Shown in pieces: positions 1-64,000 of a stretch of 64,000 nucleotides of DNA; positions within the stretch are counted from its first letter, which is position 1; every line of letters starts with the position of its first letter. The DNA is taken from contig DASXFM010000185.1 of the NCBI GenBank assembly GCA_036489615.1, positions 274 to 64,273 of the forward strand. Direction: 5' to 3'. The notes under the pieces were generated by a model that had not been told where the DNA came from, did no database searches, and saw only the letters and a list, made by a program, of their open reading frames with translations. The position numbers and the translations under genes are program-made. The DNA comes from Verrucomicrobiia bacterium. GTDB taxonomy: Bacteria > Verrucomicrobiota > Verrucomicrobiia > Limisphaerales > UBA11358.

Positions 1-2913
1 AGCGGCCTCAAGAGATTGAATGCGGACGGGCTTGGTGAGGTGGGCGTCAAACCCGGCATTCTCGCTACGAGCAACATCGTGTTCCATCCCGTACCCAGTT
101 AAAGCAATCCCGCGAAGGTGATTTTTTTTGCCGAGTTCGTTCATCAAATCGTAGCCATTGCCATCGGGCAAGCCGATGTCGGTAATGAGCAAATCGAAGC
201 TTCGACTACCCGCCAAAGCGCGCGCTTCGGCAACGGTGGCGGCAGCGGCAACTTCATAACGACGGCGCGCCAGCAGACCAGCGAGGGTCGTGCGGGTGGG
301 CTCGTGGTCTTCGACCAACAAAATGCGGATGCTTTTGGCGCCTGGACCAGCGGAAACGCTTTGCGGTGGTTTGGTCATAGCCAGATCTCCATTAGCTTCG
401 GCCGCGGCGGCCAGGGGCAATTCCACCGTAAAGGTCGAGCCCTGGTCGCGGCCAGCGCTGGAAGCAACAATTTTCCCGGAGTGTAGTTCGGTAAGTTTTT
501 GAGAAATGCTCAGGCCGAGACCCAGGCCGCCAAAGCGGTGGCCGTTGCCAGCAGCGTGATCGCCTTGCGAAAAGGCGGTGAAGATACCGGCGAGCTCCTC
601 CGGCGTCATCCCGATGCCCGTGTCAGAAATCTTCACGAGAATCTTGTTATCGCTGGAAGTAGTTTCGACAATGATTTGCCCGGCATTGGGCGTAAATTTT
701 ACGGAGTTTTTCAAAAGGTTCCAAAAGATTTGCTGGAGCCGAACGGCATCGGCATAGACGGTGTGATGAGCCGCTTTTAAACGCAGGTCGAGGCCAATCT
801 GTTTTTGGTTCATCTCTTCGCGTACCTGGGCAATGGCATCCTGCAAAGTGGAGCGAAGATTAATGGAATTCTTTTCAAGGATGATTTTGCCGCGCGCGAT
901 GCGGGTCAAATCCAACAGGTCATCAATCAGCCGCGCCTCCATCTCAACGTTCTTGCGGATGGTGTTAAAATCCGTCCGGATACGGGGCGGCAAATCGCGG
1001 TTGTTCATGGCATCGCTGGCGAGCAATAAAACGGGGTTCAAGGGCGTGCGCAACTCATGCGAGAGCGTGGCAAGAAAATCGTCTTTGGCGCGCGAAGCGG
1101 CAAGCAACTCAGTGTGGGCGCGCTTCAACTGGTGCAGGACATGTTCGCGTTCGATAGCGAAGGCGATTTGCGAGGCGATAGTCTGAGCCGGGCGCAGTTC
1201 ATCAAGGGTAAATTGATGCGGTTCGCTGAAATAAAGCATGAATTTCCCGAGCAGGCGGTTTTCGTAGGTGACGGGAATAAAAGCCAATGAGCGGATCCCT
1301 TCTGCTTCAACCACTTTCTTCAAACTGTCATCTAAATGGGCTTCAGTAAGATCATCAATCATGACGGGCTGAGGGACTTCTCCTGGTTTCCAGGGTGAAT
1401 GGCCTTCGACGGCACGACGGTAGCCTTCGGAAATGCCGCGCCAGGATTTAAAACGCATGACTCCATCGGCATCTGACAAAAGGATCGAAGCACGGTCGGT
1501 ATTCTGGCATTGAACAATGGTTTCGAGAGCAACATCGCAAATTTTATCCAACGTAGGAGCGGCGTTGACGGTGGCCACCAGTTCAAACAGTGCGCGCTGC
1601 TGGCGCTCGGTGCGCTTGCGGCCGGTGATGTTGCGGGCAATTTTTGAGGCGCCAATGATTTTCTCACTGGCATCTTTGATGGGGGAAATGGTCAGCGAGA
1701 CATCAATCAGGGTTCCATCTTTGCATTGGCGAATGGTTTCGAAGTGCTTGACTTGTTCACCACGACGGATACGGGCAAGAATATCGACCTCTTCCGTCTG
1801 AAGGTTGGCCGGGATCAACGTCATGATGGATTTGCCGATAATCTCAGAGGCTTTGTATTTGAAAATGCGTTCAGCGCCCTGGTTCCAGCTATTGATGATG
1901 CCATTAATATCTTTGCCGACGATGGCGTCATCTGAAGATTCGACGATAGCCGCAAGACGCTGAGTAACGAGTTGCGCCAGATTGCGATCGGTGACATCCA
2001 GGAGCATGTTGAGCGCGCCGGTGATCTTTCCGGAGACGTCGCGAATGAGAGTAGGATAAGGCAAAACGTTGCGGCGTTCGCCATTCGAGCGTTCAATGAT
2101 CAGTTCCTGGCCACGGACGGGCTCGCCGGTTTTTAACGTGACAGCCATGGGGCTATCAGATCCCTGTACTTCAGTTCCGTCCGGGGTATAGGCTTTAAAG
2201 ATGCCACTCCACTGGTCTTTTCCGATTTCCGGACGGCGTCCCCATAATTCAGCCGCCGCATCGTTGTAAAGGGTGACATAACCCTGGGCATCAGTAGTGT
2301 AAATGGCCACGGGCAAATTGCGGACGACCTGCTTGTAGCGCTCTTCACTGAGGCCCAATTCAGCAGTGCGTTCCTGGACACGCATTTCGAGGTCGTTATT
2401 AGCCTGTCGCAAGGCTTCTTCGGCATTCTTACGGTGGACAACTTCTTTTTCTAAAGCCTGGTTAGCGGCCGTCAACGCGCGGGCAATACGAAACAAATCC
2501 ACGAAGGCACCGACTTTGGATTTGAGGATTTCCGGATTGATGGGCTTGGTCAGATAGTCCACGGCACCGGCGCCGTAACCCATAATGATGTCCTTTTCAT
2601 CAAGGAAAAAAGCCGTAAGGAAAATAATAGGAATGTGCTGGTTGCGTTTACGGGTCTTAATCTGCCGGGCCAGTTCAAGACCACTCATGTCCGGCATCTG
2701 GATATCCAAAACGATACAGGCGAATTCCTTGTTCAGGAGGGCGAGCAACGCTTCCTCGGCGCGTAGAGCGCGGACAAGATTCACCCCGGGCATGGTCTCA
2801 AGGATGCTCTCCAGCGCGTCAAGATTCCGGCTTTCGTCGTCCACGAGCAAAACGTTGACCGGTTCAAGGCCCGGTTTTGTTTCAACATTTTTTTCAGAGG
2901 TAGCTGATTCCAT
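1..2913 (-). CDS. Hybrid sensor histidine kinase (REC-PAS-PAS-GAF-HisKA-HATPase-REC). The 3' end runs off the window.
   Basis: Hand translation of the minus strand from ATG at 2913..2911 gives 971 codons with no stop: MESATSEKNV...VLLVDDESRNLDAL..DIQMPDMSGLE (REC), two PAS-like blocks, a GAF-like block, [16 protein letters not shown] (H-box), DTGIGMTPEE..GGLGLGLSIS (ATPase), ILLVEDHEPTR..DIGLPDGNGYD (REC). It is missing from the ORF track because it has no stop inside the window. Confidence 0.85.
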   Translation of the reverse strand, partial: MESATSEKNVETKPGLEPVNVLLVDDESRNLDALESILETMPGVNLVRALRAEEALLALLNKEFACIVLDIQMPDMSGLELARQIKTRKRNQHIPIIFLTAFFLDEKDIIMGYGAGAVDYLTKPINPEILKSKVGAFVDLFRIARALTAANQALEKEVVHRKNAEEALRQANNDLEMRVQERTAELGLSEERYKQVVRNLPVAIYTTDAQGYVTLYNDAAAELWGRRPEIGKDQWSGIFKAYTPDGTEVQGSDSPMAVTLKTGEPVRGQELIIERSNGERRNVLPYPTLIRDVSGKITGALNMLLDVTDRNLAQLVTQRLAAIVESSDDAIVGKDINGIINSWNQGAERIFKYKASEIIGKSIMTLIPANLQTEEVDILARIRRGEQVKHFETIRQCKDGTLIDVSLTISPIKDASEKIIGASKIARNITGRKRTERQQRALFELVATVNAAPTLDKICDVALETIVQCQNTDRASILLSDADGVMRFKSWRGISEGYRRAVEGHSPWKPGEVPQPVMIDDLTEAHLDDSLKKVVEAEGIRSLAFIPVTYENRLLGKFMLYFSEPHQFTLDELRPAQTIASQIAFAIEREHVLHQLKRAHTELLAASRAKDDFLATLSHELRTPLNPVLLLASDAMNNRDLPPRIRTDFNTIRKNVEMEARLIDDLLDLTRIARGKIILEKNSINLRSTLQDAIAQVREEMNQKQIGLDLRLKAAHHTVYADAVRLQQIFWNLLKNSVKFTPNAGQIIVETTSSDNKILVKISDTGIGMTPEELAGIFTAFSQGDHAAGNGHRFGGLGLGLSISQKLTELHSGKIVASSAGRDQGSTFTVELPLAAAAEANGDLAMTKPPQSVSAGPGAKSIRILLVEDHEPTRTTLAGLLARRRYEVAAAATVAEARALAGSRSFDLLITDIGLPDGNGYDLMNELGKKNHLRGIALTGYGMEHDVARSENAGFDAHLTKPVRIQSLEAA

Positions 2914-2943
2914 ATGAAAAATCGGTCAACGGGTCGAAACTGA

Positions 2944-2992
2944 GAAAAGAAAAAGCGGCCAGCCTCGCTTACCGGTGCATGGCGAGGCGGCG
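2944..2992 (-). terminator. Candidate intrinsic terminator downstream of the giant kinase gene
   Basis: On the minus strand, GCCGCCTCGC..loop..GCGAGGCTGGC is followed by CGCTTTTTCTTTTCT. It lies about 77 nt after the stop at 3069. Confidence 0.55.
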
Positions 2993-3068
2993 GAAAAGCA
3001 TCCCACCCCCACGCGCACCGAGGGCAGGAAGGACGGTCCCCACGAAATTTCTGGAAATAATTTCATCA

Positions 3069-9626
<6,558 letters not shown>

Positions 9627-9742
9627 GATAAAATGATTCTTCGTTGCTAAAATTTATTTAACCCGTTACGTGTTGGGCGTCGCGAAATCCAGAAACCTGT
9701 GACTTCTGACATACCCAAAAGACTGATTGGGCAGTTTACAGT

Positions 9743-9758
9743 GGCAAAAAATGTGCCA
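9743..9758 (-). promoter_or_regulatory. Sigma-54 type -24/-12 promoter for the giant kinase gene
   Basis: The minus strand reads TGGCAC-ATTTT-TTGCC, an exact fit to TGGCAC-N5-TTGC. It lies about 115 nt upstream of the ATG at 9626. Confidence 0.7.
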
Positions 9759-9835
9759 GAGCGGATTTTAATTCGATTTGTTGGAAAATCCAAGGGAGGA
9801 TGGGCTTTCTGCATGATTTGAGGCTAAGAAAAATA

Positions 9836-9877
9836 TGCAAAATGCAAAAGCGTTTTGGCGCTCTATTGCAAACTGCA
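9836..9877. promoter_or_regulatory. Pair of TGCA-N3-TGCA boxes (candidate upstream activator site)
   Basis: TGCAaaaTGCA at 9836-9846 and TGCAaacTGCA at 9867-9877, 20 nt apart. They lie about 80-120 bp upstream of the sigma-54 promoter at 9743-9758. Confidence 0.45.
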
Positions 9878-9932
9878 TATATATAATATATCGGCTATAG
9901 AGTCTTAGTTGGTTTTGGCCAGTCTTCCCCAA

Positions 9933-10625
9933 CTAGATCGGCAACGAAAAGAAAAAGCAGGAACCGCCAGGTCTGGATTCGTAACCGCAAACGCCACCTT
10001 GAAGCTCGATTAATCTTTGGACGATGGAGAGACCAAAACCCTTGCCGCCTTCGGGCCGGTGCAAGGTATGGAACGGGCGGAAAAGGCATTTTTGCATTAT
10101 TTCGGGCACACCACCGCCATTGTCGCAGACCTCAAAACGATAGAGACCGTTTTCCTCGCGCCAGGTCAATTCGATGCGGGTGTTATCTGCGGTGTGCTGG
10201 ATGGCGTTCATCAAAAGGTTCCACCAAATTTCTTCAAGCCACTTGGACACACCGTTGACCTGGGGCCATGAACCGGGGTCAACAATGGTGGCATTTTTCT
10301 TAAGCGCCCGGCTTTCAACCCGTTGGAACGCCATGGCAACAGCTTCATTCATGCGCACGGGCGTTTTTGGAAGCGGTTCGGCAGAGGCGCGGGTAATAAA
10401 ACTGATTTGCTTGATCAAATGGGTCAGATCGTCCAACGAATCGGAAATTGAGTGCGTCAGCGTTACCGGCAAATTTTTTTCGGCGAGAATTTCGCGCAAT
10501 ACTTCCGTAGCCGTCATGATGCCGCCGAGCGGGGTCCGCAAATCATGGCTGACACGGGTCGCCATGGTCAACAGGTCGCCACGCAAGCGCGCATTTTCGC
10601 CCACATTGTTGAATCCATTTTGCAT
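9933..10625 (-). CDS. Small soluble histidine kinase core (HisKA + HATPase, no sensor domain)
   Basis: 230 aa. H-box TRVSHDLRTPLGGI, N-box WWNLLMNAIQH, G-boxes DNGGGVPE and GKGFGLSIVQ. No TM segment. Confidence 0.85.
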   Translation of the reverse strand: MQNGFNNVGENARLRGDLLTMATRVSHDLRTPLGGIMTATEVLREILAEKNLPVTLTHSISDSLDDLTHLIKQISFITRASAEPLPKTPVRMNEAVAMAFQRVESRALKKNATIVDPGSWPQVNGVSKWLEEIWWNLLMNAIQHTADNTRIELTWREENGLYRFEVCDNGGGVPEIMQKCLFRPFHTLHRPEGGKGFGLSIVQRLIELQGGVCGYESRPGGSCFFFSLPI

Positions 10626-10744
10626 TAGGTCATTCTCTTTCCGCCTGGTTCAGCAGGACTGTAAGCCGGACACATATTGAAATCACATTTCAGGCGCTGC
10701 CAAGCTTAATGTGCCGGCGGCGGCAGCAGTCTTGAAAGAAAATT

Positions 10745-11464
10745 TTAATGGGTCATTGCTCCGGCATTGGTTGAGATGACTTTTGCGGGCGGCTTAACAA
10801 AGATAGATGCCGGAGGCGGCATATTTCCCATATCATATTGGGGGGACCAAATCTTATATTTCTCGGCCTTTTTCGCGGTCTTCGCTTTTTCCGGAATATC
10901 GGTGGCTACCCACGAGATAAAAAGAATTTTATGATAGTCGTGATGAGCTTTGCCGATGAGGGGGCCACTGGAATAAATATGAGCCCGCGATTGGTTCACA
11001 TAAGCGAGCAAGGCAATCTTGGCATAGGAATGCTGGGTCTGCGTTTTGTAGAGTGCAATTTCGGGAATTTCAATCGGAACAGACAAGGGAATGGGAACTG
11101 ACATGTTGGGAATACCAAACAAGATCGTATCGTTGTCAATCGCCAGCGCACCGGCACGGGCCTCAATGATCACATCCGCATTGGTTTCGGTGTTAACGAG
11201 AAGAGCGCCGGCACGGAACAACGCATCACGAATTTCGCCGATGGCATATTTGGAATCGTAACTATCAAAATAGGTGGTATCCAAATAAACGGTGCGGCCG
11301 GCGAACATGTCGAGATCGACCGATGACAAAGCACGATCGGCGGAACTGCTCAGAAGGAGTTGTTCGGTGGCCGAGCGTGGCGGGTTGGTGACCAAAGAGG
11401 AGGCGCAACCGGCGGAAAAAAACGCGACGGCAAGAAACATTGCCAGAACACGCATAGGTTGCAT
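10745..11464 (-). CDS. Lipoprotein of unknown function
   Basis: The ORF is trimmed to MQPMRVLAMFLAVAFFSAGC (lipobox SAGC). The earlier ATG at 11503 would sit at or upstream of the predicted transcription start of the promoter at 11513-11528. Confidence 0.7.
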   Translation of the reverse strand: MQPMRVLAMFLAVAFFSAGCASSLVTNPPRSATEQLLLSSSADRALSSVDLDMFAGRTVYLDTTYFDSYDSKYAIGEIRDALFRAGALLVNTETNADVIIEARAGALAIDNDTILFGIPNMSVPIPLSVPIEIPEIALYKTQTQHSYAKIALLAYVNQSRAHIYSSGPLIGKAHHDYHKILFISWVATDIPEKAKTAKKAEKYKIWSPQYDMGNMPPPASIFVKPPAKVISTNAGAMTH

Positions 11465-11512
11465 TAAGATCAAAAACGAATTATTTCGCACCTCCATAAG
11501 CACAGCGCCTTT

Positions 11513-11528
11513 TGCAGGTTGTGTGCCA
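11513..11528 (-). promoter_or_regulatory. Sigma-54 type promoter
   Basis: The minus strand reads TGGCAC-ACAAC-CTGCA. Confidence 0.6.
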
Positions 11529-11551
11529 TGAATTCTTTGCCCTGCCCCGCT

Positions 11552-11755
11552 TTATCGTTTGGATGGCACGACTGCCAATATTACTCCGCAGATAGCGGAG
11601 GCAATGCCACCAAGCAAGAGCCACATGGTTTTATTGGTCGGCGTTCCATTGAACGTCCGCGAGATGGATGAGCTGGTTGAGTTTGAGGCGTCTACGCCAT
11701 AAATAATCAGGGCGATACCCACGGCGAGCAGTGCGAGTCCAATTGCTTTATTCAT
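11552..11755 (-). CDS. DUF3185-like small two-TM membrane protein
   Basis: 67 aa: MNKAIGLALLAVGIALIIYGVDASNS..SRTFNGTPTNKTMWLLLGGIASAICGVIL. This matches the pattern I recognise for DUF3185. Confidence 0.8.
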   Translation of the reverse strand: MNKAIGLALLAVGIALIIYGVDASNSTSSSISRTFNGTPTNKTMWLLLGGIASAICGVILAVVPSKR

Positions 11756-11777
11756 AATTTAATTAGGGGTTAGTTGG

Positions 11778-11939
11778 TTATCCACGGATCAAGCCAAACA
11801 CGAGGGTGGCGAGAAAGAGAATGATAAAAATAGTGAAGAGAACGCGGGCAATTCCCACGGCTGCTCCGGCAACGCCGGTGAAACCAAGCGCTCCTGCGAT
11901 GAGCGCAACAACCAAGAATATAAGTGTCCAGCTTAACAT
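11778..11939 (-). CDS. DUF1328 / UPF0391 (YtjA-like) small membrane protein
   Basis: Internal start gives MLSWTLIFLVVALIAGALGFTGVAGAAVGIARVLFTIFIILFLATLVFGLIRG (53 aa). A GGGAGG Shine-Dalgarno sits just upstream. The longer ORF-track version adds a non-homologous leader. Confidence 0.85.
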   Translation of the reverse strand: MLSWTLIFLVVALIAGALGFTGVAGAAVGIARVLFTIFIILFLATLVFGLIRG

Positions 11940-11978
11940 AAGTAGTACCTCCCGTTTTAATTTGTTAATTCCCTTATT

Positions 11979-11994
11979 AGCCCAAATCATGCCA
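11979..11994 (-). promoter_or_regulatory. Sigma-54 type promoter (weaker -12 element)
   Basis: The minus strand reads TGGCAT-GATTT-GGGCT, about 40 nt upstream of the DUF1328 ATG. Confidence 0.5.
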
Positions 11995-12027
11995 GCCCTT
12001 TCCAGGGCAAAATTCAGCTTTTTGGAA

Positions 12028-12061
12028 TGCAGAATGCAATTTTGCAGATTTGAACCTTGCA
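12028..12061. promoter_or_regulatory. TGCA box cluster
   Basis: TGCAgaaTGCA at 12028-12038, with further TGCA at 12043 and 12058. It lies 35-70 bp upstream of the promoter at 11979-11994. Confidence 0.4.
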
Positions 12062-12434
12062 TAATGTACCGGTAACGGTTCGTAGAACTAATTGGGCTGG
12101 TTATGGGAGATTTTCCTGCTGTTTAAGCGAGGTGTGGAATAGGCGGGGCGACGAAATAATCGATGTAATTCTGTTTTCTCGCGCATAAGGATATTTTTTC
12201 GCCGGACGGTAAGATTTGAGCCGGCGCGGTTGGTATAAAAACCCAGCATGGACATCGCGGATTGGAAGGGCGTTCCTTTACGACGACGGCTACGCAAGGC
12301 GGAACGTTTAGTGAAAGTGTGATCCGGCGTGCATCGCCCATGGTAAAAAAACATTTTTGCAAATCGAGCGCGTCGCAGCCATGGGCGGCAGCCGACCAAC
12401 GGCTCCCTGATCTAGCGTTCATCCTGTACCTCTA

Positions 12435-12584
12435 TTAGTGGCGTTTGAAAAACTGCACCTGGCGCTCATGACGTTTGGCGGCCTCAAGGGTTTGGAATGT
12501 ACCGAGGTTCCGGCGTTCGCCGGTTTCCGGGTTGCGTTTCCGAGAGTAAAGTCGATATCCACCGTTTTTTAGTTTACGTATCAT
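12435..12584 (-). CDS. Small basic protein, 49 aa (below the ORF-track cutoff)
   Basis: Hand translation gives MIRKLKNGGYRLYSRKRNPETGERRNLGTFQTLEAAKRHERQVQFFKRH*. It resembles a small conserved hypothetical family I have seen, but I cannot name it. Confidence 0.5.
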   Translation of the reverse strand: MIRKLKNGGYRLYSRKRNPETGERRNLGTFQTLEAAKRHERQVQFFKRH

Positions 12585-12663
12585 AAATTATTTTACGACA
12601 TCCTTATCTGCATCGTTTTTGCCAAGGACAGCGGAAAAGCTCGTATCTTCTGTGGGATAATTC

Positions 12664-12679
12664 AGCCCGAAATGTGCCA
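12664..12679 (-). promoter_or_regulatory. Sigma-54 type promoter (weaker -12 element)
   Basis: The minus strand reads TGGCAC-ATTTC-GGGCT, nearly the same as the element at 11979-11994. It lies about 80 nt upstream of the 49-aa ORF. Confidence 0.45.
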
Positions 12680-12711
12680 ATGAAATCCAAGCATAATCCC
12701 CAAAACCTAAA

Positions 12712-12746
12712 TGCAGAGTGCAATTTTTGAAGAGTTACATCATGCA
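12712..12746. promoter_or_regulatory. TGCA box cluster shared by two divergent promoters
   Basis: TGCAgagTGCA at 12712-12722, plus TGCA at 12743-12746 (20 nt spacing). Confidence 0.4.
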
Positions 12747-12827
12747 GTATCATACTTATAAATATTTAAAAACGCTGATTTTGGCTGGATTATGATGGGG
12801 ATTTAGCACTTGCGATTCGGCTAGCCA

Positions 12828-12843
12828 TGGCACTTCTGATGCT
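12828..12843 (+). promoter_or_regulatory. Sigma-54 type promoter
   Basis: TGGCAC-TTCTG-ATGCT. The -12 GC is at 12841-12842, only about 13 nt before the ATG at 12855. Confidence 0.6.
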
Positions 12844-12854
12844 GAAATAGAGTT

Positions 12855-13397
12855 ATGAAAACTAAAATTATTCTACCTATTGTCATCGCTGGCTTTTCGG
12901 CGATGTGTTACGGAGCGGGAGGAACAACGGGCGCGCCGACTGGAGGTGCATCAGCAGGAGCCAGCGGCGCTGCGGGGGCGCCGGGTGCTTCAGGAATCGC
13001 TGTGCCGGGCAATATACCAGGACCTAACGGCACTGCAGTTGGCTCATCTCCCGGAGGGCGGGCAAATCATAACGTTCGAGTGGTGCCCAGACGAATTAAT
13101 CCAAACGCTGCTGCGAACAGGCAAAATCAATTAAACACGCAGAATGGAATGAACATGCAAAATGATGTAAATGCGCGGAATGGTCAGAATGGTATCAATG
13201 GCAATGCCAACGCGAATGTAACCATCACACCAAATGCCCCCGTCAATAATGCAAACGGGACAGTCAATCGGAGTAGCACGGTGAATACACGCAGAGCGGT
13301 CAAAGCCCCGACTTATCAGCGTATTTCGCCGAACGGGAATGATGTTCCCGCAAATAACAATAATAATGCGAACAACCCACCTGATGAACAGCCTTAG
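12855..13397 (+). CDS. Secreted low-complexity (G/A then N/Q-rich) protein
   Basis: Signal-peptide-like MKTKIILPIVIAGFSAMCYGAGG, followed by GA-rich and N-rich tracts. No recognisable domain. Confidence 0.6.
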   Translation: MKTKIILPIVIAGFSAMCYGAGGTTGAPTGGASAGASGAAGAPGASGIAVPGNIPGPNGTAVGSSPGGRANHNVRVVPRRINPNAAANRQNQLNTQNGMNMQNDVNARNGQNGINGNANANVTITPNAPVNNANGTVNRSSTVNTRRAVKAPTYQRISPNGNDVPANNNNNANNPPDEQP

Positions 13398-13426
13398 AAA
13401 AAAACATCAAAAACTTATTCGGACTT

Positions 13427-13993
13427 ATGAAAACAAAAAATTTTCTTTCACTTGCTTTAACGAGCATGACCGCAATATGCAGCGGAGCTCCCGTCGGGAC
13501 AGTGGTTGGGCCAGTTCGTTCACCGACATCCGCTACCCCGGAGCCAACTACATCACAAACGCCAGGGTTGACGCTGCCCCCAGCCAGCATTCCGGCCAAT
13601 CCCAATATTAATCCGAATGTGCCTGGCGATGTTAACGGCAACGGCCGTTTTAATACTGGCTTCGCCAATACCAATTCTCTCTATTCGATCACCAATCCGC
13701 CGGGACAGGGATTTAACCAGCCGTTTGGAAATGCGCCAGGTGGTGCAATCACGCCTCAACAACCCGGCATTAATTCGCAAGTTACGCCAGGCAATACTTT
13801 GCCAACGAGAAGTTCCGCACCGGCAACGGCATCGCCGCCCTATGGCAACAATCCACTTCCAGCGACGGTTGCACCGCAGCCGGGCGTCAACTCAGTACCT
13901 CCAGCAACCACGGCGGTACCGTCAGGAGTAAATTCAATGCCACCGGCTAATACAGCAGTGCCGCAAGGCAACTCCACTCCTCTCAATCCATAA
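13427..13993 (+). CDS. Secreted low-complexity (P/T/N-rich) protein
   Basis: Signal-peptide-like MKTKNFLSLALTSMTAICSGAP, followed by P/N/T/G-rich sequence. It shares the MKTK start with the upstream gene. Confidence 0.6.
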   Translation: MKTKNFLSLALTSMTAICSGAPVGTVVGPVRSPTSATPEPTTSQTPGLTLPPASIPANPNINPNVPGDVNGNGRFNTGFANTNSLYSITNPPGQGFNQPFGNAPGGAITPQQPGINSQVTPGNTLPTRSSAPATASPPYGNNPLPATVAPQPGVNSVPPATTAVPSGVNSMPPANTAVPQGNSTPLNP

Positions 13994-14018
13994 TAAGGAG
14001 GAGCCAGATATTCACGAA

Positions 14019-14053
14019 AGACCGATGCCTGAACGGGCATGGTCTTTGTTTTT
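14019..14053 (+). terminator. Intrinsic terminator
   Basis: GACCGATGCC-loop-GGCATGGTC followed by TTTGTTTTT. Confidence 0.7.
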
Positions 14054-14063
14054 AAAAATAAAC

Positions 14064-14100
14064 TAAAAAAGCAAAAGCCGACGCTAGATGCGCCGGCTTG
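14064..14100 (-). terminator. Intrinsic terminator for the BON gene
   Basis: On the minus strand, AAGCCGGCGC-loop-GCGTCGGCTT (one mismatch) followed by TTGCTTTTTTAG. Confidence 0.6.
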
Positions 14101-14146
14101 CTCACTTCGCCTACCTTATCAATGACCGGACGGAACCGGTTCCCCA

Positions 14147-14485
14147 CTATTGATTCGATTGGACCGTGATATTGTTTTCAACATCGGTTACGCCTTGAAC
14201 ATTTTTGGTAATGTCCTTGGCCTCGGACTTTTGGTCCGAGTTTTGAACAAATCCGCTCAACTGTACGGTGCCGCGATAAACGTCGACATTCACATTGTCG
14301 AATTTATATTCAGCATTGTCTTTCAACGCGTCGTGCACTTCACGCTGCAGGGTTTTGTCATCAATGTACTGGCCAGTGCTACGGCTGTTGTCGCTCGAGG
14401 CGCAACCGGTAAAGGTGCCAACGGCAGTGGTGGTTAACAGACCCAAACAAAGGGCCAAACTTACTAATTTACTGGTGTTTTTCAT
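14147..14485 (-). CDS. BON-domain lipoprotein (OsmY-like)
   Basis: 112 aa, lipobox FTGC. DDKTLQREVHDALKDN...VDVYRGTVQLSGFVQNSDQKSEAKDITKNVQGVTDVENNITV is a typical BON domain. Confidence 0.9.
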   Translation of the reverse strand: MKNTSKLVSLALCLGLLTTTAVGTFTGCASSDNSRSTGQYIDDKTLQREVHDALKDNAEYKFDNVNVDVYRGTVQLSGFVQNSDQKSEAKDITKNVQGVTDVENNITVQSNQ

Positions 14486-14552
14486 GATGTCTCCTTTTTT
14501 AGTTGTTTTATAGTTCTACCATCTACTAACTCCTACTCCTTTGCGCTTCTTT

Positions 14553-14568
14553 AGCTCATCTCATGCCA
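14553..14568 (-). promoter_or_regulatory. Weak sigma-54 type promoter candidate
   Basis: The minus strand reads TGGCAT-GAGAT-GAGCT. The GG-N10-GC spacing is correct but the -12 element is poor. Confidence 0.4.
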
Positions 14569-14591
14569 TAGGTGTGAGAAATACATAAACG

Positions 14592-15179
14592 CTAACGGCA
14601 CAAGGAAAGGATACTGCCGGCACAACCATCCATTTCCTGGAAGGGGCCGAGCGGCCTAACGTTGCTATCTTCGCGAGAGATATCCGGTTCGCCAGAGGAA
14701 AGGGTGTAAACCACCGTATCATCTTTGATCAGGATAAGTCCTTTGAACCGCCAGCCCGATTGATGGGTCTGACGCTTGAACCCAAAGACATCCAAAACCA
14801 GGCTGCCGTGCCGCTTTTCTTTGACATTCTCCAATTCCACGAGATAGGCCTGATTGCCTTTCTTAGCTTGAACGTATATGCGAACGCCAATGGGCAAATC
14901 ATCCATATGAATATTGGGGTTTGGCATGAATATCGGCATTACATCCACATAGGGCATAATCTTAATGTTGGGGGTAACTTTGGGATCAAAACCCATGGTC
15001 TGTAAGTCAGCGATCGTAGTATGATTGGGGGCGATTTTGTTGAAGGCGATGCTGATTTGATCCCAATTTGTCCATGGCGTGAGGGTGGATGACTGGCGGC
15101 TAATAAACAGGCTTTGACAACCCGCTGTCAAAAACATCGCTCCCGTGACGATCGCTAAGATGACCACTCGCACTATCAC
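14592..15179 (-). CDS. Lipoprotein of unknown function
   Basis: GTG start with AAGGAG about 8 nt upstream. MIVRVVILAIVTGAMFLTAGC (lipobox TAGC). Confidence 0.7.
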   Translation of the reverse strand: MIVRVVILAIVTGAMFLTAGCQSLFISRQSSTLTPWTNWDQISIAFNKIAPNHTTIADLQTMGFDPKVTPNIKIMPYVDVMPIFMPNPNIHMDDLPIGVRIYVQAKKGNQAYLVELENVKEKRHGSLVLDVFGFKRQTHQSGWRFKGLILIKDDTVVYTLSSGEPDISREDSNVRPLGPFQEMDGCAGSILSLCR

Positions 15180-15212
15180 AACAATACGCTCCTTAACTTT
15201 CCAAAAATCGTT

Positions 15213-15228
15213 AGCACGTGATATGCCG
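15213..15228 (-). promoter_or_regulatory. Sigma-54 type promoter
   Basis: The minus strand reads CGGCAT-ATCAC-GTGCT. Confidence 0.55.
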
Positions 15229-15281
15229 CTAATTGTTATGCTTGATGTCCAACAACGACAATCACATCTGAAATCTTATGA

Positions 15282-15322
15282 TGCAATCTGCAAATCGTGA
15301 ATAAATCCAATTGCAGTTTGCA
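15282..15322. promoter_or_regulatory. Pair of TGCA-N3-TGCA boxes between divergent promoters
   Basis: TGCAatcTGCA at 15282-15292 and TGCAgttTGCA at 15312-15322, 19 nt apart. Confidence 0.45.
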
Positions 15323-15396
15323 AAAATAGATAGAGTGGATGAATGACAGACTTTCCCGAAACTAAGGAAATCGTTACATATTTTTTATTTGGTGAA

Positions 15397-15412
15397 CGGC
15401 ACATCGCTTGCA
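15397..15412 (+). promoter_or_regulatory. Sigma-54 type promoter pointing into a region with no confident gene
   Basis: CGGCAC-ATCGC-TTGCA, with an exact TTGCA -12 element. Confidence 0.6.
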
Positions 15413-15510
15413 AGGGAGGCGGCATCACACGAGTGAAAAATAGAAGCCAAAATAGTATCCAAAAAAAATCGACGGGTAGCTTTTTACTCTTCCGACTGCA
15501 TCAAAATCTA

Positions 15511-15663
15511 ATGAAAGCGCGCGAGATCATCAGTGACCGGGTCATACCCCTGGCGCCAAAGGGTTCCAGAAGGAATCCGAAAGGGCGTGACCTTCCTGTT
15601 CACTTTTCCATCGATACCGCGCGCGCCTTTGAAATAAAAAACTGCAACCACGAATGCCTATGA
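15511..15663 (+). CDS. Hypothetical small protein (50 aa)
   Basis: This is the first ATG downstream of the predicted start of the promoter at 15397-15412: MKAREIISDRVIPLAPKGSRRNPKGRD... No homology recognised. Confidence 0.3.
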   Translation: MKAREIISDRVIPLAPKGSRRNPKGRDLPVHFSIDTARAFEIKNCNHECL

Positions 15664-15887
15664 ATCCATTATTTCAATCCATAACTGAAAGGCCCCTTAT
15701 CCCCGGTTTATTTCAAATTGCCGCCTGCGCGGGCGGCCCGGTGCCCCAAAACCTGGGGCAGACACCGTTTGCGGATATGATGCTTAACCCCAAAAAGCTG
15801 GAGGCCATCTTAAGAACGATCGCGAGGCTGGAAAAGCCAGTCACGCGCCGCAATTCTGCTGGACGCCTTGCTAAAAGGGTACGTTAA
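15654..15887 (+). CDS. Hypothetical protein (77 aa)
   Basis: It overlaps the previous ORF by 10 nt. No homology recognised. It contains GC-rich hairpins (GCCGCC..GGCGGC, TGCCCC..GGGGCA), so it could instead be structured RNA. Confidence 0.3.
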   Translation: MPMNPLFQSITERPLIPGLFQIAACAGGPVPQNLGQTPFADMMLNPKKLEAILRTIARLEKPVTRRNSAGRLAKRVR

Positions 15888-15917
15888 GAGACCACAGAGG
15901 CCTGCCCGCACAAAAAC

Positions 15918-16454
15918 CTAATTGGAAAGAGAGGCGGTGCGATAATAGCGGTGGGGAAACTGGGTGGTATTGGAATCAACGAAATTAAAGGGCGCGACAT
16001 TCGTCTGGAGTGCAACCCAATGAACCAGATCGGTTGAGGCCTGCACAACGTACTGGGAATTGGCGGCACCGGTCACCGTAAATCCAAATTGGCCGGGAGA
16101 GGTAAGGAGCGAGGTAATCGCAGCGGCCGCCGACAAGGTTTGACCAACAACGCCGGAAATTTCAGGAGAATAACCGCTCTGGTTACCGGAACCGTCATAA
16201 GAGGTCGCCGAAAAATAGTAGGTTACGCCGCTGGTCAATCCGCGAATCGTAACGTTAGTGGCGCTGGGATTAAGAACGGAAACGGCAGAAGTATAATTGC
16301 CGCTGGAGGTGCCATAATAAATGTCATAACCGACGACATTAGTGCCTGAGCTGGGAGTCCAACTAATGGTGGCGGTTCCCATCCCCTGTGATTTCGCACC
16401 CATTGCAAATAGCAACAACCCCGCGAACGTAAAAAGAATTAGTATCCTACGCAT
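15918..16454 (-). CDS. Secreted fibronectin type III domain protein
   Basis: Signal peptide. ISWTPSSGTNVVGYDIYYGTSSGNYTS..VTIRGLTSGVTYYFSATSYDGSGNQS is an FN3 domain. The C-terminal beta-sandwich-like domain ends FPHRYYRTASLSN. Confidence 0.85.
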   Translation of the reverse strand: MRRILILFTFAGLLLFAMGAKSQGMGTATISWTPSSGTNVVGYDIYYGTSSGNYTSAVSVLNPSATNVTIRGLTSGVTYYFSATSYDGSGNQSGYSPEISGVVGQTLSAAAAITSLLTSPGQFGFTVTGAANSQYVVQASTDLVHWVALQTNVAPFNFVDSNTTQFPHRYYRTASLSN

Positions 16455-16797
16455 AACTACAATTTTTCTGTGTATCTATTTTTTAGTATTCGGAATTGCC
16501 TGAATTCCGTCGTTTGAAGGAAACAACACATGCTGCTTCCGCCCGTTTCAAACGAATCTACCGCAACAACCTTTGCAATCAACAATGCAAAATGCGGCGA
16601 GACTTTCTTAGAAAACCCGCGAAGAAAAACAATAGTGAGAAGAGAACTCCCCTTCGCCTGTCTGCTTCACCAGCTAACTAACTCTGCCTGTGATGATAGG
16701 TTATCCAGAAGGGCCTGAATTGCAAGCACTTTTTTTAGGAGAGAGCATAAAAAAGGATAAATCGTAGTACTAATTTAAAGGGCGGAAGGTAATTTTT

Positions 16798-16840
16798 TGC
16801 ACCTTGCAACTAATGCAGGCAAAAAAGTTTGCGCTCTGCA
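16798..16840. promoter_or_regulatory. TGCA box cluster
   Basis: TGCAcctTGCA at 16798-16808, with TGCA at 16814 and 16837. Confidence 0.4.
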
Positions 16841-16905
16841 TACCTTTTAGGATGCGACTTTTCGCCATTTATTCAAATTACGGGGTTTTGATCAATTTCA
16901 GGCAT

Positions 16906-16921
16906 CGGCATAGTCACTGCT
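16906..16921 (+). promoter_or_regulatory. Sigma-54 type promoter
   Basis: CGGCAT-AGTCA-CTGCT, about 50 nt upstream of the DUF892 ATG. Confidence 0.55.
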
Positions 16922-16971
16922 AAAAGAGACGTGCACGAAGGAAATATTAAAATGGGAAAAGCAATTTTGTT

Positions 16972-17484
16972 ATGAGGAAACTGGAAGATTTATTTTTGGA
17001 TGCCCTAGCGGATGTTTATTACGCAGAGCAAAAGCTGGAAAAGGCATTACCAGAAATGGCCAAGGCAGCCACCCACGATGGCTTGCGGGCGGCATTTGAA
17101 GGACATCTGACCGAGACACGTCATCACGCGGAACTATGCGAGGAAATCTTTGGACTGTTTGGGCAGAAACCGAAAGCCATAAAGTGCAAAGCTATTCTCG
17201 GCATCATTGATGAGGCAGAGGATTTAATTTCGGAAAATAAAAAGTCGCCGACCATCAACGCAGCGCTGATCCTAGGTGGCCAGAAAGCCGAGCATTATGA
17301 AATCGCATCGTATGGCACGTTGCGTGAATGGGCCAAACAGCTCCAGCGCGAGGATGCGGCGGGATTAATCGACCAAATCCTGGAGCAGGAAAAGGCCGCC
17401 GATGTCAAATTGACACGGCTAGGGCAGGAATATTGCAACTCCGCAGCCAAAAGCGGCGGTGATGATATGCGAATGGCAGCATAA
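16972..17484 (+). CDS. DUF892 / YciE-YciF-like ferritin-like stress protein
   Basis: LEDLFLDALADVYYAEQKLEKALPEMAKAA...HLTETRHH...AEHYEIASYGTL is the characteristic DUF892 pattern. Confidence 0.9.
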   Translation: MRKLEDLFLDALADVYYAEQKLEKALPEMAKAATHDGLRAAFEGHLTETRHHAELCEEIFGLFGQKPKAIKCKAILGIIDEAEDLISENKKSPTINAALILGGQKAEHYEIASYGTLREWAKQLQREDAAGLIDQILEQEKAADVKLTRLGQEYCNSAAKSGGDDMRMAA

Positions 17485-17531
17485 AAAAAATCTCCCCGGC
17501 GCGATCAACAAGCGCCATTTACCCCCCAAGT

Positions 17532-17565
17532 GGCCGGAATTTGCCTGTATTCCGGCCTTTTTTTC
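17532..17565 (+). terminator. Intrinsic terminator
   Basis: GGCCGGAAT-loop-ATTCCGGCC followed by TTTTTTT. Confidence 0.75.
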
Positions 17566-17916
17566 TCTAATGAGCGAACTCTGCAGGCGCTTAAACCTGA
17601 AAGAAAACAATCTTCTCCAAACTAGAATTAGACTTAACCAAATTCTTTTCATCCTTTTCCAAGCGGTCCAACCCTTCCTCACCCCCTGCCCTCTCCCGGC
17701 GGAAGAGGGAGAATCGCTGTCAGATGGCTGGCGTTGGCCAAGGAAAAAGTGAGTTCATAACAACAAAACGCATACTGAGAAAAGAGCAAGCGTGATGTTT
17801 CAGTCTATCATATTAAGCTTGAAACAGAGATAGAATGAGAATTTCAAAAAAATTTTGACGAATGAAGTTTTAGAGTTAGAGTGACGGTGGAAAAAAGGAG
17901 TTTAGAAAAAGCAGCT

Positions 17917-18615
17917 ATGAAAAATATAATTTATTCACACCTATTCTTAAAGTTTTCAGTATTAACCGTTGCGGCCGTAGCATTGGCCGGCTGCCGCACG
18001 TCACAATATTATGACGCAAGTCCGACAACTGCCACAACGGCGCCAAAACAGGCAGCCACACAAACGGCACTGGACGATTGGGCCACACCGCAGACGGATT
18101 CCGGATCTTCACAGCCGCAAGCAACTGTCCTACGCCAGGGGGATACCGTCAAGGTAACGTTTCCGGGATCTCCCAATCTCAACCAAACCGAACAGATTCG
18201 ACTGGATGGAAAAATTTCTTTGCCGCTGGTGGGTGACGTCCAGGCCGCTGGCCAGACCCCGGATGGGCTGGAACAGAGCCTAGTCAGGCTGTATGCGCCG
18301 CAGCTTTCATCAAGCGATGTCACGGTGGCCATCGAATCATCATCTTTCCCGGTATTCGTAACCGGCTGTGTTTTAGCACCCGGGCGCGTTTTATCCAACC
18401 AACCATTAACGGCACTGGAGGCGATTATGGAGGCAGGCGGGTTTGATTACGCACGAGCAAACCTGAGAAACATCCACGTGATCCGCCGCGATAATAATTC
18501 CTCGCAAAGTTATGTTCTGGATCTCAAGAGTGTTTTGAACGGAGACGAAAAAAATAATTTTTACCTGCAGCCGAATGACATCGTATACGTACCGGAAAAA
18601 TTTTCCTGGTTCTAG
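17917..18615 (+). CDS. Polysaccharide export outer-membrane lipoprotein (Wza-like: Poly_export + SLBB)
   Basis: Trimmed to the ATG giving MKNIIYSHLFLKFSVLTVAAVALAGC (lipobox). LRQGDTVKVTFPGSPNLN..IRLDGKISLPLVGDVQAAGQTP..L and ..NDIVYVPEK are typical. Confidence 0.9.
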   Translation: MKNIIYSHLFLKFSVLTVAAVALAGCRTSQYYDASPTTATTAPKQAATQTALDDWATPQTDSGSSQPQATVLRQGDTVKVTFPGSPNLNQTEQIRLDGKISLPLVGDVQAAGQTPDGLEQSLVRLYAPQLSSSDVTVAIESSSFPVFVTGCVLAPGRVLSNQPLTALEAIMEAGGFDYARANLRNIHVIRRDNNSSQSYVLDLKSVLNGDEKNNFYLQPNDIVYVPEKFSWF

Positions 18616-18626
18616 TAAATGACATG

Positions 18627-18664
18627 GCTTTGTGAACTGGGTTCCGGTTCACAAAGCTTTTTTC
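18627..18664 (+). terminator. Strong intrinsic terminator after the Wza-like gene
   Basis: An 11-bp stem GCTTTGTGAAC/GTTCACAAAGC, a 9-nt loop, then TTTTTT. Confidence 0.85.
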
Positions 18665-18808
18665 TCTTCGCAGTGCGGTTCATGTAACAGCTTTCTTCGC
18701 AGCGTTCCCGAAGTCTTCCGCCGACATTAGGCAAAGTAAGAAAGAATTTTTGCCAGAAATTTTCCGAATCATATTACAGGGAAATTGTTTTTACTTATTA
18801 AAGATTTT

Positions 18809-18834
18809 TGCAAGTTGCACACAAAAAAGTTGCA
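18809..18834. promoter_or_regulatory. TGCA box cluster at the head of the EPS operon
   Basis: TGCAagtTGCA at 18809-18819, plus TGCA at 18831-18834. Confidence 0.4.
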
Positions 18835-18936
18835 AATCGCCTTTGCGTGACACATAGCACAACGGTTTTTAGAAGTAACTGTGAGGAACTATGGCAAAAC
18901 TCAATTGGCATATTTCTTGTTAATGCAGTTCCGCGA

Positions 18937-19512
18937 ATGAAAATGGAGGCACAAGCACAAAACCCGGCGTGGTACTGCGCCAGGACAAAACCGAAGCACG
19001 AGCACATCGCGGCGGCGACGTTGCGGAAGAATCTCGGTTTGGAAGCTTTCCTGCCACGGCTGAGGGTAGAACGTGCCACGCGGCGCGGGCCGGTAAATAC
19101 CATTGAACCCCTTTTCCCCTGCTATGTTTTTGTGCGCTGCGTCATTGATGAAAGGCTTGATGAAATCAAGCACGCGAATGGCGTGAGCAGCCTGGTGAGG
19201 TTCGGCGGAAGAGTTTCCATGGTGGAAGACTCGATTATCGAAGAACTTCAAGATTGTTTTGAGGCGGATGAGCCCATGACGGTGGAACATCGCCTGATGC
19301 CCGGCAGCGAAGTATCGGTGGCCGGGGGCGCGTTTGATGGAATGCGCGCACATGTATTGCGGAACCTGCCGGCAAAACGGCGGGTGCAGGTTTTGCTGGA
19401 TATTTTAGGACAACCGACGCCAGTGGAGGTGGATCGGAGTGCAGTGATACTGATGGAAGACACCGTGGCGCATCTGGCGCCCGTGCTGGCGCGTGCGACC
19501 GTGCGCGTTTAA
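18937..19512 (+). CDS. NusG/RfaH-like (UpxY-like) transcription antitermination paralog
   Basis: WYCARTKPKHEHIAAATLRKNLGLEAFLP..EPLFPCYVFVR is an NGN domain. GSEVSVAGGAFDGMRAHVL is a KOW-like motif. The start is trimmed to MKMEAQ. Confidence 0.85.
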   Translation: MKMEAQAQNPAWYCARTKPKHEHIAAATLRKNLGLEAFLPRLRVERATRRGPVNTIEPLFPCYVFVRCVIDERLDEIKHANGVSSLVRFGGRVSMVEDSIIEELQDCFEADEPMTVEHRLMPGSEVSVAGGAFDGMRAHVLRNLPAKRRVQVLLDILGQPTPVEVDRSAVILMEDTVAHLAPVLARATVRV

Positions 19513-19612
19513 TGGTAAGGGAACAACGGCGAAGCCATTTCGCCAATGTTATGGGACAAAGGATGGTAAAAGGGAAAAGTTGGCTAAAATCAACAAGTGC
19601 GGAGCTTTATCC

Positions 19613-20338
19613 ATGATAACTTCCAACCATACAACGCCGGGCAAGGCCGGGGGCCAGCGCTGGAAACGCGTGCTGGATATTGGTCTGGTTGTGATGGCTC
19701 TACCCTTGTTGGTTCCCATGGGACTGGCGATTGCGGGAATTATCCGTCTGGTCTCCAAAGGGCCAATTCTCTTCAAGCAAGAGCGGATCGGACGCGGCGG
19801 CCAAAAGTTCTGGTGCTTTAAATTTCGCACGATGTCAATCGGGGCGGACACGGTTTTACATGAGGGCCATCTGCGCCAGTTGATTCAATCCAATTCGCCC
19901 ATGACGAAAATGGATTCACGCGGAGATAAGCGGATCATCATTGGCGGCGTTTTTATCCGCGCCCTGGGCTTGGATGAATTGCCGCAACTCATCAATGTGG
20001 TTCGGGGTGAAATGAGCATCGTGGGCCCGCGTCCGTGTTTGCCGTATGAATTTGAGCTTTATCTTCCCTGGCAACGGGAACGATGCAATGCCGTGCCTGG
20101 TTTAACGGGCCTTTGGCAGGTAAGCGGCAAAAACAAGACGACGTTCTGCGAAATGATCAAGCTGGATATCGAATATTCGCGCCGTTGCAATCTTTGGCTG
20201 GATGTTGGAATCATCTTCAAAACAATTCCAGTGCTGTTGTCGCAGGCCTCTAATACACAGAAAAAAATAATTCCTGCGCCAAAGGCAATCACGGTCGAGG
20301 CGGAAGACATTTTTTCGGCTCACGCAGCAAATCGTTAA
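19613..20338 (+). CDS. Polyprenyl-phosphate glycosyl-1-phosphate transferase (Bac_transf, priming enzyme)
   Basis: KRVLDIGLVVMALPLL..GPILFKQERIGRGGQKFWCFKFRTM..DELPQLINVVRGEMSIVGPRP..PGLTGLWQVSG. Confidence 0.9.
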   Translation: MITSNHTTPGKAGGQRWKRVLDIGLVVMALPLLVPMGLAIAGIIRLVSKGPILFKQERIGRGGQKFWCFKFRTMSIGADTVLHEGHLRQLIQSNSPMTKMDSRGDKRIIIGGVFIRALGLDELPQLINVVRGEMSIVGPRPCLPYEFELYLPWQRERCNAVPGLTGLWQVSGKNKTTFCEMIKLDIEYSRRCNLWLDVGIIFKTIPVLLSQASNTQKKIIPAPKAITVEAEDIFSAHAANR

Positions 20339-20417
20339 TCAATCACCCCGGTTTTTATCCGTGGTTTGGGTATTTCTTAAGGCACTAAGCCCAAGCCTAT
20401 CTTCAATTAAAATCCTT

Positions 20418-21608
20418 ATGTCTAAACCTATTAAAGTTGGCGTCGTTGGCTGTGGTTATTGGGGGCCAAACCTGGTTCGCAACCTCAATTTGCTGCCGGA
20501 TTGCCAGTTGAAAATGATCTGCGATACGAACGAAATGCGGTTGGAACATCTCAAATCGCTTTATCCGGACGTCCAACGGGCGACGAACTACGAATTTATG
20601 CTGAATGGCATCGGCTTGGAAGCGGTAGTCATCGCTACCTCGGTCAAATGGCATTTCCCCATGGCCAAGGCCAGTCTGCTCGCGGGCAAACATACATTCA
20701 TTGAGAAACCGATGGCCAGTTCTTCGGCAGAATGCGAAGAGCTGATTGATATAGCCCAGAAAAAAGGGTTGGTGCTAATGACCGGGCATACGTTTCTTTA
20801 TTCTCCAGTCATCCGGAAGATCAAGGAGATCGTCGATCAGGGCGATATCGGCGACATCCGCTACATCTGTGCCCGCCGGTTGAATCTCGGATTATTCCAG
20901 AAAGATATTAACGTGGCGTGGGACCTGGCGCCACATGACATTTCGATCATCCAGCATATCATGGGCGAAGCGCCGATCGCGGTGAATTGCCGTGGCTGTG
21001 CGCATATCACCCCAGGCGTGGAAGATGTCACGATGATCTGCCTGTCATTTCCAAAACAGCGCACGGCAATGATCCATAATAGCTGGCTGGACCCGCGTAA
21101 AATCCGCGAGATGACTATCGTCGGCAGCAAGCGCATGATCGTCTATGATGATGTAGCGCTGCTGGAAAAAATCCGGGTATTCGACGCCCGCGTGGAAACC
21201 CCCCCGCATTATGATACCTTTGCCGAATTTCAATACGCTTACCATTATGGCGATGTGTATGCTCCCTACGTCAAGCAGGAGGAGCCGTTGAAAAGCGAAT
21301 GCCAGCATTTCCTGGATTGCATTAAAAACGGGACTCAGCCATTGACCGGCGGCAAAAACGGCCTGGAGCTGGTCCGCATTCTGGAAGCCTCTTCCAAGTC
21401 ACTACGGCTTGGAGGAGCGGCGGTGGAATTTTTTCCAAAAGAGGGTGCCGTGCAGCAAAACGGCAATGGCCATCATAATGGCAACGGATCGTCGAAAATA
21501 TTGCCCGCGCGAAAAGTGCCGGTCATGAAATTCAAAGCGGACAAGCGTTCGGTCAAAATGATCAAAAGGGTTTCGCGCGCGGAAGCGCCGGAAATACTCG
21601 TCCGATGA
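20418..21608 (+). CDS. Gfo/Idh/MocA-family sugar-nucleotide oxidoreductase
   Basis: MSKPIKVGVVGCGYWGPNLVRN..EKPMA.. The C-terminus carries an unusual N/G/H-rich and basic tail. Confidence 0.9.
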   Translation: MSKPIKVGVVGCGYWGPNLVRNLNLLPDCQLKMICDTNEMRLEHLKSLYPDVQRATNYEFMLNGIGLEAVVIATSVKWHFPMAKASLLAGKHTFIEKPMASSSAECEELIDIAQKKGLVLMTGHTFLYSPVIRKIKEIVDQGDIGDIRYICARRLNLGLFQKDINVAWDLAPHDISIIQHIMGEAPIAVNCRGCAHITPGVEDVTMICLSFPKQRTAMIHNSWLDPRKIREMTIVGSKRMIVYDDVALLEKIRVFDARVETPPHYDTFAEFQYAYHYGDVYAPYVKQEEPLKSECQHFLDCIKNGTQPLTGGKNGLELVRILEASSKSLRLGGAAVEFFPKEGAVQQNGNGHHNGNGSSKILPARKVPVMKFKADKRSVKMIKRVSRAEAPEILVR

Positions 21609-21689
21609 GCGCGGTGGAACCATCGCCGCGGCAGATTCTAGCGTAATGGGTGGCCGGAGCCGAAACCGGCAGTTCATCATCTCCTTGTT

Positions 21690-22802
21690 GTGTCCTCCGG
21701 GAATTTAATCACAACGCCTGAGTGTTTTTCACTCGGCGAAAGCCGTTCTTCCGTACGCACCACAGGCGTGCAATGGACCAATCCACTCGAGGCTTCAAAT
21801 TGGGATGCAAGGCTCAATTCACAAAATCATCCTGCCCGTTCGTTTTTTCACAGTTCAGCCTGGGCAAACGTCTTGACAGAAACTTATGGTTACAAACCAT
21901 TCTATTTTCTCACCAGTGAACCGGGTTCTTTTCATTCGCTCCTGCCGTTTATGGAAGTATCAAGCAGATTGACCGGGAAACGCGCGGTCGCCCTGCCCTT
22001 CACGGATAATTGCGATCCGCTCTGCACTGATAAGGCCGGGTTCAAAGATCTTTTTCATAATGCGATCGAGCTGGGCAAATTGCGTGGATGGAAATATCTC
22101 GAATTTCGGGGTGGGCGTAATCTTTTCGCCGGGACCCAGCCTTCTCTTTCCTATTACGGACATGGCCTGGACCTGCCGGCGAATGAAAATATGTTATTTG
22201 AGCAATTGAAAAGCGCGACGCGGCGGGCCATCCGTAAAGCCGAGAAGTCGGGGGTGCGAGTGGAAATCTCCACGGATGCCGACGCGACGGGTAGTTTTTA
22301 TGAGTTGCACTGCAAGACGCGCAAACGGCACGGTCTACCCCCACAACCCGATTCTTTCTTCAAGAACATTCAAAAGCATATTCTGGCGAAAAACCATGGA
22401 ATCGTTCTTCTGGCACGGTGGAAAAGACAGCCAGTAGCGGGCGGTATCTTTTTTCATGGGGGCGGAGCAGCGGTCTACAAATTCGGGGCGTCGGATGAAA
22501 ACTTTCAGCATTTGCGCGGGAACAATCTGGTCGTGTGGGAAGCTCTCCGTTATTTCCTGCGACGCGGGGTAAAGAAATTGGATTTAGGACGCACTTCTAC
22601 GCATAACGAAGGGCTAAGGAAGTTTAAATTAGCATGGAATGCCAAAGAAAAGAGCATCGGCTATTTTCGCTTCTCCATACCGCAGGAAAAATTTGTATCA
22701 GCACATGACGAATCCTCTGGATGGCATAACCGCGTTTTTAACGCTTTACCATCATTCGTATCTCGAACCATCGGCAATATTCTGTACCGGCACTGGGCTT
22801 AA
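21690..22802 (+). CDS. FemAB-related (Acetyltransf_6-like) protein of the type associated with PEP-CTERM loci
   Basis: FFHSSAWANVL..YGYKPFYF.., KSATRRAIRKAEKSGVRVE, GGIFFHGGGAAVYKFGASD..HLRGNNLVVWEAL. GTG start is uncertain. Confidence 0.85.
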   Translation: MSSGNLITTPECFSLGESRSSVRTTGVQWTNPLEASNWDARLNSQNHPARSFFHSSAWANVLTETYGYKPFYFLTSEPGSFHSLLPFMEVSSRLTGKRAVALPFTDNCDPLCTDKAGFKDLFHNAIELGKLRGWKYLEFRGGRNLFAGTQPSLSYYGHGLDLPANENMLFEQLKSATRRAIRKAEKSGVRVEISTDADATGSFYELHCKTRKRHGLPPQPDSFFKNIQKHILAKNHGIVLLARWKRQPVAGGIFFHGGGAAVYKFGASDENFQHLRGNNLVVWEALRYFLRRGVKKLDLGRTSTHNEGLRKFKLAWNAKEKSIGYFRFSIPQEKFVSAHDESSGWHNRVFNALPSFVSRTIGNILYRHWA

Positions 22803-22819
22803 CCAAACAAGGAAGCAAA

Positions 22820-25051
22820 ATGAAAACAACCAACTACGACCAAGAAAGCGAACCGCAGGCGATGACGCCGGGTGATATTTACTTCATTCTTTTCCGCCAC
22901 AAATGGAAAATACTTTTGCTTTCACTGGCAGGCATCGCGGCGGCCGCGGCGTATTGGTGGTATTATCCGCCACCGTTCCAATCTGAGTCCAAGCTGTTCA
23001 TCCGTTATGTGCTCGATAACCGTTCCGTCAATACAGATTCAAAGAATGCACAGATGAGTTCGCCCGATAATATGGGGCAGAGCATCATTAATTCGGAGAT
23101 GGAAATTTTGACGAGCTATGACCTCGCCCAACAGGCCGCCAAAGATATCGGGCCGGAAAAAATCCTGGCCAAGTACGGCGGTGGAAACGATCCCACGAAG
23201 GCGGCAGAAATCATCAAAAAGAACCTGGTCGTGGAATCGCCTAAACAGGACAGTGTCATTCATGTAGCCTACATGAGCGCGGACCCGACGATGGTCCAGC
23301 CGGTGCTTTCTGAAGTCATCAGTGATTACCTGGACAAGCATGTGCAGGTGCATGAATCAAGCATGTCCGATGACTATCTGTCGCAGGAGACCTCCCAGTT
23401 ACGCTCACAGATCGACGAAACAGAAACTGAATTACGCGCCGCTAAAAATTCAGCAGGAATAATTTCGGTGCCGGATGCGGAAAAATCCTACACCGATCAA
23501 ATCGCGTGGATTCGCAATCAATTATTCCAGGCCCAAGCGGACCTGGCCGCACAGCAAGGCGCAAAGAAGGCTGAGCCGCAGCCACAGAGCAGCACGCCGG
23601 CAGCGCCCATAGTGTTGAATGTGCCAGCTCAACGGGAGGATGAATATCAACGGGTTTGTTCCCGGCTTGAGTTTCTCCAAAACCGCATAACAAAATATTA
23701 TACGCAGGATGGTTACACGGACGAGAACCGGCTGGTCCAGGAGACTCAACTAGAAATCTCCCAAACCCAGATGCTTAAGAAGAGCCTGGAAACGAGCTAT
23801 CCGGACCTGGTTGGCACTTATGTCTCATCGTCCAGCCCTGAACAGGTCGCGAGCGGCAGCGGCGGCACGGGAGGCTATACTGAAAATCTGCAGCCGATGT
23901 CGCTGCAATCCAAGATTCCCGTTTTAAAGCAAGAGCTGGCGGAATTGCAAGGGGAAGCGGCTAAAGTGGATGATGCAGAATCGAAAATTACCGACTTACA
24001 GCGCAAAAAGCAAATGCTGGAGGACAATTATCAGAATTTTGCGGCGACCCTGGAGCAATCGCGCATCGATGAAACGCTGGGGCCGGGCCGCGTCTCGAAC
24101 ATCAGTACGGTCGAGGCGCCCACCCCGCCCTTCAAAGATATGAGCAAGCAGATCAAGGCGATGCTGCTTATGATCGGTGGTGGAATCGCGGCCGGGTTGG
24201 CCTGGGCGTTCCTGATTGAATTCTATTTAGATACTTCGGTGCGCCGCACTAAAGAAATCGAATCCCACTTGAAATTGCCATTGCTCATATCGATTCCCGA
24301 TATCAGCCGCAATGGCTATAAGCGCCTAGTGCAGGCTGCGGAACGGCGACAACTGCAATTCCAGAACGGAGATGGCGAAGTCGAAGGCAGCTCGGGAATC
24401 TTATCCTGGGAAACGAGCAGTTGTCTGAATCCGTTCTATGACGCCTTGCGCGACCGCCTGGTAAAGTATTTTGAAAACACGGATGGAACGCTTCAGCCAA
24501 AACTCGTGAGCGTCACAGGCACAGAAAAAGGCTGTGGCGTCAGTGCCATCGCTGCCGGCGTGGCTACTTCCCTGGCAGAAACCGGTGAACGTGTATTGCT
24601 GGTGGACATGAAGCTGGAACACGGGGTGGCGCAACAATTCTTTTTGGGAAGGCAATGTTGCGGTTTGGACGAAGCATTAGCATTGGAAACACGGGATGCG
24701 GCGCTCGTCCAACAAAACCTATATGTCGTTAGCGCGGGCTCACCGGACGAACGGTTCCAACGCATTTTGCCGAGGCTGTTCGTATCATTGTTGCCGAGGA
24801 TCAAGGCGAGCGATTACAGCTACATTATTTTTGATATGCCGCCGGTCAGCCAGACGAGCATTACTTCAAGGCTCGCCGGGTTCATGGACATGGTCCTGCT
24901 GGTCATCCAATCGGAAAAAACCAATCGTGATACGGCCCAGCAGGCGGTCGAATTGCTGACTTCATCGAAAGCAAAGATTGGCATCGTGCTCAATAAGATG
25001 CGCAAGTACATCCCCGAACGATTGCATCGGGAAACATTGATCGATTTTTAA
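22820..25051 (+). CDS. Polysaccharide co-polymerase (Wzz/GumC-like) fused to a degenerate BY-kinase-like P-loop domain
   Basis: N-terminal TM plus a Wzz-like region, a long coiled coil, and a second TM (LLMIGGGIAAGLAWAFLIEF). The C-terminal region reads VSVTGTEKGCGVSAIA..VLLVDMKLEHG..YIIFDMPPV. Confidence 0.9.
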   Translation: MKTTNYDQESEPQAMTPGDIYFILFRHKWKILLLSLAGIAAAAAYWWYYPPPFQSESKLFIRYVLDNRSVNTDSKNAQMSSPDNMGQSIINSEMEILTSYDLAQQAAKDIGPEKILAKYGGGNDPTKAAEIIKKNLVVESPKQDSVIHVAYMSADPTMVQPVLSEVISDYLDKHVQVHESSMSDDYLSQETSQLRSQIDETETELRAAKNSAGIISVPDAEKSYTDQIAWIRNQLFQAQADLAAQQGAKKAEPQPQSSTPAAPIVLNVPAQREDEYQRVCSRLEFLQNRITKYYTQDGYTDENRLVQETQLEISQTQMLKKSLETSYPDLVGTYVSSSSPEQVASGSGGTGGYTENLQPMSLQSKIPVLKQELAELQGEAAKVDDAESKITDLQRKKQMLEDNYQNFAATLEQSRIDETLGPGRVSNISTVEAPTPPFKDMSKQIKAMLLMIGGGIAAGLAWAFLIEFYLDTSVRRTKEIESHLKLPLLISIPDISRNGYKRLVQAAERRQLQFQNGDGEVEGSSGILSWETSSCLNPFYDALRDRLVKYFENTDGTLQPKLVSVTGTEKGCGVSAIAAGVATSLAETGERVLLVDMKLEHGVAQQFFLGRQCCGLDEALALETRDAALVQQNLYVVSAGSPDERFQRILPRLFVSLLPRIKASDYSYIIFDMPPVSQTSITSRLAGFMDMVLLVIQSEKTNRDTAQQAVELLTSSKAKIGIVLNKMRKYIPERLHRETLIDF

Positions 25052-25127
25052 GGATTGCAGTCGTCAACCGGGCGGCGGCCCAGCTTTAACCTGTTGTTAA
25101 AGACACCGCCGCCCACACAAATTTCTC

Positions 25128-27344
25128 ATGACCGCTTCCGTGCTCAGCAACCGGATTTACTACCGGTTCAAACCTTATTTGCCATGGCGTTTACGGATGG
25201 GGATGCGCCGGATGGTGGCCCGCCGAAAACGGGAAGCGTTTAAAAATGTCTGGCCCATCAACGAAATGGCAGGCCATGCGCCGAATAATTGGCGCGGATG
25301 GCCGGATAACAAGCAGTTTGCGCTCGTCCTAACCCACGACGTGGAAGGTTCCAATGGGCTGGTCAAGTGCCGTCACCTGATGGAACTTGAGCTCCAGCAG
25401 GGTTTTCGTTCGTCGTTCAACTTCATACCTGAAGGTGACTACAGAGTCCCCGCTGAATTCCGGGCGGAACTTTTGCAAAACGGTTTTGAAGTGGGGGTTC
25501 ACGACTTGCGCCACGATGGGAAACTCTACTGGCGCAGAAACGATTTCACGAAGAGCGCACGAAGCATCAACGGCTATTTGCAGGATTGGAATGCCAGCGG
25601 ATTCCGTGCGGCTTTCATGCTTCACGATCGCGAACGCCTGCGTCACTTGAAAATCGAGTACGATGCTTCGACATTTGACACTGATCCTTTTGAGCCCCAG
25701 CCGGATGGGGTTAATACGATATTTCCATTTTGGATTTCGGACGGCAACGGAGGCGGTTATGTGGAATTACCTTACACGCTGCCGCAGGATTCGACTCTCT
25801 TCCTGGTGCTGGATGAAAAATCACCTGAAATATGGAAGACGAAGCTGGACTGGCTGGTGGCGCGCGGCGGCATGGCTCTGCTCAACGTTCATCCTGATTA
25901 TATCGGCTTTAATGGCAAGTTAAACGCCTCGGAATATCCGGCGGCATGGTACACAGATTTTCTACAGTACGTTAAAACTTATTATGCCGGGAAATTCTGG
26001 AATCCCCTGCCAAAGGAAATGGCGCGATGGTTTAAAGAAAACCACCGGACTAAAAAAACGGCAAATCATGCCGGACATCAGGACGCGTCAGATTGCCACG
26101 ATAAAAAATTGCCCCTGGACAAGACCAACGCGGCCGTCGTTTTATATTCGTATTATGCCTCCGACCCGCGCCCGCGCCGGGAGGCCGAGGCTCTAAAACA
26201 TGCTGGAGCGCAGGTAGATGTCATTTGCCTTCGAAAAAATGATTCTGAGCCGGCGCACGAGAACCTCAATGGAGTCAATATCTACCGCATCCCGCTTAAG
26301 CGCCGCCGGGCGGGAAAGATTGTATATATTCTTCAGTACGCCTGGTTTGTGGCCGCGTCTTTCTTTCTGCTGGCGGTCTGGAGTTTTAAAAAGCGCTATA
26401 AAATCGTCCACGTCCATAACATGCCGGACTTTTTAGTTTTTAGCGGGTGGTTTCCGCGATTACGCGGGGCGAAAATCATTTTGGATTTGCACGACCCGAT
26501 GCCGGAATTATGCCGCAGCATTTACGGCCTGCGGGAAAGCCATTTCATCATTCATTGGCTGGAGAAAATGGAAAAGAACAGCATCGCTTTTGCCGACCTC
26601 GTCATCACGCCCAATAAGGCATTCAAAGAATTGTTCGCCTCCCGGAGCTGCGCCCCGGAAAAAATTCAAACCGTGATGAATTCACCCGAGGCAGGAATTT
26701 TTAGCCCACACAACGAATCTGTGGTTGTGGCTCTTAATGATTCGACCCAGCCGACAAGCGAACTTCTGAATAAAAAAGACTTCACGCTCATGTATCACGG
26801 CCTGATCGTGGAGCGCCATGGGCTGGATCTAGCGGTACAGGCAATCGCCAAATTGAAGCAAAAAATTCCGGGAATTAAATTGCACTTATATGGCGAATCA
26901 ACGGAATACCTGCAAACAATTTTGGAATTGGCGGAAACGCTAGAGGTAAAAGATTGCATCCGTTTTCATGGTTTTAAAACTCTGGATGAAATCGCGCACG
27001 ATATCTCAAAAGCTGACCTGGGACTAATTCCGAACCGTTTGAGCGTATTTACCCAAATCAATTTTCCGACGCGGATTTTTGAATACCTGGCCATGAACAA
27101 GCCCGTCATCGTACCCTCCACCCGCGGCATCCGTGATTATTTTAAGGACGACGAAATTCTCTATTTTGAGCCAAACAACGCTGACGACCTCGCCGCGAAG
27201 ATCGAGTGGGCATACCAAAACCCGGCCAACTTGCAGCACTTGGTGGAAAATGGCCGCCAAGTCTATGAAAAGAACCGGTGGGAGTTGGAACAGGAGAAAT
27301 TTCTGGGGATAGTGGGCGACATGGTAAACCTGCGCGCAGCTTAA
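25128..27344 (+). CDS. Fusion protein: N-terminal polysaccharide-deacetylase-like domain + C-terminal GT4 glycosyltransferase
   Basis: N-terminal FALVLTHDVEGSNG..FNFIPEG..VGVHDLRHDG. C-terminal VHVHNMPDFL..LDLHDPMPE..MYHGLIVERHGLD..FPTRIFEYLAMNKPVIV. Confidence 0.85.
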   Translation: MTASVLSNRIYYRFKPYLPWRLRMGMRRMVARRKREAFKNVWPINEMAGHAPNNWRGWPDNKQFALVLTHDVEGSNGLVKCRHLMELELQQGFRSSFNFIPEGDYRVPAEFRAELLQNGFEVGVHDLRHDGKLYWRRNDFTKSARSINGYLQDWNASGFRAAFMLHDRERLRHLKIEYDASTFDTDPFEPQPDGVNTIFPFWISDGNGGGYVELPYTLPQDSTLFLVLDEKSPEIWKTKLDWLVARGGMALLNVHPDYIGFNGKLNASEYPAAWYTDFLQYVKTYYAGKFWNPLPKEMARWFKENHRTKKTANHAGHQDASDCHDKKLPLDKTNAAVVLYSYYASDPRPRREAEALKHAGAQVDVICLRKNDSEPAHENLNGVNIYRIPLKRRRAGKIVYILQYAWFVAASFFLLAVWSFKKRYKIVHVHNMPDFLVFSGWFPRLRGAKIILDLHDPMPELCRSIYGLRESHFIIHWLEKMEKNSIAFADLVITPNKAFKELFASRSCAPEKIQTVMNSPEAGIFSPHNESVVVALNDSTQPTSELLNKKDFTLMYHGLIVERHGLDLAVQAIAKLKQKIPGIKLHLYGESTEYLQTILELAETLEVKDCIRFHGFKTLDEIAHDISKADLGLIPNRLSVFTQINFPTRIFEYLAMNKPVIVPSTRGIRDYFKDDEILYFEPNNADDLAAKIEWAYQNPANLQHLVENGRQVYEKNRWELEQEKFLGIVGDMVNLRAA

Positions 27345-27378
27345 AATCCTACGCTCAATCTAAATTTAAAGGATTCCT

Positions 27379-28779
27379 ATGCCTCCAATGCTGGCATTAT
27401 TTTTGACGGTTGCATTCATCTTTTTCCTTTTCGCGAGGGATTTTCGGGAAAGGCCGAATGTTACGGCGGCGCTGTGGCTTCCGTTTCTTTGGATCGTGGT
27501 GAGTCCCGGCTCCCGGTTTTTGTCGCAATGGCTGACTATTTTTGGGCTACCGGTCGGCGGGGTGACGGTTGAAGATGGAAGCCCCATTGATGCGGCCTTT
27601 TTTCTAGCGGTAATTGCTTCCGGTGTGCTGGTGCTTCACCAGAGACGGGTTACCCTCGCCAAATTTATCGGCAACAATTATTGCCTGACACTGTTCCTGG
27701 CTTATTGCCTACTCGCGATCCTTTGGTCTGATTTTCCGTATGTATCGTTCAAACGCTGGATAAAATTACTGGGAGATCCGGCGATGGCACTGATCGTCCT
27801 TACAGAACCAGATGTGATCGAGGCGGTCACGCGATTGATGAAGCGATGCGCTTTCGTGATGTTTCCGGTTTCAATCCTGTTCATCAAGTATTTCCCCAAT
27901 CTTGGACGTTTATACGATGTTTGGGAAGGGCACCCGATGTATACTGGCATCGCCACAAACAAAAACGAGCTGGGTTTCGATTGCTGGATCCTGGGGGCGG
28001 TCTTGTTCTGGCATGCGTTGCAAGTGCTGCAATGGGACGCGGGAAGAAAGAAAAGGGACGAAATTCTCCTGTGCGCCGGCCTCCTTTGCATGGATTTATG
28101 GCTGCTCAAAATGGCTCACAGCGCGTCATCGTTCGTCGCATTGATGCTCGCGTCGGGAGTTATGCTGTTCCTAGGTTTGCGATGGGTCCAAAAACGGCAT
28201 GTTACGGGCTATTTGTTGGGTGGAATCGCGATTTGCGCATTAGCTGGCCTTGGACTCGGATTTTTGGGGAGCTTTATTCACTTGCTGGGAAGGGATGAAA
28301 CATTCACCGGAAGAACAGACATATGGCACATCCTTTGGAATTGGAAGGTCAATCCCATCGTGGGAACCGGCTTTGAAAGTTTTTGGCTGGGCGACCGCCG
28401 GGAAGCCGTCCAAAACCTTTATCCGGGACTCAACCAGGCACATAACGGGTACCTGGAAACCTATTTAAATCTGGGCGGCATCGGAGTCGCATTGACGGTG
28501 GGCATATTGCTGGCGACTTATGGAAAGTCACGCCACGAACTGTTTCGCCATTTCGAATTCGGCCGCCTGCGCATGGCTTATCTGATCGCCTTCATTGTCT
28601 ATAATTGGACCGAGGCTTCATTTCGGCAAAACGCTTTTCCGTTTTTTATGTTCTTTTTAGTGGCGATAGACATGCCGAAATCGAGAAAAGTAGTTCCAGA
28701 ACTCGTCAAGACCCCATCATACCAAGGCACTCATTGGATCATGGCCCAGGCCAAAGGCAATAATGGATTTGCCAGATAA
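27379..28779 (+). CDS. O-antigen ligase / Wzy-like polytopic membrane protein
   Basis: Multiple TM segments. LNQAHNGYLETYLNLGGIGV is the Wzy_C-type motif. Confidence 0.85.
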   Translation: MPPMLALFLTVAFIFFLFARDFRERPNVTAALWLPFLWIVVSPGSRFLSQWLTIFGLPVGGVTVEDGSPIDAAFFLAVIASGVLVLHQRRVTLAKFIGNNYCLTLFLAYCLLAILWSDFPYVSFKRWIKLLGDPAMALIVLTEPDVIEAVTRLMKRCAFVMFPVSILFIKYFPNLGRLYDVWEGHPMYTGIATNKNELGFDCWILGAVLFWHALQVLQWDAGRKKRDEILLCAGLLCMDLWLLKMAHSASSFVALMLASGVMLFLGLRWVQKRHVTGYLLGGIAICALAGLGLGFLGSFIHLLGRDETFTGRTDIWHILWNWKVNPIVGTGFESFWLGDRREAVQNLYPGLNQAHNGYLETYLNLGGIGVALTVGILLATYGKSRHELFRHFEFGRLRMAYLIAFIVYNWTEASFRQNAFPFFMFFLVAIDMPKSRKVVPELVKTPSYQGTHWIMAQAKGNNGFAR

Positions 28780-28789
28780 GGAGGTCATC

Positions 28790-30526
28790 ATGAAAGACGG
28801 TATTTTCAAATCGCACAACGTGGCTTCGCTTTTATTGGCGGCAGCTCTTTTGCTTTTAGGGAGCCAAATTGGCCGGGCAAAGACTATCACTGCTGCGAGC
28901 TGCAATTTCGCCGACGTCAACAATGCCGTGACCCAGGCGTCGGTGGGCGACATCGTACAATTGCCTGCGGGAACCAGCAGTTGGAACCAGACGCTTACGC
29001 TAAATGGGGTCTCTTTACAAGGAGCAGGGACGAATGTGACAAAGATTATAGATGAAGAACCACGTTCGGGCGGGGCACAGTTAATTATGGCCTACCCTTC
29101 TTCCGGCTCACTGACGGAGATTTCCCAAATCCAGTTTTGCGGCGGGGTCACCAATACAGGTATGAGTTATAATGGTTCAGTATCTGTTTACGGTGTTCCG
29201 GGCAGCTCATGGCGGGTGGATCACAATATATTTAATGCTCTCTACTCAAAAGGCATCGCTGCTTACGGAAACGCTTTCGCGGTCATTGACGACAACACTT
29301 TTTACGAACGCGCCATCTCCATCGCCGATAACAGCGCTTTTCCAAACGACGGCCAGGGTGACATCTCTTATTCCCAGCCGCCCACGTATGGCCTGAGCAG
29401 TTCGAACGTCCTGTATATCGAAAATAACTTCATGACTAACATCGTGGGATACGTGGCCAGTGTAGGAGCGTGTGATGGCTGTGGCGGTGCGCGGATGGTG
29501 TTTCGTAATAATACGGTTTGGGATGATTGTTTTAACAATCACGGCACCGAAACGGGAGGACGTGTTCGCGGTGAGCGCAGTTTCGAAATTTACGGCAATA
29601 TGTTTAATTTTTCCCCGAATGACTCTGGCGCTTATCCGTGTTTCGCGGCGATGCTCATTCGCAGTGGCGGGGGCGTGATTTTCAGCAATACCTGCACCGG
29701 CTATAGCTCTCTTGTAGCGTTGAGAAATTTTCGTTCGACGGACTCTTTCTGTGGCGAGTGGGATCCGTTCTGCGGCGCAAATGGAACCTCTCCCTACGAT
29801 TCAAACAGCCCTAGTTTATATTTAAGCGGGGTAAGCTCCGGCCCCAGCGGGTCCACCTATCTGCAAGTGTCCGACGCCAATTGGACCCCAAACCAGTGGG
29901 TCGGATACACTTTGATGAACGTCAACAGCGGACTCTTCTCCGTCGTGCTTTCCAACACGGCAAACACAATGACTTATATTGGAAGCACCTCGCAAACGGC
30001 GAGCCTGATCGAACATTCGGTGATGACATTCAACCCGGGCGATCCGTTCCAGCTTCATATGGTCTATGCGGCCTTGGATCAACCGGGCCGTGGTTCCGGC
30101 AATTTGTTGCAGGACCAAGGGCTTGAAACCAGTGGGACTCTCTACAATCAACTTCTTAGCGGGTTTGCAAGCTTTCTCGCTATAAGCCAGACGGGCAATG
30201 GAATCCTGGTGACAATCAATACGGCGACGGGAGTTCCTTCCTGGCCGAATGAGGCGCTTGATCCCATCTATAGCTGGGAAAATACGATCAATGGTTCATT
30301 GGCTGAAATAAGCAGCCCTTATCCGGGCATTCAGCAAGGCCGCGATTTTTATGATGACACGCCCAAGCCCGGTTACACGCCGTATATCTATCCGCATCCA
30401 CTTGATCTGAGCACTAACAGTAGCAGCGGCGGAAATAATGGTGGTGGCGGGAATGGCAATACTAATACGAATACGGGTGGTTTACAGCCGCCATCCAATC
30501 TTCAATTTAAGGGGAGCACCAACTAG
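28790..30526 (+). CDS. Secreted right-handed beta-helix-like protein (possible polysaccharide lyase, hydrolase or epimerase)
   Basis: TAAGGAGGTCATC-ATG, then a signal peptide. Recurring N-N-x-F/V turns (DHNIFN, IDDNTFY, IENNFM, FRNNTVW, IYGNMFN). G/N-rich C-terminal tail. Confidence 0.75.
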   Translation: MKDGIFKSHNVASLLLAAALLLLGSQIGRAKTITAASCNFADVNNAVTQASVGDIVQLPAGTSSWNQTLTLNGVSLQGAGTNVTKIIDEEPRSGGAQLIMAYPSSGSLTEISQIQFCGGVTNTGMSYNGSVSVYGVPGSSWRVDHNIFNALYSKGIAAYGNAFAVIDDNTFYERAISIADNSAFPNDGQGDISYSQPPTYGLSSSNVLYIENNFMTNIVGYVASVGACDGCGGARMVFRNNTVWDDCFNNHGTETGGRVRGERSFEIYGNMFNFSPNDSGAYPCFAAMLIRSGGGVIFSNTCTGYSSLVALRNFRSTDSFCGEWDPFCGANGTSPYDSNSPSLYLSGVSSGPSGSTYLQVSDANWTPNQWVGYTLMNVNSGLFSVVLSNTANTMTYIGSTSQTASLIEHSVMTFNPGDPFQLHMVYAALDQPGRGSGNLLQDQGLETSGTLYNQLLSGFASFLAISQTGNGILVTINTATGVPSWPNEALDPIYSWENTINGSLAEISSPYPGIQQGRDFYDDTPKPGYTPYIYPHPLDLSTNSSSGGNNGGGGNGNTNTNTGGLQPPSNLQFKGSTN

Positions 30527-31452
30527 TGAAATACGTCCTGATCACGGCTGCCAGAAACGAGGAGGCTTTCATCAGCAAAACCCTCGATTCGGTTACGACG
30601 CAGACGCAGTTGCCGGAGCACTGGGTCATCATTGATGATGGTTCGACGGACCGAACAGCAGAAATTGTGGAAGAATATGCCACGCGTTTCCCGTGGATTT
30701 CGCTCATCCGCCGTATCAACCGGCCCAACCGAAATTTTGGCGGCAAAGCCGAAGCCGTCAACGCGGGTTTTAAATTTTTGGAAGCCGCACAATTTGACAT
30801 TGTCGGAAACCTGGATGCCGACATTTCTTTTGGGCCTGATCATTTTGAATTCCTTTTAGCCAAATTTGCTGAGGATGCGCTGTTGGGCGTAGCGGGGACG
30901 GCCTATACGGAAAAAAACTGGGATTCCACGAGGGATAGTTTTGAAGGCGAAACGTCGGTTCACGGGGCATGCCAGTTGTTTCGACTGGAATGTTTTCGAG
31001 AGGTTGGCGGCTACATGGCGAGTTCAGGAGGAGGCGTGGATTGGATCGCGGTGACAACGGCGCGCATGCTCGGATGGAAGACGCGGAATTTTGCGGAACG
31101 ACGTTTTCATCATCACCGGAGCATGGGAACGGCGGAACGCAGCCGGCTTGGCGCGATGTTTGACTATGGCAAAAAGGATTATTTTCTGGGTGGCTCTCCT
31201 ATCTGGGAGCTGTTCCGACTGGCCTATCGACTGGGGAAAAAGCCTTATATCTTTGGCGGCCTTGCCCTGCTTTCAGGTTTTATCTGGGCTGCCACAAAAG
31301 GAATGGAACGCCCGGTATCGAAGGAGTTGGTGCGTTTTCACCGGTATGAGCAAATGCAAAAACTGAAGGCGATCTTTAAGTCCATCGCCAAGTTCCACCG
31401 GATCGAAAAATTTCATGTGCCCATCACCATGGGAAAGACGCTGCAGGATTAA
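30526..31452 (+). CDS. GT2 glycosyltransferase with C-terminal membrane segment
   Basis: VLITAARNEEAFISKTLDSV..WVIIDDGSTDRT. GTG start overlaps the preceding stop. Confidence 0.9.
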   Translation: MKYVLITAARNEEAFISKTLDSVTTQTQLPEHWVIIDDGSTDRTAEIVEEYATRFPWISLIRRINRPNRNFGGKAEAVNAGFKFLEAAQFDIVGNLDADISFGPDHFEFLLAKFAEDALLGVAGTAYTEKNWDSTRDSFEGETSVHGACQLFRLECFREVGGYMASSGGGVDWIAVTTARMLGWKTRNFAERRFHHHRSMGTAERSRLGAMFDYGKKDYFLGGSPIWELFRLAYRLGKKPYIFGGLALLSGFIWAATKGMERPVSKELVRFHRYEQMQKLKAIFKSIAKFHRIEKFHVPITMGKTLQD

Positions 31453-31497
31453 GTACAGCCAGCCATTCAAACGAATCAAAAGACCAGTTTCCAAGTT

Positions 31498-32373
31498 ATG
31501 AAATCTCAACTCGCGGTCGTCCAGGATTTTTGGAATACAAATCCCTGCCAGTCCGACTTATCGCAGGCGATACAACGTCAGCAATATTTTGAGGAAATAT
31601 CCAAAAAACGGTACAGCGGCCGTGAATGGCACATACCGGTCACGGCGGCCTTCAACGCGTATCGGGATAAGGAAGTATTAGAAATCGGCTGCAGCATCGC
31701 GACGGATGGATTGGAATTCGCCAAGAGCGGCGCAAGCTACACCGGCGTGGATCTGACGCCACATTCCATCGAAATGGCCGAGGAACGTTTCCGGCTTTTC
31801 AATGTGCCGGGAAGCTTTGTGGTGTCCAACGCCGAGGAACTCCCCTTCCCTGCTGAAAGCTTCGATCATATCTATAGCTTTGGGGTGATTCACCACGCAC
31901 CCTATCCGGAGAAAATCGTCGCTGAAATGCACCGAATATTGCGCAAGGGCGGCACTTTCACGGTCATGTTATATAACCGAAGCTCCATCAACTATTATAT
32001 CGAGATCATGTTTCTAAGGAGGATTTTACGGCTGTGTCTGTTGCCGAAATTCATGCCGCGACTTATCGCTGCGCTCACCGGTTTTGACCGATGGAAATTG
32101 GAAGGGCATCGAGGCATTCTCATTCAGAAAGGGCGCATGACCAAACAGGAATGGATCAGCATGAACACGGACGGCCCCTTTTGTCCGCTGGCTCGAGTTT
32201 ATAATGACAGGGAAGCGGCTGAACTTTTTAAAGATTTTGCAGAGGTGCGCCAGGAAGTGTGGGAGTTCAATTCAGAACATTGGTCATTCCTGGGAAAGTT
32301 GCTCCCGCTCAAGCTTGAACGATGGCTTGGCCGCCACTGGGGCTGGCACCGGATGATTTACGGCACCAAATAG
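31498..32373 (+). CDS. Class I SAM-dependent methyltransferase
   Basis: VLEIGCSIATDG (motif I), FDHIYSFGVIHH, LRKGGTFTVMLY. Confidence 0.9.
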   Translation: MKSQLAVVQDFWNTNPCQSDLSQAIQRQQYFEEISKKRYSGREWHIPVTAAFNAYRDKEVLEIGCSIATDGLEFAKSGASYTGVDLTPHSIEMAEERFRLFNVPGSFVVSNAEELPFPAESFDHIYSFGVIHHAPYPEKIVAEMHRILRKGGTFTVMLYNRSSINYYIEIMFLRRILRLCLLPKFMPRLIAALTGFDRWKLEGHRGILIQKGRMTKQEWISMNTDGPFCPLARVYNDREAAELFKDFAEVRQEVWEFNSEHWSFLGKLLPLKLERWLGRHWGWHRMIYGTK

Positions 32374-32406
32374 AAACCTCCCTTGGCCATTTGGGCCAAT
32401 TCATTT

Positions 32407-33663
32407 ATGCAAACCAACGAAATCCGAAAAGTCCTGGAAAGTTTTACGGATTGGCTCGGCCATTACGGTGAAAATTCGTGGGACCATCAATCTTTTTTTG
32501 CCGGCCCCATCGGACGCCGCGCAAAGTCCCTGTATTATCATCACCGGGCAATAGGCACGGCGACGGTGGCGCCGATGATTTTTTGCGAGGCTTTTCTTCC
32601 GTCAGCGAGAATGTGCTTTCATCATCCCATTCGGGTACCAATTGCGGACGCCCATTATGCGATGGGTTTTGCCTATCTTTACGAAGCTACGGGGAATGAA
32701 TACTTTTTTGACAAGGCGGTTCATTTCCTCGAGATGCTGGAGAAAACACGGTGCACTGATTTTAAGGAATATTGCTGGGGTTATCCCTTTGATTGGGTGA
32801 CGCGGAACGGCGTGATACCGGCACGCACCCCACTTATCACCACCACACCTTATGTCTTTGAGGCGTTTTTGCAGATGGAACAGATACGGCCGCACCTGAA
32901 ATGGCGCCGGATTTTGCAATCTATTGCACGGCACGTCGCCACGGATATCAGAGATTTTCGGCTTTCAGAAACGTCCAACACCTGTTCCTACACGCCATTC
33001 GATAAAGTCGGCGTGGTGAATGCCTCGGCTTACCGCGCCTTCACGCTCACGAGCGCGTCATGGCTGTTAGGCGATGAGCATTTGACTGAAATCGCCGGGC
33101 GCAACCTAAATTTCGTTTTGGAAGCGCAACGAACGGACGGCTCGTGGCCCTACGCGGTGGATGGCAAGCGGGAATTCGTGGATCATTTCCATACCTGTTT
33201 CATCCTGAAGGCGCTTACTAAGATCTATTTCCTCACCGGGAACGAGGGATGCCTGAAGGCGATCACGAGCGGAGTGGATTTTTATCTGAAGCATCTTTTC
33301 TCGGAGGACGGCATGCCGCGGCCTTTCGCCAAGGCGCCGCGCCTGACGGTCTATCGGCACGAGCTTTATGACTGCGCGGAGTGCATCAATTTGTGCCTGC
33401 TTTTAAGGAACCACTTTTCAGAACTCGATAAAACCCTGGAAACGGTGACGGCGGGGGTTTTAGAAAATTGGATCAAACCTGACGGCTCATTCCGTTCACG
33501 CCAATTGATGTTTGGCTGGGACAATGTGCCGATGCATCGCTGGGGACAATCGCAAATGTTTCGCAGCCTGACGCTTTGCCTAAAGGAAGCGCGGGCGGCG
33601 GATGACCACCATTATGAAAACCTCGATTCCAAATACCATGTGCGGGATTTGTGGGCAGCTTAA
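32407..33663 (+). CDS. Hypothetical protein, possibly an (alpha/alpha)6-barrel polysaccharide-modifying enzyme
   Basis: Helix-pair periodicity and DGSWPYAVDG..FVDHFHTCFILKAL. The function call is weak. The ORF track starts at TTG 32383 and the first ATG is at 32407. Confidence 0.7.
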   Translation: MQTNEIRKVLESFTDWLGHYGENSWDHQSFFAGPIGRRAKSLYYHHRAIGTATVAPMIFCEAFLPSARMCFHHPIRVPIADAHYAMGFAYLYEATGNEYFFDKAVHFLEMLEKTRCTDFKEYCWGYPFDWVTRNGVIPARTPLITTTPYVFEAFLQMEQIRPHLKWRRILQSIARHVATDIRDFRLSETSNTCSYTPFDKVGVVNASAYRAFTLTSASWLLGDEHLTEIAGRNLNFVLEAQRTDGSWPYAVDGKREFVDHFHTCFILKALTKIYFLTGNEGCLKAITSGVDFYLKHLFSEDGMPRPFAKAPRLTVYRHELYDCAECINLCLLLRNHFSELDKTLETVTAGVLENWIKPDGSFRSRQLMFGWDNVPMHRWGQSQMFRSLTLCLKEARAADDHHYENLDSKYHVRDLWAA

Positions 33664-35539
33664 CTTTGCAACGGACGAACCGGTGAATCCAGAGATGATT
33701 CGCCTGATGTCGCGCTCGATGTTTCATCGGGGCCCGGACGACGAAGGCACTTTCATCTCGGGACCATTGGGGCTCGGATTCCGCCGACTCTCGATCATCG
33801 ACCTGGCGGGCGGGCACCAACCGATGGCCGACGAAGAACGGTCGGTACAAGTCATTTTTAACGGCGAGATCTACAATTTCAAAGAGTTGCGGCGGGAATT
33901 GGAGAGGTGCGGGTACCAGTTCCGCACGCGCTCTGATACGGAAGTCATCGTCCATGGTTATAAGGAATGGGGCATGGGAGTTTTCAACCATCTGAACGGG
34001 ATGTTCGGCATCGCCATTTGGGACGCGAAGTATAAGCGGCTGATCGTGGCGCGCGATCCGATGGGCATGAAGATGATCTACTATCGAATCGAAGACGGGC
34101 AACTGACCTTTGGTTCGGAAATCCGGCCGGTTCTGGCTGCGAAGGAGGCCGCGCCGGAAATCTCTCCGGCGGCGATTTCACTCTTTTTACGGTTTCGTTA
34201 TACCCCATCTCCCCTGACCGTTTTCAAAGGGGTCAAAAAACTGGCAGCTGGCACGATGCTAATCGTCGAGAAAGGAAAATGCCGGGAAGAACGCTGGTAT
34301 CAATTTACCCCCTCACCGCTTCCCGGGCGCATCAAGGATTCGGAAGCGGCGGAGCAATTGCTGGAACTTTACCGCCGGTCCGTACGACGACATTTGTCCG
34401 CGGATGTACCCGTAGGCATCCTCCTAAGTGGCGGGCTGGATTCGGCACTGTTACTGGCGTTGATGAATGAATACGGTCGGAACTGGCCTGCTTATACAAT
34501 CGGCTATGGAAAACAATTTGCGGATGATGAACTCCAATCTGCCGCCAAGACGGCATTGTATCTGGGCGCCCGCCATGTGGCGGTGAAGCTGGACCGAAGC
34601 GAATTCGAAAGAGCGCTTCCCAAGATTGTAGAATTCCTGGAAGAACCAGTCGCCAGTTCGTCAATCGTGCCGATGTATTTTATCTGCCGGCGGGCGCGGC
34701 AGGATGTAAAAGTGGCACTGGTCGGCCAGGGGCCGGACGAACTTTTTGGCGGTTATAACCGTCATCTGGGAGTTCACTATGGAAATTTGTGGCGCCGGTT
34801 GCCGAAGAAAATCCGTTCGCACCTCAGTTCGGCCATTTTACGGCTGCCCCGAAATGAAATGTTGAAACGTGGCGTCCAGTCGCTGGCAATTGAAGACCGC
34901 TTTGCGCGCTACGAAAGCATTTTCTCGCTGCACCCGGCGGAAACGGTCAAACGGTTGTTCCGTTCGGACTTTCGTCCCAATGGCGAAAGCGAATTATCCA
35001 CTTACTTGGACCCGCTTATGTCCCAGATGGAGCGCACGGATGAGCTTGGCGGATTTCAACTTCTCGAAATCCGGTCGTCGCTGCCGGATGAATTGCTAAT
35101 GTATTCGGACAAATTGTCCATGGCCCACAGCCTGGAGGCGCGGGTGCCGTATTTGGACAAGAACATCGTCGAATTTGCCCAACGACTGAATGCCAATCAT
35201 AAAATCCGCTATGGAGTCCGCAAATGGCTTCACCGCCGGGTTTGTTCCAAGATGCTTCCCACCTCAATTCTCTTCCGGAAGAAGCGCGGCTTTGCGGTGA
35301 ATGTCGTGGACGATTGGTTTAATGCGCGCGCCAAAGGGCAATTTCCCGAGATGTTGCTGGACAAGCATTCGCTGATTTTCGAACAACTGGAGCCTGAACC
35401 GGTGCGAAACCTCCTGGAGGAACATCGGATGCGGCGCCAAAACAATCATAAACTTTTATTCAGCCTGATCATATTGGAACAGTGGCTGCGCGGGATCCGC
35501 TCCAATTTTACAGAGGACCGCGCAGCCATAGCCGCCTGA
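33638..35539 (+). CDS. asnB: Asparagine synthase (glutamine-hydrolysing) family amidotransferase
   Basis: Trimmed so that the mature N-terminus is MCGICGQ (catalytic Cys2). RGPDDEG.., and the PP-loop VGILLSGGLDSA. Confidence 0.95.
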   Translation: MCGICGQLNFATDEPVNPEMIRLMSRSMFHRGPDDEGTFISGPLGLGFRRLSIIDLAGGHQPMADEERSVQVIFNGEIYNFKELRRELERCGYQFRTRSDTEVIVHGYKEWGMGVFNHLNGMFGIAIWDAKYKRLIVARDPMGMKMIYYRIEDGQLTFGSEIRPVLAAKEAAPEISPAAISLFLRFRYTPSPLTVFKGVKKLAAGTMLIVEKGKCREERWYQFTPSPLPGRIKDSEAAEQLLELYRRSVRRHLSADVPVGILLSGGLDSALLLALMNEYGRNWPAYTIGYGKQFADDELQSAAKTALYLGARHVAVKLDRSEFERALPKIVEFLEEPVASSSIVPMYFICRRARQDVKVALVGQGPDELFGGYNRHLGVHYGNLWRRLPKKIRSHLSSAILRLPRNEMLKRGVQSLAIEDRFARYESIFSLHPAETVKRLFRSDFRPNGESELSTYLDPLMSQMERTDELGGFQLLEIRSSLPDELLMYSDKLSMAHSLEARVPYLDKNIVEFAQRLNANHKIRYGVRKWLHRRVCSKMLPTSILFRKKRGFAVNVVDDWFNARAKGQFPEMLLDKHSLIFEQLEPEPVRNLLEEHRMRRQNNHKLLFSLIILEQWLRGIRSNFTEDRAAIAA

Positions 35540-35553
35540 AATTTGCCACTACC

Positions 35554-36432
35554 ATGCAAATCGACAATACAGAAATTTCTCTCAACGGAAAATTTTTCCG
35601 CATCGCGAAACTGTACCATGAATGGTTCGAGTTTTTGGATGAGCCAGCGGCATTGGTTGAAAAAATGAAAAAAAACAAACCGATCCCGGATTTGTTCACG
35701 TTTGTCCAGGAAACGCATGTGCCGCGCCCGGAATTTCCGTTTCATCGCGAGACGGCATTCGCCTCCGTACTAACGATAAAAAGTTTTGACGATTGGTGGG
35801 ACAATCTCCATTTCAAAGCCCGGAATAAAGCGCGCAAGGCACAAAAGACGGGCGTGGAAATTCATGAAACGGAATTGAACGAAGTCTTCATCCGGGGCGT
35901 AGAAAAAGTTTACAATGAATCCCCCTTGAGGCAGGGGCGGAAATTTACTCATTACGGAAAAAGCTTTGACCAAATCAAAGAAGACCTCAGCTCTTTCAAA
36001 GACAAATCCATATTTATCGGCGCTTATTTCAACGGTGAGTTGATTGGCTTTATGAAATTATTCCAGGGCAATGGGATTTTACGGACGATCCATATTATCG
36101 CTACGATCGCGCACCGGGACAAATGCGTCATGGATGCGCTCATCGCGCGGGCAGTAAAACTTTGCGACGAAAAAGGAGTTTCGTACCTGCATTACGGAGA
36201 CTGGACGTCACGCGGGCTGGGAGCGTTCCGAACCAAATATAATTTTCAACCGCAGGAATGCCCGCGATATTTTGTTCCTTTAACGGCGCGTGGGAAATTC
36301 ATGCTCAACTTCCGGTTGTATCGTCCTCTACGCGAACGGTTACCACAGTCCTGGGTGGACCGGCTGATCGCCCTGCGAAATCAATGGAATGCCATGCGAT
36401 ATGGGGCGACGAGGAGCACAGCCGAGATTTAA
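35554..36432 (+). CDS. GNAT/FemAB-like (Acetyltransf_6-like) protein
   Basis: Trimmed to MQIDNTE. FKARNKARKAQKTGVEIHE...IFIGAYFNGELIGFMKLF...DALIARAVKLCDEKGVSYLHYGDW follows the FemAB/CelD-like pattern. Confidence 0.75.
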   Translation: MQIDNTEISLNGKFFRIAKLYHEWFEFLDEPAALVEKMKKNKPIPDLFTFVQETHVPRPEFPFHRETAFASVLTIKSFDDWWDNLHFKARNKARKAQKTGVEIHETELNEVFIRGVEKVYNESPLRQGRKFTHYGKSFDQIKEDLSSFKDKSIFIGAYFNGELIGFMKLFQGNGILRTIHIIATIAHRDKCVMDALIARAVKLCDEKGVSYLHYGDWTSRGLGAFRTKYNFQPQECPRYFVPLTARGKFMLNFRLYRPLRERLPQSWVDRLIALRNQWNAMRYGATRSTAEI

Positions 36433-36440
36433 AGAATTAA

Positions 36441-36532
36441 GGAGAGGTGGCTGAGTGGCTTAAAGCAGCAACCACCTTAGGTTGTTATGCGGCTCGCCGC
36501 ATCGAAGGTTCAAATCCTATCCCTCTCCGCCA
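36441..36532 (+). tRNA. Type II (long variable arm) Ser-like tRNA gene with non-canonical anticodon arm and T-arm
   Basis: Acceptor GGAGAGG/CCTCTCC, G73, encoded CCA. D-arm GCT-GAGTGGCTTAA-AGC. Variable stem ATGCGG/CCGCAT. T-loop GG-TTCAAAT-CC. My hand fold gives an 8-nt (or 6-nt) anticodon loop and one extra nucleotide between the T-stem and the acceptor. Confidence 0.6.
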
Positions 36533-36568
36533 TTTTAAGAGTTGGTTAACCACTAAATACTTGAGTTC

Positions 36569-38353
36569 ATGCCCGGGATCGCTGGAATCATAACTTCTGC
36601 ACGGATGGAAGAGTGCCCTGCCCTCGTCAACGCCATGCTGATGACCATGAAGCATGAAAGATTCTACAAGGCGGCCACGCACTTTATACCGGAAATGAAA
36701 ATTTTTGCGGGCTTCACGGGATTTGAGGATTCCACCGACGGAATTTTTTCAAATGAAAGCGGCAATATATCACTGGTCTTTTCCGGCGAATGTTTTGTGG
36801 ACTCTAAAATCGCCAAAGGTGACAAGCTGATCCATTTATATGAAAATGAAGGGCACACGTTTATCAAAAAGCTCAACGGTCTTTTCTCCGGCCTTTTGAT
36901 AGACAAGGCACAGCGCAAAATTCTTCTCTTCAACGACCGTTACGGCATCAAACGGATATATTTTCACGAACAGGAAGGGAATTTTTATTTCGCCAGCGAG
37001 GCCAAAGCATTACTGCGGATATTACCCGACCAACGGCAATTCGACCCAGAATGCGTAGCGGATTTCCTCGCCTTCGGTTGCACGTTAAATTGGAAGACTT
37101 TATTTCGGGGCATAGAAATCCTGCCCGGTAGTTCGTTTTGGAGTTTTAAAAGCAGCCAGTGCCAGAAAGAAAAATATTTCTCACCAGAAACCTGGGAAGC
37201 ACAGCCTCAACTGACAGCTGATGATTTTGAAAGCAAGTTTCAGGAAATTTTCAGGAGGATTTTGCCAAGTTATTTTGAGCCGTCCTCAAAAGTCGGGGTA
37301 GCGCTGACGGGTGGCCTGGACACCCGGATGATCATGGCCTGCCGCCCACAAAACGACATGCAAACGGCATGCTACACTTTTTCTGGTAATAACGGGCTGA
37401 CCCTGGATGATAAGATCGCGGCACGTGTGGCGGCTGCTTCCAATTTGGAACATAACCTGTTGCGGTTGGATAATGACTTCTTTTCAGACTTTCCCGCGCA
37501 ACTCGATAAAACCGTTTTTGTCACTGATGGTTGTGCGGGACTTTCGAATGCGCATGAACTGTATTTGAACCGGAAGGCACGCCAATTGGCACCCATACGA
37601 TTGACCGGGAGTTTTGGCAGTGAGATTTTACGCAGTTTTTCAACGTTTAAGCAGGTTCCGGTATCGCAGCAGCTTTTTAATAATGATTGGCGGGCCAAAA
37701 TAAATTCCCGGCCGGGAAAAATCCAGACGGAGAATGCACAACCGATCAGTTTTGCGGCTTTCAAGGAGATTCCCTGGAACCTGTTTGGAAATTTGGAAGC
37801 GGGGCGCTCACAACTCCAATTTCGCACCCCATACCTAGACAATGAACTGGTCGCGCTGGCGTTTCAAGCACCGGAACAGATCCGAAAGTCCTCTTTACCA
37901 GCATTCCATCTCGTCCGGGCTAACAATCCGGCACTCAGCGAAATCCCTACAGACCGCGGGTTTGGCGGCAACAATTCCGGCCTGAAATTTTTATCACGAC
38001 GCGCGTTTGCCGAAATCACCTTCAAACTCGACTATTATACCATCGCCGGACTGCCGCGCCCGGCTTCGGCCCTCAATTCGATTTTCAAGTCGATTGTGGG
38101 AAAAATGAAAATCGCCGGGATGCATAAGTTTGTCCGCTACAGCAGTTGGTTCCGTAGCGAGCTGGCACCCTACGTCCGTGAAGTGCTTTCCAGCCAGCGC
38201 GTGCGCGGCAATAGTATTTGGAACCAAGATTTTTTAAATCAACTTGCAGCGGCGCACATTGCAGGAAATCACGACTATTCCGCAGAGATCAACTCCGTGA
38301 TGACCTTAGATGCCATCGAACGGTGCCTACTGCATGGGTTTTCTGAAAATTAG
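36569..38353 (+). CDS. AsnB-family protein lacking the N-terminal catalytic cysteine
   Basis: It starts MPGIAGII, where the family has MCGI. The synthetase-domain PP-loop is retained as VGVALTGGLDTR. Confidence 0.85.
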   Translation: MPGIAGIITSARMEECPALVNAMLMTMKHERFYKAATHFIPEMKIFAGFTGFEDSTDGIFSNESGNISLVFSGECFVDSKIAKGDKLIHLYENEGHTFIKKLNGLFSGLLIDKAQRKILLFNDRYGIKRIYFHEQEGNFYFASEAKALLRILPDQRQFDPECVADFLAFGCTLNWKTLFRGIEILPGSSFWSFKSSQCQKEKYFSPETWEAQPQLTADDFESKFQEIFRRILPSYFEPSSKVGVALTGGLDTRMIMACRPQNDMQTACYTFSGNNGLTLDDKIAARVAAASNLEHNLLRLDNDFFSDFPAQLDKTVFVTDGCAGLSNAHELYLNRKARQLAPIRLTGSFGSEILRSFSTFKQVPVSQQLFNNDWRAKINSRPGKIQTENAQPISFAAFKEIPWNLFGNLEAGRSQLQFRTPYLDNELVALAFQAPEQIRKSSLPAFHLVRANNPALSEIPTDRGFGGNNSGLKFLSRRAFAEITFKLDYYTIAGLPRPASALNSIFKSIVGKMKIAGMHKFVRYSSWFRSELAPYVREVLSSQRVRGNSIWNQDFLNQLAAAHIAGNHDYSAEINSVMTLDAIERCLLHGFSEN

Positions 38354-38356
38354 GCC

Positions 38357-39271
38357 ATGAAGAAGAAGCATATCAGTATCTGTATTTGTTCGTTCAAGCG
38401 CCCGCAATTTCTCCGGCGCACTCTGGAAAATTTGCGCGTCCTGGAAACGGAGGGCTTGTTTGATTATTCCATCGTGGTGGTAGATAACGATCGTGAGCAA
38501 ACGGCTCAGGAGACGGTTCTGGATTTTGCGAAGACGGCACTGGTCAAAATCTCTTATGGCGTCGAGCCTGAACAAAATATTTCTTTAGCCAGGAACAAGG
38601 CGCTGGAATTGGCGACGGGTGATTTCGTCGCATGGATCGACGATGACGAATTTCCCGAAGAGCGCTGGCTGCTCAATTTTTATAAGACGCTGGATCAAAC
38701 AAATTCCGATGGCGCGCTCGGGCCGGTCGAGCCAGTTTTTGAGCGCACACCGCCTTCCTGGATACTCAAGGGCAAATTTTTCGAGAAGCGCCGCGACCGC
38801 ATCACCGGTTCGAAGCTCAAGTGGAATCAGACCACGACGGCAAATGCACTGGTGCGGCGTGACCTTTTCAAGGGATTGACCGAGCCATTTCGGCGGCAAT
38901 TCAGCTCGGGTTGCGAGGACGTGGACTTCTTCAAGCGAATGATGGAGTACGGACATAGCTTTCTCTGGTGCAATGAAGCGGTCGTCCATGAGGTCATTCC
39001 GCCGGCGAGATGCAAGCGCCTGTATTTGATCCGCCGGGCATTAATGCGGGGACAGAACAATCGTCACTTTGCCGATGCGGAAAGTGTCGTCAGGTCGATC
39101 ATCGCCCTGCCCCTTTATTTCCTTTTGCTACCGTTCTTGTTGTTGATGGGCCAGCATTTCTTTATGCAGTATTTAATGAAAATAGGCGATCACGCGGGAA
39201 ATTTACTGGGCGTGGCAGGTGTCATTTTCACGGGCAAAAAATATCTCAATGAAAATCTTAAAAACGCCTGA
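38357..39271 (+). CDS. GT2 glycosyltransferase
   Basis: ISICICSFKRPQFLRRTLENL..IVVVDNDREQTA..WIDDDEFPE. Confidence 0.9.
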   Translation: MKKKHISICICSFKRPQFLRRTLENLRVLETEGLFDYSIVVVDNDREQTAQETVLDFAKTALVKISYGVEPEQNISLARNKALELATGDFVAWIDDDEFPEERWLLNFYKTLDQTNSDGALGPVEPVFERTPPSWILKGKFFEKRRDRITGSKLKWNQTTTANALVRRDLFKGLTEPFRRQFSSGCEDVDFFKRMMEYGHSFLWCNEAVVHEVIPPARCKRLYLIRRALMRGQNNRHFADAESVVRSIIALPLYFLLLPFLLLMGQHFFMQYLMKIGDHAGNLLGVAGVIFTGKKYLNENLKNA

Positions 39272-40292
39272 ACGTATGCGAGGAGCCCTGGTTTCCATCC
39301 TCATTCCGGCCTATAACGCGGAACGGTGGATCGCCGATACGGTTGATTCGGCGTTGCAACAAACGTGGCGTAATAGGGAGATCATCGTGGTAGATGATGG
39401 CTCAAGTGACCGGACAGCGGCTATTGCCGGGAATTTTCTAAAGGACGGCGTGATGGTCATCACGCAGAAAAACCAAGGTGCATCGGCCGCCCGAAATAAA
39501 GCTTTCGCCCATAGCAACGGAGATTTTATTCAATGGCTGGATGCGGATGATTTGATCGCCCCGGATAAGATTGCACGACAAATGGAAGTAGCCGAGCGCA
39601 TCGCAGACCCGTATGTGCTAATATCAGCGGAATGGGGCCGCTTCATGTATCGAGCACGGCATACGCGCTTTTCAAAATCCCGTTTATGGGAGAATCTAGC
39701 GCCAGCCGAATGGTTGTTCCGAAAACTTGGGGAAAATCTTTTTATGCCACCGCAGACATGGCTCGTCAGCCGCGAACTGACTGAGGCAGCGGGCCGGTGG
39801 GATGAACGATTGTCCCTGGATGATGACGGTGAATATTTTTCCCGCGTCGTTATAGCCAGCAAGAGAATCTGCTTCGTTCCCGGGGCCAAAGTTTTTTATC
39901 GCGCAGCCGGGTCCGGCAGCCTGAGCGACGTAGACCAGTCAAAAAGGAAATTGGAATCGCTCTGGCTTTCCCTGCAGCTGCAGATACGCCGACTTCAACA
40001 ACTTGAAGACAGCGAACGGACGCGTGCTGCCTGCGTCATTTTTTTAGAGAACTGGCTTAAATTTTTCTATCCGTGGCGGTTGGACATCGTCGAAGAAGCA
40101 CAACAATTAGCAGAATCACTTGGAGGCCATTTAAGCATACCACGGTTGCGGCGGAAGTATGCGTGGATTGAAAAGTTCAGCAACCGCCGCACGGCGGCCC
40201 GAGTGGAAGAATTTGTGCCTAATTTAAGAGCGAACCTGGCGCGCTTTTGGGATAGGAGCATGTTTCAGTTTGAACAAATCGGCAGAGCTTAA
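39249..40292 (+). CDS. GT2 glycosyltransferase
   Basis: VSILIPAYNAERWIADTVDSALQQT..IIVVDDGSSDRT..WLDADD. The start is either ATG 39249 or ATG 39276. Confidence 0.85.
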   Translation: MKILKTPERMRGALVSILIPAYNAERWIADTVDSALQQTWRNREIIVVDDGSSDRTAAIAGNFLKDGVMVITQKNQGASAARNKAFAHSNGDFIQWLDADDLIAPDKIARQMEVAERIADPYVLISAEWGRFMYRARHTRFSKSRLWENLAPAEWLFRKLGENLFMPPQTWLVSRELTEAAGRWDERLSLDDDGEYFSRVVIASKRICFVPGAKVFYRAAGSGSLSDVDQSKRKLESLWLSLQLQIRRLQQLEDSERTRAACVIFLENWLKFFYPWRLDIVEEAQQLAESLGGHLSIPRLRRKYAWIEKFSNRRTAARVEEFVPNLRANLARFWDRSMFQFEQIGRA

Positions 40293-40294
40293 TT

Positions 40295-41113
40295 ATGACC
40301 GAAACTTTTGTCATCGAAGCGGGACGCGCAGAGCGACAATACTGGCGCGACCTATGGAGGTTCCGCGAACTATTTTACTTTCTCGCCTGGCGGGATTTTT
40401 TAATCCGTTACAAGCAAACCGTTGTAGGGATCGCGTGGTCACTGATTCGCCCGTTTCTAATGATGCTGGCGCTGACCATGGTCGTGAGAATCGGAAAATT
40501 ACCGACTGGCGGAGTCCCCTACCCTTTGTTTGTTTTTTGCGGACTGCTTCCCTGGCAATTCTTTTCCACTGCGCTTTCGGAGAGCGGCAACAGCCTGGTG
40601 ACGAATTCAAACCTCGTTTCGAAAATCTATTTTCCGCGCCTGGTTGTTCCTACCAGCAGCGTCATAGTAAATTTTGTGGATTTTTTAATCTCCGCAATTT
40701 TTCTCGCGGTGCTGATGTTTTATTTTCATTTCGTGCCGCCGTCTCAAATCGTCTTCATTCCGCTTTTTGTGGTACTTATCTTTGCGGCGTCTTTGGGCAC
40801 AGGATTTTGGATTGCGGCGTTGACCGTTGAATATAGAGATTTTCGTTTTGTCATCCCCTTCATCGTCCAGTTTGGGATTTTTGTTTCCGGGGTATTCATG
40901 ATGACGAGCCATGTTCCGGAACGCTGGCGGCTGTTTTATTCAATTAATCCGGTAGTCGGAATCATCGACGGGTTTCGATGGTGCATTCTGGGGGGAGGCA
41001 ATGTTCTTTATGTTCCCGGGCTTGTGTTATCGATTCTCGTCACATTTCTCCTGATCTTCAGCGGCCTGTGGTATTTCCGAAAAACTGAACGCACGTTTGC
41101 GGACGTGATTTAA
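40295..41113 (+). CDS. ABC-2 type polysaccharide export permease (Wzm/TagG/KpsM-like)
   Basis: LWRFRELFYFLAWRDFLIRYKQTVVGIAWSLIRPF.. and six TM-like segments. Confidence 0.9.
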   Translation: MTETFVIEAGRAERQYWRDLWRFRELFYFLAWRDFLIRYKQTVVGIAWSLIRPFLMMLALTMVVRIGKLPTGGVPYPLFVFCGLLPWQFFSTALSESGNSLVTNSNLVSKIYFPRLVVPTSSVIVNFVDFLISAIFLAVLMFYFHFVPPSQIVFIPLFVVLIFAASLGTGFWIAALTVEYRDFRFVIPFIVQFGIFVSGVFMMTSHVPERWRLFYSINPVVGIIDGFRWCILGGGNVLYVPGLVLSILVTFLLIFSGLWYFRKTERTFADVI

Positions 41114-41132
41114 AATTTATCATTTTACACAA

Positions 41133-42461
41133 ATGTCTGACATTGCCATAAGCGTCAAAAATCTTTCCAAGCGCTACATCATAGGACACATGAATGGCGC
41201 GGGTGATTTACAGCACGGTTCATCCGGTTTGCGCCATGCCATCGAGGATACCTTGCGAAATCCATTGGGATGGTGGAAGCGCCGAAAGATCAAAAAGGAA
41301 GAATTCTGGGCTCTCAAGGAAGCATCGTTTGAAGTGAAAGCCGGCGAGGTCGTCGCCGTCATTGGACGAAATGGTGCAGGAAAATCCACGCTGCTCAAAA
41401 TCCTAAGCCGCATCACCGAGCCGACTACAGGGCGCATCGAAATCAAAGGACGCATTGCCAGTCTACTGGAAGTCGGCACCGGCTTTCATGCTGAATTGAC
41501 CGGGCGCGAGAATATTTTCCTTAACGGAGCCATCCTCGGAATGACTCGCGCTGAAATCAAACGGAAGTTTGATGAAATTGTGGATTTTTCCGAAATCGAA
41601 AAATTTCTGGACACACCGGTTAAACGCTATTCCAGCGGCATGTATGTTCGACTGGCGTTTTCGGTGGCCGCACATTTGGAGCCGGATATTCTAATCGTAG
41701 ATGAAGTGCTAGCGGTCGGCGACACGGCCTTTCAAAAGAAATGCCTGGGAAAGATGGAGGAAGTCTCGAAAAAGCAAGGGCGTACCGTACTGTTCGTCAG
41801 CCACAATATTTCTGCGGTCCTGCAATTGACCACACGCGCCGTCGTCCTGAACAAAGGATGCGTTACCTTTATGGGTCCAACGGAAAAGGCCGTGGAACGA
41901 TATGCCGGGGTGGCTGGCGGTTCAAACGTGGCCTTCCCGGTTGAAAATTTGCCGCGCAAATATCGCGGAACGGGGGCGGTGCGTTTTCTTTCATTTCGTT
42001 TTAACCGGGCATTGCCGATTTTTTCGCCCGGCGAGCATTTTCAATTTATCGCCAAAGTACGTGCGAGCGAGCAGGTTCCACGCATCCGCTTTAGCATGAC
42101 GGTCTTTACCCCGGAAGGAACGCCAGTTGGTACTTGCTTTGGAGCGGAGCAACGGGGCATGCGCCGGGATGAAGAAATGGAGTTTGAAATTTCAATTCCC
42201 CGTCCACCTCTAGCGCCGGGTCATTATTACTGCGGTGTTTCAGTCGGCAAAGGTGATCATCGGATGGGCATGGTGGATTTTGATACGGTGTTGGACACAA
42301 TGGCCTTTGAAGTCCGTGCGCAAGAGGGTGATGGCGGCACAGTTGCGGAATGGTCGCGCGGCTGGGGACCGATTGCTTTTCCGCCTTTAAAGTACCGGCC
42401 GACCGACCGGGCTGCTTCATTTGACAACAAGAAAGACGATTCTGAAATGCTTGCCGCATAA
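41133..42461 (+). CDS. ABC polysaccharide export ATPase (Wzt/TagH-like) with an extra C-terminal domain
   Basis: Walker A GRNGAGKST, signature YSSGMYVRLAF, Walker B ILIVDEVLAVGD. About 180 additional C-terminal residues. Confidence 0.95.
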   Translation: MSDIAISVKNLSKRYIIGHMNGAGDLQHGSSGLRHAIEDTLRNPLGWWKRRKIKKEEFWALKEASFEVKAGEVVAVIGRNGAGKSTLLKILSRITEPTTGRIEIKGRIASLLEVGTGFHAELTGRENIFLNGAILGMTRAEIKRKFDEIVDFSEIEKFLDTPVKRYSSGMYVRLAFSVAAHLEPDILIVDEVLAVGDTAFQKKCLGKMEEVSKKQGRTVLFVSHNISAVLQLTTRAVVLNKGCVTFMGPTEKAVERYAGVAGGSNVAFPVENLPRKYRGTGAVRFLSFRFNRALPIFSPGEHFQFIAKVRASEQVPRIRFSMTVFTPEGTPVGTCFGAEQRGMRRDEEMEFEISIPRPPLAPGHYYCGVSVGKGDHRMGMVDFDTVLDTMAFEVRAQEGDGGTVAEWSRGWGPIAFPPLKYRPTDRAASFDNKKDDSEMLAA

Positions 42462-42466
42462 TCTTT

Positions 42467-43435
42467 ATGGCGACTGAATATCCATTGGCCATTGTCATTC
42501 CGGCCTACAAAGCCACTTTCTTACGGGAGGTTTTGGACTCCGTCGCAAGTCAAACATGCCGGGAATTCCAGCTCTATATCGGCGATGATGCCAGCCCGGA
42601 AAACATCGGGGACATTGTCCGTGAATTCTCGAAGGCATTACCCACCAACTACCAGCGATTTGAAAAGAATGTGGGCCGCGATTCCCTCGTCAAGCATTGG
42701 GAGCGTTGTATTTCGATGAGTCACGAGCCGTGGATCTGGCTTTTTTCTGACGATGATTTGATGAACCCAGAATGCGTGGAAAATTTTCTCCAAGAATTAC
42801 TGCTGACGAAAAATCACCATGATTTATATCGTTTCAATACAACTTCCATCAATCAAGCAGGAACGGTGCTTTCGGAAAACCCGCGAAAACCTCAGAACGA
42901 AACCGGCGCAGATTTTCTCGTGGCACGGCTGCGGGGGGGCCGGACGAGCACGGCGCAGGAATTGATTTTTTCGCGAGCTGCGTGGGAATCTGCAGGAGGC
43001 TTTCCGAACTTCCCGCTGGCCTGGGCCTCTGACGATGCCTTTATTGCCATGCTCGGTTCGGGTAAGCCTATCCGGACCATTCCTGAGGTGCGTATCAAAT
43101 GGCGTTTGAGCGGCAAGAACATCTCCACGGATAATTCGTTTGCCACAGCGATCCAAAAGCTGCAAGCCTGTCGTGAATTTGTCGAATGGGCGATAGACTT
43201 CCTGAAAAAGAATCCGCCTTCCGATGGCCAGATCACAAACGGCGCACTCGCCCGGCTATTGGAGGACTGGTTTTTTATGCAGATGATTTACAGGAGGCAA
43301 TTGCTCAATTTCACATCGAGCCTGCAGGTGGACAAGCTCGCGACCGCTTCATGGCATCGCCCGCGCGGTTATGGCTTCTTAAAAACAATGAAGTTCAATT
43401 ATACCCTCGCGTGCGACAAGGTTTTCAATCGATGA
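42467..43435 (+). CDS. GT2 glycosyltransferase
   Basis: LAIVIPAYKATFLREVLDSVASQT..LYIGDDASPE..LFSDDD. Confidence 0.9.
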   Translation: MATEYPLAIVIPAYKATFLREVLDSVASQTCREFQLYIGDDASPENIGDIVREFSKALPTNYQRFEKNVGRDSLVKHWERCISMSHEPWIWLFSDDDLMNPECVENFLQELLLTKNHHDLYRFNTTSINQAGTVLSENPRKPQNETGADFLVARLRGGRTSTAQELIFSRAAWESAGGFPNFPLAWASDDAFIAMLGSGKPIRTIPEVRIKWRLSGKNISTDNSFATAIQKLQACREFVEWAIDFLKKNPPSDGQITNGALARLLEDWFFMQMIYRRQLLNFTSSLQVDKLATASWHRPRGYGFLKTMKFNYTLACDKVFNR

Positions 43436-45663
43436 AAAAAATTCTTTGCCTGACGTCGCATGACCTCAACGCGCCGGATTATGGCGCGGTTCTACGCGTG
43501 CGGAATATTTTCCAAATGCTCTCGCAACATGGTGAATTGCATGTGGTAGTTGCCAGCCATCAAAGGGACATGCTGGAAAATGTAAGATCGCCGCAGGCGG
43601 GGTTCCAACTGCGTGACAAAGTGCACTTTCCGGCAACCCACCGGTCTACGGCCCGGCGCCTGCGCGATAAGTTGAGCCGGAAATTTCTCAATATTAGCGG
43701 ACACCAAGCCACTCCACATGATTGTGAACGGTTGCAAAAAATGTTGCCTGAGTATGACCTGGTTTGGGTTCATGGCCTGGAAGTCGCAAATGGTTTTAAT
43801 ATTTGGCGCTGGCCGAAAACGGTTTTAGACGTTGACGATATTCCCAGCAGCCTGCACCACCAGCGCCTATCGCAGGCGGCCACGCTGTCGGGCAAATATT
43901 GGGAATGCCGGCAAATGATTCTGTGGCGCCGGAACGAAAAATATCTTTCGGAACGTTTTGATGCGATCTGCGTTTGCAGCGAACCCGATCGGGAAAAATT
44001 AAACCACTCTGAAAAAACAGTAGTTCTCCCGAACGGTTTCGATTCCAAACAAAGGAAAACCGATCGAAATCCGACTATGCGTCCGCAAATTGGATTCGTA
44101 GGGACGTTTAAATATCCATCCAATCGTGATGGGGTCCGCTGGTTCATTGAAAATGTCTGGCCATCAGTCCTGCTAGAATTTCCACAGGCGCGCTTGCGCC
44201 TGGCCGGAGAAGCCGGCAAAGACTTTTTTGGCGGCCAGAATATCGATGTCCTGGGCTGGGTCGCAGACATGGATCATGAAACCGCAAACTGGTCACTAGC
44301 CATTGTTCCGGTCTTCACCGGCGGGGGCACACGAATCAAAATCCTCGAAGCTTTTAGCCGCAAATGCCCGGTTATTTCCACTTCTCTGGGGGCCTATGGT
44401 CACAAGGTCAAAAATGGGCACGAGCTGATGATCGCCGATACTTCCAAAGATTTTGCGGAAAATTGCATCCGTATTTTAGCAAATCCGTCCGAAGGCACGC
44501 GCCTGGCAGAAAATGCCTGGAACAAATTTAATGAAAGCTGCAAATGGGATTCACAGTCAGAATGCGTCTCAGAAATCGTCAGTAAAATCTGTGGCAAAGA
44601 AGCGCATTCCGGATCCGTCGAAACCTGGTTTAAGGCAATAAATGTTTTGCAAAATACGACTATAAGCAGCAAAGAACATAATGAAGCTGGCGTTAGCACC
44701 ACGATAAAAAATTCCATTCCGCGAGTTTCTGTCATCATTCCGGTGTTTAACCGGGCATATTGCGTAGCGGATGCCGTTGAAAGTGTCCGTGGTCAAACGT
44801 TTAAGGATTATGAGATCATCGCTGTAGACGACGGATCGTCCGATGGCACGGCGGAGGTCCTGGAAAAGTTCGGGGACAAGGTTCGCCTAATCCGCCAGGT
44901 GAACCGTGGGGTTAGTGCCGCACGCAATACTGGCATCCGCGCTGCCCAGGGAAACTGGGTCGCTTTTTTGGATTCCGACGATCGCTGGCATCCGGAGAAG
45001 CTCGAACGGCAGCTCAAAGCTATTGATAAATACTCCGCTAAAATCTGTTTTACGCGTTGCGTTAATTCCCAGAAAGAAACGCTGCGCGATATCGAGTTCG
45101 TATCCTCGATATCCCACGAGCCAGAAATCCTTTATGTCCAAAATTCCGCAGATTCAGTCTGCCTGTCGCCGCGACACCCGCTGATCCAGACCATGGTTGC
45201 AGAAAAAAAGCTTTTGGAAAAGGCAGGGCTCTTTGATGAATCATTTCACGCGGCGGAGGATGCGGAGTTGATTTTCAGATTATCTTTTTTGTCGGGATTC
45301 ATTTATATCGACCGCCCGCTGGCAACGATTTTCGAGTATTCCGTGAATAGCCTGACTTACACCGAGACGCTTGGACCAATGGCACGCAGACATCAATCCT
45401 ATCTACGGCTCCTGGGGCAAATGTATTGGCGCCTGGCGGAAGCTTCACCGGAAAAGGTTTCAGCCGTGCGAAGGCAACTTGGTTATTTCATCTCACGCCG
45501 CGCCGAGATCGCCTGCGCCGCCGGGCAATTACCATTCGCCCGCGCCTTGGCCAGGGACGGAATTTTTTTTGCCGGAAGTTTCCGCGACTTTGCGCGGTGT
45601 GCGGGAATTTTACTGTTTCCTAATTTGGTTCGCAGCCGGGCGCAAAAGAAATGGCCAGTTTAA
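43432..45663 (+). CDS. Bifunctional glycosyltransferase (N-terminal GT4-like + C-terminal GT2)
   Basis: Start trimmed to MKKILCLTSHDL, with an ATGA overlap on the previous stop. GT4 part: GTFKYPSNRDGV..GGGTRIKILEAF. GT2 part: VSVIIPVFNRAYCV..IIAVDDGSSDGT..FLDSDD. Confidence 0.9.
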   Translation: MKKILCLTSHDLNAPDYGAVLRVRNIFQMLSQHGELHVVVASHQRDMLENVRSPQAGFQLRDKVHFPATHRSTARRLRDKLSRKFLNISGHQATPHDCERLQKMLPEYDLVWVHGLEVANGFNIWRWPKTVLDVDDIPSSLHHQRLSQAATLSGKYWECRQMILWRRNEKYLSERFDAICVCSEPDREKLNHSEKTVVLPNGFDSKQRKTDRNPTMRPQIGFVGTFKYPSNRDGVRWFIENVWPSVLLEFPQARLRLAGEAGKDFFGGQNIDVLGWVADMDHETANWSLAIVPVFTGGGTRIKILEAFSRKCPVISTSLGAYGHKVKNGHELMIADTSKDFAENCIRILANPSEGTRLAENAWNKFNESCKWDSQSECVSEIVSKICGKEAHSGSVETWFKAINVLQNTTISSKEHNEAGVSTTIKNSIPRVSVIIPVFNRAYCVADAVESVRGQTFKDYEIIAVDDGSSDGTAEVLEKFGDKVRLIRQVNRGVSAARNTGIRAAQGNWVAFLDSDDRWHPEKLERQLKAIDKYSAKICFTRCVNSQKETLRDIEFVSSISHEPEILYVQNSADSVCLSPRHPLIQTMVAEKKLLEKAGLFDESFHAAEDAELIFRLSFLSGFIYIDRPLATIFEYSVNSLTYTETLGPMARRHQSYLRLLGQMYWRLAEASPEKVSAVRRQLGYFISRRAEIACAAGQLPFARALARDGIFFAGSFRDFARCAGILLFPNLVRSRAQKKWPV

Positions 45664-45728
45664 CAATTAATCCGGTCACCCCATCTTTTTGCGCAAAGGC
45701 AAGGTGAACGATTTTATTTCGAGGAGTT

Positions 45729-46700
45729 ATGGTTTTGGTATTGGGGGCCGAAAGTTATATCGGCAGGGTTTTTTGCGCGGAATTACTCCGGCGCGGGCAT
45801 GAATACGCGTCGCTAACGGCGAAGGATTATTCCGACTTTCACTCACTGTTCAACTGCGTCCGGCGGGTTAAGCCGAAATTCATGGTCAACGCGACCGGGT
45901 GTGCCGGGGCGGACCCGGACGCCAATGAACCAGCGCGAGGAAAAATATTGCAGGCTAATACGATATTACCCCGTTATATCGCGCAAGTCTGCCTGATGAC
46001 CAACACGCCGTGGGGGCACATTTCCTCATGCGGCATTTATTCCGGGGCAAAAGTGGTCATCGGGACAGGAGTGGTCGTCGAAAAGAAGATTGCGCGGGAG
46101 GAGTTGGTCCGGATGATCGAGGATTGCCCGGAAAAGATCCGGGGGTTCACGGAAGCGGACGAGCCGAATTTCTCTTTTCGTGCCGCCCCTTGCAATTTCT
46201 TGAGTGGCACGGCAGCCCTGGCGGAAGAAGCCATCCGTGGCATCGGTCGCAATTATCTCTGGCGGCTCGGCAAAACGTTCAACGAGCGCGATGAACCGGA
46301 AAACTTTCTCAGAGGCATCCAGCATGCCGAAAAAATCTACAATGGCGTACAGGCGTATTCGCACACGGAAGATTTTGTTCACGCCTGCCTGGACCTTTGG
46401 GAGCGGGAAGCGCCCTTTGGCATCTATAGTGTAGCAAATCCGGGCATACTCACAGCGAGTCAAATCACGGATATCATCCGGAAAACTCTCAACCCGCCGC
46501 GTCACTTCGAATTTTGGCAGGACGACATCGAATTTTACAATCACGCAAATAGGGTCTTACGCTGTAACTATGTCCTGGACGTTTCGAAGCTGCTTGCCAC
46601 GGGCATAGAGATGAGACCATTGACCCAGGCTATTGAGGATTCCCTGAGAAACTGGCACTCGGATACCCATCAGGGTGAAATACATAAAGCTGCCGCTTAA
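45729..46700 (+). CDS. Extended-SDR / RmlD-like sugar-nucleotide-binding protein
   Basis: MVLVLGAESYIGRVF (Rossmann motif), preceded by a GAGGAG Shine-Dalgarno. By-eye alignment suggests the YxxxK catalytic pair is not conserved (NFLSGTAALAEE). Confidence 0.8.
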   Translation: MVLVLGAESYIGRVFCAELLRRGHEYASLTAKDYSDFHSLFNCVRRVKPKFMVNATGCAGADPDANEPARGKILQANTILPRYIAQVCLMTNTPWGHISSCGIYSGAKVVIGTGVVVEKKIAREELVRMIEDCPEKIRGFTEADEPNFSFRAAPCNFLSGTAALAEEAIRGIGRNYLWRLGKTFNERDEPENFLRGIQHAEKIYNGVQAYSHTEDFVHACLDLWEREAPFGIYSVANPGILTASQITDIIRKTLNPPRHFEFWQDDIEFYNHANRVLRCNYVLDVSKLLATGIEMRPLTQAIEDSLRNWHSDTHQGEIHKAAA

Positions 46701-46702
46701 AA

Positions 46703-47989
46703 ATGAAATCGAAAACAAGGAAAGCCGCGTTCGTTCGCAAAAGCTTCGTTTTGCCTCCCCTCTTTAGCCTGTGTGTTTTGGGCCGCGCGGCCGAGGCGCA
46801 GGAAACATCCATGCAGTCAGAAACCGTGCAGCCGTTATCGCCACCGATTGAGTCCGTTTCTGAATTGCACATGACGAATGACTTTCAGGTTTTTCCTGTC
46901 CGCCCGGCGCCATCTGCGCCCATGCCTTATGAGCCGTTTCGGTGGGACCAATTTGTCATAAGGCCACATGCGGATTATCAATTGATTGCCGCCAAGGGCA
47001 TACTCGCGGCGCCCAGCAATCAGGTAGATACGGTAATACAAAATATTTCGGCCGGTGTTTTAGTTAACCTGGGTCCGCACTGGTCTCTTGATTACACCGC
47101 CATGATCGGCCTTTATTCCAACACCAATTTCGGCACCGAAGTCGATCATAATATTACCCTTACCGGCCTGACCGCCTATCACGACTGGATTTTCGAATTC
47201 CTGCAAACGGTTGCGCTTTCCAAATCACCCCAAATCGAAACGGCCGGCCAGGTCGATGAGGACAATTACAATACAGCTGTCACCGGGCATCATGAAGACA
47301 ACGAATATATCTCGGAAGATCTGGCCGTATATCAAAACATCCAGGAAACCAGCGGGGGTTATGAAAATAACCGCAGCTGGTCAATGCTGGATTGGCTGAA
47401 CTACCAGCCGCAGTCCCGCTTCAACATCGGTATCGGCGCTGGATTGGGCTATGACAATGCTGATTTTGGGCCTGATTCGGTTTTCGAACAATTAGAAGCA
47501 CGAGCCAACTGGCGGGCGACGGATAAACTCAGTTTTCAGGTCAACGGCGGTATCGAAGAAAGCGAATTTCTTGGCGGTGAGGGAGCGGGTGATTTGTTCA
47601 GTCCAATATATGGCGCTACGATCGAATACCAGCCCTTTTCCCAAACACAAATCTCCGCCTATGTAAACAGATCTGTTTCCCCGACGGTCTTCGTGGGTCA
47701 ATATTCCGAGAATACTTCGATAGGATGCTCATTCAGTCAGCGGCTGTTCCAACAATTTTTTTTAAACCTTAATGGCAGCTACAACAACCAACAATATGTC
47801 GCGTCGGCCAGTGACATCGCCGCTGCGCGCACGGATAAATTTTATTCACTGTCCATGCGTCTTTCCCATTCATTCCTAAAACGCGGTACAGCGTCAATCT
47901 TTTACCAGTACGGCAGCGATAATTCCACAGCGGCAGGCTATTCGTTTTCGAGCAACCAATACGGGGTCGAAGTCAATTACAGCTTTTAA
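46703..47989 (+). CDS. Outer-membrane beta-barrel protein (exosortase-locus associated)
   Basis: Signal peptide, alternating beta-strand pattern rich in Y/G/N/S, and a C-terminal ...YGVEVNYSF with terminal Phe. Confidence 0.8.
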   Translation: MKSKTRKAAFVRKSFVLPPLFSLCVLGRAAEAQETSMQSETVQPLSPPIESVSELHMTNDFQVFPVRPAPSAPMPYEPFRWDQFVIRPHADYQLIAAKGILAAPSNQVDTVIQNISAGVLVNLGPHWSLDYTAMIGLYSNTNFGTEVDHNITLTGLTAYHDWIFEFLQTVALSKSPQIETAGQVDEDNYNTAVTGHHEDNEYISEDLAVYQNIQETSGGYENNRSWSMLDWLNYQPQSRFNIGIGAGLGYDNADFGPDSVFEQLEARANWRATDKLSFQVNGGIEESEFLGGEGAGDLFSPIYGATIEYQPFSQTQISAYVNRSVSPTVFVGQYSENTSIGCSFSQRLFQQFFLNLNGSYNNQQYVASASDIAAARTDKFYSLSMRLSHSFLKRGTASIFYQYGSDNSTAAGYSFSSNQYGVEVNYSF

Positions 47990-47997
47990 CAGGATTT

Positions 47998-48954
47998 ATG
48001 TCCGTCAAAGAACTCAAATTACGCGCAGAGAAAAATCAGTTCGCCTTTGAAGCCATCGTATTAAAGCGAAAGAAAAATTTCGCCCGGCTGGCGGGATTTT
48101 CCCTGGCTGTATTAGCACTGGCCCTGTGTTTCAGCCGGCCCCTGTATAATTTGTTTGGGCTGGTAACCAGTGACGACCTGTACACGGACATTCCGCTCAT
48201 TCCGCTTATCAGTTTGTATCTTATTTGGATACGCCGTGAAAATTTGCCATTTTCGCTTCATACGGCGATCAAGCCTACGGCACTGTTTTCCGCAGCCGGA
48301 CTGATGATCCTGGCGGCCTATTGGGCCACAGCGCAAAACGCCTCGTGGACAATAGAAAATTACCTGGCAATCAACGTCCTGGCCTTGCTGCTTATCTTTA
48401 CCGGCGTTTGCTTTTTCTTCTTTGGGAAAGCTTTTATGAGTGCCATCGCGTTTCCCATGGTACTGCTGGTCTTTACCATCCCGTTCCCGGATTTTTTGCA
48501 GCATGGATTTGAAACTTTTTTACAATATGGATCAGCAATCTGCGCCGGGACGTTTTTTCATCTTTCCAGCGTACCGGTTTTTCGGGATGGCCTTAATTTT
48601 AAAATTCCAGGGTGCGTCATCCAAGTCGCCCCCGAGTGCAGCGGCATCCATTCCACGCTGGTCCTAGCAATCACGAGCTTGATCGGCGGCTGGCTCTTTT
48701 TACGTTCACCATGGAAGCGCACGGTGCTGGCACTGGCAGTCATACCCTTGGCGCTAATCCGAAATGGTTTTAGAATTTTTGTGATTGTCCGGCTATGCGC
48801 CGCCTATGGGCCAAAGATGCTGGCTTCGCCGATCCATCACCACGGGGGACCGTTGTTCTTTGCTTTGTCCCTGATTCCCTTCTTTCTGCTTTTGCTTTAT
48901 CTGAGAAAAACTGAACGGATAAATAATGAACCTTTAGCTAAAAAATCGTTATGA
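47998..48954 (+). CDS. Exosortase (EpsH / XrtA-like)
   Basis: Polytopic membrane protein with the VAPECSGIHS (catalytic Cys), ALIRNGFRIF (Arg) and later His motifs typical of exosortases. Confidence 0.95.
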   Translation: MSVKELKLRAEKNQFAFEAIVLKRKKNFARLAGFSLAVLALALCFSRPLYNLFGLVTSDDLYTDIPLIPLISLYLIWIRRENLPFSLHTAIKPTALFSAAGLMILAAYWATAQNASWTIENYLAINVLALLLIFTGVCFFFFGKAFMSAIAFPMVLLVFTIPFPDFLQHGFETFLQYGSAICAGTFFHLSSVPVFRDGLNFKIPGCVIQVAPECSGIHSTLVLAITSLIGGWLFLRSPWKRTVLALAVIPLALIRNGFRIFVIVRLCAAYGPKMLASPIHHHGGPLFFALSLIPFFLLLLYLRKTERINNEPLAKKSL

Positions 48955-51900
48955 AAAAGATCCAACTACTCTTAATGCTCTTCACCGTTCTGCTGATGGT
49001 TGCCGGCGCAGGCTGTTCCAAAGCGAAGAAATCCTATTTTCTCGACCGAGCCAACCGTTGGTTCGACTCCGGCCAGTTTGATAAGGCAGAAATCGAATAT
49101 CTCAACGTCATTCAGGTTGACCCGCAGAATGTCCAGGCAGTGGGCAGGCTGGGGGTCATCTACTTTGACGAAGGGCGCTTTCAAAAGGCCGCGCCGTTTT
49201 TGTACAAGGGCAGTGAATTGGATACCAACAACATGGATTTGCATATGAAGCTGGCGCAAATCTATCTTGCCATCGGGATGTTGAAGGAGGCTCACAGTGA
49301 GAGTGGTTTTGTCCTGGATAGAAATCCCCAAGATCCCGACGCCCCGGTCCTGTTTGCCGAATCCGTCGTCAAACAAAATGATATCGAGGCCGTACAACAG
49401 CGGTTGCATGCGCTGGCACAAAATGGAGATGATGCGGCAGTAGAAACGGCTTTGGGGATGATCGCTTCGAACCAGCACGATCTTAAGACGGCCTTGACCG
49501 ATTATCATCATGCCATCGCCTTTGATTCGCACTTTGCGCCCGCTTATGTCGCACTGGGCAATTCATTTTGGGAGCAAAATGATTTGAAAAGCGCGAAAGC
49601 CGCGTTCAAGGCTGCGGCGGATTTTGCGCCGCCCTACTCGCCGCTGCAATTGGCCTATGGCAAATTTGAAATTCAGTCTGGCGATTTCGCTAGCGCCGAA
49701 GGCTTTTTTGACGACCTTACCGCCAAAACTCCGAATTATGTACCGGCCTGGCTGGGCCTGGCGGAAGTCGCGCTCAATGAAAAGAAACTGGATGACTGTA
49801 GTACGGCCTTGAACAAGGCTCTCGCCGTTGATGCCGATAATCTTGATGCCCAAGTATTGCAAGCCCGGCTGGACATGGCGCGTTCGGATATAAACAAAGC
49901 GACGTCAGAATTGGAGCGGCTGGTCAAAATGTATCCGCAGGCTTCGCATGTCCATTATCAACTGGCGCTGGCCTACGTCCTTGAGAACCAGCCAAACAAA
50001 GCTTTAAACCAATCGCATGAGGCGTTGGACCTGGATTCTCATTCTATTGAAGCGGCATTTTTGCTCGCGCAATTGGAATTAAAGACGGGTGATACGGATT
50101 CTGCCATCGATTTACTTAAACAATTCGTCAGGAACCAGCCGGATTTGATCCAGGCAAAACTGTTGTTGGCAGAGGCTTATCGCGTCCAAAATAATTTCAA
50201 TGGAGCGTTGGAAATTTACCAACAATTGGAACAAGCCTTTCCTAAAAATCCGCAAATTCCCCTGCTGGCTGGGGCTACTTTCATCCAACAACTCAACGAA
50301 ACGGCGGCAAGACAGGAATTTAATCGAGCGCTGGCAATCACACCCGGCAATCTCGACGCTCAGGAAGAACTGGCGCAATTGGATTTAGCAGATCACCAGT
50401 ATGCCACTGCACAAAAACGGGTTGAACAGATTGTCACGAAAAACCCGCAGCAGGCATTTCCTCAAATTTTGCTCGCCAAAATTTTCCTTTCAAAGGGTGA
50501 AACCAATCAGGCCATAACAGCGCTCTCCAAGGCATCAACTTTGCCGGAAGGTTCATCAGCGGATTTGTTGCTCGCGCAGTTGTATTCCAATTCCAAACAG
50601 GATCAAAAGGCGCTGGAGACGCTTAATGTTGTGCTCGGAAATAATCCCAAAGACGTCGGGGCACTTATGTTGGTTGGCCTCATTCAAAGTGACCTGAAGA
50701 ATTACCGGGCGGCGGCGGATGCTTATGAAAAATTGCTAGGGATCGATCCGCAATACAGCCCGGCGCTGAACAACCTGGCCTGGTTGTATTCGGACAATCT
50801 CGGCGATGTAAATAAAGCTTACGACCTGGCGCAACATGCACGCCAATTACTGCCAGCGGATCCGGCTACCGCGGATACACTGGGTTGGGTTCTTTTCCAG
50901 AAAAGGCAATATCCGTCCGCGCTGAAGCTGTTCCAAGAGAGTGCGAATCAATTGTCGGATAATGCCGAAGTACAATTTCATGTCGGCATCGCTCATTATA
51001 TGCTGATGGATGAAGATGCTGCGCGCAGCGCCTTTCAGCGCGCACTCAATCTGAACAAAGAATATTCCGAACGCAGCCAGTGTGAAGATTGCCTGGAAAT
51101 CTTGAACATCGATCCCAAGACGGCTGATGCCGCGGCGGTGGGCCGTCTGGAAAGCCAATTCTCAGCCAGACCAAGTGATCCGATCGCCTTCACAAAGCTG
51201 GCCGCGATCTACCAGCGGGACAACAACACGGCCAAGGCGATGGCTCTTTGTGAAACGGCCTTAAAAGCGAATCCGCAAAACGTGAACGCCGACCTGCTCC
51301 TCGCACAGCTTTGCGCTTCGAGTAATCCGCAGCGGGCGTTTGAACTGGCCAAGGCAGCTTATCAATTGAAGCCGGACGATATGCAGGTGTGCGCCACGCT
51401 CGGGCGCATGGCATTCCTGAATGGAAATGATCACTGGGCTTATAATTTACTCGCACAAGCTTCGCAAAATCAGCCAGACAATGCGCAAACACTTTTTGAT
51501 TTTGCAAACACGGCGTTTTGTATAGGTAAAATATCGGACGCTCAAACGGCGATGCAAAGTTCTTTGCAGGATGGCCTTTCCATCTCCCAATCAGCGGACG
51601 CTAAAAACTTCCTCGACTTGATCGCCGTGTGTCAAAATCCGGAGCAGGCGGCGTCGGCGGAGCCTCATGTTGACAGCATCTTGAGTTCGAGCCCAAACAA
51701 TGCAGCCGCCCTGTTGGCGAAAGCCGTCATTGACACGCAAAATCGAAATTCTTTTGGCGCCGAAAGCGGTTATGAAAAACTGCTGAGCCTTCATCGCGAT
51801 TGCACGGTCGCACAGAAAAACCTGGCCATTCTCTATGCTCAAAATCTTGTTGATCCTGACAAAGCATATCCGGTTGCCGTTAAAGCCCGTGAAGCTTTCC

Positions 51901-52160
51901 CGGACGATCCGCAAGTGGCCAAGGCCCTGGCATTAATTCTTTTTCAGCGAGGTGATTACGTGCGCGCTGCGGATTTATTCAACACAATTTCTGATTCGAC
52001 TACTGCCGACGCCGAATTATTTTACTGCCTGGGCATTTCGGAATTCCGTCTAAAGAATTACACCGACAGCAGAAAATCGCTTCAGCATGCACTCACTTTG
52101 AACCTGTCGGGGCAGCAAGCAACTGATGCACGGCAAACGCTCGCTGAGTTGAATAATTAA
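48951..52160 (+). CDS. prsT: PEP-CTERM-system TPR-repeat lipoprotein (PrsT-like)
   Basis: Lipobox LMVAGAGC. 1069 aa of TPR repeats. The start overlaps the exosortase stop by 4 nt. Confidence 0.9.
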   Translation: MKKIQLLLMLFTVLLMVAGAGCSKAKKSYFLDRANRWFDSGQFDKAEIEYLNVIQVDPQNVQAVGRLGVIYFDEGRFQKAAPFLYKGSELDTNNMDLHMKLAQIYLAIGMLKEAHSESGFVLDRNPQDPDAPVLFAESVVKQNDIEAVQQRLHALAQNGDDAAVETALGMIASNQHDLKTALTDYHHAIAFDSHFAPAYVALGNSFWEQNDLKSAKAAFKAAADFAPPYSPLQLAYGKFEIQSGDFASAEGFFDDLTAKTPNYVPAWLGLAEVALNEKKLDDCSTALNKALAVDADNLDAQVLQARLDMARSDINKATSELERLVKMYPQASHVHYQLALAYVLENQPNKALNQSHEALDLDSHSIEAAFLLAQLELKTGDTDSAIDLLKQFVRNQPDLIQAKLLLAEAYRVQNNFNGALEIYQQLEQAFPKNPQIPLLAGATFIQQLNETAARQEFNRALAITPGNLDAQEELAQLDLADHQYATAQKRVEQIVTKNPQQAFPQILLAKIFLSKGETNQAITALSKASTLPEGSSADLLLAQLYSNSKQDQKALETLNVVLGNNPKDVGALMLVGLIQSDLKNYRAAADAYEKLLGIDPQYSPALNNLAWLYSDNLGDVNKAYDLAQHARQLLPADPATADTLGWVLFQKRQYPSALKLFQESANQLSDNAEVQFHVGIAHYMLMDEDAARSAFQRALNLNKEYSERSQCEDCLEILNIDPKTADAAAVGRLESQFSARPSDPIAFTKLAAIYQRDNNTAKAMALCETALKANPQNVNADLLLAQLCASSNPQRAFELAKAAYQLKPDDMQVCATLGRMAFLNGNDHWAYNLLAQASQNQPDNAQTLFDFANTAFCIGKISDAQTAMQSSLQDGLSISQSADAKNFLDLIAVCQNPEQAASAEPHVDSILSSSPNNAAALLAKAVIDTQNRNSFGAESGYEKLLSLHRDCTVAQKNLAILYAQNLVDPDKAYPVAVKAREAFPDDPQVAKALALILFQRGDYVRAADLFNTISDSTTADAELFYCLGISEFRLKNYTDSRKSLQHALTLNLSGQQATDARQTLAELNN

Positions 52161-52323
52161 GTCGTTTCTCGTGTAAGTTTTCGGAAAAATGTCGGCGGAT
52201 TTTACGGTGCCAAAAACGGTAATTCTCCTTTAGAATCAAGGGTCTCAACAAATTTTCTAAAACACGTCGGTAAAATTTACGATCCAGTGTTAAAACTGAT
52301 TCAAAATCCCGCACAAAACCTAG

Positions 52324-52339
52324 TGGCACTCCCTATGCT
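52324..52339 (+). promoter_or_regulatory. Sigma-54 type promoter of the PEP-CTERM protein gene
   Basis: TGGCAC-TCCCT-ATGCT, about 57 nt upstream of the ATG at 52396, with an AAGGAG Shine-Dalgarno in between. Confidence 0.7.
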
Positions 52340-52395
52340 TTAGATAAAAACTGACGATTGCAAAATACAAGGAAATCGAACAAGGAGTATGTAGT

Positions 52396-52986
52396 ATGAA
52401 AAGTAAATTGATTGGTATGGCGGCGACCGCAATGGTCGTCCTGGGTGTAGGTGGAATTGCTCAAGCGGTTCCGATTAGCGGCGACATCACCTTTGCTGGT
52501 GGCGTAACTCTCAACACTTCCTCGGCAGGAACTGCCGCTGAGGTTTTGAATTGGACTGGTCCCGGCGGCACAGGTTTGCCGCTTGTTATCAGCGATGACG
52601 GAAGCTTTTCCGGTATTGCGCCCGGTACAACGGCAACGTTTGCAAGTCCTTGGTTTTTCAACTCGGGATCGGTGACGGCGCTGTTCACAGTGGGTGGCTT
52701 TACGTATAACCTAACTTCATCACATATCATTTACCAAGGTGGGAACCCCGCCGGCGTGGTGGTGGACGGAATTGGCTCTATCTCGGGGAACGGCCTCGAC
52801 TCGGAAGCCATGGACTGGAGCTTCTCCACGTCCGATCCGTCCGCTCTCGGAGTAGATGCTGCGGTGTTCTCGTTTCAAGTGGCGGCAGGCACGACGGGAA
52901 CTGTTCCGGATGGTGGCACGACCGCGATGCTGCTGGGCTTGGGCGTCCTCGGGCTTGGCTTGCTGAAGAAACAGATCTTCGCTTAA
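52396..52986 (+). CDS. PEP-CTERM sorting-domain protein (exosortase substrate)
   Basis: Signal peptide. The C-terminus GTVPDGGTTAMLLGLGVLGLGLLKKQIFA carries a VPDGG variant of the PEP motif, a TM helix and a basic tail. Confidence 0.9.
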   Translation: MKSKLIGMAATAMVVLGVGGIAQAVPISGDITFAGGVTLNTSSAGTAAEVLNWTGPGGTGLPLVISDDGSFSGIAPGTTATFASPWFFNSGSVTALFTVGGFTYNLTSSHIIYQGGNPAGVVVDGIGSISGNGLDSEAMDWSFSTSDPSALGVDAAVFSFQVAAGTTGTVPDGGTTAMLLGLGVLGLGLLKKQIFA

Positions 52987-53013
52987 CCAAAGCATTGTCA
53001 GCACACAATTTTT

Positions 53014-53048
53014 GGGCGGGAAAATTTTCCCGCTCAAAATTTATTTTT
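53014..53048 (+). terminator. Candidate terminator
   Basis: Perfect palindrome GCGGGAAAATTTTCCCGC followed by a T-rich run (TCAAAATTTATTTTT). Confidence 0.5.
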
Positions 53049-53109
53049 CTCGACACGTCTTCAAGAGGTTTCAGTTCCAACCCGATCAACCGACGAACAC
53101 GAAACTCTT

Positions 53110-54471
53110 ATGAATCCAAAACTGCTCATCGTTGATGACGACGAAGAAATTCGCACACAAATGAAGTGGGCGTTGGCAAAGGATTATGAAATCCTCCTGG
53201 CCGGCGACCGGACTGAAGCAGTAGAAAAGTTTTCTACGGAAAAGCCTTCTTCAGTTTTGCTCGACCTTGGTTTACCGCCCCATCCGGGAAATCCTGAAGA
53301 AGGCCTGACAGCGCTATCCGAATTGCTGGCCATCGACCGGCTCGCCAAAATTGTCATTATCACAGGCCAAAATGAAAAAGAAATCGCCCTCCGTGCCATC
53401 GGCGCCGGTGCGTATGATTTTTTATGCAAACCGGTCCAGACGGAGGAACTCAATTTTCTTCTAAAGCGCTGCGTTCACGTCACGCAGTTAGAGAAGGAAT
53501 TTGCCTGGATACAGAGTTCTTTTGGCGGCGAACCCTTTGAAGGAATCCTTGGCGGCAGTCCTAAAATGCGACCAGTTTTCGAGATGATCCGCAAAGTGGC
53601 AACCACCGATGCCTCGGTGCTGATCCTTGGAGAAAGCGGTACGGGCAAGGAGATGGTGGCACGCGCGGTTCACAATAAAAGTGAGCGATGCGGCGGACCC
53701 TTTATCGCAATCAATTGCGGCGCCATCCCGGAAAATCTCCTGGAAAGTGAATTGTTTGGGCATGAGCGCGGCGCTTTCACGGGTGCCCATGTCCAGCGCC
53801 AAGGCAGGATCGAAACGGCCAACGGTGGAACATTGTTTTTAGACGAGATCGGCGAAATGCCAGCGCCATTGCAAGTGAAATTGCTCCGGTTTTTGCAGGA
53901 ACAAACTTTCACGCGAGTCGGCGGACGGGAGGAAATCCAGGTCAATGTTCGCGTCATCGCCGCAACGAATGCCGATCTGCAAAAGCACATGACCGAAGGC
54001 AAGTTTCGTGAAGACCTATTTTATCGGCTCGCGGTAGTGCAAGTTTTATTGCCGCCGCTGCGGGAGCGTGAAAATGACATTCAACTGCTGGCGAAATTTT
54101 TCTTACAGCATTTTGCTACGGATGCCAACAAACCTGACCTCGCCTTCGATACAGACGCCTTGCGCGCTTTGAACAAGCATCTCTGGCCTGGAAATGTGAG
54201 GGAGCTGGAAAATTGTATTCGCCGCGCGGTGATCATGGCCGATGGCAGGCGGGTAACGGCGCATGACCTGGAATTGAACGGCAATGGAATCAAAACCAAC
54301 GGCGCGGTGACCATGAAAGATGCACGCGAAGCGGTGGAGCGCCAGATGGTGCAGCAGGCATTGAGAAAATATTCCGGCAAAATTACGCCTGCAGCCGCAG
54401 AGCTTGGATTAAGCCGCCCGACTCTTTATGAGTTAATGGGAAAATTAGGAATCACTAAAGAAGCTGCCTAA
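53110..54471 (+). CDS. prsR: Sigma-54-dependent response regulator (NtrC family; PrsR-like PEP-CTERM-box regulator)
   Basis: REC with LLIVDDDEEIR..VLLDLGLPPHPGNPEEG..GAYDFLCKP. AAA+ domain with GESGTGKE and GAFTGA (GAFTGA loop). C-terminal HTH. Confidence 0.95.
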   Translation: MNPKLLIVDDDEEIRTQMKWALAKDYEILLAGDRTEAVEKFSTEKPSSVLLDLGLPPHPGNPEEGLTALSELLAIDRLAKIVIITGQNEKEIALRAIGAGAYDFLCKPVQTEELNFLLKRCVHVTQLEKEFAWIQSSFGGEPFEGILGGSPKMRPVFEMIRKVATTDASVLILGESGTGKEMVARAVHNKSERCGGPFIAINCGAIPENLLESELFGHERGAFTGAHVQRQGRIETANGGTLFLDEIGEMPAPLQVKLLRFLQEQTFTRVGGREEIQVNVRVIAATNADLQKHMTEGKFREDLFYRLAVVQVLLPPLRERENDIQLLAKFFLQHFATDANKPDLAFDTDALRALNKHLWPGNVRELENCIRRAVIMADGRRVTAHDLELNGNGIKTNGAVTMKDAREAVERQMVQQALRKYSGKITPAAAELGLSRPTLYELMGKLGITKEAA

Positions 54472-54475
54472 CGCC

Positions 54476-55603
54476 TCAGGAAGGCAAATCGTGAGAACCG
54501 TCGGCCCAGCTTTGTAGAAAGGCAAGTATCTCAGGGAAACTTCCGCTGCGGGCGGTGCGCACAAAAAACCCGGACACGGCTGCACCCAAGAGCAGGCTTT
54601 CTTCCACGGAAAGGCCAAGTAAGCTTCCAGTGAGCCAGCCTGAGTTAAAGCGATCACCAGCTCCCACGCTCCTGCGAGGCGCCGGACAATAGGGACCATT
54701 CACAGTCACCACGCCATTGACGGTCGCCCCTGTGGCTGATTTAATCAGATGGATGCCCACTTCTGAAATCTGCGCATGCGCGCGAAGTTCCAAAGCGAGA
54801 CGCTCCACATCGCGAAGTTCGTGCGAAGCTTCTGCGAGCCCTAATGCCCGGGCGATTTGGTTTGCTTCATTGCCATTCAGGCTGAGCGTGGTTGGGCCAA
54901 TCCTCTCGAAGCCCGCGAGTGCATCCAGCATGCCAATAAGATCGGCTGGAGCACGGCTGGCAGGGTCGGCCAGATCCAGAAAAAATCGCGGCCGCTGAGC
55001 AAGTCTTAAAAATATTTCTTTTTGCAAAAATTTCCAGCACTCCGTCATGTGCGGGTACACTGACCAACTGGTCAGCATAATACCCGCGGCCCGCTCACAG
55101 GCTTTCCGATAGTTACCGTCCGCCATCTGGCGGGCCAGATAATCCGGTGTAAAATCTGCGAAGTGACTGAATGAACAGAACATCAACTTACCATCCTTGA
55201 ATTCATAAACTATTGCCCGGCCAGGTTCCATACCCACGGGGTTCACCAGCCGGCATTTCGCACGAAATTCTTCAAAGACCGAATCCGGCGACCTGCCAAT
55301 ACCCGCAAAAGCGTCCATCGGAAATCCAAGGGTGGCAAGGCCATCCCCAGAATTGACCGCACACCCACCCGCAGCGCGGTGAAGGGTCACAAATTCCCGG
55401 AGGCCACTGCGGCCTGCCGAGGAGGTTGCCCATGTTCCAAACTCTTTAATGGTGGGTACTGGAATATAGGCTTTCGGGGAATTACGGGTGCCGACGACTT
55501 CGATAACCTCATCCACGAAAGCGTCGAATCCAGCGACGACAGGAAGTGAAGGCACAAGCGTGAGCCGGTCTTTCAACTTCGCTGCAAGTTCGAGGAGATT
55601 CAT
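54476..55603 (-). CDS. PfkB-family carbohydrate kinase
   Basis: 375 aa with the C-terminal GAGDRFNSGW motif (PfkB signature 2 type). Confidence 0.85.
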   Translation of the reverse strand: MNLLELAAKLKDRLTLVPSLPVVAGFDAFVDEVIEVVGTRNSPKAYIPVPTIKEFGTWATSSAGRSGLREFVTLHRAAGGCAVNSGDGLATLGFPMDAFAGIGRSPDSVFEEFRAKCRLVNPVGMEPGRAIVYEFKDGKLMFCSFSHFADFTPDYLARQMADGNYRKACERAAGIMLTSWSVYPHMTECWKFLQKEIFLRLAQRPRFFLDLADPASRAPADLIGMLDALAGFERIGPTTLSLNGNEANQIARALGLAEASHELRDVERLALELRAHAQISEVGIHLIKSATGATVNGVVTVNGPYCPAPRRSVGAGDRFNSGWLTGSLLGLSVEESLLLGAAVSGFFVRTARSGSFPEILAFLQSWADGSHDLPS

Positions 55604-55685
55604 TGAAGTCAGTTATAAAACAGTCCTGGCGCCTATTCCACAAGAAGAGTTACAAGGCACGAGCTTTGCGGTGGCCAGGGGGATG

Positions 55686-56264
55686 TTATTTTCGCGCTTC
55701 CCATAACAAACGCAGGACAGGCGGCTCATCTTCATCCACTTCAGGAAATCTTCCAATGTTCGAATCCACAAAAAAGTTATCATTCTGATCGTCATTGGCG
55801 GTGGACACTTCTCCGATAATCGCCTCTTCGCTTTCCGGCCAAAAGGCATGGTAAATTCCTGGCTCGATGGTGACCCGCTCACCGGGTTCCAAAACAATCG
55901 GTTCACCAGAACGAATCAGTACTTTCTCGCCATTCCGGAGAAGCGGGAAAGAATCTCCCTGGCGGGTTTGCCCAGGGTGTGACTTCCAAAGCTCAATGAC
56001 CAGGCGTCCGTTTCGGCAAATAATATCTTCCTTCTTCTTTCGATGGGTATGCATCGGCGTGACCTGACGGCATCGGGAATACATCAGTTTTTCACAATAT
56101 TCGGGCTGCTCGGTAAGGTTGAGTAAAACGAGGCCGATCTGATCGAAGTTACCCAATCCGCAGTCGGTGACGTCCCAACGCGGATTTGGCGGCAATGACC
56201 AGCCACTGTTTTGGAAGCAATTTTCTGCATTCTTTAGCGCCTGATTAATTTGTGATCGCTTCAT
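55686..56264 (-). CDS. D-lyxose/D-mannose isomerase-like cupin
   Basis: YCEKLMYSRCRQVTPMHTHRKKKEDIICRNGRLVIELW matches the D-lyxose ketol-isomerase family pattern. Confidence 0.85.
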   Translation of the reverse strand: MKRSQINQALKNAENCFQNSGWSLPPNPRWDVTDCGLGNFDQIGLVLLNLTEQPEYCEKLMYSRCRQVTPMHTHRKKKEDIICRNGRLVIELWKSHPGQTRQGDSFPLLRNGEKVLIRSGEPIVLEPGERVTIEPGIYHAFWPESEEAIIGEVSTANDDQNDNFFVDSNIGRFPEVDEDEPPVLRLLWEARK

Positions 56265-57571
56265 ATGGCCGAAACTTTCTTTGCATTAAATATTCTCTTG
56301 AAAATCTTACTACCGACAAATTGAGCTTGCCCCGACAATTGGTTTTCGATGCGAATAACTTCATTCCATTTGGCCATCCGTTCACTCCGGGAAAATGAAC
56401 CGACTTTGAGTTGGCCGGCATTGGTGGCCACGGCGAGATGGGTGATGAATGCGTCCTCGGTTTCGCCGGAACGGGCAGAGATTACCGGAAGCCAGCCGGC
56501 CTCCTGGGTTAAGCGAATCGCCTTTATGGTTTCAGTCACCGTGCCAATTTGGTTCAGCTTGATCAGCACGGCGTTGGCGATGCCTTTCTCGATACCCGCG
56601 TGGATACGCTGAAGATTCGTTGTGAACAGATCATCTCCAATAATCTGGAGCCGAGCACCAAGCCGCTGGAAAACCATCTGCCAGCCATCCCAATCAGTGT
56701 CCGCCATCGGGTCTTCGATAGAAATGATCGGATACCGATCACACCAATCTTCCAGCATAGCGGCGAATTCCGAATTGGAGAATTTTCTTTTTTCCAGCGA
56801 GAAACAATAGGTTCCCGTTTTTCCATCAAACAAATCACTCGCGGCAATATCCAAGGAAATTGCGGCGTCTTTCCTCGGTTCATAACCGGCCTGTTCGATA
56901 GCTTCGACCATCAATTGTAACGCTTCTTCGTTGGTTTTAAATTCCGGCCAATAACCACCTTCATCCGCCACGCCAAAAAACTTTCCGCGTTCTTTCAAAA
57001 TATCCCCGGCAGCATGATATACGTTATACGTAATTTCCATGACCTCTGCGAAATTGCGCGCGCCGGTAGCGATGAGTAAATAATCTTGCACATCCGTCCG
57101 CCAATTCGCATGGGCACCACCGCCGAGAATTTGGATCTCTGGCAACGGCAAAAGTTTCCCCGCACCGTGACCGAGATAAGCAAAAAGTGCTTCACCCCGT
57201 GCCGAGGCCGCCGCATTGGCAGCGGCCATGGAAACGGACAAAATCGCATTCGCACCGAGCTGGCTTTTGTTTTGGGTACCGTCGAGGGCGATCATGGCTT
57301 CGTCCAATGCGCCCTGGTCGAACACATCCCGCCCAACCAGAGCAGGCGCAATAATTTCCTGAACATTGGTCATGGCCTGGTAAACGGATTTGCCCCGGAA
57401 ACGTTTTGGGTCGCCATCGCGCAATTCCAAGGCTTCGAACTGGCCGGTGGAGGCACCGGAAGGCACGCTGCCACGACCGCGGATGCCGTTTTCGAGCGCC
57501 ACCTCCGTTTCAATGGTGGGATGACCACGCGAATCAAAAATCTGCCGAGCTGAAATGGAGGCTATTTTCAT
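56261..57571 (-). CDS. Enolase-family protein (divergent paralog)
   Basis: ISARQIFDSRGHPTIE..SGASTG.FEALELRD, ADEGGY, SIEDP, IGDDLF, LIKLNQIG. It has VISARSGETED where canonical enolase has SHRSGETED. Confidence 0.9.
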   Translation of the reverse strand: MKIASISARQIFDSRGHPTIETEVALENGIRGRGSVPSGASTGQFEALELRDGDPKRFRGKSVYQAMTNVQEIIAPALVGRDVFDQGALDEAMIALDGTQNKSQLGANAILSVSMAAANAAASARGEALFAYLGHGAGKLLPLPEIQILGGGAHANWRTDVQDYLLIATGARNFAEVMEITYNVYHAAGDILKERGKFFGVADEGGYWPEFKTNEEALQLMVEAIEQAGYEPRKDAAISLDIAASDLFDGKTGTYCFSLEKRKFSNSEFAAMLEDWCDRYPIISIEDPMADTDWDGWQMVFQRLGARLQIIGDDLFTTNLQRIHAGIEKGIANAVLIKLNQIGTVTETIKAIRLTQEAGWLPVISARSGETEDAFITHLAVATNAGQLKVGSFSRSERMAKWNEVIRIENQLSGQAQFVGSKIFKRIFNAKKVSAI

Positions 57572-58581
57572 TTTTTAAACACACTCAGTTCCTTAAACCA
57601 TGCATCGGTAATACGGCGCAGCGAGAATCTTTCATTCGGAAGTTCTGATGAAACAAAATCGCGAGTAAATTGTTGCCGGGGGGCATCCAGGTATTCAACG
57701 GGCGACTTGCCATCCATGCGAGCGAGCATCAGCATTAACAGCAGCCGAACAACGCGCGCCTCCAGTTCCGGCGAGGGCCGGGCCTTTTGATATTCGAACC
57801 AGAATTTTTCAATCATCCATCGCAGACAGACATCGCGCGGCACATGCAACAAGGACTTAAGGAAAAAATGATTTAGTAAAAACGCAAGATCAAAGGCAGG
57901 TTCCCCGTACCAAGCCACCTCGCAATCCAAGAGGACCATGAGATCGTTGCTCACAAGGATATTTTTCGGGCTGAAATCGCCATGGACCAGACATTCACGG
58001 ACACCAGACAGGCGTGCGACCTCGGCCTCAAATTGAGGTCGCAAGGCAGGATGCTTCATCCCAGTGGCCAGCAAAAACGGTTCAATCCGCAGTTGGAAAA
58101 AAATTTTCCCCGCGTCAAACAGATGCATCGCCTCTGTGTCTCCTGCTGAATGCCGGTGAATTTGGGCGAGAATTTCTCCGGCACGGCTTGCATGTTCCAA
58201 ATCGGTTTTGCCTGCGAGCAAAAGCTGCTTCCAATTCGAAAAGCCGCCGTTCAAATGCTCCATCGCAAAGTAATTGTTGGTGACGGAACACTGCCGAAGC
58301 GCCGGGACCGCATGCGGCAAAAATTTCGCAACATAGCGAATATATTGCCATTCATAGCAGTTGCGAACGATGTCGGCATACCAGTCCGCCTGGACGTTCA
58401 ACTTTGCCAATGCCCGTTTCACAACGAACCGGTCGGTGCCGTCTTCGACCAGGTAAATTTCACAGGACACGCCACCGCTTAACGGGGTAAGTCGCGCGTT
58501 GGGTGCGCGCACGACGCCATCACGCCGGAGCAATTCCAAAAAAGTTCCCGGTTCGTTCATCTCAAGCAAGCGGGCGGGCAA
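57568..58581 (-). CDS. APH/MtnK-like phosphotransferase (small-molecule kinase)
   Basis: CLVHGDFSPKNILV..LLDCEVAWYGEPAFDLAF (Brenner and DxD-like motifs). 4-nt overlap with the downstream gene. Confidence 0.85.
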   Translation of the reverse strand: MPARLLEMNEPGTFLELLRRDGVVRAPNARLTPLSGGVSCEIYLVEDGTDRFVVKRALAKLNVQADWYADIVRNCYEWQYIRYVAKFLPHAVPALRQCSVTNNYFAMEHLNGGFSNWKQLLLAGKTDLEHASRAGEILAQIHRHSAGDTEAMHLFDAGKIFFQLRIEPFLLATGMKHPALRPQFEAEVARLSGVRECLVHGDFSPKNILVSNDLMVLLDCEVAWYGEPAFDLAFLLNHFFLKSLLHVPRDVCLRWMIEKFWFEYQKARPSPELEARVVRLLLMLMLARMDGKSPVEYLDAPRQQFTRDFVSSELPNERFSLRRITDAWFKELSVFKK

Positions 58582-60043
58582 TCGTTTGCGAACGCAAGTA
58601 ATCGTTAAAGGTTTCAGGGCTGTTCACGCCACCACCAAAGCCGCTCAGGTTAATGCCGCCGTAGGGCAATCCATAAGCGAAGACGTTGTGGGCGTTAATC
58701 CAACTGTTGCCGGCAATCATCTGATCGGCGACGCGGCCAGCGCGCTTGAGGTCGGTGCTCCACACACTATTTGCCAGGCCGTAGGCGAGCTGGTTAACGA
58801 GGTCGATGGCAGCGTTTTCATCCTTAAACTTGAGCAGAAACGCGCTGGGCCCAAAGATCTCTTCGCGACAGCAAATATTTTCCGGAGAACCGGCGAGCAA
58901 ACTCGGTTGGACATAAAAACCGCCTTCATATCCTCGGGGCGCGATAGTTCCGCCGGGTAGAATTGCCTCAGCGCCCTGCTTCACACCATTTTCCAAATAG
59001 CGCTGGACACGCCGGCGTTGGGCTTCACTCACGAGCGGACCCATTTGGGTTTCGCGCTGTGGACCGGGACCAGTTTTAGTTCCTTTCAACGCGGCGGCTG
59101 CCTTGTCCACGAAGCGATCATAAATTTTTTCGTGGATAAGCCATCGCGTGGCCGTACAGCAAACCTGCCCGGTGTTCAAAGTAATGGCTCCGGCCAGCTT
59201 TTGGGCTGCCGAATCGACGTCCACATCATCAAAGACTATTGCGGCACCCTTGCCGCCGAGTTCCAATTTGCAGGGAACCAGATTGCGCCCGCAGGCTTCA
59301 CCAATTTTTTTGCCGACTTCGGGTGAACCCGTAAAGGACATGCGCTTAATTTTGGAGTGCGCGGCCAAGGCTGCGCCTGCCGATGAACCATCGCCCATCA
59401 CCACATTGATGACGCCGTCGGGGATACCTGCCTCTGCCGCCAGTTTTGCGGCGAAAAGAGAACTCAAGGGTGTCACCTCTGAAGGTTTGACGACAACTGT
59501 GTTGCCAGCTGCCAGGGCTGGCGCGATGCCCCAGAGCAGGAGCGTGAACGGAAAATTCCATGGAAAGACGAAGCCGCACACGCCATAAGGCGCGCGATGA
59601 ACACGCGCTTCGATATTTTTCAGCGCCAGCGGAATATCATAGTACGCTTGTGTCGAGAGGTTCGCGAAATAGCGCAGGCATTCGATGCCAAACGGTATAT
59701 CAAAGCCTTCCGTCGCGGTGATGGCTTTACCTACATCCAGCGATTCCAGCAACGCGAGATCGGCAGAATGCTTTTCCAATTGTTCTGCGAAACGATGTAG
59801 TTTTATGGCACGTTCATTAGCAGAAAGCGCTGACCAAGTTGGAAATGCTTTCCAGGCGACTCCTATGGCTTCGTCAATTTCCGCGGCACCTCCCATGGCG
59901 ACTGTGGCCAAGATTGTACCATCGGAGGGATTGAGGACCTGCGCCGTAGCATTACCAGCACCAGAGCTCCAACATCCACCAATAAAATGCTGAAGAGGGA
60001 CGCTTAAAAACCCGGCGACGTTTTTGGTGAGTTGAGTATCCAT
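58562..60043 (-). CDS. NAD(P)+-dependent aldehyde dehydrogenase
   Basis: FPWNFP, SFTGSPEVGKKI, ELGGKGAAIVFDD, QVCCTATR (catalytic Cys region), EEIFGP. Confidence 0.95.
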   Translation of the reverse strand: MDTQLTKNVAGFLSVPLQHFIGGCWSSGAGNATAQVLNPSDGTILATVAMGGAAEIDEAIGVAWKAFPTWSALSANERAIKLHRFAEQLEKHSADLALLESLDVGKAITATEGFDIPFGIECLRYFANLSTQAYYDIPLALKNIEARVHRAPYGVCGFVFPWNFPFTLLLWGIAPALAAGNTVVVKPSEVTPLSSLFAAKLAAEAGIPDGVINVVMGDGSSAGAALAAHSKIKRMSFTGSPEVGKKIGEACGRNLVPCKLELGGKGAAIVFDDVDVDSAAQKLAGAITLNTGQVCCTATRWLIHEKIYDRFVDKAAAALKGTKTGPGPQRETQMGPLVSEAQRRRVQRYLENGVKQGAEAILPGGTIAPRGYEGGFYVQPSLLAGSPENICCREEIFGPSAFLLKFKDENAAIDLVNQLAYGLANSVWSTDLKRAGRVADQMIAGNSWINAHNVFAYGLPYGGINLSGFGGGVNSPETFNDYLRSQTIARPLA

Positions 60044-60048
60044 ATGAA

Positions 60049-61080
60049 CTATTTCGATTCGTCGTAACTTGCTGTGGTTTGTGTCAATTTCAAATCGCCA
60101 TCAAGTGAGCGCAGAGGCGGAATGAGTCTGGTTTGCAGTTCGCCATGATAGGCCCTGACCGCTTCTTCCGGAGAAATTTCGCTATCGGCGATACGGCGCA
60201 GAAATGAAATAAATATTAACGGGTCTTCGGCATCTTTGATTTTGCGACCGAACAATGCCACGCGTGCGCCGTATTTTTGGGCGTCAGCGAGTAGTTTGAA
60301 GGCGTCGTAAGTCGTCCCGCTGCCTCCGCCCAACACACCCACAATGACAGACGGGTCATAGGCGACGAGTTCTTCAAGTGCGCGTGGACCGAAATAGGGA
60401 ATTTTCAGGAAAACCGGCCGCGCGGACAAGGGAACGCCGGCCAGCGTTCGGCAGACACTATCGTTAACAAACGCAGGAATTTCCTCAGGCCGCAATCCGG
60501 CGTCAATGTTAGGGGCAAACACCTCGAGAAAATAATTGAAATTTTTCCGCTGGGCTTCGGCTCGAAACTCTTTGAACGCGAGCAGCGACTCGCGGTCCGC
60601 TGACAATTGATTGTTGAAGGTAATCGAGTACAAGCCCAGATTTACGGTCGGCTCATCAGGGCGTTCGGCGGTGAGGCTACCGTATTGAGCCTCTTCTATG
60701 AAACCACTGGCGAATGGCGCGGATGGTTGTTCGCGATAACGTCCGCCGCGCGGGCACCAGACATCACTAGTATCATTAATACGCACGGCGGGAGTAACAT
60801 TACCGGAATCGAATAGCCGCTCATGATGAGCCAGCAGGCTCATCGTGGAAATAGATGCGAGCATGATATCCACGGCACCCTGCCGAACGATGGCGCGGAT
60901 GTGCTCGTGAAATTGGGGCATGGTCCGATAGGGTGAACGACCAGCAGGACTAGGATAAACTTTCCCAGGACTGGGAACGCCCCAAGCCATGTCAGCATCC
61001 CGCGCATCTGCAATGATAAACTCGCGGGATGATGGGTTCTCACGGATGCGTTTTAGCTTTTGAACTAAAGCGGGCTTCAT
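60049..61080 (-). CDS. Hypothetical protein, possibly a TIM-barrel aldolase-like enzyme
   Basis: 343 aa with no motif I can name. It is the first gene of the operon. The functional guess rests only on context and alternating beta/alpha-like periodicity. Confidence 0.7.
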   Translation of the reverse strand: MKPALVQKLKRIRENPSSREFIIADARDADMAWGVPSPGKVYPSPAGRSPYRTMPQFHEHIRAIVRQGAVDIMLASISTMSLLAHHERLFDSGNVTPAVRINDTSDVWCPRGGRYREQPSAPFASGFIEEAQYGSLTAERPDEPTVNLGLYSITFNNQLSADRESLLAFKEFRAEAQRKNFNYFLEVFAPNIDAGLRPEEIPAFVNDSVCRTLAGVPLSARPVFLKIPYFGPRALEELVAYDPSVIVGVLGGGSGTTYDAFKLLADAQKYGARVALFGRKIKDAEDPLIFISFLRRIADSEISPEEAVRAYHGELQTRLIPPLRSLDGDLKLTQTTASYDESK

Positions 61081-61122
61081 GTTCTTTTAAGTTACGGCGA
61101 AGGTGAATAAATACCACTATTA

Positions 61123-61140
61123 GTTTGCAAATCACACGTA
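61123..61140. promoter_or_regulatory. 18-bp repeat copy 1 (candidate operator), upstream of the catabolic operon
   Basis: GTTTGCAAATCACACGTA, 43-60 nt upstream of the start at 61080. It contains the palindrome TTTGCAAA. Confidence 0.5.
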
Positions 61141-61207
61141 TTTAATTAACACCGCACTAAAAGATGCCAATACCAATGAGAGCAGAGAATTTCCACCAGT
61201 TGATGGA

Positions 61208-62173
61208 TCAACGAACGGATGTTTTCGGCGGAAGGCGAACGGCACTATGGGAACCCAGACGAACCAAGAATTCGCGCGCGTGCTGTTCCTGCATCTGCCG
61301 GGTTTGACTGCGGAATTCAGTCGGGGACAAACCAGTGATTTCGCGGAACCGCCGGTTAAAATTAGCCAAATTATTGTAGCCGCATTTGAAAGCAGTTTGG
61401 GTGATACTCTCCTGCTGACCGGCGAGTTGGGCACAAACTTTAGCCACACGCAGTTCATTCAAATAACGCTGGAAAACACGTCCGACGCGGAATTTGAACC
61501 AGCGGCTGAAACCTTGCGGCGACATTTTCATCTCCGCGGCGCACTGCGCCTGCGTGATGGGTTCAGCAAAATGATTTTGAATCCATTCCAACAGTCGTTC
61601 CAAACGTGGATCGGGGCCTTCGGCATCCATTCCCGCATAGGCACCGTTCAAATAATGAAATGGCAGGTGAAGCAAACGCTGAAAGATGCCAAGAAATTGA
61701 ATCAGACTTTCCAGTGAATGCGATGGCTGTGCAACGAGAGCTTCAATTTGATCGCCAATTTCCCGCCGACCCAAACCTGTAAACCGTAGGCCACGCGCAG
61801 CCTGGGCCAGAAAAAAACCCAGCTTCCGGACTTCCGGCAGTTGCCAGAATTCATTGCTCCAGTACTTTGGCAAAAATTGGACTACAAACCATTCGGCCTC
61901 ACCCGGCTGGTCAAATGCCGAGGCCCACGTATGAGGCAGCCGGCTGCCAAGCAATACCAAGTCGCCGGCTTCAAATCGCTCGATTGACCGGCCGACGTAG
62001 CGCAGACCGCGACCTTTCCGAATCCATACCAACTCCACCTCATGATGATAGTGCCAAAGAAAGTGGACAGTCGGCTCGTGGTATCGGCTCACCATGAAAG
62101 CATGGGTTCCTGCCTGCGGCAAGGGAACAAGCCGGGGCTGGCCATGGACTTCGGGTTGGGGAACGATCTGCAC
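61208..62173 (-). CDS. AraC-family transcriptional regulator (N-terminal cupin + HTH_18)
   Basis: WHYHHEVELVWIRKGRGLRYVG..GDLVLLGSRLPHTW is the cupin, followed by a C-terminal AraC HTH. Start chosen at GTG 62173 (GGAG 13 nt upstream). ATGs at 62230 and 62278 are alternatives. Confidence 0.85.
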   Translation of the reverse strand: MQIVPQPEVHGQPRLVPLPQAGTHAFMVSRYHEPTVHFLWHYHHEVELVWIRKGRGLRYVGRSIERFEAGDLVLLGSRLPHTWASAFDQPGEAEWFVVQFLPKYWSNEFWQLPEVRKLGFFLAQAARGLRFTGLGRREIGDQIEALVAQPSHSLESLIQFLGIFQRLLHLPFHYLNGAYAGMDAEGPDPRLERLLEWIQNHFAEPITQAQCAAEMKMSPQGFSRWFKFRVGRVFQRYLNELRVAKVCAQLAGQQESITQTAFKCGYNNLANFNRRFREITGLSPTEFRSQTRQMQEQHAREFLVRLGSHSAVRLPPKTSVR

Positions 62174-62190
62174 ATCACAAGTTAACTCCG

Positions 62191-62208
62191 TACGTGTGAT
62201 TTGCAAAC
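62191..62208. promoter_or_regulatory. 18-bp repeat copy 2 (inverted), just upstream of the preferred AraC start
   Basis: TACGTGTGATTTGCAAAC is the exact reverse complement of 61123-61140. Confidence 0.5.
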
Positions 62209-62369
62209 CGATAGTTGTGAACGTGACCATTTCGGGGCATGCTTTTATGAAATAACCCACGTGAACCATGAGTAGCATAAAGCTTCAAACGCTATTGGTC
62301 GTTTGCTTTGCTGCTTCTGGCCATTTAGCATTGATGATGCGGGATGCTTGTTACGAATCCTGACATCGC

Positions 62370-62380
62370 TGCAAATCACA
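62370..62380. promoter_or_regulatory. Partial third copy of the repeat core
   Basis: TGCAAATCACA (11 of 18 nt) in the AraC/sensor intergenic region. Confidence 0.35.
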
Positions 62381-62466
62381 TCCAAATAGGGAACGACATC
62401 ATCCGCCCCTTATGTTATGATTTTATTTGGAACCAGCGCATGCAGTCCGGTCACCAGCAGTAGCAT

Positions 62467-64000
62467 ATGACAAGGAATCGTCTTAACGGCTTTGTTTATC
62501 TTTGCCTCCAGTTAAAGACGATATTGACCGTATTGTTTTTGATTATCCTTCCAACTGCTATGAAGGCCATGGCATCGGACCTTCCAGAACCTTCCCATCT
62601 GTTTGTTGGCCATGATGCCACTGGAGAACTGGAGGTATTTAAACTCGATAACGTTGGCACGCTTTATCACCGGTGGCGGAAAACCTCTAATGGCGCATGG
62701 TCATCATGGTCGAGCCTGGGAGGTTCGCTATCTCCAGGGCTTGCCATCATCAGCAATGTTAACGGCAAAATGGAAATTTTTGGGGTAGGCCGAACGACCC
62801 AAAATCTTGAATGCATACGGCAATTAAGCGCCAATAGTCTCGATTGGTCTTCGTGGACCAATCTAGGAGGGGTGCTTGAACCTGCCGTTACGGCTGAAAA
62901 AAATCTGGATGGACGAATCGAAGTATTCGCTGTAGATAACGCCACCCATCGTGTTAAGCACATCTTTCAAACCGGTTCCGGCTGGTCATCGTGGGCAGAC
63001 CTCGGCGACTCGGTTCAATCCGATTTGAAGGTAATGAAAAATAGTGATGGCCGCCTCGAACTTTTCGGAATAGCTATGGATAATGGGACCTTGTTTCATT
63101 GCTGGCAACTTCGCCCCAATACGACGAATGAATGGTCTACCTGGACCGGTCTTGGCGGGGCAATCCTGCCGGGATTTGCGATTGCCCCGAATACAGCCGG
63201 GCGGCTGGATATTTTCGCAGTGAATCGAACCAACGAAACGGTATGCCGAATCAGCCAGGTGATTCCGTCGGACAGCAGGTATTGGACGTCCTGGCAGGAT
63301 TTCGGGGCCACGGTTAAGCCGGGACTGGCCATCGGGCTAAGCGGCGACGGGCGATTGGAAGTGTTCGGAATTAATGCCAGCAATTCGATGATTTTACATC
63401 GCTGGGAATTACTGGTGAATGGTTCGGATAAATGGTCGGAATGGACCAGCCTGGGGGAAAAAACCGTTGCTGCTCCGGTGGTTGGCGAAAATGAAGATGG
63501 AAACCTGGAAGTGTTTGCCGCAGACCCGAATAATGAAGACTTGATTCATTATCGGCGCCAAATTAGTAATGCCAGCGGTTGGCTGGACTGGTCCAGTCTG
63601 GACCAACCGGTTTTTACTTACGCCTCCCGTTCGTGGCACGTAGATGAAGGCCTGCCGGATAACGTGGTTCAGGCCATCGCCCAAACCACTGATGGTTTTT
63701 TATGGATTGGAACTCGGGAAGGCTTGGCGCGGTTTGATGGAAGCCAGTTTGTTTGTTACAATACACTGAATACTCCCAAGCTGAAAAATTCTTCCATCAC
63801 AGCCCTGTGCGCCGGTAAAGACGGCTCTCTTTGGATTGGCACGGACGGCGGCGGGCTTATCCGCCTGAACAATGGTGTCTTTACCCAATTTGCAACAACC
63901 AACGGGTTAGCCGGGGATGAAGTGCAGGTCATTTATGAAAGCAAGGACGGCACTCTCTGGGTCGGCACCACTACCGGCATGAGTTGTTATCGGAACAGGG
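62467..64000 (+). CDS. Sensor protein: signal/TM, 7-blade lectin-like beta-propeller, then Reg_prop (two-component regulator propeller) repeats. The 3' end runs off the window.
   Basis: Hand translation from ATG 62467 is open to the window end: MTRNRLNGFVYLCLQLKTILTVLFLIILPTAMKAMA... Six W.(S/E)W..LG blades end in DG.LE.F, plus a closing strand. Then come DGFLWIGTREGLARFDG, DGSLWIGTDGGGLIRL and DGTLWVGTTTGM. Confidence 0.85.
   Translation, partial: MTRNRLNGFVYLCLQLKTILTVLFLIILPTAMKAMASDLPEPSHLFVGHDATGELEVFKLDNVGTLYHRWRKTSNGAWSSWSSLGGSLSPGLAIISNVNGKMEIFGVGRTTQNLECIRQLSANSLDWSSWTNLGGVLEPAVTAEKNLDGRIEVFAVDNATHRVKHIFQTGSGWSSWADLGDSVQSDLKVMKNSDGRLELFGIAMDNGTLFHCWQLRPNTTNEWSTWTGLGGAILPGFAIAPNTAGRLDIFAVNRTNETVCRISQVIPSDSRYWTSWQDFGATVKPGLAIGLSGDGRLEVFGINASNSMILHRWELLVNGSDKWSEWTSLGEKTVAAPVVGENEDGNLEVFAADPNNEDLIHYRRQISNASGWLDWSSLDQPVFTYASRSWHVDEGLPDNVVQAIAQTTDGFLWIGTREGLARFDGSQFVCYNTLNTPKLKNSSITALCAGKDGSLWIGTDGGGLIRLNNGVFTQFATTNGLAGDEVQVIYESKDGTLWVGTTTGMSCYRNR

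Follow-up and report, generated by a model that had tools for sequence, protein, structure and literature searches.

The NtrC enhancer at the enteric glnAp2 promoter consists of two dimer sites near -108 and -140, a separation of about three helical turns. Lenz 2004 and Tu & Bassler 2007 are reportedly the sources for the LuxO sites at the qrr genes. According to two reports, the LuxO consensus TTGCA-N3-TGCAA lies upstream of the sigma-54-dependent qrr sRNA genes of Vibrio (PMC3352281; PMC10328515), and the five V. cholerae LuxO sites found by ChIP-seq include ttgcaaaatgcaa and ttgcaatttgcaa (PMC10328515). The PEP-CTERM box, described with the PrsR-PrsK-PrsT system, is a 17-nt motif ending in TTTACA, sometimes repeated, with a spacer of 32–92 nt to the -24/-12 element (Haft et al. 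2006, PMC1569441).

The window, the whole 64-kb stretch of DNA analyzed here, contains recurring TGCA-N3-TGCA boxes that are very probably, judging from their sequence and conservation, real binding sites for a sigma-54 activator. A sequence-only reading had compared the half-site solely with that of NtrC, noting a different spacing, but with one more base on each side the letters of the 13-mer are identical to the published LuxO consensus, and the motif itself is therefore not new. One copy (9835–9847, ATGCAAAATGCAA) is a single base off ttgcaaaatgcaa, the qrr1 site of V. cholerae; both systems place their boxes upstream of -24/-12 promoters and count hybrid histidine kinases among the components of the circuit, which for LuxO are LuxN, LuxQ and CqsS. 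The differences are that the host is a soil Verrucomicrobium and not a Vibrio, that the predicted targets are protein-coding stress, signalling and exopolysaccharide (EPS) genes rather than Qrr sRNAs (none were found by Rfam search), and that the regulon far exceeds the five V. cholerae sites of one ChIP-seq study (PMC10328515). A search for a LuxO orthologue or a LuxU-type Hpt protein found neither, the best NF041946 scores being 346–369 bits against a cut-off of 800. NtrC at glnAp2 resembles the present giant-kinase promoter, with boxes at -109 and -140, a sigma-54 promoter downstream and helix-face-dependent activity (predicted here); its site, however, is TGCACC-N5-GGTGCA, a 17-bp repeat with conserved bases outside, whereas here the TGCA cores are 3 bp apart and the regulon is unrelated to nitrogen assimilation.

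Number and placement of the boxes

An exact scan of the window for TGCANNNTGCA returns eight matches against 1.7 expected, at the same positions that the sequence-only reading had listed; in dinucleotide-preserving shuffles the count averages 1.69 and never exceeds 7. All eight are intergenic in the best gene models, as that reading held, and occupy six regions between 9.6 and 19 kb. They are given below without strand, with the intergenic region and the position of the box centre relative to the start site; every start site is predicted from the sequence, namely from the -24 GG and -12 GC.

9836–9846, proximal box TGCAAAATGCA, giant-kinase promoter, centre about -109 (region 9627–9932)
9867–9877, distal box TGCAAACTGCA, 31 bp from the proximal box, centre about -140 (same region)
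12028–12038, box TGCAGAATGCA, upstream of the DUF1328 operon, centre about -65 (region 11943–12087)
12712–12722, box TGCAGAGTGCA, between divergent promoters, centre -64 (minus-strand promoter) and -137 (plus-strand promoter) (region 12585–12854)
15282–15292, box TGCAATCTGCA, centre -85 (minus-strand promoter) and -136 (plus-strand promoter) (region 15180–15342)
15312–15322, box TGCAGTTTGCA, 30 bp from the preceding box, centre -115 (minus-strand promoter) and -106 (plus-strand promoter) (same region)
16798–16808, distal box TGCACCTTGCA, ahead of DUF892, centre -129 (region 16455–16971)
18809–18819, box TGCAAGTTGCA, ahead of the NusG-like/EPS operon, centre -118 (region 18616–18937)

Six of the eight are followed by A, the flanks are A/T-rich, and 9836/9867 and 15282/15312 form pairs with N19/20 spacing, all as first described. 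A weight matrix built from other genomes only places its eight highest scores in the window, all of at least 15.5 bits, on these same sites.

One alternative is that A/T-rich intergenic DNA happens to be rich in TGCA. The intergenic DNA near the boxes is 36–40% G+C, TGCA is 2.4 times commoner in intergenic than in coding DNA, and enrichment disappears when one mismatch is allowed (40 matches, 35.6 expected), so that the distinctive signal is the exact form of the box and not its one-mismatch form. However, none of 100 shuffles reaches eight copies, and other intergenic regions of similar G+C carry 0–2 TGCA and no box; the six box regions, about 1.7 kb in all, make up 2.7% of the window, yet hold 29 of its 43 intergenic TGCA tetramers. 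The boxes are moreover conserved in position and sequence where the flanking DNA has diverged, which refutes chance or composition as an explanation and leaves it with almost no probability.

Candidate sigma-54 promoters and their genes

Downstream of every box is a sigma-54 weight-matrix match scoring 10.6 bits or more, which puts the box centre between -64 and -140 relative to the inferred start; the gap between box and -24 element is 33–109 nt, in keeping with the 35–120 bp proposed earlier. Half of the window's matrix matches (18 of 36) lie within 9600–19000, the 15% of the sequence in which the boxes sit, and the box region shows no excess of sigma-70-type promoters (12, with 11.8 expected). 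Box-promoter distances show a 10.5-bp periodicity (R=0.66, approximate p 0.003, the box pairs being non-independent). The candidate promoters, partner boxes and predicted targets are as follows.

1–2925, minus, REC-PAS-PAS-GAF-HisKA-HATPase-REC hybrid kinase, extending past the left window end
3069–9626, minus, giant hybrid histidine kinase of 2185 aa, a target gene (Pfam: about 12 HAMP repeats, GAF, HisKA, HATPase and three receiver domains)
9743–9758, minus, sigma-54 candidate TGGCACATTTTTTGCC, 14.4 bits, would drive the giant kinase
11513–11528, minus, sigma-54 candidate TGGCACACAACCTGCA, 15.7 bits, ahead of DUF6655 (10745–11503) and a short histidine kinase (9933–10625) (Pfam)
11979–11994, minus, sigma-54 candidate TGGCATGATTTGGGCT, 11.2 bits, for DUF1328 (11778–11942) and DUF3185 (11552–11755) (Pfam)
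12051–12061, degenerate partner TGAACCTTGCA, DUF1328 operon, centre about -88
12609–12624, second sigma-54 candidate (see 12664–12679)
12664–12679, minus, sigma-54 candidate TGGCACATTTCGGGCT, for the 49-aa gene (12435–12584) and DUF3175 (12088–12399)
12736–12746, degenerate partner TACATCATGCA of the box at 12712–12722
12828–12843, plus, sigma-54 candidate TGGCACTTCTGATGCT, 14.6 bits, for secreted low-complexity proteins (12855–13397 and 13427–13993)
15213–15228, minus, sigma-54 candidate CGGCATATCACGTGCT, 10.6 bits, for a lipoprotein (14592–15179) and a BON-domain gene (14147–14485)
15397–15412, plus, sigma-54 candidate CGGCACATCGCTTGCA, 14.7 bits, likely for a conserved 77-aa gene (15654–15887)
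16830–16840, proximal box TGCGCTCTGCA of the TTGCG type, DUF892, centre -97
16906–16921, plus, sigma-54 candidate CGGCATAGTCACTGCT, for DUF892 (16972–17484)
18831–18841, half-degenerate partner TGCAAATCGCC, NusG-like/EPS operon, centre -96
18906–18921, plus, sigma-54-like promoter TGGCATATTTCTTGTT, 10.7 bits, GT replacing GC at -12, preceding the NusG-like gene (18938–19512) and a sugar transferase gene

The hybrid kinase at 1–2925 probably shares a transcript with the giant kinase, the mRNA from 12828–12843 would be almost leaderless, and the open reading frame at 15343–15663 is probably spurious. Several of the candidates are weak or atypical, some reading GGGCT, AGCT or TGTT at -12, and two good ones (11513–11528 and 14553–14568) have no box within 200 bp. 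The window does not contain rpoN.

Conservation among relatives

About 30 related Verrucomicrobiia genomes were compared, and in their orthologous intergenic regions only three elements are conserved: a distal TTGCA-N3-TGCAA, a proximal box, often TTGCG-N3-TGCAA, 20–32 bp away, and the promoter, CGGCAY-N5-TTGCT. Upstream of DUF892, distal box, proximal box and CGGCAY-N5-TTGCT are the sole conserved islands in 27 of 28 Verrucomicrobiia loci. Most relatives have the proximal box in its TTGCG-N3-TGCAA form, invariance in the alignment is restricted to boxes and promoter, and CGGCA and TGCT are unchanged in all 11 aligned genomes. Among DUF892 loci from other phyla, taken as a control, the box is present in 1 of 48, with 1.5 boxes per 64 kb versus 7.4. 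Loss of the boxes from orthologous intergenic DNA, which the sequence-only reading had named as evidence against it, is not what the syntenic relatives L204, L207 and L209 display, since 24 of their 25 exact boxes are intergenic and in orthologous regions.

Pairwise footprints upstream of the giant-kinase and NusG-like genes are conserved in relatives; synteny is maintained around the giant kinase, and L023, L204 and L209 keep its orthologous boxes, proximal and distal, with the promoter as TGGCAYATTTTYTGC. L204 and L209 share the identical promoter 16-mer upstream of DUF1328, with boxes at -64 and -89 (-127 and -97 in L012), as well as an identical or near-identical 12828–12843 16-mer, and the L209 orthologue of the 12712 pair (876/901) is 25 bp apart. 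The pair at 15282/15312 is kept in L204 (5682/5712), where CGGCATATCACATGCT occupies the position of the 15213–15228 promoter, and in L004 (1279/1311), whose boxes and promoter are followed by a homologue of the 77-aa protein. The NusG-like box is retained in L004, L204 and L207, and its promoter is conserved as TTGGCACATTTCCTGTTAAT in L004 despite diverged flanks.

A different regulator, such as a repressor, an OmpR-type response regulator or an architectural protein, might bind the boxes while the true activator acts elsewhere or from solution. Many relatives do encode an OmpR-type response regulator and PAS kinase directly upstream of DUF892, the cognate activator was not located in the window or in about 35 related loci, and in one promoter class the boxes are 24–25 bp apart, a non-integral number of helical turns. 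OmpR-family proteins, however, recognize direct repeats of roughly 10–11-bp periodicity, a mismatch to the 13-bp inverted repeat seen here, and the window's own cluster lacks the OmpR/PAS-kinase pair. No upstream element other than the boxes is conserved, and they lie at canonical enhancer distance; their sequence is the proven site of the enhancer-binding protein LuxO, and indels step by one helical turn, DUF892 proximal-box centres falling at -86/87, -96/98 and -106/111. We consider such a regulator improbable. Promoter association, DUF892 conservation, box retention in relatives and specificity versus other phyla together support the original proposal of enhancer-binding-protein sites, and the boxes are very probably upstream activating sequences for an NtrC-family sigma-54-dependent activator with LuxO-type TTGCA-N3-TGCAA specificity.

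The activator and the proposed regulon

That the bound regulator could not be identified in the window was correct in effect, but the statement overlooked one sigma-54 activator, PrsR, encoded at 53110–54471 (598 bits versus TIGR02915, cut-off 502.6), from which it follows that this genome uses such activators. PrsR could itself bind the boxes, which would unite the stress genes with the EPS/exosortase locus in a single PrsR regulon; it scores above the cut-off, and its gene belongs to that locus, in which the leading operon (NusG-like, 18938) has a box. The PEP-CTERM/PrsR system (48951–54471) resembles the TGCA-box system in combining an activator box with a sigma-54 promoter and in its EPS/exosortase link. 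However, the PEP-CTERM-like gene adjoining prsR (52396–52986, sigma-54 promoter at 52324–52339) has no exact TGCA box upstream, but two 17-mers, GTCGGCGGATTTTACGG (52191–52207) and GTCGGTAAAATTTACGA (52266–52282), the second ending 41 nt before the promoter, and this pair and spacing fit the published PEP-CTERM box. That box ends in TTTACA (TTTACG here) and serves PEP-CTERM proteins, whereas the TGCA boxes do not match it and their targets lack PEP-CTERM tails. Activators adjoining double TTGCA-N3-TGCAA boxes in metagenome contigs also have a helix-turn-helix (..SSTLYRKMKKYGI) unlike that of PrsR (..LSRPTLYELMGKLGI). A single PrsR regulon is thus quite unlikely; since PrsR has PEP-CTERM-box-like sites of its own, it is probably not the TGCA-box binder, and it probably serves the different box at 52191–52282. 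No activator gene adjoins any target in the window or in the roughly 35 related loci, and the only recurrent nearby activator (L027, L030 and L032) has no boxes close by.

By analogy with NtrC and LuxO, phosphorylated dimers of the LuxO-type activator would bind both boxes of a regulated promoter, usually 30–32 bp apart (20–25 bp in some) with the proximal centre at about -64, -86, -97 or -107 from the inferred start, and would assemble an active AAA+ ring; a DNA loop would bring the ring to promoter-bound sigma-54 holoenzyme, and ATP hydrolysis would drive promoter opening. The proposed regulon would include the giant poly-HAMP and second hybrid kinases, possibly the short kinase with DUF6655, and DUF1328, DUF3185, the 49-aa protein, DUF3175, the two secreted low-complexity proteins, the lipoprotein, the BON/OsmY-like, 77-aa and DUF892/YciF-like proteins, and the NusG-like gene heading the exopolysaccharide locus. 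Further box-linked genes in relatives encode CsbD-like, BON, trehalose-synthase-like and PqiA-like proteins.

General stress regulons are governed by RpoS in E. coli (osmY, yciE/F, ytjA), SigB in Bacillus (csbD) and EcfG in Alphaproteobacteria. Window and relatives share BON/OsmY, DUF892/YciE-F, DUF1328/YtjA and CsbD with these, but those regulons use alternative sigma factors of the sigma-70 family, whereas the promoters here are of the -24/-12 type that needs an ATP-dependent activator. The kinases are themselves targets, and the circuit therefore probably includes positive feedback. In this soil Verrucomicrobium the boxes apparently serve to activate stress-protection genes together with sensor kinases and a polysaccharide locus; judged by gene content, the targets as a set look like a sigma-54-driven general or osmotic/desiccation stress regulon.

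Boxes and candidate sigma-54 promoters in the window

A pattern search of the 64-kb window for the 11-mer box TGCA-N3-TGCA (TGCANNNTGCA) returns exactly eight copies, at the positions that an earlier sequence-only reading had picked out by eye; dinucleotide-preserving shuffles contain a mean of 1.69 copies, and none of 100 reaches eight. With the best gene models (ORF lists combined with Pfam and NCBIfam scans and comparison with relatives), all eight are intergenic, as that reading had claimed, and are distributed among six regions:

9627-9932
11943-12087
12585-12854, between divergent promoter candidates
15180-15342, between divergent promoter candidates
16455-16971
18616-18937

These regions hold 29 of the 43 intergenic TGCA tetramers in the window, against 0-2 in each other intergenic region of comparable G+C. 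The box flanks are A/T-rich and an A follows six of the eight boxes, in agreement with the earlier description; the extended form of the box is a 13-bp inverted repeat, TTGCA-N3-TGCAA. When one mismatch is allowed there are 40 matches vs 35.6 expected in the window, which is indistinguishable from noise, so the signal resides in exact copies. A weight matrix derived solely from the boxes of relatives gives its eight top scores in the window to these eight sites, all with at least 15.5 bits.

Sigma-54 enhancer modules typically consist of a promoter with -24 GG and -12 GC elements downstream of inverted-repeat sites, which are located about 60-150 bp upstream, usually number at least two, and are helically phased. 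Using a simple weight matrix constructed from the consensus TGGCACG-N4-TTGCW, half of the matches scoring at least 9.5 bits (18 of 36) fall within 9600-19000, which is 15% of the window; sigma-70-type promoters have no such enrichment in the box region (12 found, 11.8 expected). The proposal that the boxes lie upstream of sigma-54 promoter candidates, two regions having divergent ones, is borne out: every box has, on one or both strands, a downstream matrix match scoring 10.6 bits or more, and the promoters are conserved in relatives. The box centers are at -64 to -140 relative to the starts inferred from the -12 elements, and these distances cluster on a single helical face (R=0.66 at a period of 10.5 bp, approximate p 0.003, with paired boxes not being independent observations). 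Weak matches and atypical -12 elements (GGGCT, AGCT, TGTT) occur among the promoter candidates, one of which would yield a nearly leaderless mRNA. The genes behind the boxes and promoters are as follows:

1-2925 (-), REC-PAS-PAS-GAF-HisKA-HATPase-REC hybrid kinase, after the giant kinase and truncated at the left window edge
3069-9626 (-), giant hybrid kinase, 2185 aa, whose Pfam domains include about twelve HAMP repeats, one GAF and three receivers
DUF1328 and DUF3185 genes
DUF6655 gene and the 230-aa short kinase (9933-10625), downstream of another sigma-54 candidate, at 11513-11528
49-aa protein and DUF3175 genes
Two secreted low-complexity protein genes
Lipoprotein and BON-domain protein genes
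Conserved 77-aa protein gene
16972-17484, DUF892 gene
18938-19512, NusG-like gene heading the exopolysaccharide locus

The ORF list gives only short spurious ORFs for 1-2925 (-), which is actually one long gene coding for 981 aa in a full-length homologue (P0121). Three good sigma-54 matrix matches are without a box within 200 bp:

11513-11528 (-), 15.7 bits, before the DUF6655 and short kinase genes
14553-14568 (-), 11.4 bits, before the BON gene
54920-54935 (-), 15.6 bits, inside a coding region

We note that a 106-aa ORF (15343-15663, +) contains a sigma-54 promoter candidate and is therefore probably not a gene. If the promoter at 15397-15412 is real, there is an unexplained leader of ~230 nt (15423-15653) ahead of the conserved 77-aa gene at 15654.

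Conservation in related genomes

The decisive evidence for the boxes is their conservation in relatives. Querying one genome per species with the DUF892 protein gave about 30 loci in MAGs of Verrucomicrobiia and Limisphaerales (59-85% identity), together with about 50 loci from other phyla. Upstream of the Verrucomicrobial DUF892 genes, a distal box, a proximal box and a promoter are present in 27 of 28 usable loci, with the following forms:

Distal box, TTGCA-N3-TGCAA
Proximal box, mostly TTGCG-N3-TGCAA, 30-33 bp downstream of the distal box (20-22 bp in three loci)
Promoter, CGGCAY-N5-TTGCT

The proximal box is centered at -96 to -98 in most loci and at -86/-87 or -106 to -111 in the rest; these classes are about 10 bp apart, so indels have mostly persisted where they add or remove a full helical turn. 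A MAFFT alignment of the DUF892 upstream regions from 11 genomes, in which box positions shift by 1-2 nt relative to the promoter, has hardly any invariant columns outside the two boxes and the -24/-12 elements. Among the control DUF892 loci of other phyla only 1 of 48 has a box within 300 bp, and the box density per 64 kb is 1.5, compared with 7.4 at the Verrucomicrobial loci. Between the proximal box and the DUF892 promoter, about 45-55 nt before the latter (about 16880-16895 in the window), the same alignment also shows an A/T tract (..AATGCC..TTTT) that is conserved in part and could be a bending or IHF-type site.

Other targets behave similarly. In the giant-kinase upstream region, comparison with one related locus (L023) shows the boxes and TGGCAYATTTTTTGC kept and the remainder diverged; upstream of the NusG-like gene, the box, a half-box GTTGCAAATCGC and TTGGCAYATTTCYTGTTAAT are kept in another (L004), and a DUF1328 gene (in L012) has degenerate boxes at -127 and -97 ahead of TGGCATGAGTTTTGCA. 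Three syntenic contigs (L204, L207, L209), reached through homologues of the short and hybrid kinases, together contain 25 exact boxes, 24 of them intergenic, and several promoter 16-mers identical to those of the window. Loss of the boxes from orthologous intergenic regions had been named as evidence against them, and they are instead retained in these contigs, at the orthologous sites by the NusG-like gene and the giant kinase, by DUF892 and DUF1328, and in the lipoprotein/BON divergent region. In one promoter class the two boxes stand 24-25 bp from each other. The consensus of 46 boxes from relatives is T(.82)T(.91)GC[A/G]NNNTGCA A(.80).

Motif identity and candidate activators

The glnAp2-type NtrC site is TGCACC-N5-GGTGCA, from which the box had been judged to differ in spacing; its cores are indeed 3 nt apart rather than 9, and the NtrC repeat fits none of the eight boxes. 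LuxO, which has a recognition helix reading PSTIYRK, belongs to the NtrC family and activates the sigma-54-dependent qrr genes in Vibrio. The 13-mer of the window equals the published LuxO site consensus ('TTGCA-N3-TGCAA, Lenz et al., 2004', as quoted in PMC3352281), so the motif was already known; the novelty is the use of a LuxO-type motif in this phylum and for this gene set. The V. cholerae LuxO sites from ChIP-seq include ttgcaaaatgcaa, ttgcaatttgcaa, ttgcattttgcaa and the weak site ttgcaaatcgcga (PMC10328515); the window sequence at 9835-9847, ATGCAAAATGCAA, is one base off the V. cholerae qrr1 site, and the half-box at 18830-18842, TTGCAAATCGCCT, matches the weak site over the first 11 of 13 bases. 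The promoters of the window precede protein-coding genes, whereas the Vibrio targets are Qrr small RNAs, and Rfam searches found no Qrr or other known RNA, either in the window at gathering scores or in 9600-19000 at E up to 1.

A complete module also needs rpoN, on which its transcription depends, and a cognate AAA+ activator that has a GAFTGA loop and carries a helix-turn-helix at its C-terminus. No cognate activator of the boxes was found in the window or beside the targets in relatives, so the earlier view that the regulator is not identifiable here stands, except that it missed PrsR, a sigma-54 activator encoded within the window (598 bits on TIGR02915, cut-off 502.6). The presence of PrsR indicates that a sigma-54 system is in use in this organism. 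Its neighborhood contains:

47998-48954, XrtC-like exosortase, beside PrsR/PrsT
48951-54471, cluster of PrsT, a VPDGG-CTERM protein and PrsR
52191-52207 and 52266-52282, two 17-mers ending TTTACG, upstream of the CTERM-gene promoter
52324-52339, sigma-54 promoter of the CTERM gene
52396-52986, PEP/VPDGG-CTERM gene, between prsT and prsR
53110-54471, PrsR

This arrangement of 17-mers and promoter fits the PEP-CTERM box, a 17-nt motif ending TTTACA that is located 32-92 nt before a -24/-12 promoter upstream of PEP-CTERM genes and was reported in Proteobacteria only (Haft et al. 2006, PMC1569441). The TGCA boxes are different, being without the TTTACA-ending motif, and their target genes are without PEP-CTERM tails. 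As the CTERM-gene promoter carries the TTTACG 17-mers and its upstream region has no exact TGCA box, PrsR, whose own PEP-CTERM-box-like sites sit elsewhere, is unlikely to be the box binder. At 345.6 bits it is also below the 800-bit cut-off of the LuxO model NCBIfam NF041946.

A GAFTGA scan of 30 related loci gave a single NtrC-family orthogroup, 2-5 kb from DUF892 in three of them (L027, L030, L032). It was rejected as box binder, having a housekeeping context (ispF), no boxes nearby and no match to a specific family; its L030 and L032 members score 369 and 367 bits on NF041946, likewise below cut-off. Outward from the conserved three-kinase cluster, followed through short- and hybrid-kinase homologues, there is no activator; the neighbors (glycosidases, a PEP-CTERM protein and trehalose-type genes) are unrelated. 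A search of PDB sequences for a LuxO DNA-binding domain returned only NtrC, ZraR and Fis-type domains.

The DUF892 boxes of many relatives (L005, L007-L009, L011, L014, L016, L019, L027, L030, L031) are directly preceded by genes for a 226-aa OmpR-type response regulator and a PAS histidine kinase of about 390 aa, possibly a PhoB/PhoR-like pair. The pair is absent from the cluster of the window, and its position is judged to be synteny only.

Metagenome contigs scanned for two perfect 13-mers gave a mixed result, with no Verrucomicrobial activator among it. In some Bacteroidetes-like contigs an activator with the recognition helix SSTLYRK adjoins the double box. Six contigs with 44-50% G+C, two from human gut (L102, L121, L160, L180, L149, L156), pair a double box with an NtrC-family activator gene (helix-turn-helix ..NVNSSTLYRKMKKYGI) at a distance of about 0.7-0.8 kb; small HTH/excisionase-like genes come after the box, and the whole is possibly a regulatory module of a mobile element with the same DNA specificity. 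In other lineages (L092, L100, L098, L162, L164; L175, L197; L153) a double box and sigma-54 promoter precede NifX-like (Nitro_FeMo-Co type), kdpA-kdpB and DUF1328 genes, and LuxO-type specificity thus appears widespread. Many further matches (L132, L155, L185, L202 and others) trace to a tandemly repeated 7-bp unit, (TTGCAAA)n, of high-G+C contigs, and are trivial pattern matches unrelated to promoters.

A predicted stress regulon

The best-supported reading is that boxes and promoters together form a classical bacterial enhancer with a sigma-54 promoter, predicted to have LuxO-type specificity. Promoter coupling and conservation both favor the original suggestion that the boxes are sites for an enhancer-binding protein, whose binding is predicted. 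Two activator dimers would bind the two boxes and assemble into an AAA+ ring, which would contact the sigma-54 holoenzyme via DNA looping.

Proteins of the BON/OsmY, DUF892/YciE-F, DUF1328/YtjA and CsbD types typify the general-stress regulons that RpoS, SigB and EcfG run in other phyla. BON, DUF892 and DUF1328 genes are among the predicted targets here, and in relatives the box and promoter module also precedes genes for CsbD-like, BON, PqiA-like and DUF1328 proteins and a trehalose-synthase-like glycosyltransferase; we therefore infer a sigma-54-driven regulon for general or osmotic/desiccation stress. Poly-HAMP kinases are osmosensors in fungi, and the giant kinase would fit a stress role by analogy. 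The cluster of short, giant and hybrid kinases is conserved in several Verrucomicrobiia, with the giant kinase in L204, L207, L209 and L023. In the literature searched, no account of such a regulon in Verrucomicrobia turned up.

A joint reading for Limisphaerales-type Verrucomicrobiota, which we put forward tentatively and regard as somewhat more likely wrong than right, is that general or osmotic/desiccation stress is run not by RpoS, SigB or EcfG but by sigma-54 and a LuxO-like, phosphorelay-fed activator that binds TTGCA-N3-TGCAA, with the three-kinase cluster both sensor and target (positive feedback) and the same activator switching on the exopolysaccharide locus. If true, matrix production would be coupled to stress through one activator.

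Verrucomicrobiota are abundant in soil, and to our knowledge almost nothing is known of their gene regulation; the interest thus lies in the regulon and the phylum, and less in the mechanism. Use of the LuxO recognition sequence extends beyond Vibrio quorum sensing, and activators in several phyla appear to share the specificity. The findings suggest that RpoS-, SigB- and EcfG-type proteins of other phyla are here under an ATP-dependent sigma-54 switch, silent until activated, and are tied to giant poly-HAMP sensor kinases and exopolysaccharide synthesis. Two TTGCA-N3-TGCAA boxes and a -24/-12 promoter constitute a testable cis-regulatory code, by which the whole regulon would be readable from uncultured genomes.

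What the first reader, a model, noticed from the sequence alone, without database searches (positions are those of the whole stretch)
11513..16921. Dense set of sigma-54 promoters driving genes that resemble a general-stress/osmotic regulon
Elements with GG-N10-GC spacing that fit YGGCAY-N5-nTGCW:
- 11513-11528(-), in front of a lipoprotein
- 11979-11994(-), in front of DUF1328 and DUF3185
- 12664-12679(-), in front of the 49-aa basic protein
- 12828-12843(+), in front of the secreted low-complexity proteins
- 14553-14568(-), weak, in front of the BON/OsmY-like gene
- 15213-15228(-), in front of a lipoprotein
- 15397-15412(+), in front of an unknown unit
- 16906-16921(+), in front of DUF892/YciE-F-like

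In E. coli the counterparts osmY and yciGFE are classic RpoS-dependent stress genes. Here the equivalent gene set appears to be wired to RpoN instead. That is an unusual regulatory solution and would define a stress regulon for this lineage. The units are short and separately terminated, with hairpin terminators at 14019, 14064 and 17532.
Basis: partly seen in the sequence, partly recalled or inferred. Interest (0 to 1): 0.65.

Follow-up and report, generated by a model that had tools for sequence, protein, structure and literature searches.

The report
Sigma-54 stress-gene regulon in soil Verrucomicrobia
A soil Verrucomicrobia genome appears to drive its OsmY/YciEF/YtjA/CsbD-type stress genes from sigma-54 promoters that share a newly recognised upstream activator box, a wiring conserved in relatives and unlike the RpoS wiring of E. 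coli.

Summary
All eight sites exist as written, all with GG-N10-GC. The cluster is not chance. It holds 7 strict matches in 5.4 kb against about 0.25 expected, the densest such cluster in the 5.98-Mb genome.

I found a ninth promoter in front of a 2185-aa poly-HAMP hybrid kinase. I also found a shared upstream palindrome, TTGCA-N3-TGCAA. It often occurs in pairs about 30 bp apart, 45-120 nt upstream of the GG.

Both elements are conserved while the spacers drift. Of 27 close Verrucomicrobiia DUF892 orthologues, 24 carry the promoter. None of 51 more distant homologues, nearly all from other phyla, does.

Elsewhere in the genome, sigma-54-like sites precede further stress-type genes: DUF892, DUF1328, DUF3175, DUF6496 and an OMP gene followed by two BON genes. 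They also precede the genome's only CsbD and KGG (YciG-like) genes; those two were tested as predictions.

rpoN is present, about 15 full-length activator genes are present, and no true RpoS was found.

Three things remain open: there are no transcription-start data, the activator is unidentified, and the inducing stress is inferred from gene content. It is a new regulon of a known mechanism.

The parts
9743..9758 (-). Additional sigma-54 promoter TGGCACATTTTTTGCC, about 117 nt upstream of the poly-HAMP kinase start codon
   Evidence: Equivalent promoter plus boxes occur before the paralogue at C555 and the orthologue in L046.
9835..9878 (.). Pair of TGCA boxes (ATGCAAAATGCAA and TTGCAAACTGCAT), 31 bp apart, 77-108 nt upstream of the kinase promoter
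3069..9626 (-). 2185-aa soluble hybrid histidine kinase: at least 12 HAMP repeats, GAF, HisKA, HATPase and three receiver domains. A regulon member and a candidate sensor.
   Evidence: Pfam.
11513..11528 (-). Site 1, TGGCACACAACCTGCA. No TGCA box nearby. The conserved ATG(GAGG) start lies 16 nt downstream.
   Evidence: The promoter is conserved before DUF6655 lipoprotein genes in G002, G014, G015 and paralogue C277.
10745..11497 (-). DUF6655 lipoprotein gene. Start reassigned to the ATG at 11497 by comparison with orthologues.
   Evidence: Pfam. N-terminus comparison.
11979..11994 (-). Site 2, TGGCATGATTTGGGCT, variant -12 element
   Evidence: The same box-N31-promoter architecture occurs at paralogue C492. 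DUF1328 genes in L033 and L035 have a sigma-54 site plus box.
12027..12039 (-). TGCA box TTGCATTCTGCAT, 31-32 nt upstream of site 2
11552..11939 (-). DUF1328 (11778-11939) and DUF3185 (11552-11755) small membrane protein genes
   Evidence: Pfam. NCBIfam.
12664..12679 (-). Site 3, TGGCACATTTCGGGCT
   Evidence: The paralogous operon at C388 has TTGCATTCTGCAT-N31-TGGCATGGTTTGGGCT.
12711..12723 (.). TGCA box shared by the divergent promoters, sites 3 and 4
12088..12584 (-). 49-aa basic protein gene (12435-12584) followed by a frameshifted DUF3175 homologue (12088-12422)
   Evidence: An intact copy of the pair is at C388.
12828..12843 (+). Site 4, TGGCACTTCTGATGCT. The ATG lies 12 nt after the motif, which implies a leaderless mRNA.
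   Evidence: Paralogue C170 has the same d=12 arrangement.
12855..13993 (+). Two secreted low-complexity proteins (180 and 188 aa), followed by a hairpin at 14025-14040
14553..14568 (-). Site 5, TGGCATGAGATGAGCT. Weakest -12 element, no box nearby.
   Evidence: BON orthologues L108, L111 and L112 have their own sigma-54 sites. Other BON genes sit in operons behind an OMP gene.
14147..14485 (-). Single-BON lipoprotein gene, with a terminator at 14099-14075
15213..15228 (-). Site 6, CGGCATATCACGTGCT
   Evidence: Conserved at G015 (with a box) and at paralogue C545.
14592..15179 (-). 195-aa lipoprotein of unknown family
15281..15323 (.). Pair of TGCA boxes (ATGCAATCTGCAA and TTGCAGTTTGCAA), 30 bp apart, shared by the divergent sites 6 and 7
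15397..15412 (+). Site 7, CGGCACATCGCTTGCA
   Evidence: L027 has CGGCATAATGATTGCA plus two boxes.
15654..15887 (+). 77-aa ORF downstream of site 7, conserved with the ORF behind the L027 promoter (49% identity over 37 aa)
16797..16841 (.). Pair of TGCA boxes (TTGCACCTTGCAA and TTGCGCTCTGCAT), 32 bp apart, 65-97 nt upstream of site 8
   Evidence: The same pair is conserved in most of the 27 close relatives.
16906..16921 (+). Site 8, CGGCATAGTCACTGCT
   Evidence: A strict sigma-54 motif precedes 24 of 27 close orthologues and 0 of 51 more distant homologues.
16972..17484 (+). DUF892 (YciE/YciF-like ferritin-like) gene, with a terminator at 17532-17557
   Evidence: Pfam 170 bits. Terminator. One soil metatranscriptome contig covers 17249-17473.

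Best explanation
This locus is the core of a sigma-54 regulon in a clade of soil Verrucomicrobiia.

Proposed mechanism:
1. RNA polymerase with sigma-54 sits on the -24 GG / -12 GC elements as a closed complex.
2. One enhancer-binding AAA+ activator (bEBP), not yet identified, binds the palindrome TTGCA-N3-TGCAA. The boxes lie 45-120 nt upstream of the GG. They are usually two, about 30 bp (three helical turns) apart. In a GGGCT subclass there is a single box exactly 30-31 nt upstream of the TGGCA.
3. The activated bEBP opens the promoters by ATP hydrolysis.

Targets. They are short, separately terminated units encoding small envelope and stress-type proteins:
- DUF892 (YciE/F-like)
- a single-BON lipoprotein
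- DUF1328 (YtjA-like) and DUF3185
- the 49-aa protein with DUF3175
- lipoproteins and secreted disordered proteins

Elsewhere in the genome, sigma-54-like sites precede CsbD, KGG, DUF6496, an EgtB-like gene and an OMP-BON-BON unit. Not all of these have a box.

Two giant poly-HAMP hybrid kinases carry the same promoter plus boxes. They are plausibly the sensors that feed the activator, which would make a feedback loop.

What is shown and what is inferred:
- Shown: motif presence, clustering, orientation, conservation, co-occurrence of promoter and box, and presence of rpoN and bEBP genes.
- Inferred: actual sigma-54 dependence, the identity and role of the box-binding protein, the kinase-to-activator link, and induction by osmotic, desiccation or stationary-phase stress.
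For: - Clustering. 7 strict sites in 5.4 kb against 0.25 expected, the densest cluster in the genome. The box pattern TTGCN4TGCA has 218 genome hits, of which 9-12 lie here; this is also its densest cluster.
- Coupling of box and promoter. Of 30 intergenic boxes with at most 1 mismatch, 19 have a sigma-54-like site (score 10 or more) firing away within 15-130 nt, and 4 have one firing toward. About 0.9 would be expected.
- Conservation without spacer conservation. DUF892 carries the promoter in 24 of 27 close orthologues and in 0 of 51 more distant homologues.
- The composite box-plus-promoter pattern occurs in 7 of 25 same-genus genomes and in 11 of 301 genomes across the phylum. The reversed-pattern control gives 0 everywhere.
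- Sigma-54 machinery is present.
- Start codons behave as expected for a transcription start about 11 nt after the motif. For sites scoring 12 or more, 0 start codons lie 0-8 nt downstream and 14 lie at 9-15 nt. Low-scoring sites give 3 and 1.
- Sigma-70-like promoters are not enriched in the locus: 12 found against 12.0 expected.
- Prospective tests on CsbD and KGG were positive.
- Paralogues of the locus genes elsewhere also carry such promoters.
- YtjA (DUF1328) is tightly sigma-S controlled in Salmonella (PMC5437024). YciF (DUF892) is a stress protein (bioRxiv 10.1101/2023.01.20.524870).
Against: - No 5'-end or expression data exist. Only one 225-nt soil metatranscriptome contig lies on the DUF892 gene.
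- No bEBP gene has a box next to it, and none could be assigned. The MAG is 88% complete.
- Sites 1 and 5 have no box within 250 nt.
- Three sites have non-consensus -12 elements (GGGCT, GAGCT).
- The CsbD site scores only 8.6 on a generic matrix.
- The KGG promoter has only a 2-mismatch box about 270 nt away, beyond a tRNA gene.
- Many targets are envelope proteins, so 'envelope remodelling' fits as well as 'general stress'.
- My generic sigma-54 matrix and my gene calls are home-made approximations.
Confidence: 0.75

Rival explanations
1. The sites are real sigma-54 promoters with a shared activator. However, the programme is cell-envelope, biofilm or exopolysaccharide remodelling or a developmental switch, not a general or osmotic stress response.
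For: - Most products are lipoproteins, OMPs, small membrane proteins or secreted disordered proteins.
- The locus abuts a 34-kb polysaccharide operon whose upstream region also carries TGCA boxes at 18808-18840.
- Sigma-54 is generally linked to the bacterial exterior (PMC3162934). In the PVC relative Chlamydia it is linked to membrane reorganisation (PMC7482065).
Against: - Cytoplasmic stress-type proteins also carry sigma-54-like sites: DUF892 three times, CsbD, KGG, DUF3175, DUF6496 and an EgtB-like gene.
- The EPS operon lacks a canonical -12 GC.
- The two readings are not exclusive.
Confidence: 0.17
2. The -24/-12 elements are sigma-54 promoters, but the TGCA boxes are not the enhancer. 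They bind a repressor, a nucleoid protein or another factor. The promoters are served by several different bEBPs.
For: - Sites 1 and 5 have conserved promoters without boxes.
- In the GGGCT subclass the single box is unusually close, 30-31 nt from the TGGCA.
- No bEBP could be tied to the box.
Against: - Dyad symmetry, pairs spaced about three helical turns apart, and position 45-120 nt upstream are typical of bEBP sites.
- A single box cluster is shared by divergent promoters.
- The boxes are strongly coupled in orientation to sigma-54 sites.
- Promoter and box are conserved together.
Confidence: 0.06
3. The motifs are chance matches, or copies of a dispersed repeat, without promoter function.
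For: - Generic GG-N10-GC matches are common: 2626 score 9 or more genome-wide.
- Some sites score modestly, at 10.7-12.
Against: - Cluster statistics.
- All sites are intergenic and correctly oriented.
- The motifs are conserved across relatives while the spacers diverge.
- The reversed-pattern control gives zero.
Confidence: 0.02

Closest known systems
E. coli/Salmonella RpoS (sigma-S) stress genes osmY, yciGFE, ytjA and the CsbD family
   Same: The same protein families are involved: DUF892, KGG, BON, DUF1328 and CsbD. The genes are likewise organised as short independent units.
   Different: Here the promoters are -24/-12 sigma-54 type with an enhancer box, not -35/-10 sigma-70-family type. 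No RpoS orthologue was found. The BON protein has one BON domain and a lipobox and is not an OsmY orthologue.
NtrC-type enhancer architecture (e.g. glnAp2), sigma-54 with two dyad activator sites upstream
   Same: GG-N10-GC promoters. Two dyad-symmetric sites on the same helical face, 50-120 nt upstream. Divergent promoters can share one enhancer. NtrC-family REC-AAA+-HTH activators are encoded in the genome.
   Different: The box sequence TTGCA-N3-TGCAA is not the NtrC site (TGCACC-N5-GGTGCA, from my own knowledge). The targets are stress and envelope genes, not nitrogen assimilation. The activator is unidentified.
Sigma-54 envelope-stress regulons (PspF/psp, ZraR/zraP) and the 'sigma-54 controls the bacterial exterior' theme (Francke 2011, PMC3162934)
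   Same: Sigma-54 plus a dedicated bEBP switches on small envelope-protective proteins.
   Different: Those regulons hold one or two operons. This one has about 20-30 promoters and contains the families typical of general stress regulons. The cited survey does not mention Verrucomicrobia.
Chlamydia trachomatis sigma-54/CtcC regulon (PMC7482065), the only sigma-54 regulon study from the PVC superphylum that my searches returned
   Same: A PVC-group bacterium, an NtrC-like activator, and membrane-protein targets.
   Different: The gene content differs (late developmental and T3SS genes). No shared box is known. I did not compare the sequences.
Alphaproteobacterial EcfG/PhyR and Bacillus SigB general stress regulons
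   Same: By my own knowledge, they contain overlapping families (CsbD, KGG, BON, DUF892-type).
   Different: They are driven by ECF or group-3 sigma-70-family factors with partner-switching control, not by sigma-54 and an ATPase activator.
Fungal group III hybrid histidine kinases (Nik1/TcsC), poly-HAMP osmosensors of the HOG pathway (PMC11253588; poly-HAMP arrays PMC13446029)
   Same: A soluble hybrid kinase with a long tandem HAMP array and receiver domain(s).
   Different: The kinase here is bacterial, with at least 12 repeats and three receivers. No osmosensing is shown. The resemblance is a lead only.

Membership tests
Sigma-54 (-24/-12) promoter class | Invariant GG and GC dinucleotides spaced exactly 10 nt apart, in a TGGCAC-N5-TTGCW context | tested here: met
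   All 8 sites, plus the ninth, have GG-N10-GC with YGGCAY. Five of the 8 claimed sites have nTGCW, and three have GGGCT or GAGCT.
Sigma-54 (-24/-12) promoter class | The organism encodes RpoN and enhancer-binding AAA+ activators | tested here: met
   TIGR02395 scores 418 bits against a cut-off of 277. Sixteen strong PF00158 hits, one of them cut off at a contig end.
Sigma-54 (-24/-12) promoter class | Upstream activator sites (enhancer) at a distance from the promoter | tested here: met
   TTGCA-N3-TGCAA boxes lie upstream of 6 of the 8 claimed sites and of the ninth. They are absent at sites 1 and 5.
Sigma-54 (-24/-12) promoter class | Transcription starts about 11-13 nt downstream of the GC and depends on rpoN and ATP hydrolysis by a bEBP | not testable with these tools
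   There is only indirect support. No start codon lies 0-8 nt after high-scoring motifs, and there is a peak at 9-15 nt. No RNA 5'-end data exist.
Sigma-54 (-24/-12) promoter class | Evolutionary conservation of the element in front of orthologous genes | tested here: met
RpoS (sigma-S) regulon | Presence of an RpoS orthologue | tested here: not met
   The best TIGR02394 score is 305 bits, below the cut-off of 378.7. That hit is a 346-aa sigma-70 paralogue.
OsmY | A periplasmic protein with two BON domains that reaches the NCBIfam equivalog score | tested here: not met
   It has one BON domain. NF007858 scores 47 bits against a cut-off of 174, and the protein has a lipobox.
YciE/YciF (DUF892, ferritin-like) | A full-length PF05974 match | tested here: met
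   170 bits, profile positions 2-158 of 159. Ferroxidase activity was not tested.
YtjA (DUF1328) | A PF07043 or PRK13682 match over the whole 53-aa protein | tested here: met
   Pfam 52.7 bits. NF010228 scores 73.5 bits against a cut-off of 71.
General stress regulon (functional class) | Co-induction by osmotic, desiccation or stationary-phase stress, and a protective phenotype | not testable with these tools
   Only gene content speaks for it.

The most novel reading that the evidence does not exclude
In this Verrucomicrobiia clade sigma-54 has taken over the role that RpoS, SigB or EcfG play elsewhere. One bEBP that recognises TTGCA-N3-TGCAA acts as master regulator of a general stress (osmotic or desiccation) response. 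It is fed by autoregulated soluble poly-HAMP hybrid kinases that sense water activity much like the fungal group III kinases of the HOG pathway. Many of its transcripts are leaderless.
Probability: 0.3. Interest if true: 0.75.

Novelty: new member of a known kind. Interest (0 to 1): 0.58.

Why it matters
Verrucomicrobiia are abundant and mostly uncultured soil bacteria. How they survive drying and osmotic shifts is unknown.

This analysis yields a concrete, testable regulon:
- about 20-30 sigma-54 promoters
- a defined 13-bp activator box
- candidate poly-HAMP sensors

The families that define general stress responses in model bacteria are wired here to the enhancer-dependent sigma factor. That is an all-or-none, ATP-gated switch, not a competing sigma-70-type factor.

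The regulon also provides motif markers that can be followed in soil metatranscriptomes.

Tried and rejected
- **RNA evidence.** Only soil DNA runs and one metatranscriptome hold the locus. One 225-nt contig lies on the DUF892 gene, and there is no 5'-end information.
- **Identifying the activator.**
  - None of the bEBP genes has a box with at most 1 mismatch in its own upstream region.
  - The bEBP in the window (53110-54471) sits next to a VPDSG-CTERM gene with its own sigma-54 promoter, so it is more likely a PrsR-like regulator.
  - An operon at C468 with a nearby box-like sequence showed no promoter.
  - The bEBP at C360:1610-2959(-) is orthologous (73-79% identity) to a bEBP lying 3-5.7 kb from DUF892 in L050, L053 and L055. 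In L053, the one locus examined, housekeeping genes lie between, so this is only a weak lead.
- **Dispersed-repeat origin.** Rejected, because the spacers between box and promoter are unrelated among paralogous loci.
- **Sigma-70 promoters as an alternative.** Their count in the locus equals chance.
- **Dps/ferritin (PF00210) and catalase (PF00199) as further regulon tests.** Neither family was found in this 88%-complete MAG, so they could not be tested.
- **Literature.** I found no paper on a sigma-54 stress regulon in Verrucomicrobia, and none linking RpoN with DUF892.

Full report
**Observation.**

All have GG-N10-GC in a YGGCAY context. Five fit the full nTGCW -12 element. Sites 2 and 3 read GGGCT and site 5 reads GAGCT. 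Each lies in an intergenic spacer and faces the adjacent gene.

The pattern YGGCAYN6KGCW occurs 12 times in the window against 3.4 +/- 1.8 in shuffles. It occurs 273 times in the 5.98-Mb genome. That gives about 0.25 expected per 5.4 kb against 7 observed, and this is the densest cluster in the genome. By my hand calculation from those numbers, the Poisson probability for one window is about 1e-8.

Pfam confirms the gene calls: DUF6655 lipoprotein, DUF3185, DUF1328, BON and DUF892. The 49-aa protein, the 195-aa lipoprotein and the two secreted low-complexity proteins match no family. The three terminator hairpins are found.

**What else is there.**

A ninth promoter, TGGCACATTTTTTGCC (9743-9758, minus strand), precedes a 2185-aa soluble hybrid kinase. 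That kinase has at least 12 HAMP repeats, GAF, HisKA, HATPase and three receiver domains.

Upstream of six of the eight claimed sites, and of the ninth, lies a palindrome, TTGCA-N3-TGCAA. It is often present as two copies 30-32 bp apart, 45-120 nt before the GG. Single box clusters are shared by the divergent pairs 3/4 and 6/7. The loose pattern TTGCN4TGCA has 218 genome hits, and 9-12 of them are in this locus, again the densest cluster.

Genome-wide there are 30 intergenic boxes with at most one mismatch. Nineteen have a sigma-54-like site firing away within 15-130 nt and 4 have one firing toward, against about 0.9 expected.

Earlier first-reader notes on this genome had also seen the boxes and the kinase promoter. 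I had reached both independently, before reading them.

**Is sigma-54 plausible here?**

The DNA is from a soil Verrucomicrobiia MAG, 88% complete, as shown by the record titles of its closest relatives. It encodes one rpoN and about 15 full-length NtrC-family activators. No RpoS passes the curated cut-off. A 346-aa group-2-like sigma-70 paralogue does exist.

I scored sites with a generic sigma-54 matrix of my own making. High-scoring sites are strongly enriched in intergenic DNA: 43% at score 15 or more, against 6% at score 9-10. Judged from N-terminal sequence only, they also precede classical sigma-54 targets such as a flagellar rod gene and a pilin-like gene.

Start codons behave as expected if transcription begins about 11 nt after the motif. 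Among sites scoring 12 or more, none has a start codon 0-8 nt downstream and 14 have one at 9-15 nt. Low-scoring sites give 3 and 1. It also suggests that many of these transcripts are leaderless.

Sigma-70-like promoters are at chance level in the locus.

**Conservation.**

Upstream of DUF892 orthologues from 27 close Verrucomicrobiia (59-85% protein identity), 24 carry a strict sigma-54 motif. The typical form is CGGCAY-N5-nTTGCT followed by aaa. Most also carry the pair TTGCAACCTGCAA and TTGCGCnnTGCAA at fixed distances, while the spacers are unalignable.

None of 51 more distant DUF892 homologues does. Forty-eight of these are from other phyla (Bacteroidota, Proteobacteria, Gemmatimonadota) and three are more distant Verrucomicrobia.

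Equivalents of the other sites:
- Site 1 is conserved before DUF6655 lipoprotein genes of G002, G014, G015 and paralogue C277.
- Site 6 is conserved in G015 and in paralogue C545.
- Site 7 is conserved in L027, with two boxes and a conserved small ORF.
- Sites 2 and 3 have paralogous copies with the identical architecture, box-N31-TGGCAYGnTTTGGGCT, at C492 and C388.
- Site 4 has a paralogue with the same 12-nt distance to the ATG at C170.
- The weak site 5 has counterparts before some BON orthologues. Other BON genes sit in operons behind an OMP gene, and in G000 (C524) that OMP gene has a sigma-54 site.

The composite box-plus-promoter pattern occurs in 7 of 25 same-genus genomes and in 0 of 16 genomes from other families of the order. 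It occurs in 11 of 301 genomes sampled across the phylum, some with paired boxes. The reversed-pattern control gives zero in all 342 genome searches.

**Regulon content and the stress reading.**

Elsewhere in the genome, sigma-54-like sites with a box precede these genes:
- two more DUF892 genes
- a second DUF1328
- an intact 49-aa plus DUF3175 pair
- DUF6496 proteins
- an EgtB-like DinB_2 protein
- a second poly-HAMP kinase
- several small proteins

An OMP-BON-BON unit at C524 has a sigma-54 site before the OMP gene and a box-plus-promoter further upstream.

I then tested the stress idea prospectively with hallmark general-stress families not yet examined.
- The genome's only CsbD gene has a box 73 nt upstream of AGGCACATTTTAAGCT, which lies 37 nt before its ATG.
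- The only KGG (YciG-like) gene has TGGCATATATCCAGCT about 55 nt before its ATG.
- Ferritin/Dps and catalase were not found in the MAG.

YtjA (DUF1328) is tightly sigma-S-controlled in Salmonella (PMC5437024). YciF (DUF892) is a stress-protective ferroxidase (bioRxiv 10.1101/2023.01.20.524870).

As far as sequence can show, that claim is supported.

**Mechanism proposed.**

Sigma-54 holoenzyme is held at the -24/-12 elements. One bEBP binds the TGCA boxes. When activated, probably by phosphorylation, it remodels the closed complex. The poly-HAMP hybrid kinases carry the same control region in this genome, in its paralogue and in a relative. They are therefore candidate sensors in a feedback loop.

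The resemblance of these kinases to the fungal group III osmosensing kinases is a lead only (PMC11253588, PMC13446029).

**Limits.**

- No transcription starts or expression data exist beyond one metatranscriptome contig.
- The activator is unassigned.
- Sites 1 and 5 lack boxes.
- The BON protein is not an OsmY orthologue.
- An envelope-remodelling reading is equally compatible with much of the gene content (PMC3162934).
- I found no prior description of such a regulon in Verrucomicrobia.

**Verdict.**

This is a real, conserved sigma-54 regulon with a newly defined enhancer box. The mechanism is of a known kind. What is new is the membership (general-stress-type families) and the lineage.

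Noticed in passing
window 12088-12422 (-): The stretch downstream of the 49-aa gene is a DUF3175 homologue split over two overlapping frames. This is a frameshift, either a pseudogene or an assembly error. An intact 49-aa plus DUF3175 (99 aa, Pfam 132 bits) pair with the same promoter architecture lies at G000:C388:5953-6444.
   Followed up: yes
genome-wide; in the window, site 4 (ATG at 12855) and site 1 (ATG at 11497): Many high-scoring sigma-54 sites sit 9-15 nt before the start codon, and none sits 0-8 nt before it. This implies leaderless or near-leaderless sigma-54 transcripts in this organism. The start of the DUF6655 lipoprotein gene is probably the conserved ATG(GAGG) at 11497, not a downstream ATG.
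   Followed up: partly
window 52324-54471 (+): The sigma-54 promoter TGGCACTCCCTATGCT precedes a VPDSG-CTERM protein gene (52396-52986). An NtrC-type bEBP gene follows directly (53110-54471). A paralogous VPDSG gene at C307 has a sigma-54 promoter and lies about 3 kb from a bEBP gene. This looks like a PEP-CTERM/PrsR-like sorting-signal system, separate from the TGCA-box regulon.
   Followed up: partly
window 54920-54935 (-): The best generic sigma-54 match of the window, TGGCATGCTGGATGCA (score 15.9), lies inside the ketohexokinase-like gene (54476-55603), on its coding strand. It is an intragenic site of unknown meaning.
   Followed up: no
window 18808-18910 (+): TGCA boxes (TTGCAAGTTGCA and GTTGCAAATCG) lie upstream of the NusG-like gene that heads the polysaccharide operon of about 34 kb. 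The nearest -24-like element, TGGCATATTTCTTGTT, has GT instead of GC at -12. This is a possible degenerate member of the regulon.
   Followed up: partly
window 12609-12624 (-): A second sigma-54-like site, TGGCAAAAACGATGCA (score 12.9), lies between site 3 and the 49-aa gene, 87 nt from the shared box. It may be a tandem promoter or a chance match. The paralogue at C388 has only the GGGCT-type site.
   Followed up: partly
window 1-10625 (-): Three consecutive kinases lie here with no output domain: a REC-PAS-GAF-HK-REC hybrid, the 2185-aa poly-HAMP hybrid, and a bare 230-aa HisKA/HATPase core. The poly-HAMP kinase has a 2089-aa paralogue at C555 with the same promoter and boxes.
   Followed up: partly
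L027 (closest relative contig) versus window 15650-15920: In L027 the segment behind the site-7 promoter is inverted relative to the window. There the small conserved ORF runs in frame into a gene that looks like a DegT-type aminotransferase (my reading of the sequence, not tested). In the window the ORF ends after 77 aa, next to the 3' end of the fn3 gene. This indicates a local rearrangement.
   Followed up: partly

Follow-up and report, generated by a model that had tools for sequence, protein, structure and literature searches.

A tRNA-like element of 92 nt inside a polysaccharide operon is real and is a member of a large, previously unannotated RNA family. It lies in the window, the whole stretch of 64,000 nucleotides analysed here. 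From its sequence and the modelled neighbouring protein, we put at about 0.6 the probability that it descends from tRNA-Ser, has given up translation for good and acts as an operon-encoded carrier of an aminoacyl, most likely a seryl, group. The anticodon loop is lost and a Fem/MprF-like transferase is predicted beside the RNA in exopolysaccharide operons of soil bacteria, so the serine would most likely be delivered to a sugar-modifying enzyme and not to the ribosome.

The family makes up a hidden gene class that the standard finders overlook, as seen with ARAGORN and Rfam in the window and with Rfam in most relatives tested. ARAGORN reports no gene in the window, and Rfam at the gathering score, that of RF00005 included, gives no match to the RNA there, as would be expected of neither for a canonical tRNA-Ser. 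The Rfam gathering score also misses six of the seven relatives tested (L001, L003, L007, L009, L016 and L035). At E-value level the best sense-strand match is tRNA-Sec, with 25.6 bits against a gathering score of 47. An antisense match to the Plastid-psbI-rps4 3'UTR (29.6 bits) comes from a plastid trnS-like 3' half read in reverse complement and is no feature of the locus. The family covariance model R1 scores the element at 95.1 bits and finds no second copy in the window.

A class-II tRNA fold with no anticodon loop

The element and its parts are as follows.

36441..36532, + strand: tRNA-Ser-derived non-decoding tRNA-like gene, 92 nt, CCA encoded, structure backed by covariation
36441..36447, + strand: 5' strand of the acceptor stem, GGAGAGG, pairing with 36522-36528 (CCUCUCC)
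36450..36466, + strand: D-arm GCU-GAGUGGCUUAA-AGC, 3-bp stem and 11-nt loop with G18G19
36468..36485, + strand: former anticodon arm, 6-bp helix GCAACC/GGUUGU and 6-nt loop ACCUUA, no anticodon
36487..36502, + strand: long variable arm AUGCGG-CUCG-CCGCAU, 6 bp, a hallmark of class-II tRNAs
36504..36521, + strand: T-arm GAAGG-UUCAAAU-CCU[A]UC, one A (36519) bulged out between positions 63 and 64
36529 and 36530-36532, + strand: G73 and the encoded CCA

All the parts listed in the initial annotation, namely the 92-nt gene, acceptor stem, G73, CCA, D-arm, 6-bp variable arm and T-loop, were present on re-reading. The body is that of a canonical class-II tRNA-Ser in its long variable arm, Ser-type D-arm, G73 and T-loop of the UUCRAAU form. 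Its D-loop is of the identical type to that of the canonical tRNA-Ser(UGA) in L070. The upstream coding sequence ends with TAA at 36430-36432, 8 nt before G1 of the RNA, and 36 nt separate the encoded CCA from the ATG at 36569.

The anticodon arm departs from that of tRNA-Ser. In a canonical one, a 5-bp stem carries a 7-nt loop that contains U33, a Ser anticodon and R37. Here, GCAACC/GGUUGU closes ACCUUA, which has no U33-NNN-R37 layout and is not a 7-nt Y-U-NNN-R loop. The absence of a normal anticodon loop, as suspected earlier from a hand fold, is thus confirmed.

The T-stem had been mis-drawn in that hand fold, with G:U and A:A pairs plus an extra C. It consists of five Watson-Crick pairs (G49:C65, A50:U64, A51:U63, G52:C62 and G53:C61) and one bulge on the 3' strand, between the second and the third of them. 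The distance from the T-loop to G73 is accordingly 13 nt, compared with 12 nt in canonical tRNA-Ser, where the 7-bp acceptor is followed by an uninterrupted 5-bp T-stem. The bulge is also predicted by the minimum free energy fold of the RNA, and the bulge model has an energy of -32.0 kcal/mol versus -29.6 for the earlier fold.

Covariation and conserved nucleotides of the family

Two sets of copies were compared. In a MAFFT alignment of 16 protein-anchored copies, 97.3% of the cells are paired and nine pairs have changes on both sides, and neither value is reached by any of 500 shuffles. When the covariance model is used to align 85 copies, 98.1% of the cells are paired and compensatory changes occur in 13 pairs. 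The DNA scan pattern fixes the T-arm and the acceptor, so their conservation counts as independent only in the 16-copy set. Covariation in both sets fits a class-II cloverleaf with a 7-bp acceptor and a 5-bp bulged T-stem.

Several nucleotides hardly vary among the 85 copies. The acceptor pairs G1:C72, G2:C71, A3:U70 and G4:C69 are near-invariant, C11:G24 is invariant and G73 is found in 84. The variable arm shows compensatory changes in five of its six pairs. The bulged base is U in 70 copies and A in 13, being absent in two, so the bulge itself is present in 83/85. Pair 50:64 is GC in 80, AU in three and GU in two; given the family consensus GGAGG/CCU[U or A]CC, the A:U of the window at this pair is a compensatory change from G:C. 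CCA is encoded in 80 of 109 copies and not encoded in the other 29.

The family anticodon arm is a helix of 6-8 bp, and all seven pairs of its 7-bp form covary in the 85 copies. Its cap is a 4-nt loop in 74/85 and a GNRA in 65/85, others being UUCG, CUUG or arbitrary, and the capping sequence varies even between close relatives. The initial annotation had reckoned with a covariance fold that would return a normal anticodon loop, and the loop of the family is instead a tetraloop or arbitrary. Selection acts on the RNA structure, not on an anticodon.

These features make it highly improbable that the RNA is an unusual decoder, whether it were to suppress ochre codons, read quadruplets, shift the frame or recode like an allo-tRNA or tRNA-Sec. 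Such a decoder would agree with tRNA-Sec being the best Rfam match and with the ARAGORN calls in relatives, which are 'tRNA-Stop (tta)' for L001, L002, L017 and L084 and 4-base 'anticodons' in others. The former label arises from a 7-nt loop UUUUAUG in some relatives. However, a 4-nt loop on a 7-bp helix, as in 74 of the 85 copies, cannot present an anticodon, the loop is unconserved even among close relatives, and ACCUUA in the window has nothing of the U33-NNN-R37 kind. Moreover, the covariation is that of 7 + 5(bulged), not of 8/5, 9/4, 8/4 or 9/3, and the D-arm is of the Ser type, not the 6-bp stem with tetraloop of tRNA-Sec.

The alternative registers were each rejected. Those of tRNA-Sec and allo-tRNA with 8/5 or 9/4 need U-C and A-A mismatches, whereas 7 + 5(bulge) is fully Watson-Crick and covaries. 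As a tRNA-Sec (RF01852), whose acceptor/T branch has 13 bp, the element stays at 25.6 bits versus 47, an eighth and a ninth pair would have to form from U-C and G-U, and it has no UCA. As an allo-tRNA (8/4 or 9/3), whose 12-bp branch joins a longer acceptor to a shorter T-stem and whose D-arm is Sec-like, it has the wrong numbers of pairs, with seven in the acceptor and five in the T-stem, all of them supported, and its D-arm is a 3-bp stem with an 11-nt loop.

Rejection of the RNA in the window by the standard tRNA finders would also suit a decaying tRNA-Ser pseudogene or a remnant of an integration site. This is hardly credible and is effectively refuted by the covariation, with its 9-13 compensatory pairs and near-invariant functional nucleotides. 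The RNA is kept across Verrucomicrobiota orders and Acidobacteria-type loci, beside proteins only 30-50% identical. Decay without conservation, which the initial annotation had named as an outcome that would speak against it, is thus replaced by strong conservation with compensatory changes.

Gene neighbourhood and the adjacent transferase-like protein

The RNA sits in a run of genes on the same strand, and a further FemAB-type gene lies upstream in the window.

21690..22802, + strand: FemAB-family protein of the XrtA/PEP-CTERM type; Pfam FemAB 68.5 bits, TIGR03019 126.7 bits, below the cut-off of 260
33638..35539, + strand: canonical glutamine-dependent AsnB-type amidotransferase, starting MCGICG; TIGR01536 447 bits, above cut-off
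35554..36432, + strand: T292, 292 aa, predicted by AlphaFold2 and Foldseek to be a tandem-GNAT, Fem/MprF-like, aminoacyl-tRNA-dependent transferase
36569..38353, + strand: asparagine-synthetase-like protein with no N-terminal Cys nucleophile, starting MPGIAGI, PP-loop TGGLDT; third member of a conserved trio

The MPG start of the Cys-less AsnB-like protein is visible also in its homologues. The 21690..22802 protein is a possible second consumer of the aminoacyl-tRNA. The 33638..35539 protein resembles the XrtA/PEP-CTERM amidotransferase family and is syntenic in closer relatives. Two conserved proteins of 426 aa (32383-33663) and 587 aa (28763-30526) have no family matches, and no aminoacyl-tRNA synthetase gene was found among the window ORFs scanned.

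Linkage was assessed from the protein side and from the RNA side. Among 19 loci found by relatives of T292, the RNA is present in 17, directly after T292 in 16 and 4.4 kb downstream in one (L010). L006 has T292 and the AsnB-like gene and no detectable RNA, and its intergenic sequence folds no better than shuffles. An independent DNA-pattern scan yielded 120 further loci. Of the 35 metagenome loci with enough flank, 31 have the T292 family adjoining the RNA, 26 by the ORF/HMM rule and five by tblastn, with matches beginning 40-150 nt past the RNA.

The recurring orders are T292-RNA-AsnB-like, RNA-T292-AsnB-like and T292-sulfotransferase-RNA-AsnB-like. An AsnB-like gene follows the RNA within 1.5 kb in 64 metagenome loci, out of 105 whose downstream flank measures 600 nt or more. 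The coupling to a Fem-type transferase, which marks a dedicated Fem-donor tRNA, is here a genomic coupling only. Two observations count against the carrier reading: L006 lacks the RNA, and a third RNA subfamily, sharing the acceptor and T-arm, does not lie beside T292.

Instead of donating an aminoacyl group, the RNA might act in its own transcript or as a scaffold. The tRNA-like fold may recruit RNase P and RNase Z to cut the mRNA between T292 and the AsnB-like gene for stoichiometry or stability, or may be a protein-binding scaffold. This would suit an element embedded in an operon by gaps of 8 and 36 nt with no + strand promoter or terminator nearby, although a scan of 35300-36800 for such signals gave counts at the shuffle level and is uninformative. 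Punctuation of transcripts by tRNAs, established in mitochondria and some bacterial operons, is a precedent.

For RNase P, however, an acceptor/T minihelix alone suffices. A processing element leaves unexplained the G73 and CCA counts, the covarying variable arm, the D-loop and T-loop elbow nucleotides and the complete Ala or Gly identity sets of the sister RNAs described below, and in some loci the RNA is about 4 kb away from T292, as in L010. A purely structural or processing role is thus unlikely.

T292 is the presumed user of the RNA. It had been described as FemAB/GNAT-like, which fails by sequence and holds by predicted fold. It has no match in NCBIfam and no Pfam family above threshold, the sole sub-threshold Pfam match being LPG_synthase_C at 17.1 bits (cut-off 27.5), and the FemABX/MprF-C (DUF2156) sequence models do not recover it. 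A T292 profile gave only spurious cyclophilin matches among PDB sequences. Its hhalign comparison with the window FemAB protein (21690-22802) aligned only a 24-residue motif, and the Fem-type motif xxRxxxRKAxKxGV is common to the two.

The AlphaFold2 model of T292 (pLDDT 86.6, pTM 0.80) has the tandem-GNAT fold. Its top Foldseek matches in the PDB are Sba18/Sbb17, FemX, MprF and FemA, with TM scores of about 0.55-0.61; 9wqy and 9wqw come first (E about 5e-11), followed by FemX and MprF. Sequence identity to Sba18/Sbb17/FemX is only 12-15%. The acyl-CoA enzymes VipF and NMT have the same fold and appear lower in the list, which counts against a Fem-type assignment. The acetyl-CoA motif Q/RxxGxG/A is absent from the presumed beta4-alpha3 junction, as placed by reading the sequence and the model. 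T292 is thus Fem/MprF-like only by predicted fold. If the assignment is true, hypothetical proteins that form about 645 clusters at 50% identity would receive a function.

A proposed seryl carrier and its known counterparts

The RNA keeps the elements relevant to SerRS, namely G73, G1:C72, G2:C71, A3:U70, C11:G24 and the long variable arm. Sister loci carry Ala-, Gly- and Thr-type deviant tRNAs beside related transferases. In one of these loci (L015) the RNA has no anticodon and carries the bacterial Ala identity elements in full: G2:C71, G3.U70, G4:C69 and A73. The Thr-type copies retain anticodon bases that match what we take to be the ThrRS identity set. The Gly-type copies retain exactly the anticodon bases needed by their synthetase, and the identity of serine is independent of the anticodon, which SerRS ignores (PMC9976931).

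A carrier would work in the following steps. The RNA would first be made as part of the polysaccharide operon transcript, in which it lies between T292 and the AsnB-like gene, co-transcription being suggested by the 8-nt and 36-nt gaps and the lack of + strand signals, and would be released by RNase P and 3' processing. The housekeeping SerRS may then charge it by reading the acceptor stem, G73 and the long variable arm. Decoding would be impossible because the capped helix replaces the anticodon loop.

The affinity for EF-Tu is set by the T-stem pairs 49:65, 50:64 and 51:63 (PMC3239215). The bulge between positions 63 and 64 falls in this segment and probably lowers the affinity, so that the charged RNA would stay available. 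Against this scheme, the bulge might also impair SerRS, RNase P or CCA addition. T292 would move the seryl group from the RNA 3' end onto a sugar or a lipid-linked glycan intermediate of the exopolysaccharide, much as Sba18/Orf11 attaches an aminoacyl group to an amino sugar. The Cys-less AsnB-like enzyme may contribute to this pathway as well, perhaps by converting an adenylated carboxylate to an amide. The dedicated non-ribosomal, probably seryl, carrier for a Fem-like enzyme that was suggested initially thus gains computational support from the linkage, the predicted fold and the retained SerRS elements.

The cargo may also differ from plain serine, in which case the RNA would have the Cys-less AsnB-like enzyme as its main partner. 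This enzyme would either load an adenylated acid onto the 3' end, as a private synthetase, or chemically convert the aminoacyl group on the RNA, in the manner of SelA with tRNA-Sec, and T292 would transfer the product. AsnB-like enzymes adenylate carboxylates, and this one retains the PP-loop TGGLDT with no glutaminase Cys. The RNA is immediately upstream of its gene in two of the three layouts, and in the third the gene follows T292. Total exclusion from translation, too, matters most for a non-proteinogenic cargo.

Yet the elements kept are exactly those of SerRS, and of AlaRS, GlyRS and ThrRS in the sisters, none of which a private loader needs. Serine has no side-chain carboxylate to adenylate, and we know of no AsnB-type enzyme acting on tRNA that would serve as a precedent. 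We therefore regard another cargo as rather doubtful. A broader scheme is tentative and on balance improbable: modular carrier RNAs for Ser, Ala, Gly and Thr, put out of translation by loss of the anticodon loop, a T-stem bulge or both, would each have their own Fem-like transferase, and the Cys-less AsnB-like enzyme would load or transform the RNA-bound residue. If so, a non-proteinogenic residue or a short peptide would be built on the RNA and then moved onto the exopolysaccharide.

If the seryl carrier reading is true, a tRNA has been turned into a pure amino-acid carrier, its synthetase-facing elements being kept and its anticodon loop becoming a capped helix. Amino-acid decoration of exopolysaccharides would be predicted in the abundant soil Verrucomicrobiota and Acidobacteria. 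The RNAs may also become tools, as natural translation-orthogonal tRNA scaffolds and as a natural experiment on the effect of a T-stem bulge on EF-Tu. In the full-text literature, whose coverage leaves out most subscription journals, no description was found of such RNAs or of tRNA-dependent aminoacylation of polysaccharides.

The best structural matches of T292 are the tandem-GNAT enzymes Sba18/Sbb17, of the Orf11 type from streptothricin-like antibiotics, and Weissella FemX (9wqy, 9wqw, 7z6a and 1ne9). To our knowledge, no cluster-encoded dedicated tRNA is known for enzymes of the Sba18/Sbb17/FemX type. Orf11 transfers an amino acid from aminoacyl-tRNA to an amino sugar, and a review mentions no cluster-encoded dedicated tRNA for such enzymes (PMC12945691).

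The tRNA-Sec and allo-tRNAs resemble the RNA of the window in being SerRS-type class-II tRNAs with a non-canonical acceptor/T geometry (PMC5389517, PMC7609411). tRNA-Sec is kept from normal EF-Tu use, and some minor tRNA-Sec and selC* carry a T-stem bulge (A51a). However, they are decoders whose 7-nt loop holds UCA or another anticodon, their branches are 8/5, 9/4, 8/4 or 9/3, and their D-stem has 6 bp. The RNA of the window lacks an anticodon, has a Ser-type D-arm and combines a 7-bp acceptor with a 5-bp T-stem that is bulged on its 3' strand.

The tRNA-like domain of tmRNA and the Bacillus cereus tRNA-Other are also aminoacylatable without a working anticodon (PMC5389517, PMC3985003). Neither has a transferase gene as its partner. 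The lower half is missing altogether from tmRNA, which binds EF-Tu and SmpB and goes into the ribosome, and tRNA-Other is a regulatory pseudo-tRNA. Apart from these two, the aminoacyl-accepting tRNAs known to us keep an anticodon, the staphylococcal tRNA-Gly included.

The non-proteinogenic tRNA-Gly of Staphylococcus are like the proposed carrier in role, being specialised aminoacyl donors for Fem-type transferases, and feed FemXAB in the pentaglycine synthesis of peptidoglycan (PMC4574755, PMC12256121). They are charged by the housekeeping synthetase, and their T-stem and D-loop deviations are thought to weaken EF-Tu use. Their anticodon loop (UCC) and 7/5 architecture are both normal, and their genes lie in tRNA clusters. 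In contrast, the RNA described here has no anticodon loop and a bulged T-stem, is encoded inside a biosynthetic operon beside its presumed enzyme and would serve an exopolysaccharide, not peptidoglycan.

A tRNA-Ser derivative without an anticodon

The polysaccharide operons contain a conserved, structured and non-decoding tRNA-Ser derivative of 92 nt, the Ser-type RNA. It is genetically coupled to a Fem/MprF-fold protein of 292 aa (T292) and to an asparagine-synthetase-like protein devoid of the catalytic Cys (AsnB-like protein). In the window, the three are arranged as follows:

35554-36432, +, T292
36441-36532, +, Ser-type RNA: GGAGAGG UG GCU GAGUGGCUUAA AGC A GCAACC ACCUUA GGUUGU U AUGCGG CUCG CCGCAU C GAAGG UUCAAAU CCU A UC CCUCUCC G CCA
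36569-38353, +, AsnB-like protein

The RNA starts 8 nt past the TAA of T292, and 36 nt separate its end from the start codon (ATG) of the next CDS. A scan of 35300-36800 found no sigma-70-like promoter or intrinsic terminator near it on the + strand, and an RfaH/UpxY-type antiterminator gene (18808-19512) lies upstream, so co-transcription with the flanking CDSs is the simplest reading. Taken as a whole, the window is an exopolysaccharide locus of the XrtA/PEP-CTERM type: it encodes PrsT, an export protein, a VPDSG-CTERM protein, Wzy-like and Wzz/kinase proteins and numerous glycosyltransferases. Other features are listed here, among them a 426-aa protein that keeps its synteny with T292 across most related loci (24-71% identity):

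3069-9626, -, ORF of 2185 aa
28763-30526, +, 587-aa protein, no Pfam/NCBIfam match
32383-33663, +, 426-aa protein, no Pfam/NCBIfam match
52396-52986, +, small protein ending in a VPDSG-CTERM sorting signal
53110-54471, +, sigma-54 response regulator flanking the polysaccharide locus

Standard searches miss the RNA. ARAGORN calls no tRNA anywhere in the window, and Rfam reports nothing for it at the gathering score; the best sense-strand match at a permissive threshold is tRNA-Sec, which scores 25.6 bits where the gathering score is 47. The covariance model from our protein-anchored alignment has a single match in the window, scoring 95.1 bits. The features from which the initial annotation had proposed a Ser-like carrier tRNA for FemAB-like enzymes are all present in the window sequence.

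The cloverleaf tested consists of helices of 7 bp (acceptor), 3 bp (D-stem), 7 bp (the "anticodon" helix), 6 bp (variable arm) and 5 bp (T-stem), the last with a single bulge. In the covariation test on a MAFFT alignment of 16 protein-anchored copies, 97.3% of cells are paired versus 43-61% with partners slid by 1-3 columns; nine pairs are changed on both sides and none of 500 shuffles matched these values. Among 85 copies aligned to the covariance model, 98.1% of cells are paired and 13 pairs have a compensatory change, including 7/7 of the former anticodon helix and 5/6 of the variable arm, although this alignment leans towards the structure because it was fitted to the model, the MAFFT result being the independent one. 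With such covariation at hand, a pseudogene is scarcely credible.

The initial annotation had noted 13 instead of 12 nt between T-loop and G73, with G:U and A:A pairs in the T-stem. The extra nucleotide is there, because a single nucleotide is bulged between positions 63 and 64, but the pairing yields to the bulged cloverleaf (-32.0 versus -29.6 kcal/mol), and the same bulge appears when the window copy is folded for minimum free energy. The T-stem consensus is GGAGG/CCU[U or A]CC; GAAGG/CCU[A]UC of the window copy differs from it by a compensatory change of G50:C64 to A:U. In the 85 copies, pair 50:64 is GC in 80, AU in 3 and GU in 2; at the bulge, 70 copies have U, 13 have A and 2 have no base; the copy of locus L011 is bulge-free.

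The former anticodon loop has 4 nt in 74 of the 85 copies, and GNRA closes the helix in 65 (GCAA 47, GAAA 13, GUAA 5). The others carry UUCG, CUUG, UCAC-type or arbitrary 5-7 nt loops. The window copy (ACCUUA) belongs to this last group with its closest relatives, which have UCUUUU (L103, L122) or UUUUAUG (L001, L002, L017, L084). ARAGORN labels the relatives inconsistently as "tRNA-??? gcaa", "tRNA-Stop tta" or "tRNA-Val cac". A suppressor or recoding tRNA is a very improbable reading of loops this variable.

Near-invariant positions of the 85 copies face synthetases and processing enzymes. G73 is kept in 84, position 48 is an invariant C, and U8, D-loop G15, G18G19 and C11:G24 are near-invariant; so are the T-loop UUCRAAU and the acceptor pairs G1:C72/G2:C71/A3:U70/G4:C69, the metagenome copies having been selected by a pattern in which T-arm and acceptor sequence were set beforehand. 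We read G15 and C48 as a Levitt pair. The CCA end is part of the gene in 80 of 109 distinct copies. That the RNA is a processing or scaffold element and never a donor is unlikely. Three of the 85 copies, including GGGGAGG copies in L009 (6896-6988) and L119, have G3.U70 in the acceptor stem; these may be dual Ser/Ala acceptors, since G3.U70 is the main AlaRS determinant.

Linkage to T292 and its partners

The 806 homologues of T292 are without exception nameless or called hypothetical, and none has a Pfam domain; where an organism is given, it is a Verrucomicrobiota MAG. Against 1.84 billion representative proteins, a profile search gave 645 clusters at E <= 1e-10. The carrier genomes found are all MAGs. 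Three of them (L005, L006, L008) are labelled Bifidobacteriaceae or Candidatus Limnocylindrales with loci otherwise typical of Verrucomicrobiota, and L008 is nearly identical to L013; their taxonomic labels or binning are probably wrong.

Scanning one genome per species with the T292 alignment gave 19 loci, and the homologous RNA follows T292 by 10-200 nt in 16 of them. It lies 4.4 kb downstream in L010, and another deviant tRNA precedes T292 in L015. In L006, no tRNA-like RNA is detectable in the 120-nt spacer (1776-1900) between T292 and the AsnB-like gene; this spacer ends in ...CGCUCCACCA, folds no better than shuffles and may be a degenerate remnant. The proteins of the loci are 46-69% identical to the window's, and GGAGAGG...CCUCUCC-G of the RNA is almost unchanged.

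The reverse scan of metagenome contigs, by a pattern of bulged T-arm and acceptor 3' strand, gave at least 120 loci. Among those listed, 35 have at least 2.6 kb of upstream and at least 1.2 kb of downstream flank. A T292-family ORF adjoins the RNA in 26 of these by the HMM/ORF rule, and five further ones (L035, L048, L049, L074, L099) have a tblastn T292 match starting 40-150 nt after the RNA. In the last four (L070, L075, L077, L085), the RNA is of a third, distinct subfamily. Of the 105 listed loci whose downstream flank reaches at least 600 nt, 64 have an AsnB-like gene at most 1.5 kb downstream. Three gene orders recur:

T292 - RNA - AsnB-like (the window's layout)
RNA - T292-like - AsnB-like
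T292-like - sulfotransferase-like gene - RNA - AsnB-like

The intervening protein of the third order has about 330 aa (L113:3780-4763, L105:1471-2463, L031:5260-6210, L061:1572-2549) and, by eye, apparent sulfotransferase motifs (PHRSGST ... ITRDPRA). The T292-like proteins of these layouts are all hypothetical or unnamed; their organism labels include Acidobacteria, Pedosphaera and a Bathyarchaeia MAG (one cluster).

T292 reaches no family threshold in Pfam or NCBIfam. Its sole family match is LPG_synthase_C (17.1 bits, cut-off 27.5), the aminoacyl-tRNA-dependent C-domain of MprF. The AlphaFold2 model is confident (pLDDT 86.6, pTM 0.80) and its best PDB matches are aminoacyl-tRNA-dependent enzymes. 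Sba18/Sbb17, deposited as aminoacyl-tRNA-dependent peptide synthases with streptothrisamine bound, come first (E about 5e-11 to 1e-10, TM about 0.6), followed by Weissella FemX and then MprF aminoacyl-PG synthase domains and FemA; CoA-dependent tandem GNATs (VipF, NMT) rank lower with lower TM scores. By our reading of sequence and model, T292 lacks the Q/RxxGxG/A acetyl-CoA motif at the presumed beta4-alpha3 junction. Its sole part in common with the window's FemAB-family protein is the motif xxRxxxRKAxKxGV. From their PDB descriptions, Sba18/Sbb17 appear to belong to the Orf11 family, which uses Gly-tRNA to attach glycine to an amino sugar (PMC12945691).

The AsnB-like protein has GATase_7 and Asn_synthase domains and keeps the PP-loop TGGLDT. 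It starts with MPGIAGI instead of the catalytic MCG, so Pro replaces the Cys nucleophile of the glutaminase domain, and this MPG start is conserved in the homologues inspected, distant ones included. By contrast, the upstream neighbour of T292 is a canonical MCGICG asparagine-synthase-type amidotransferase. The AsnB-like enzyme might itself be the real partner of the RNA, as its loader or transformer; its frequent place downstream fits, but we hold this to be unlikely.

Our preferred reading is seryl donation to T292. After processing, the housekeeping SerRS would charge the RNA, which the ribosome could not use. The bulge at 63a would probably lower EF-Tu affinity, as it lies within the three T-stem pairs that set this affinity (PMC3239215). 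T292 would then pass the seryl group on to an intermediate that is a sugar or lipid-linked, in a pathway on which the AsnB-like enzyme would act as well. From sequences and the structure model, we put the whole mechanism of charging, translation exclusion and transfer at roughly 60%.

Sister RNAs and subfamilies

Deviant tRNAs of other amino acid types occur at related loci:

L015:5876-5948, +, Ala-type class-I cloverleaf directly before the T292 homologue 6001-6846
L105:1147-1218, +, Ala-like RNA of 72 nt between T292-like and sulfotransferase-like genes
L060:3033-3108, Gly-type RNA with G1:C72, C2:G71, G3:C70, U73 and a UCC loop
L007:8052-8127, L012:7122-7197 and L113:3659-3734, Thr-like RNAs with G1:C72, C2:G71 and NGU-A loops

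The set of the Thr-like RNAs is presumably threonine-like, and that of L060 is the bacterial glycine identity set. These four are deviant class-I tRNAs, all with U73 and without G18G19, and Rfam calls them tRNA at 44-55 bits. Their T-stem, GGAG[U]G/CCUCC, bulges a U out of its 5' strand. They follow T292 paralogues in L007 and L113 and the Ser-type RNA in L012 and L060.

The L015 RNA has every element of the bacterial alanine identity set (PMC9976931), namely G2:C71, G3.U70, G4:C69 and A73. A 6-bp helix with a UUUA tetraloop forms its anticodon arm, which has no anticodon; its T-stem is bulge-free and its T-loop is UUCGACC. The L105 RNA (GGGGAGG/CCUCUCC with G3.U70, A73, no T-stem bulge), called Ala(agc) by ARAGORN, looks like a Ser-type scaffold minus the long variable arm. 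Together the types make a coherent pattern: the anticodon is missing only from types whose synthetase ignores it (Ser, Ala), and at least its bases 35 and 36 are kept in those whose synthetase reads it (Gly, Thr).

A second Ser-type subfamily (alignment A4; L023, L034, L035, L037, L040, L042, L043, L049 and others) carries GGAGAGGUC; its D-loop is short (GUUGGCUAA), its helix has 8 bp and a CUUG-type loop, and its variable arm of 5 bp directly abuts the helix. Support for this subfamily is as good, with 98.3% of cells paired and 12 compensatory pairs. Wherever found, its T292-like gene follows the RNA; three short contigs are without a match.

The third subfamily (L070, L075, L077, L085, L108, L125 and others) shares the acceptor and bulged T-arm. 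Its anticodon arm is very short (e.g. CCGCAUGCGG or a C(UUCG)G hairpin) or has an insertion of about 25 nt, and its variable arm is of the ACACGG type. No T292 or AsnB-like genes adjoin these copies, which stand alone in unrelated contexts; a canonical tRNA-Ser(UGA) is 1.6-3 kb away in L070 and L125. They are the main observation left unexplained, and may serve enzymes encoded elsewhere or do something different.

Comparison with known tRNAs

tRNA-Sec, selC* and allo-tRNAs resemble the Ser-type RNA in SerRS charging, predicted here, and in odd T-stems including an A51a bulge, but they decode and have 8/5, 9/4, 8/4 or 9/3 branches (PMC5389517, PMC7609411). Neither feature was found in the Ser-type RNA and such an identity was rejected. 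The full-text literature searched, which covers few of the subscription journals, describes neither anticodon-less donor tRNAs nor an aminoacylation of polysaccharides that depends on tRNA.

Among known systems, the staphylococcal non-proteinogenic tRNA-Gly species that feed FemXAB come closest (PMC4574755, PMC12256121). Unlike the Ser-type RNA, they have a normal anticodon loop and architecture, and they are not operon partners of FemXAB, whereas the Ser-type RNA presumably shares an operon with T292.
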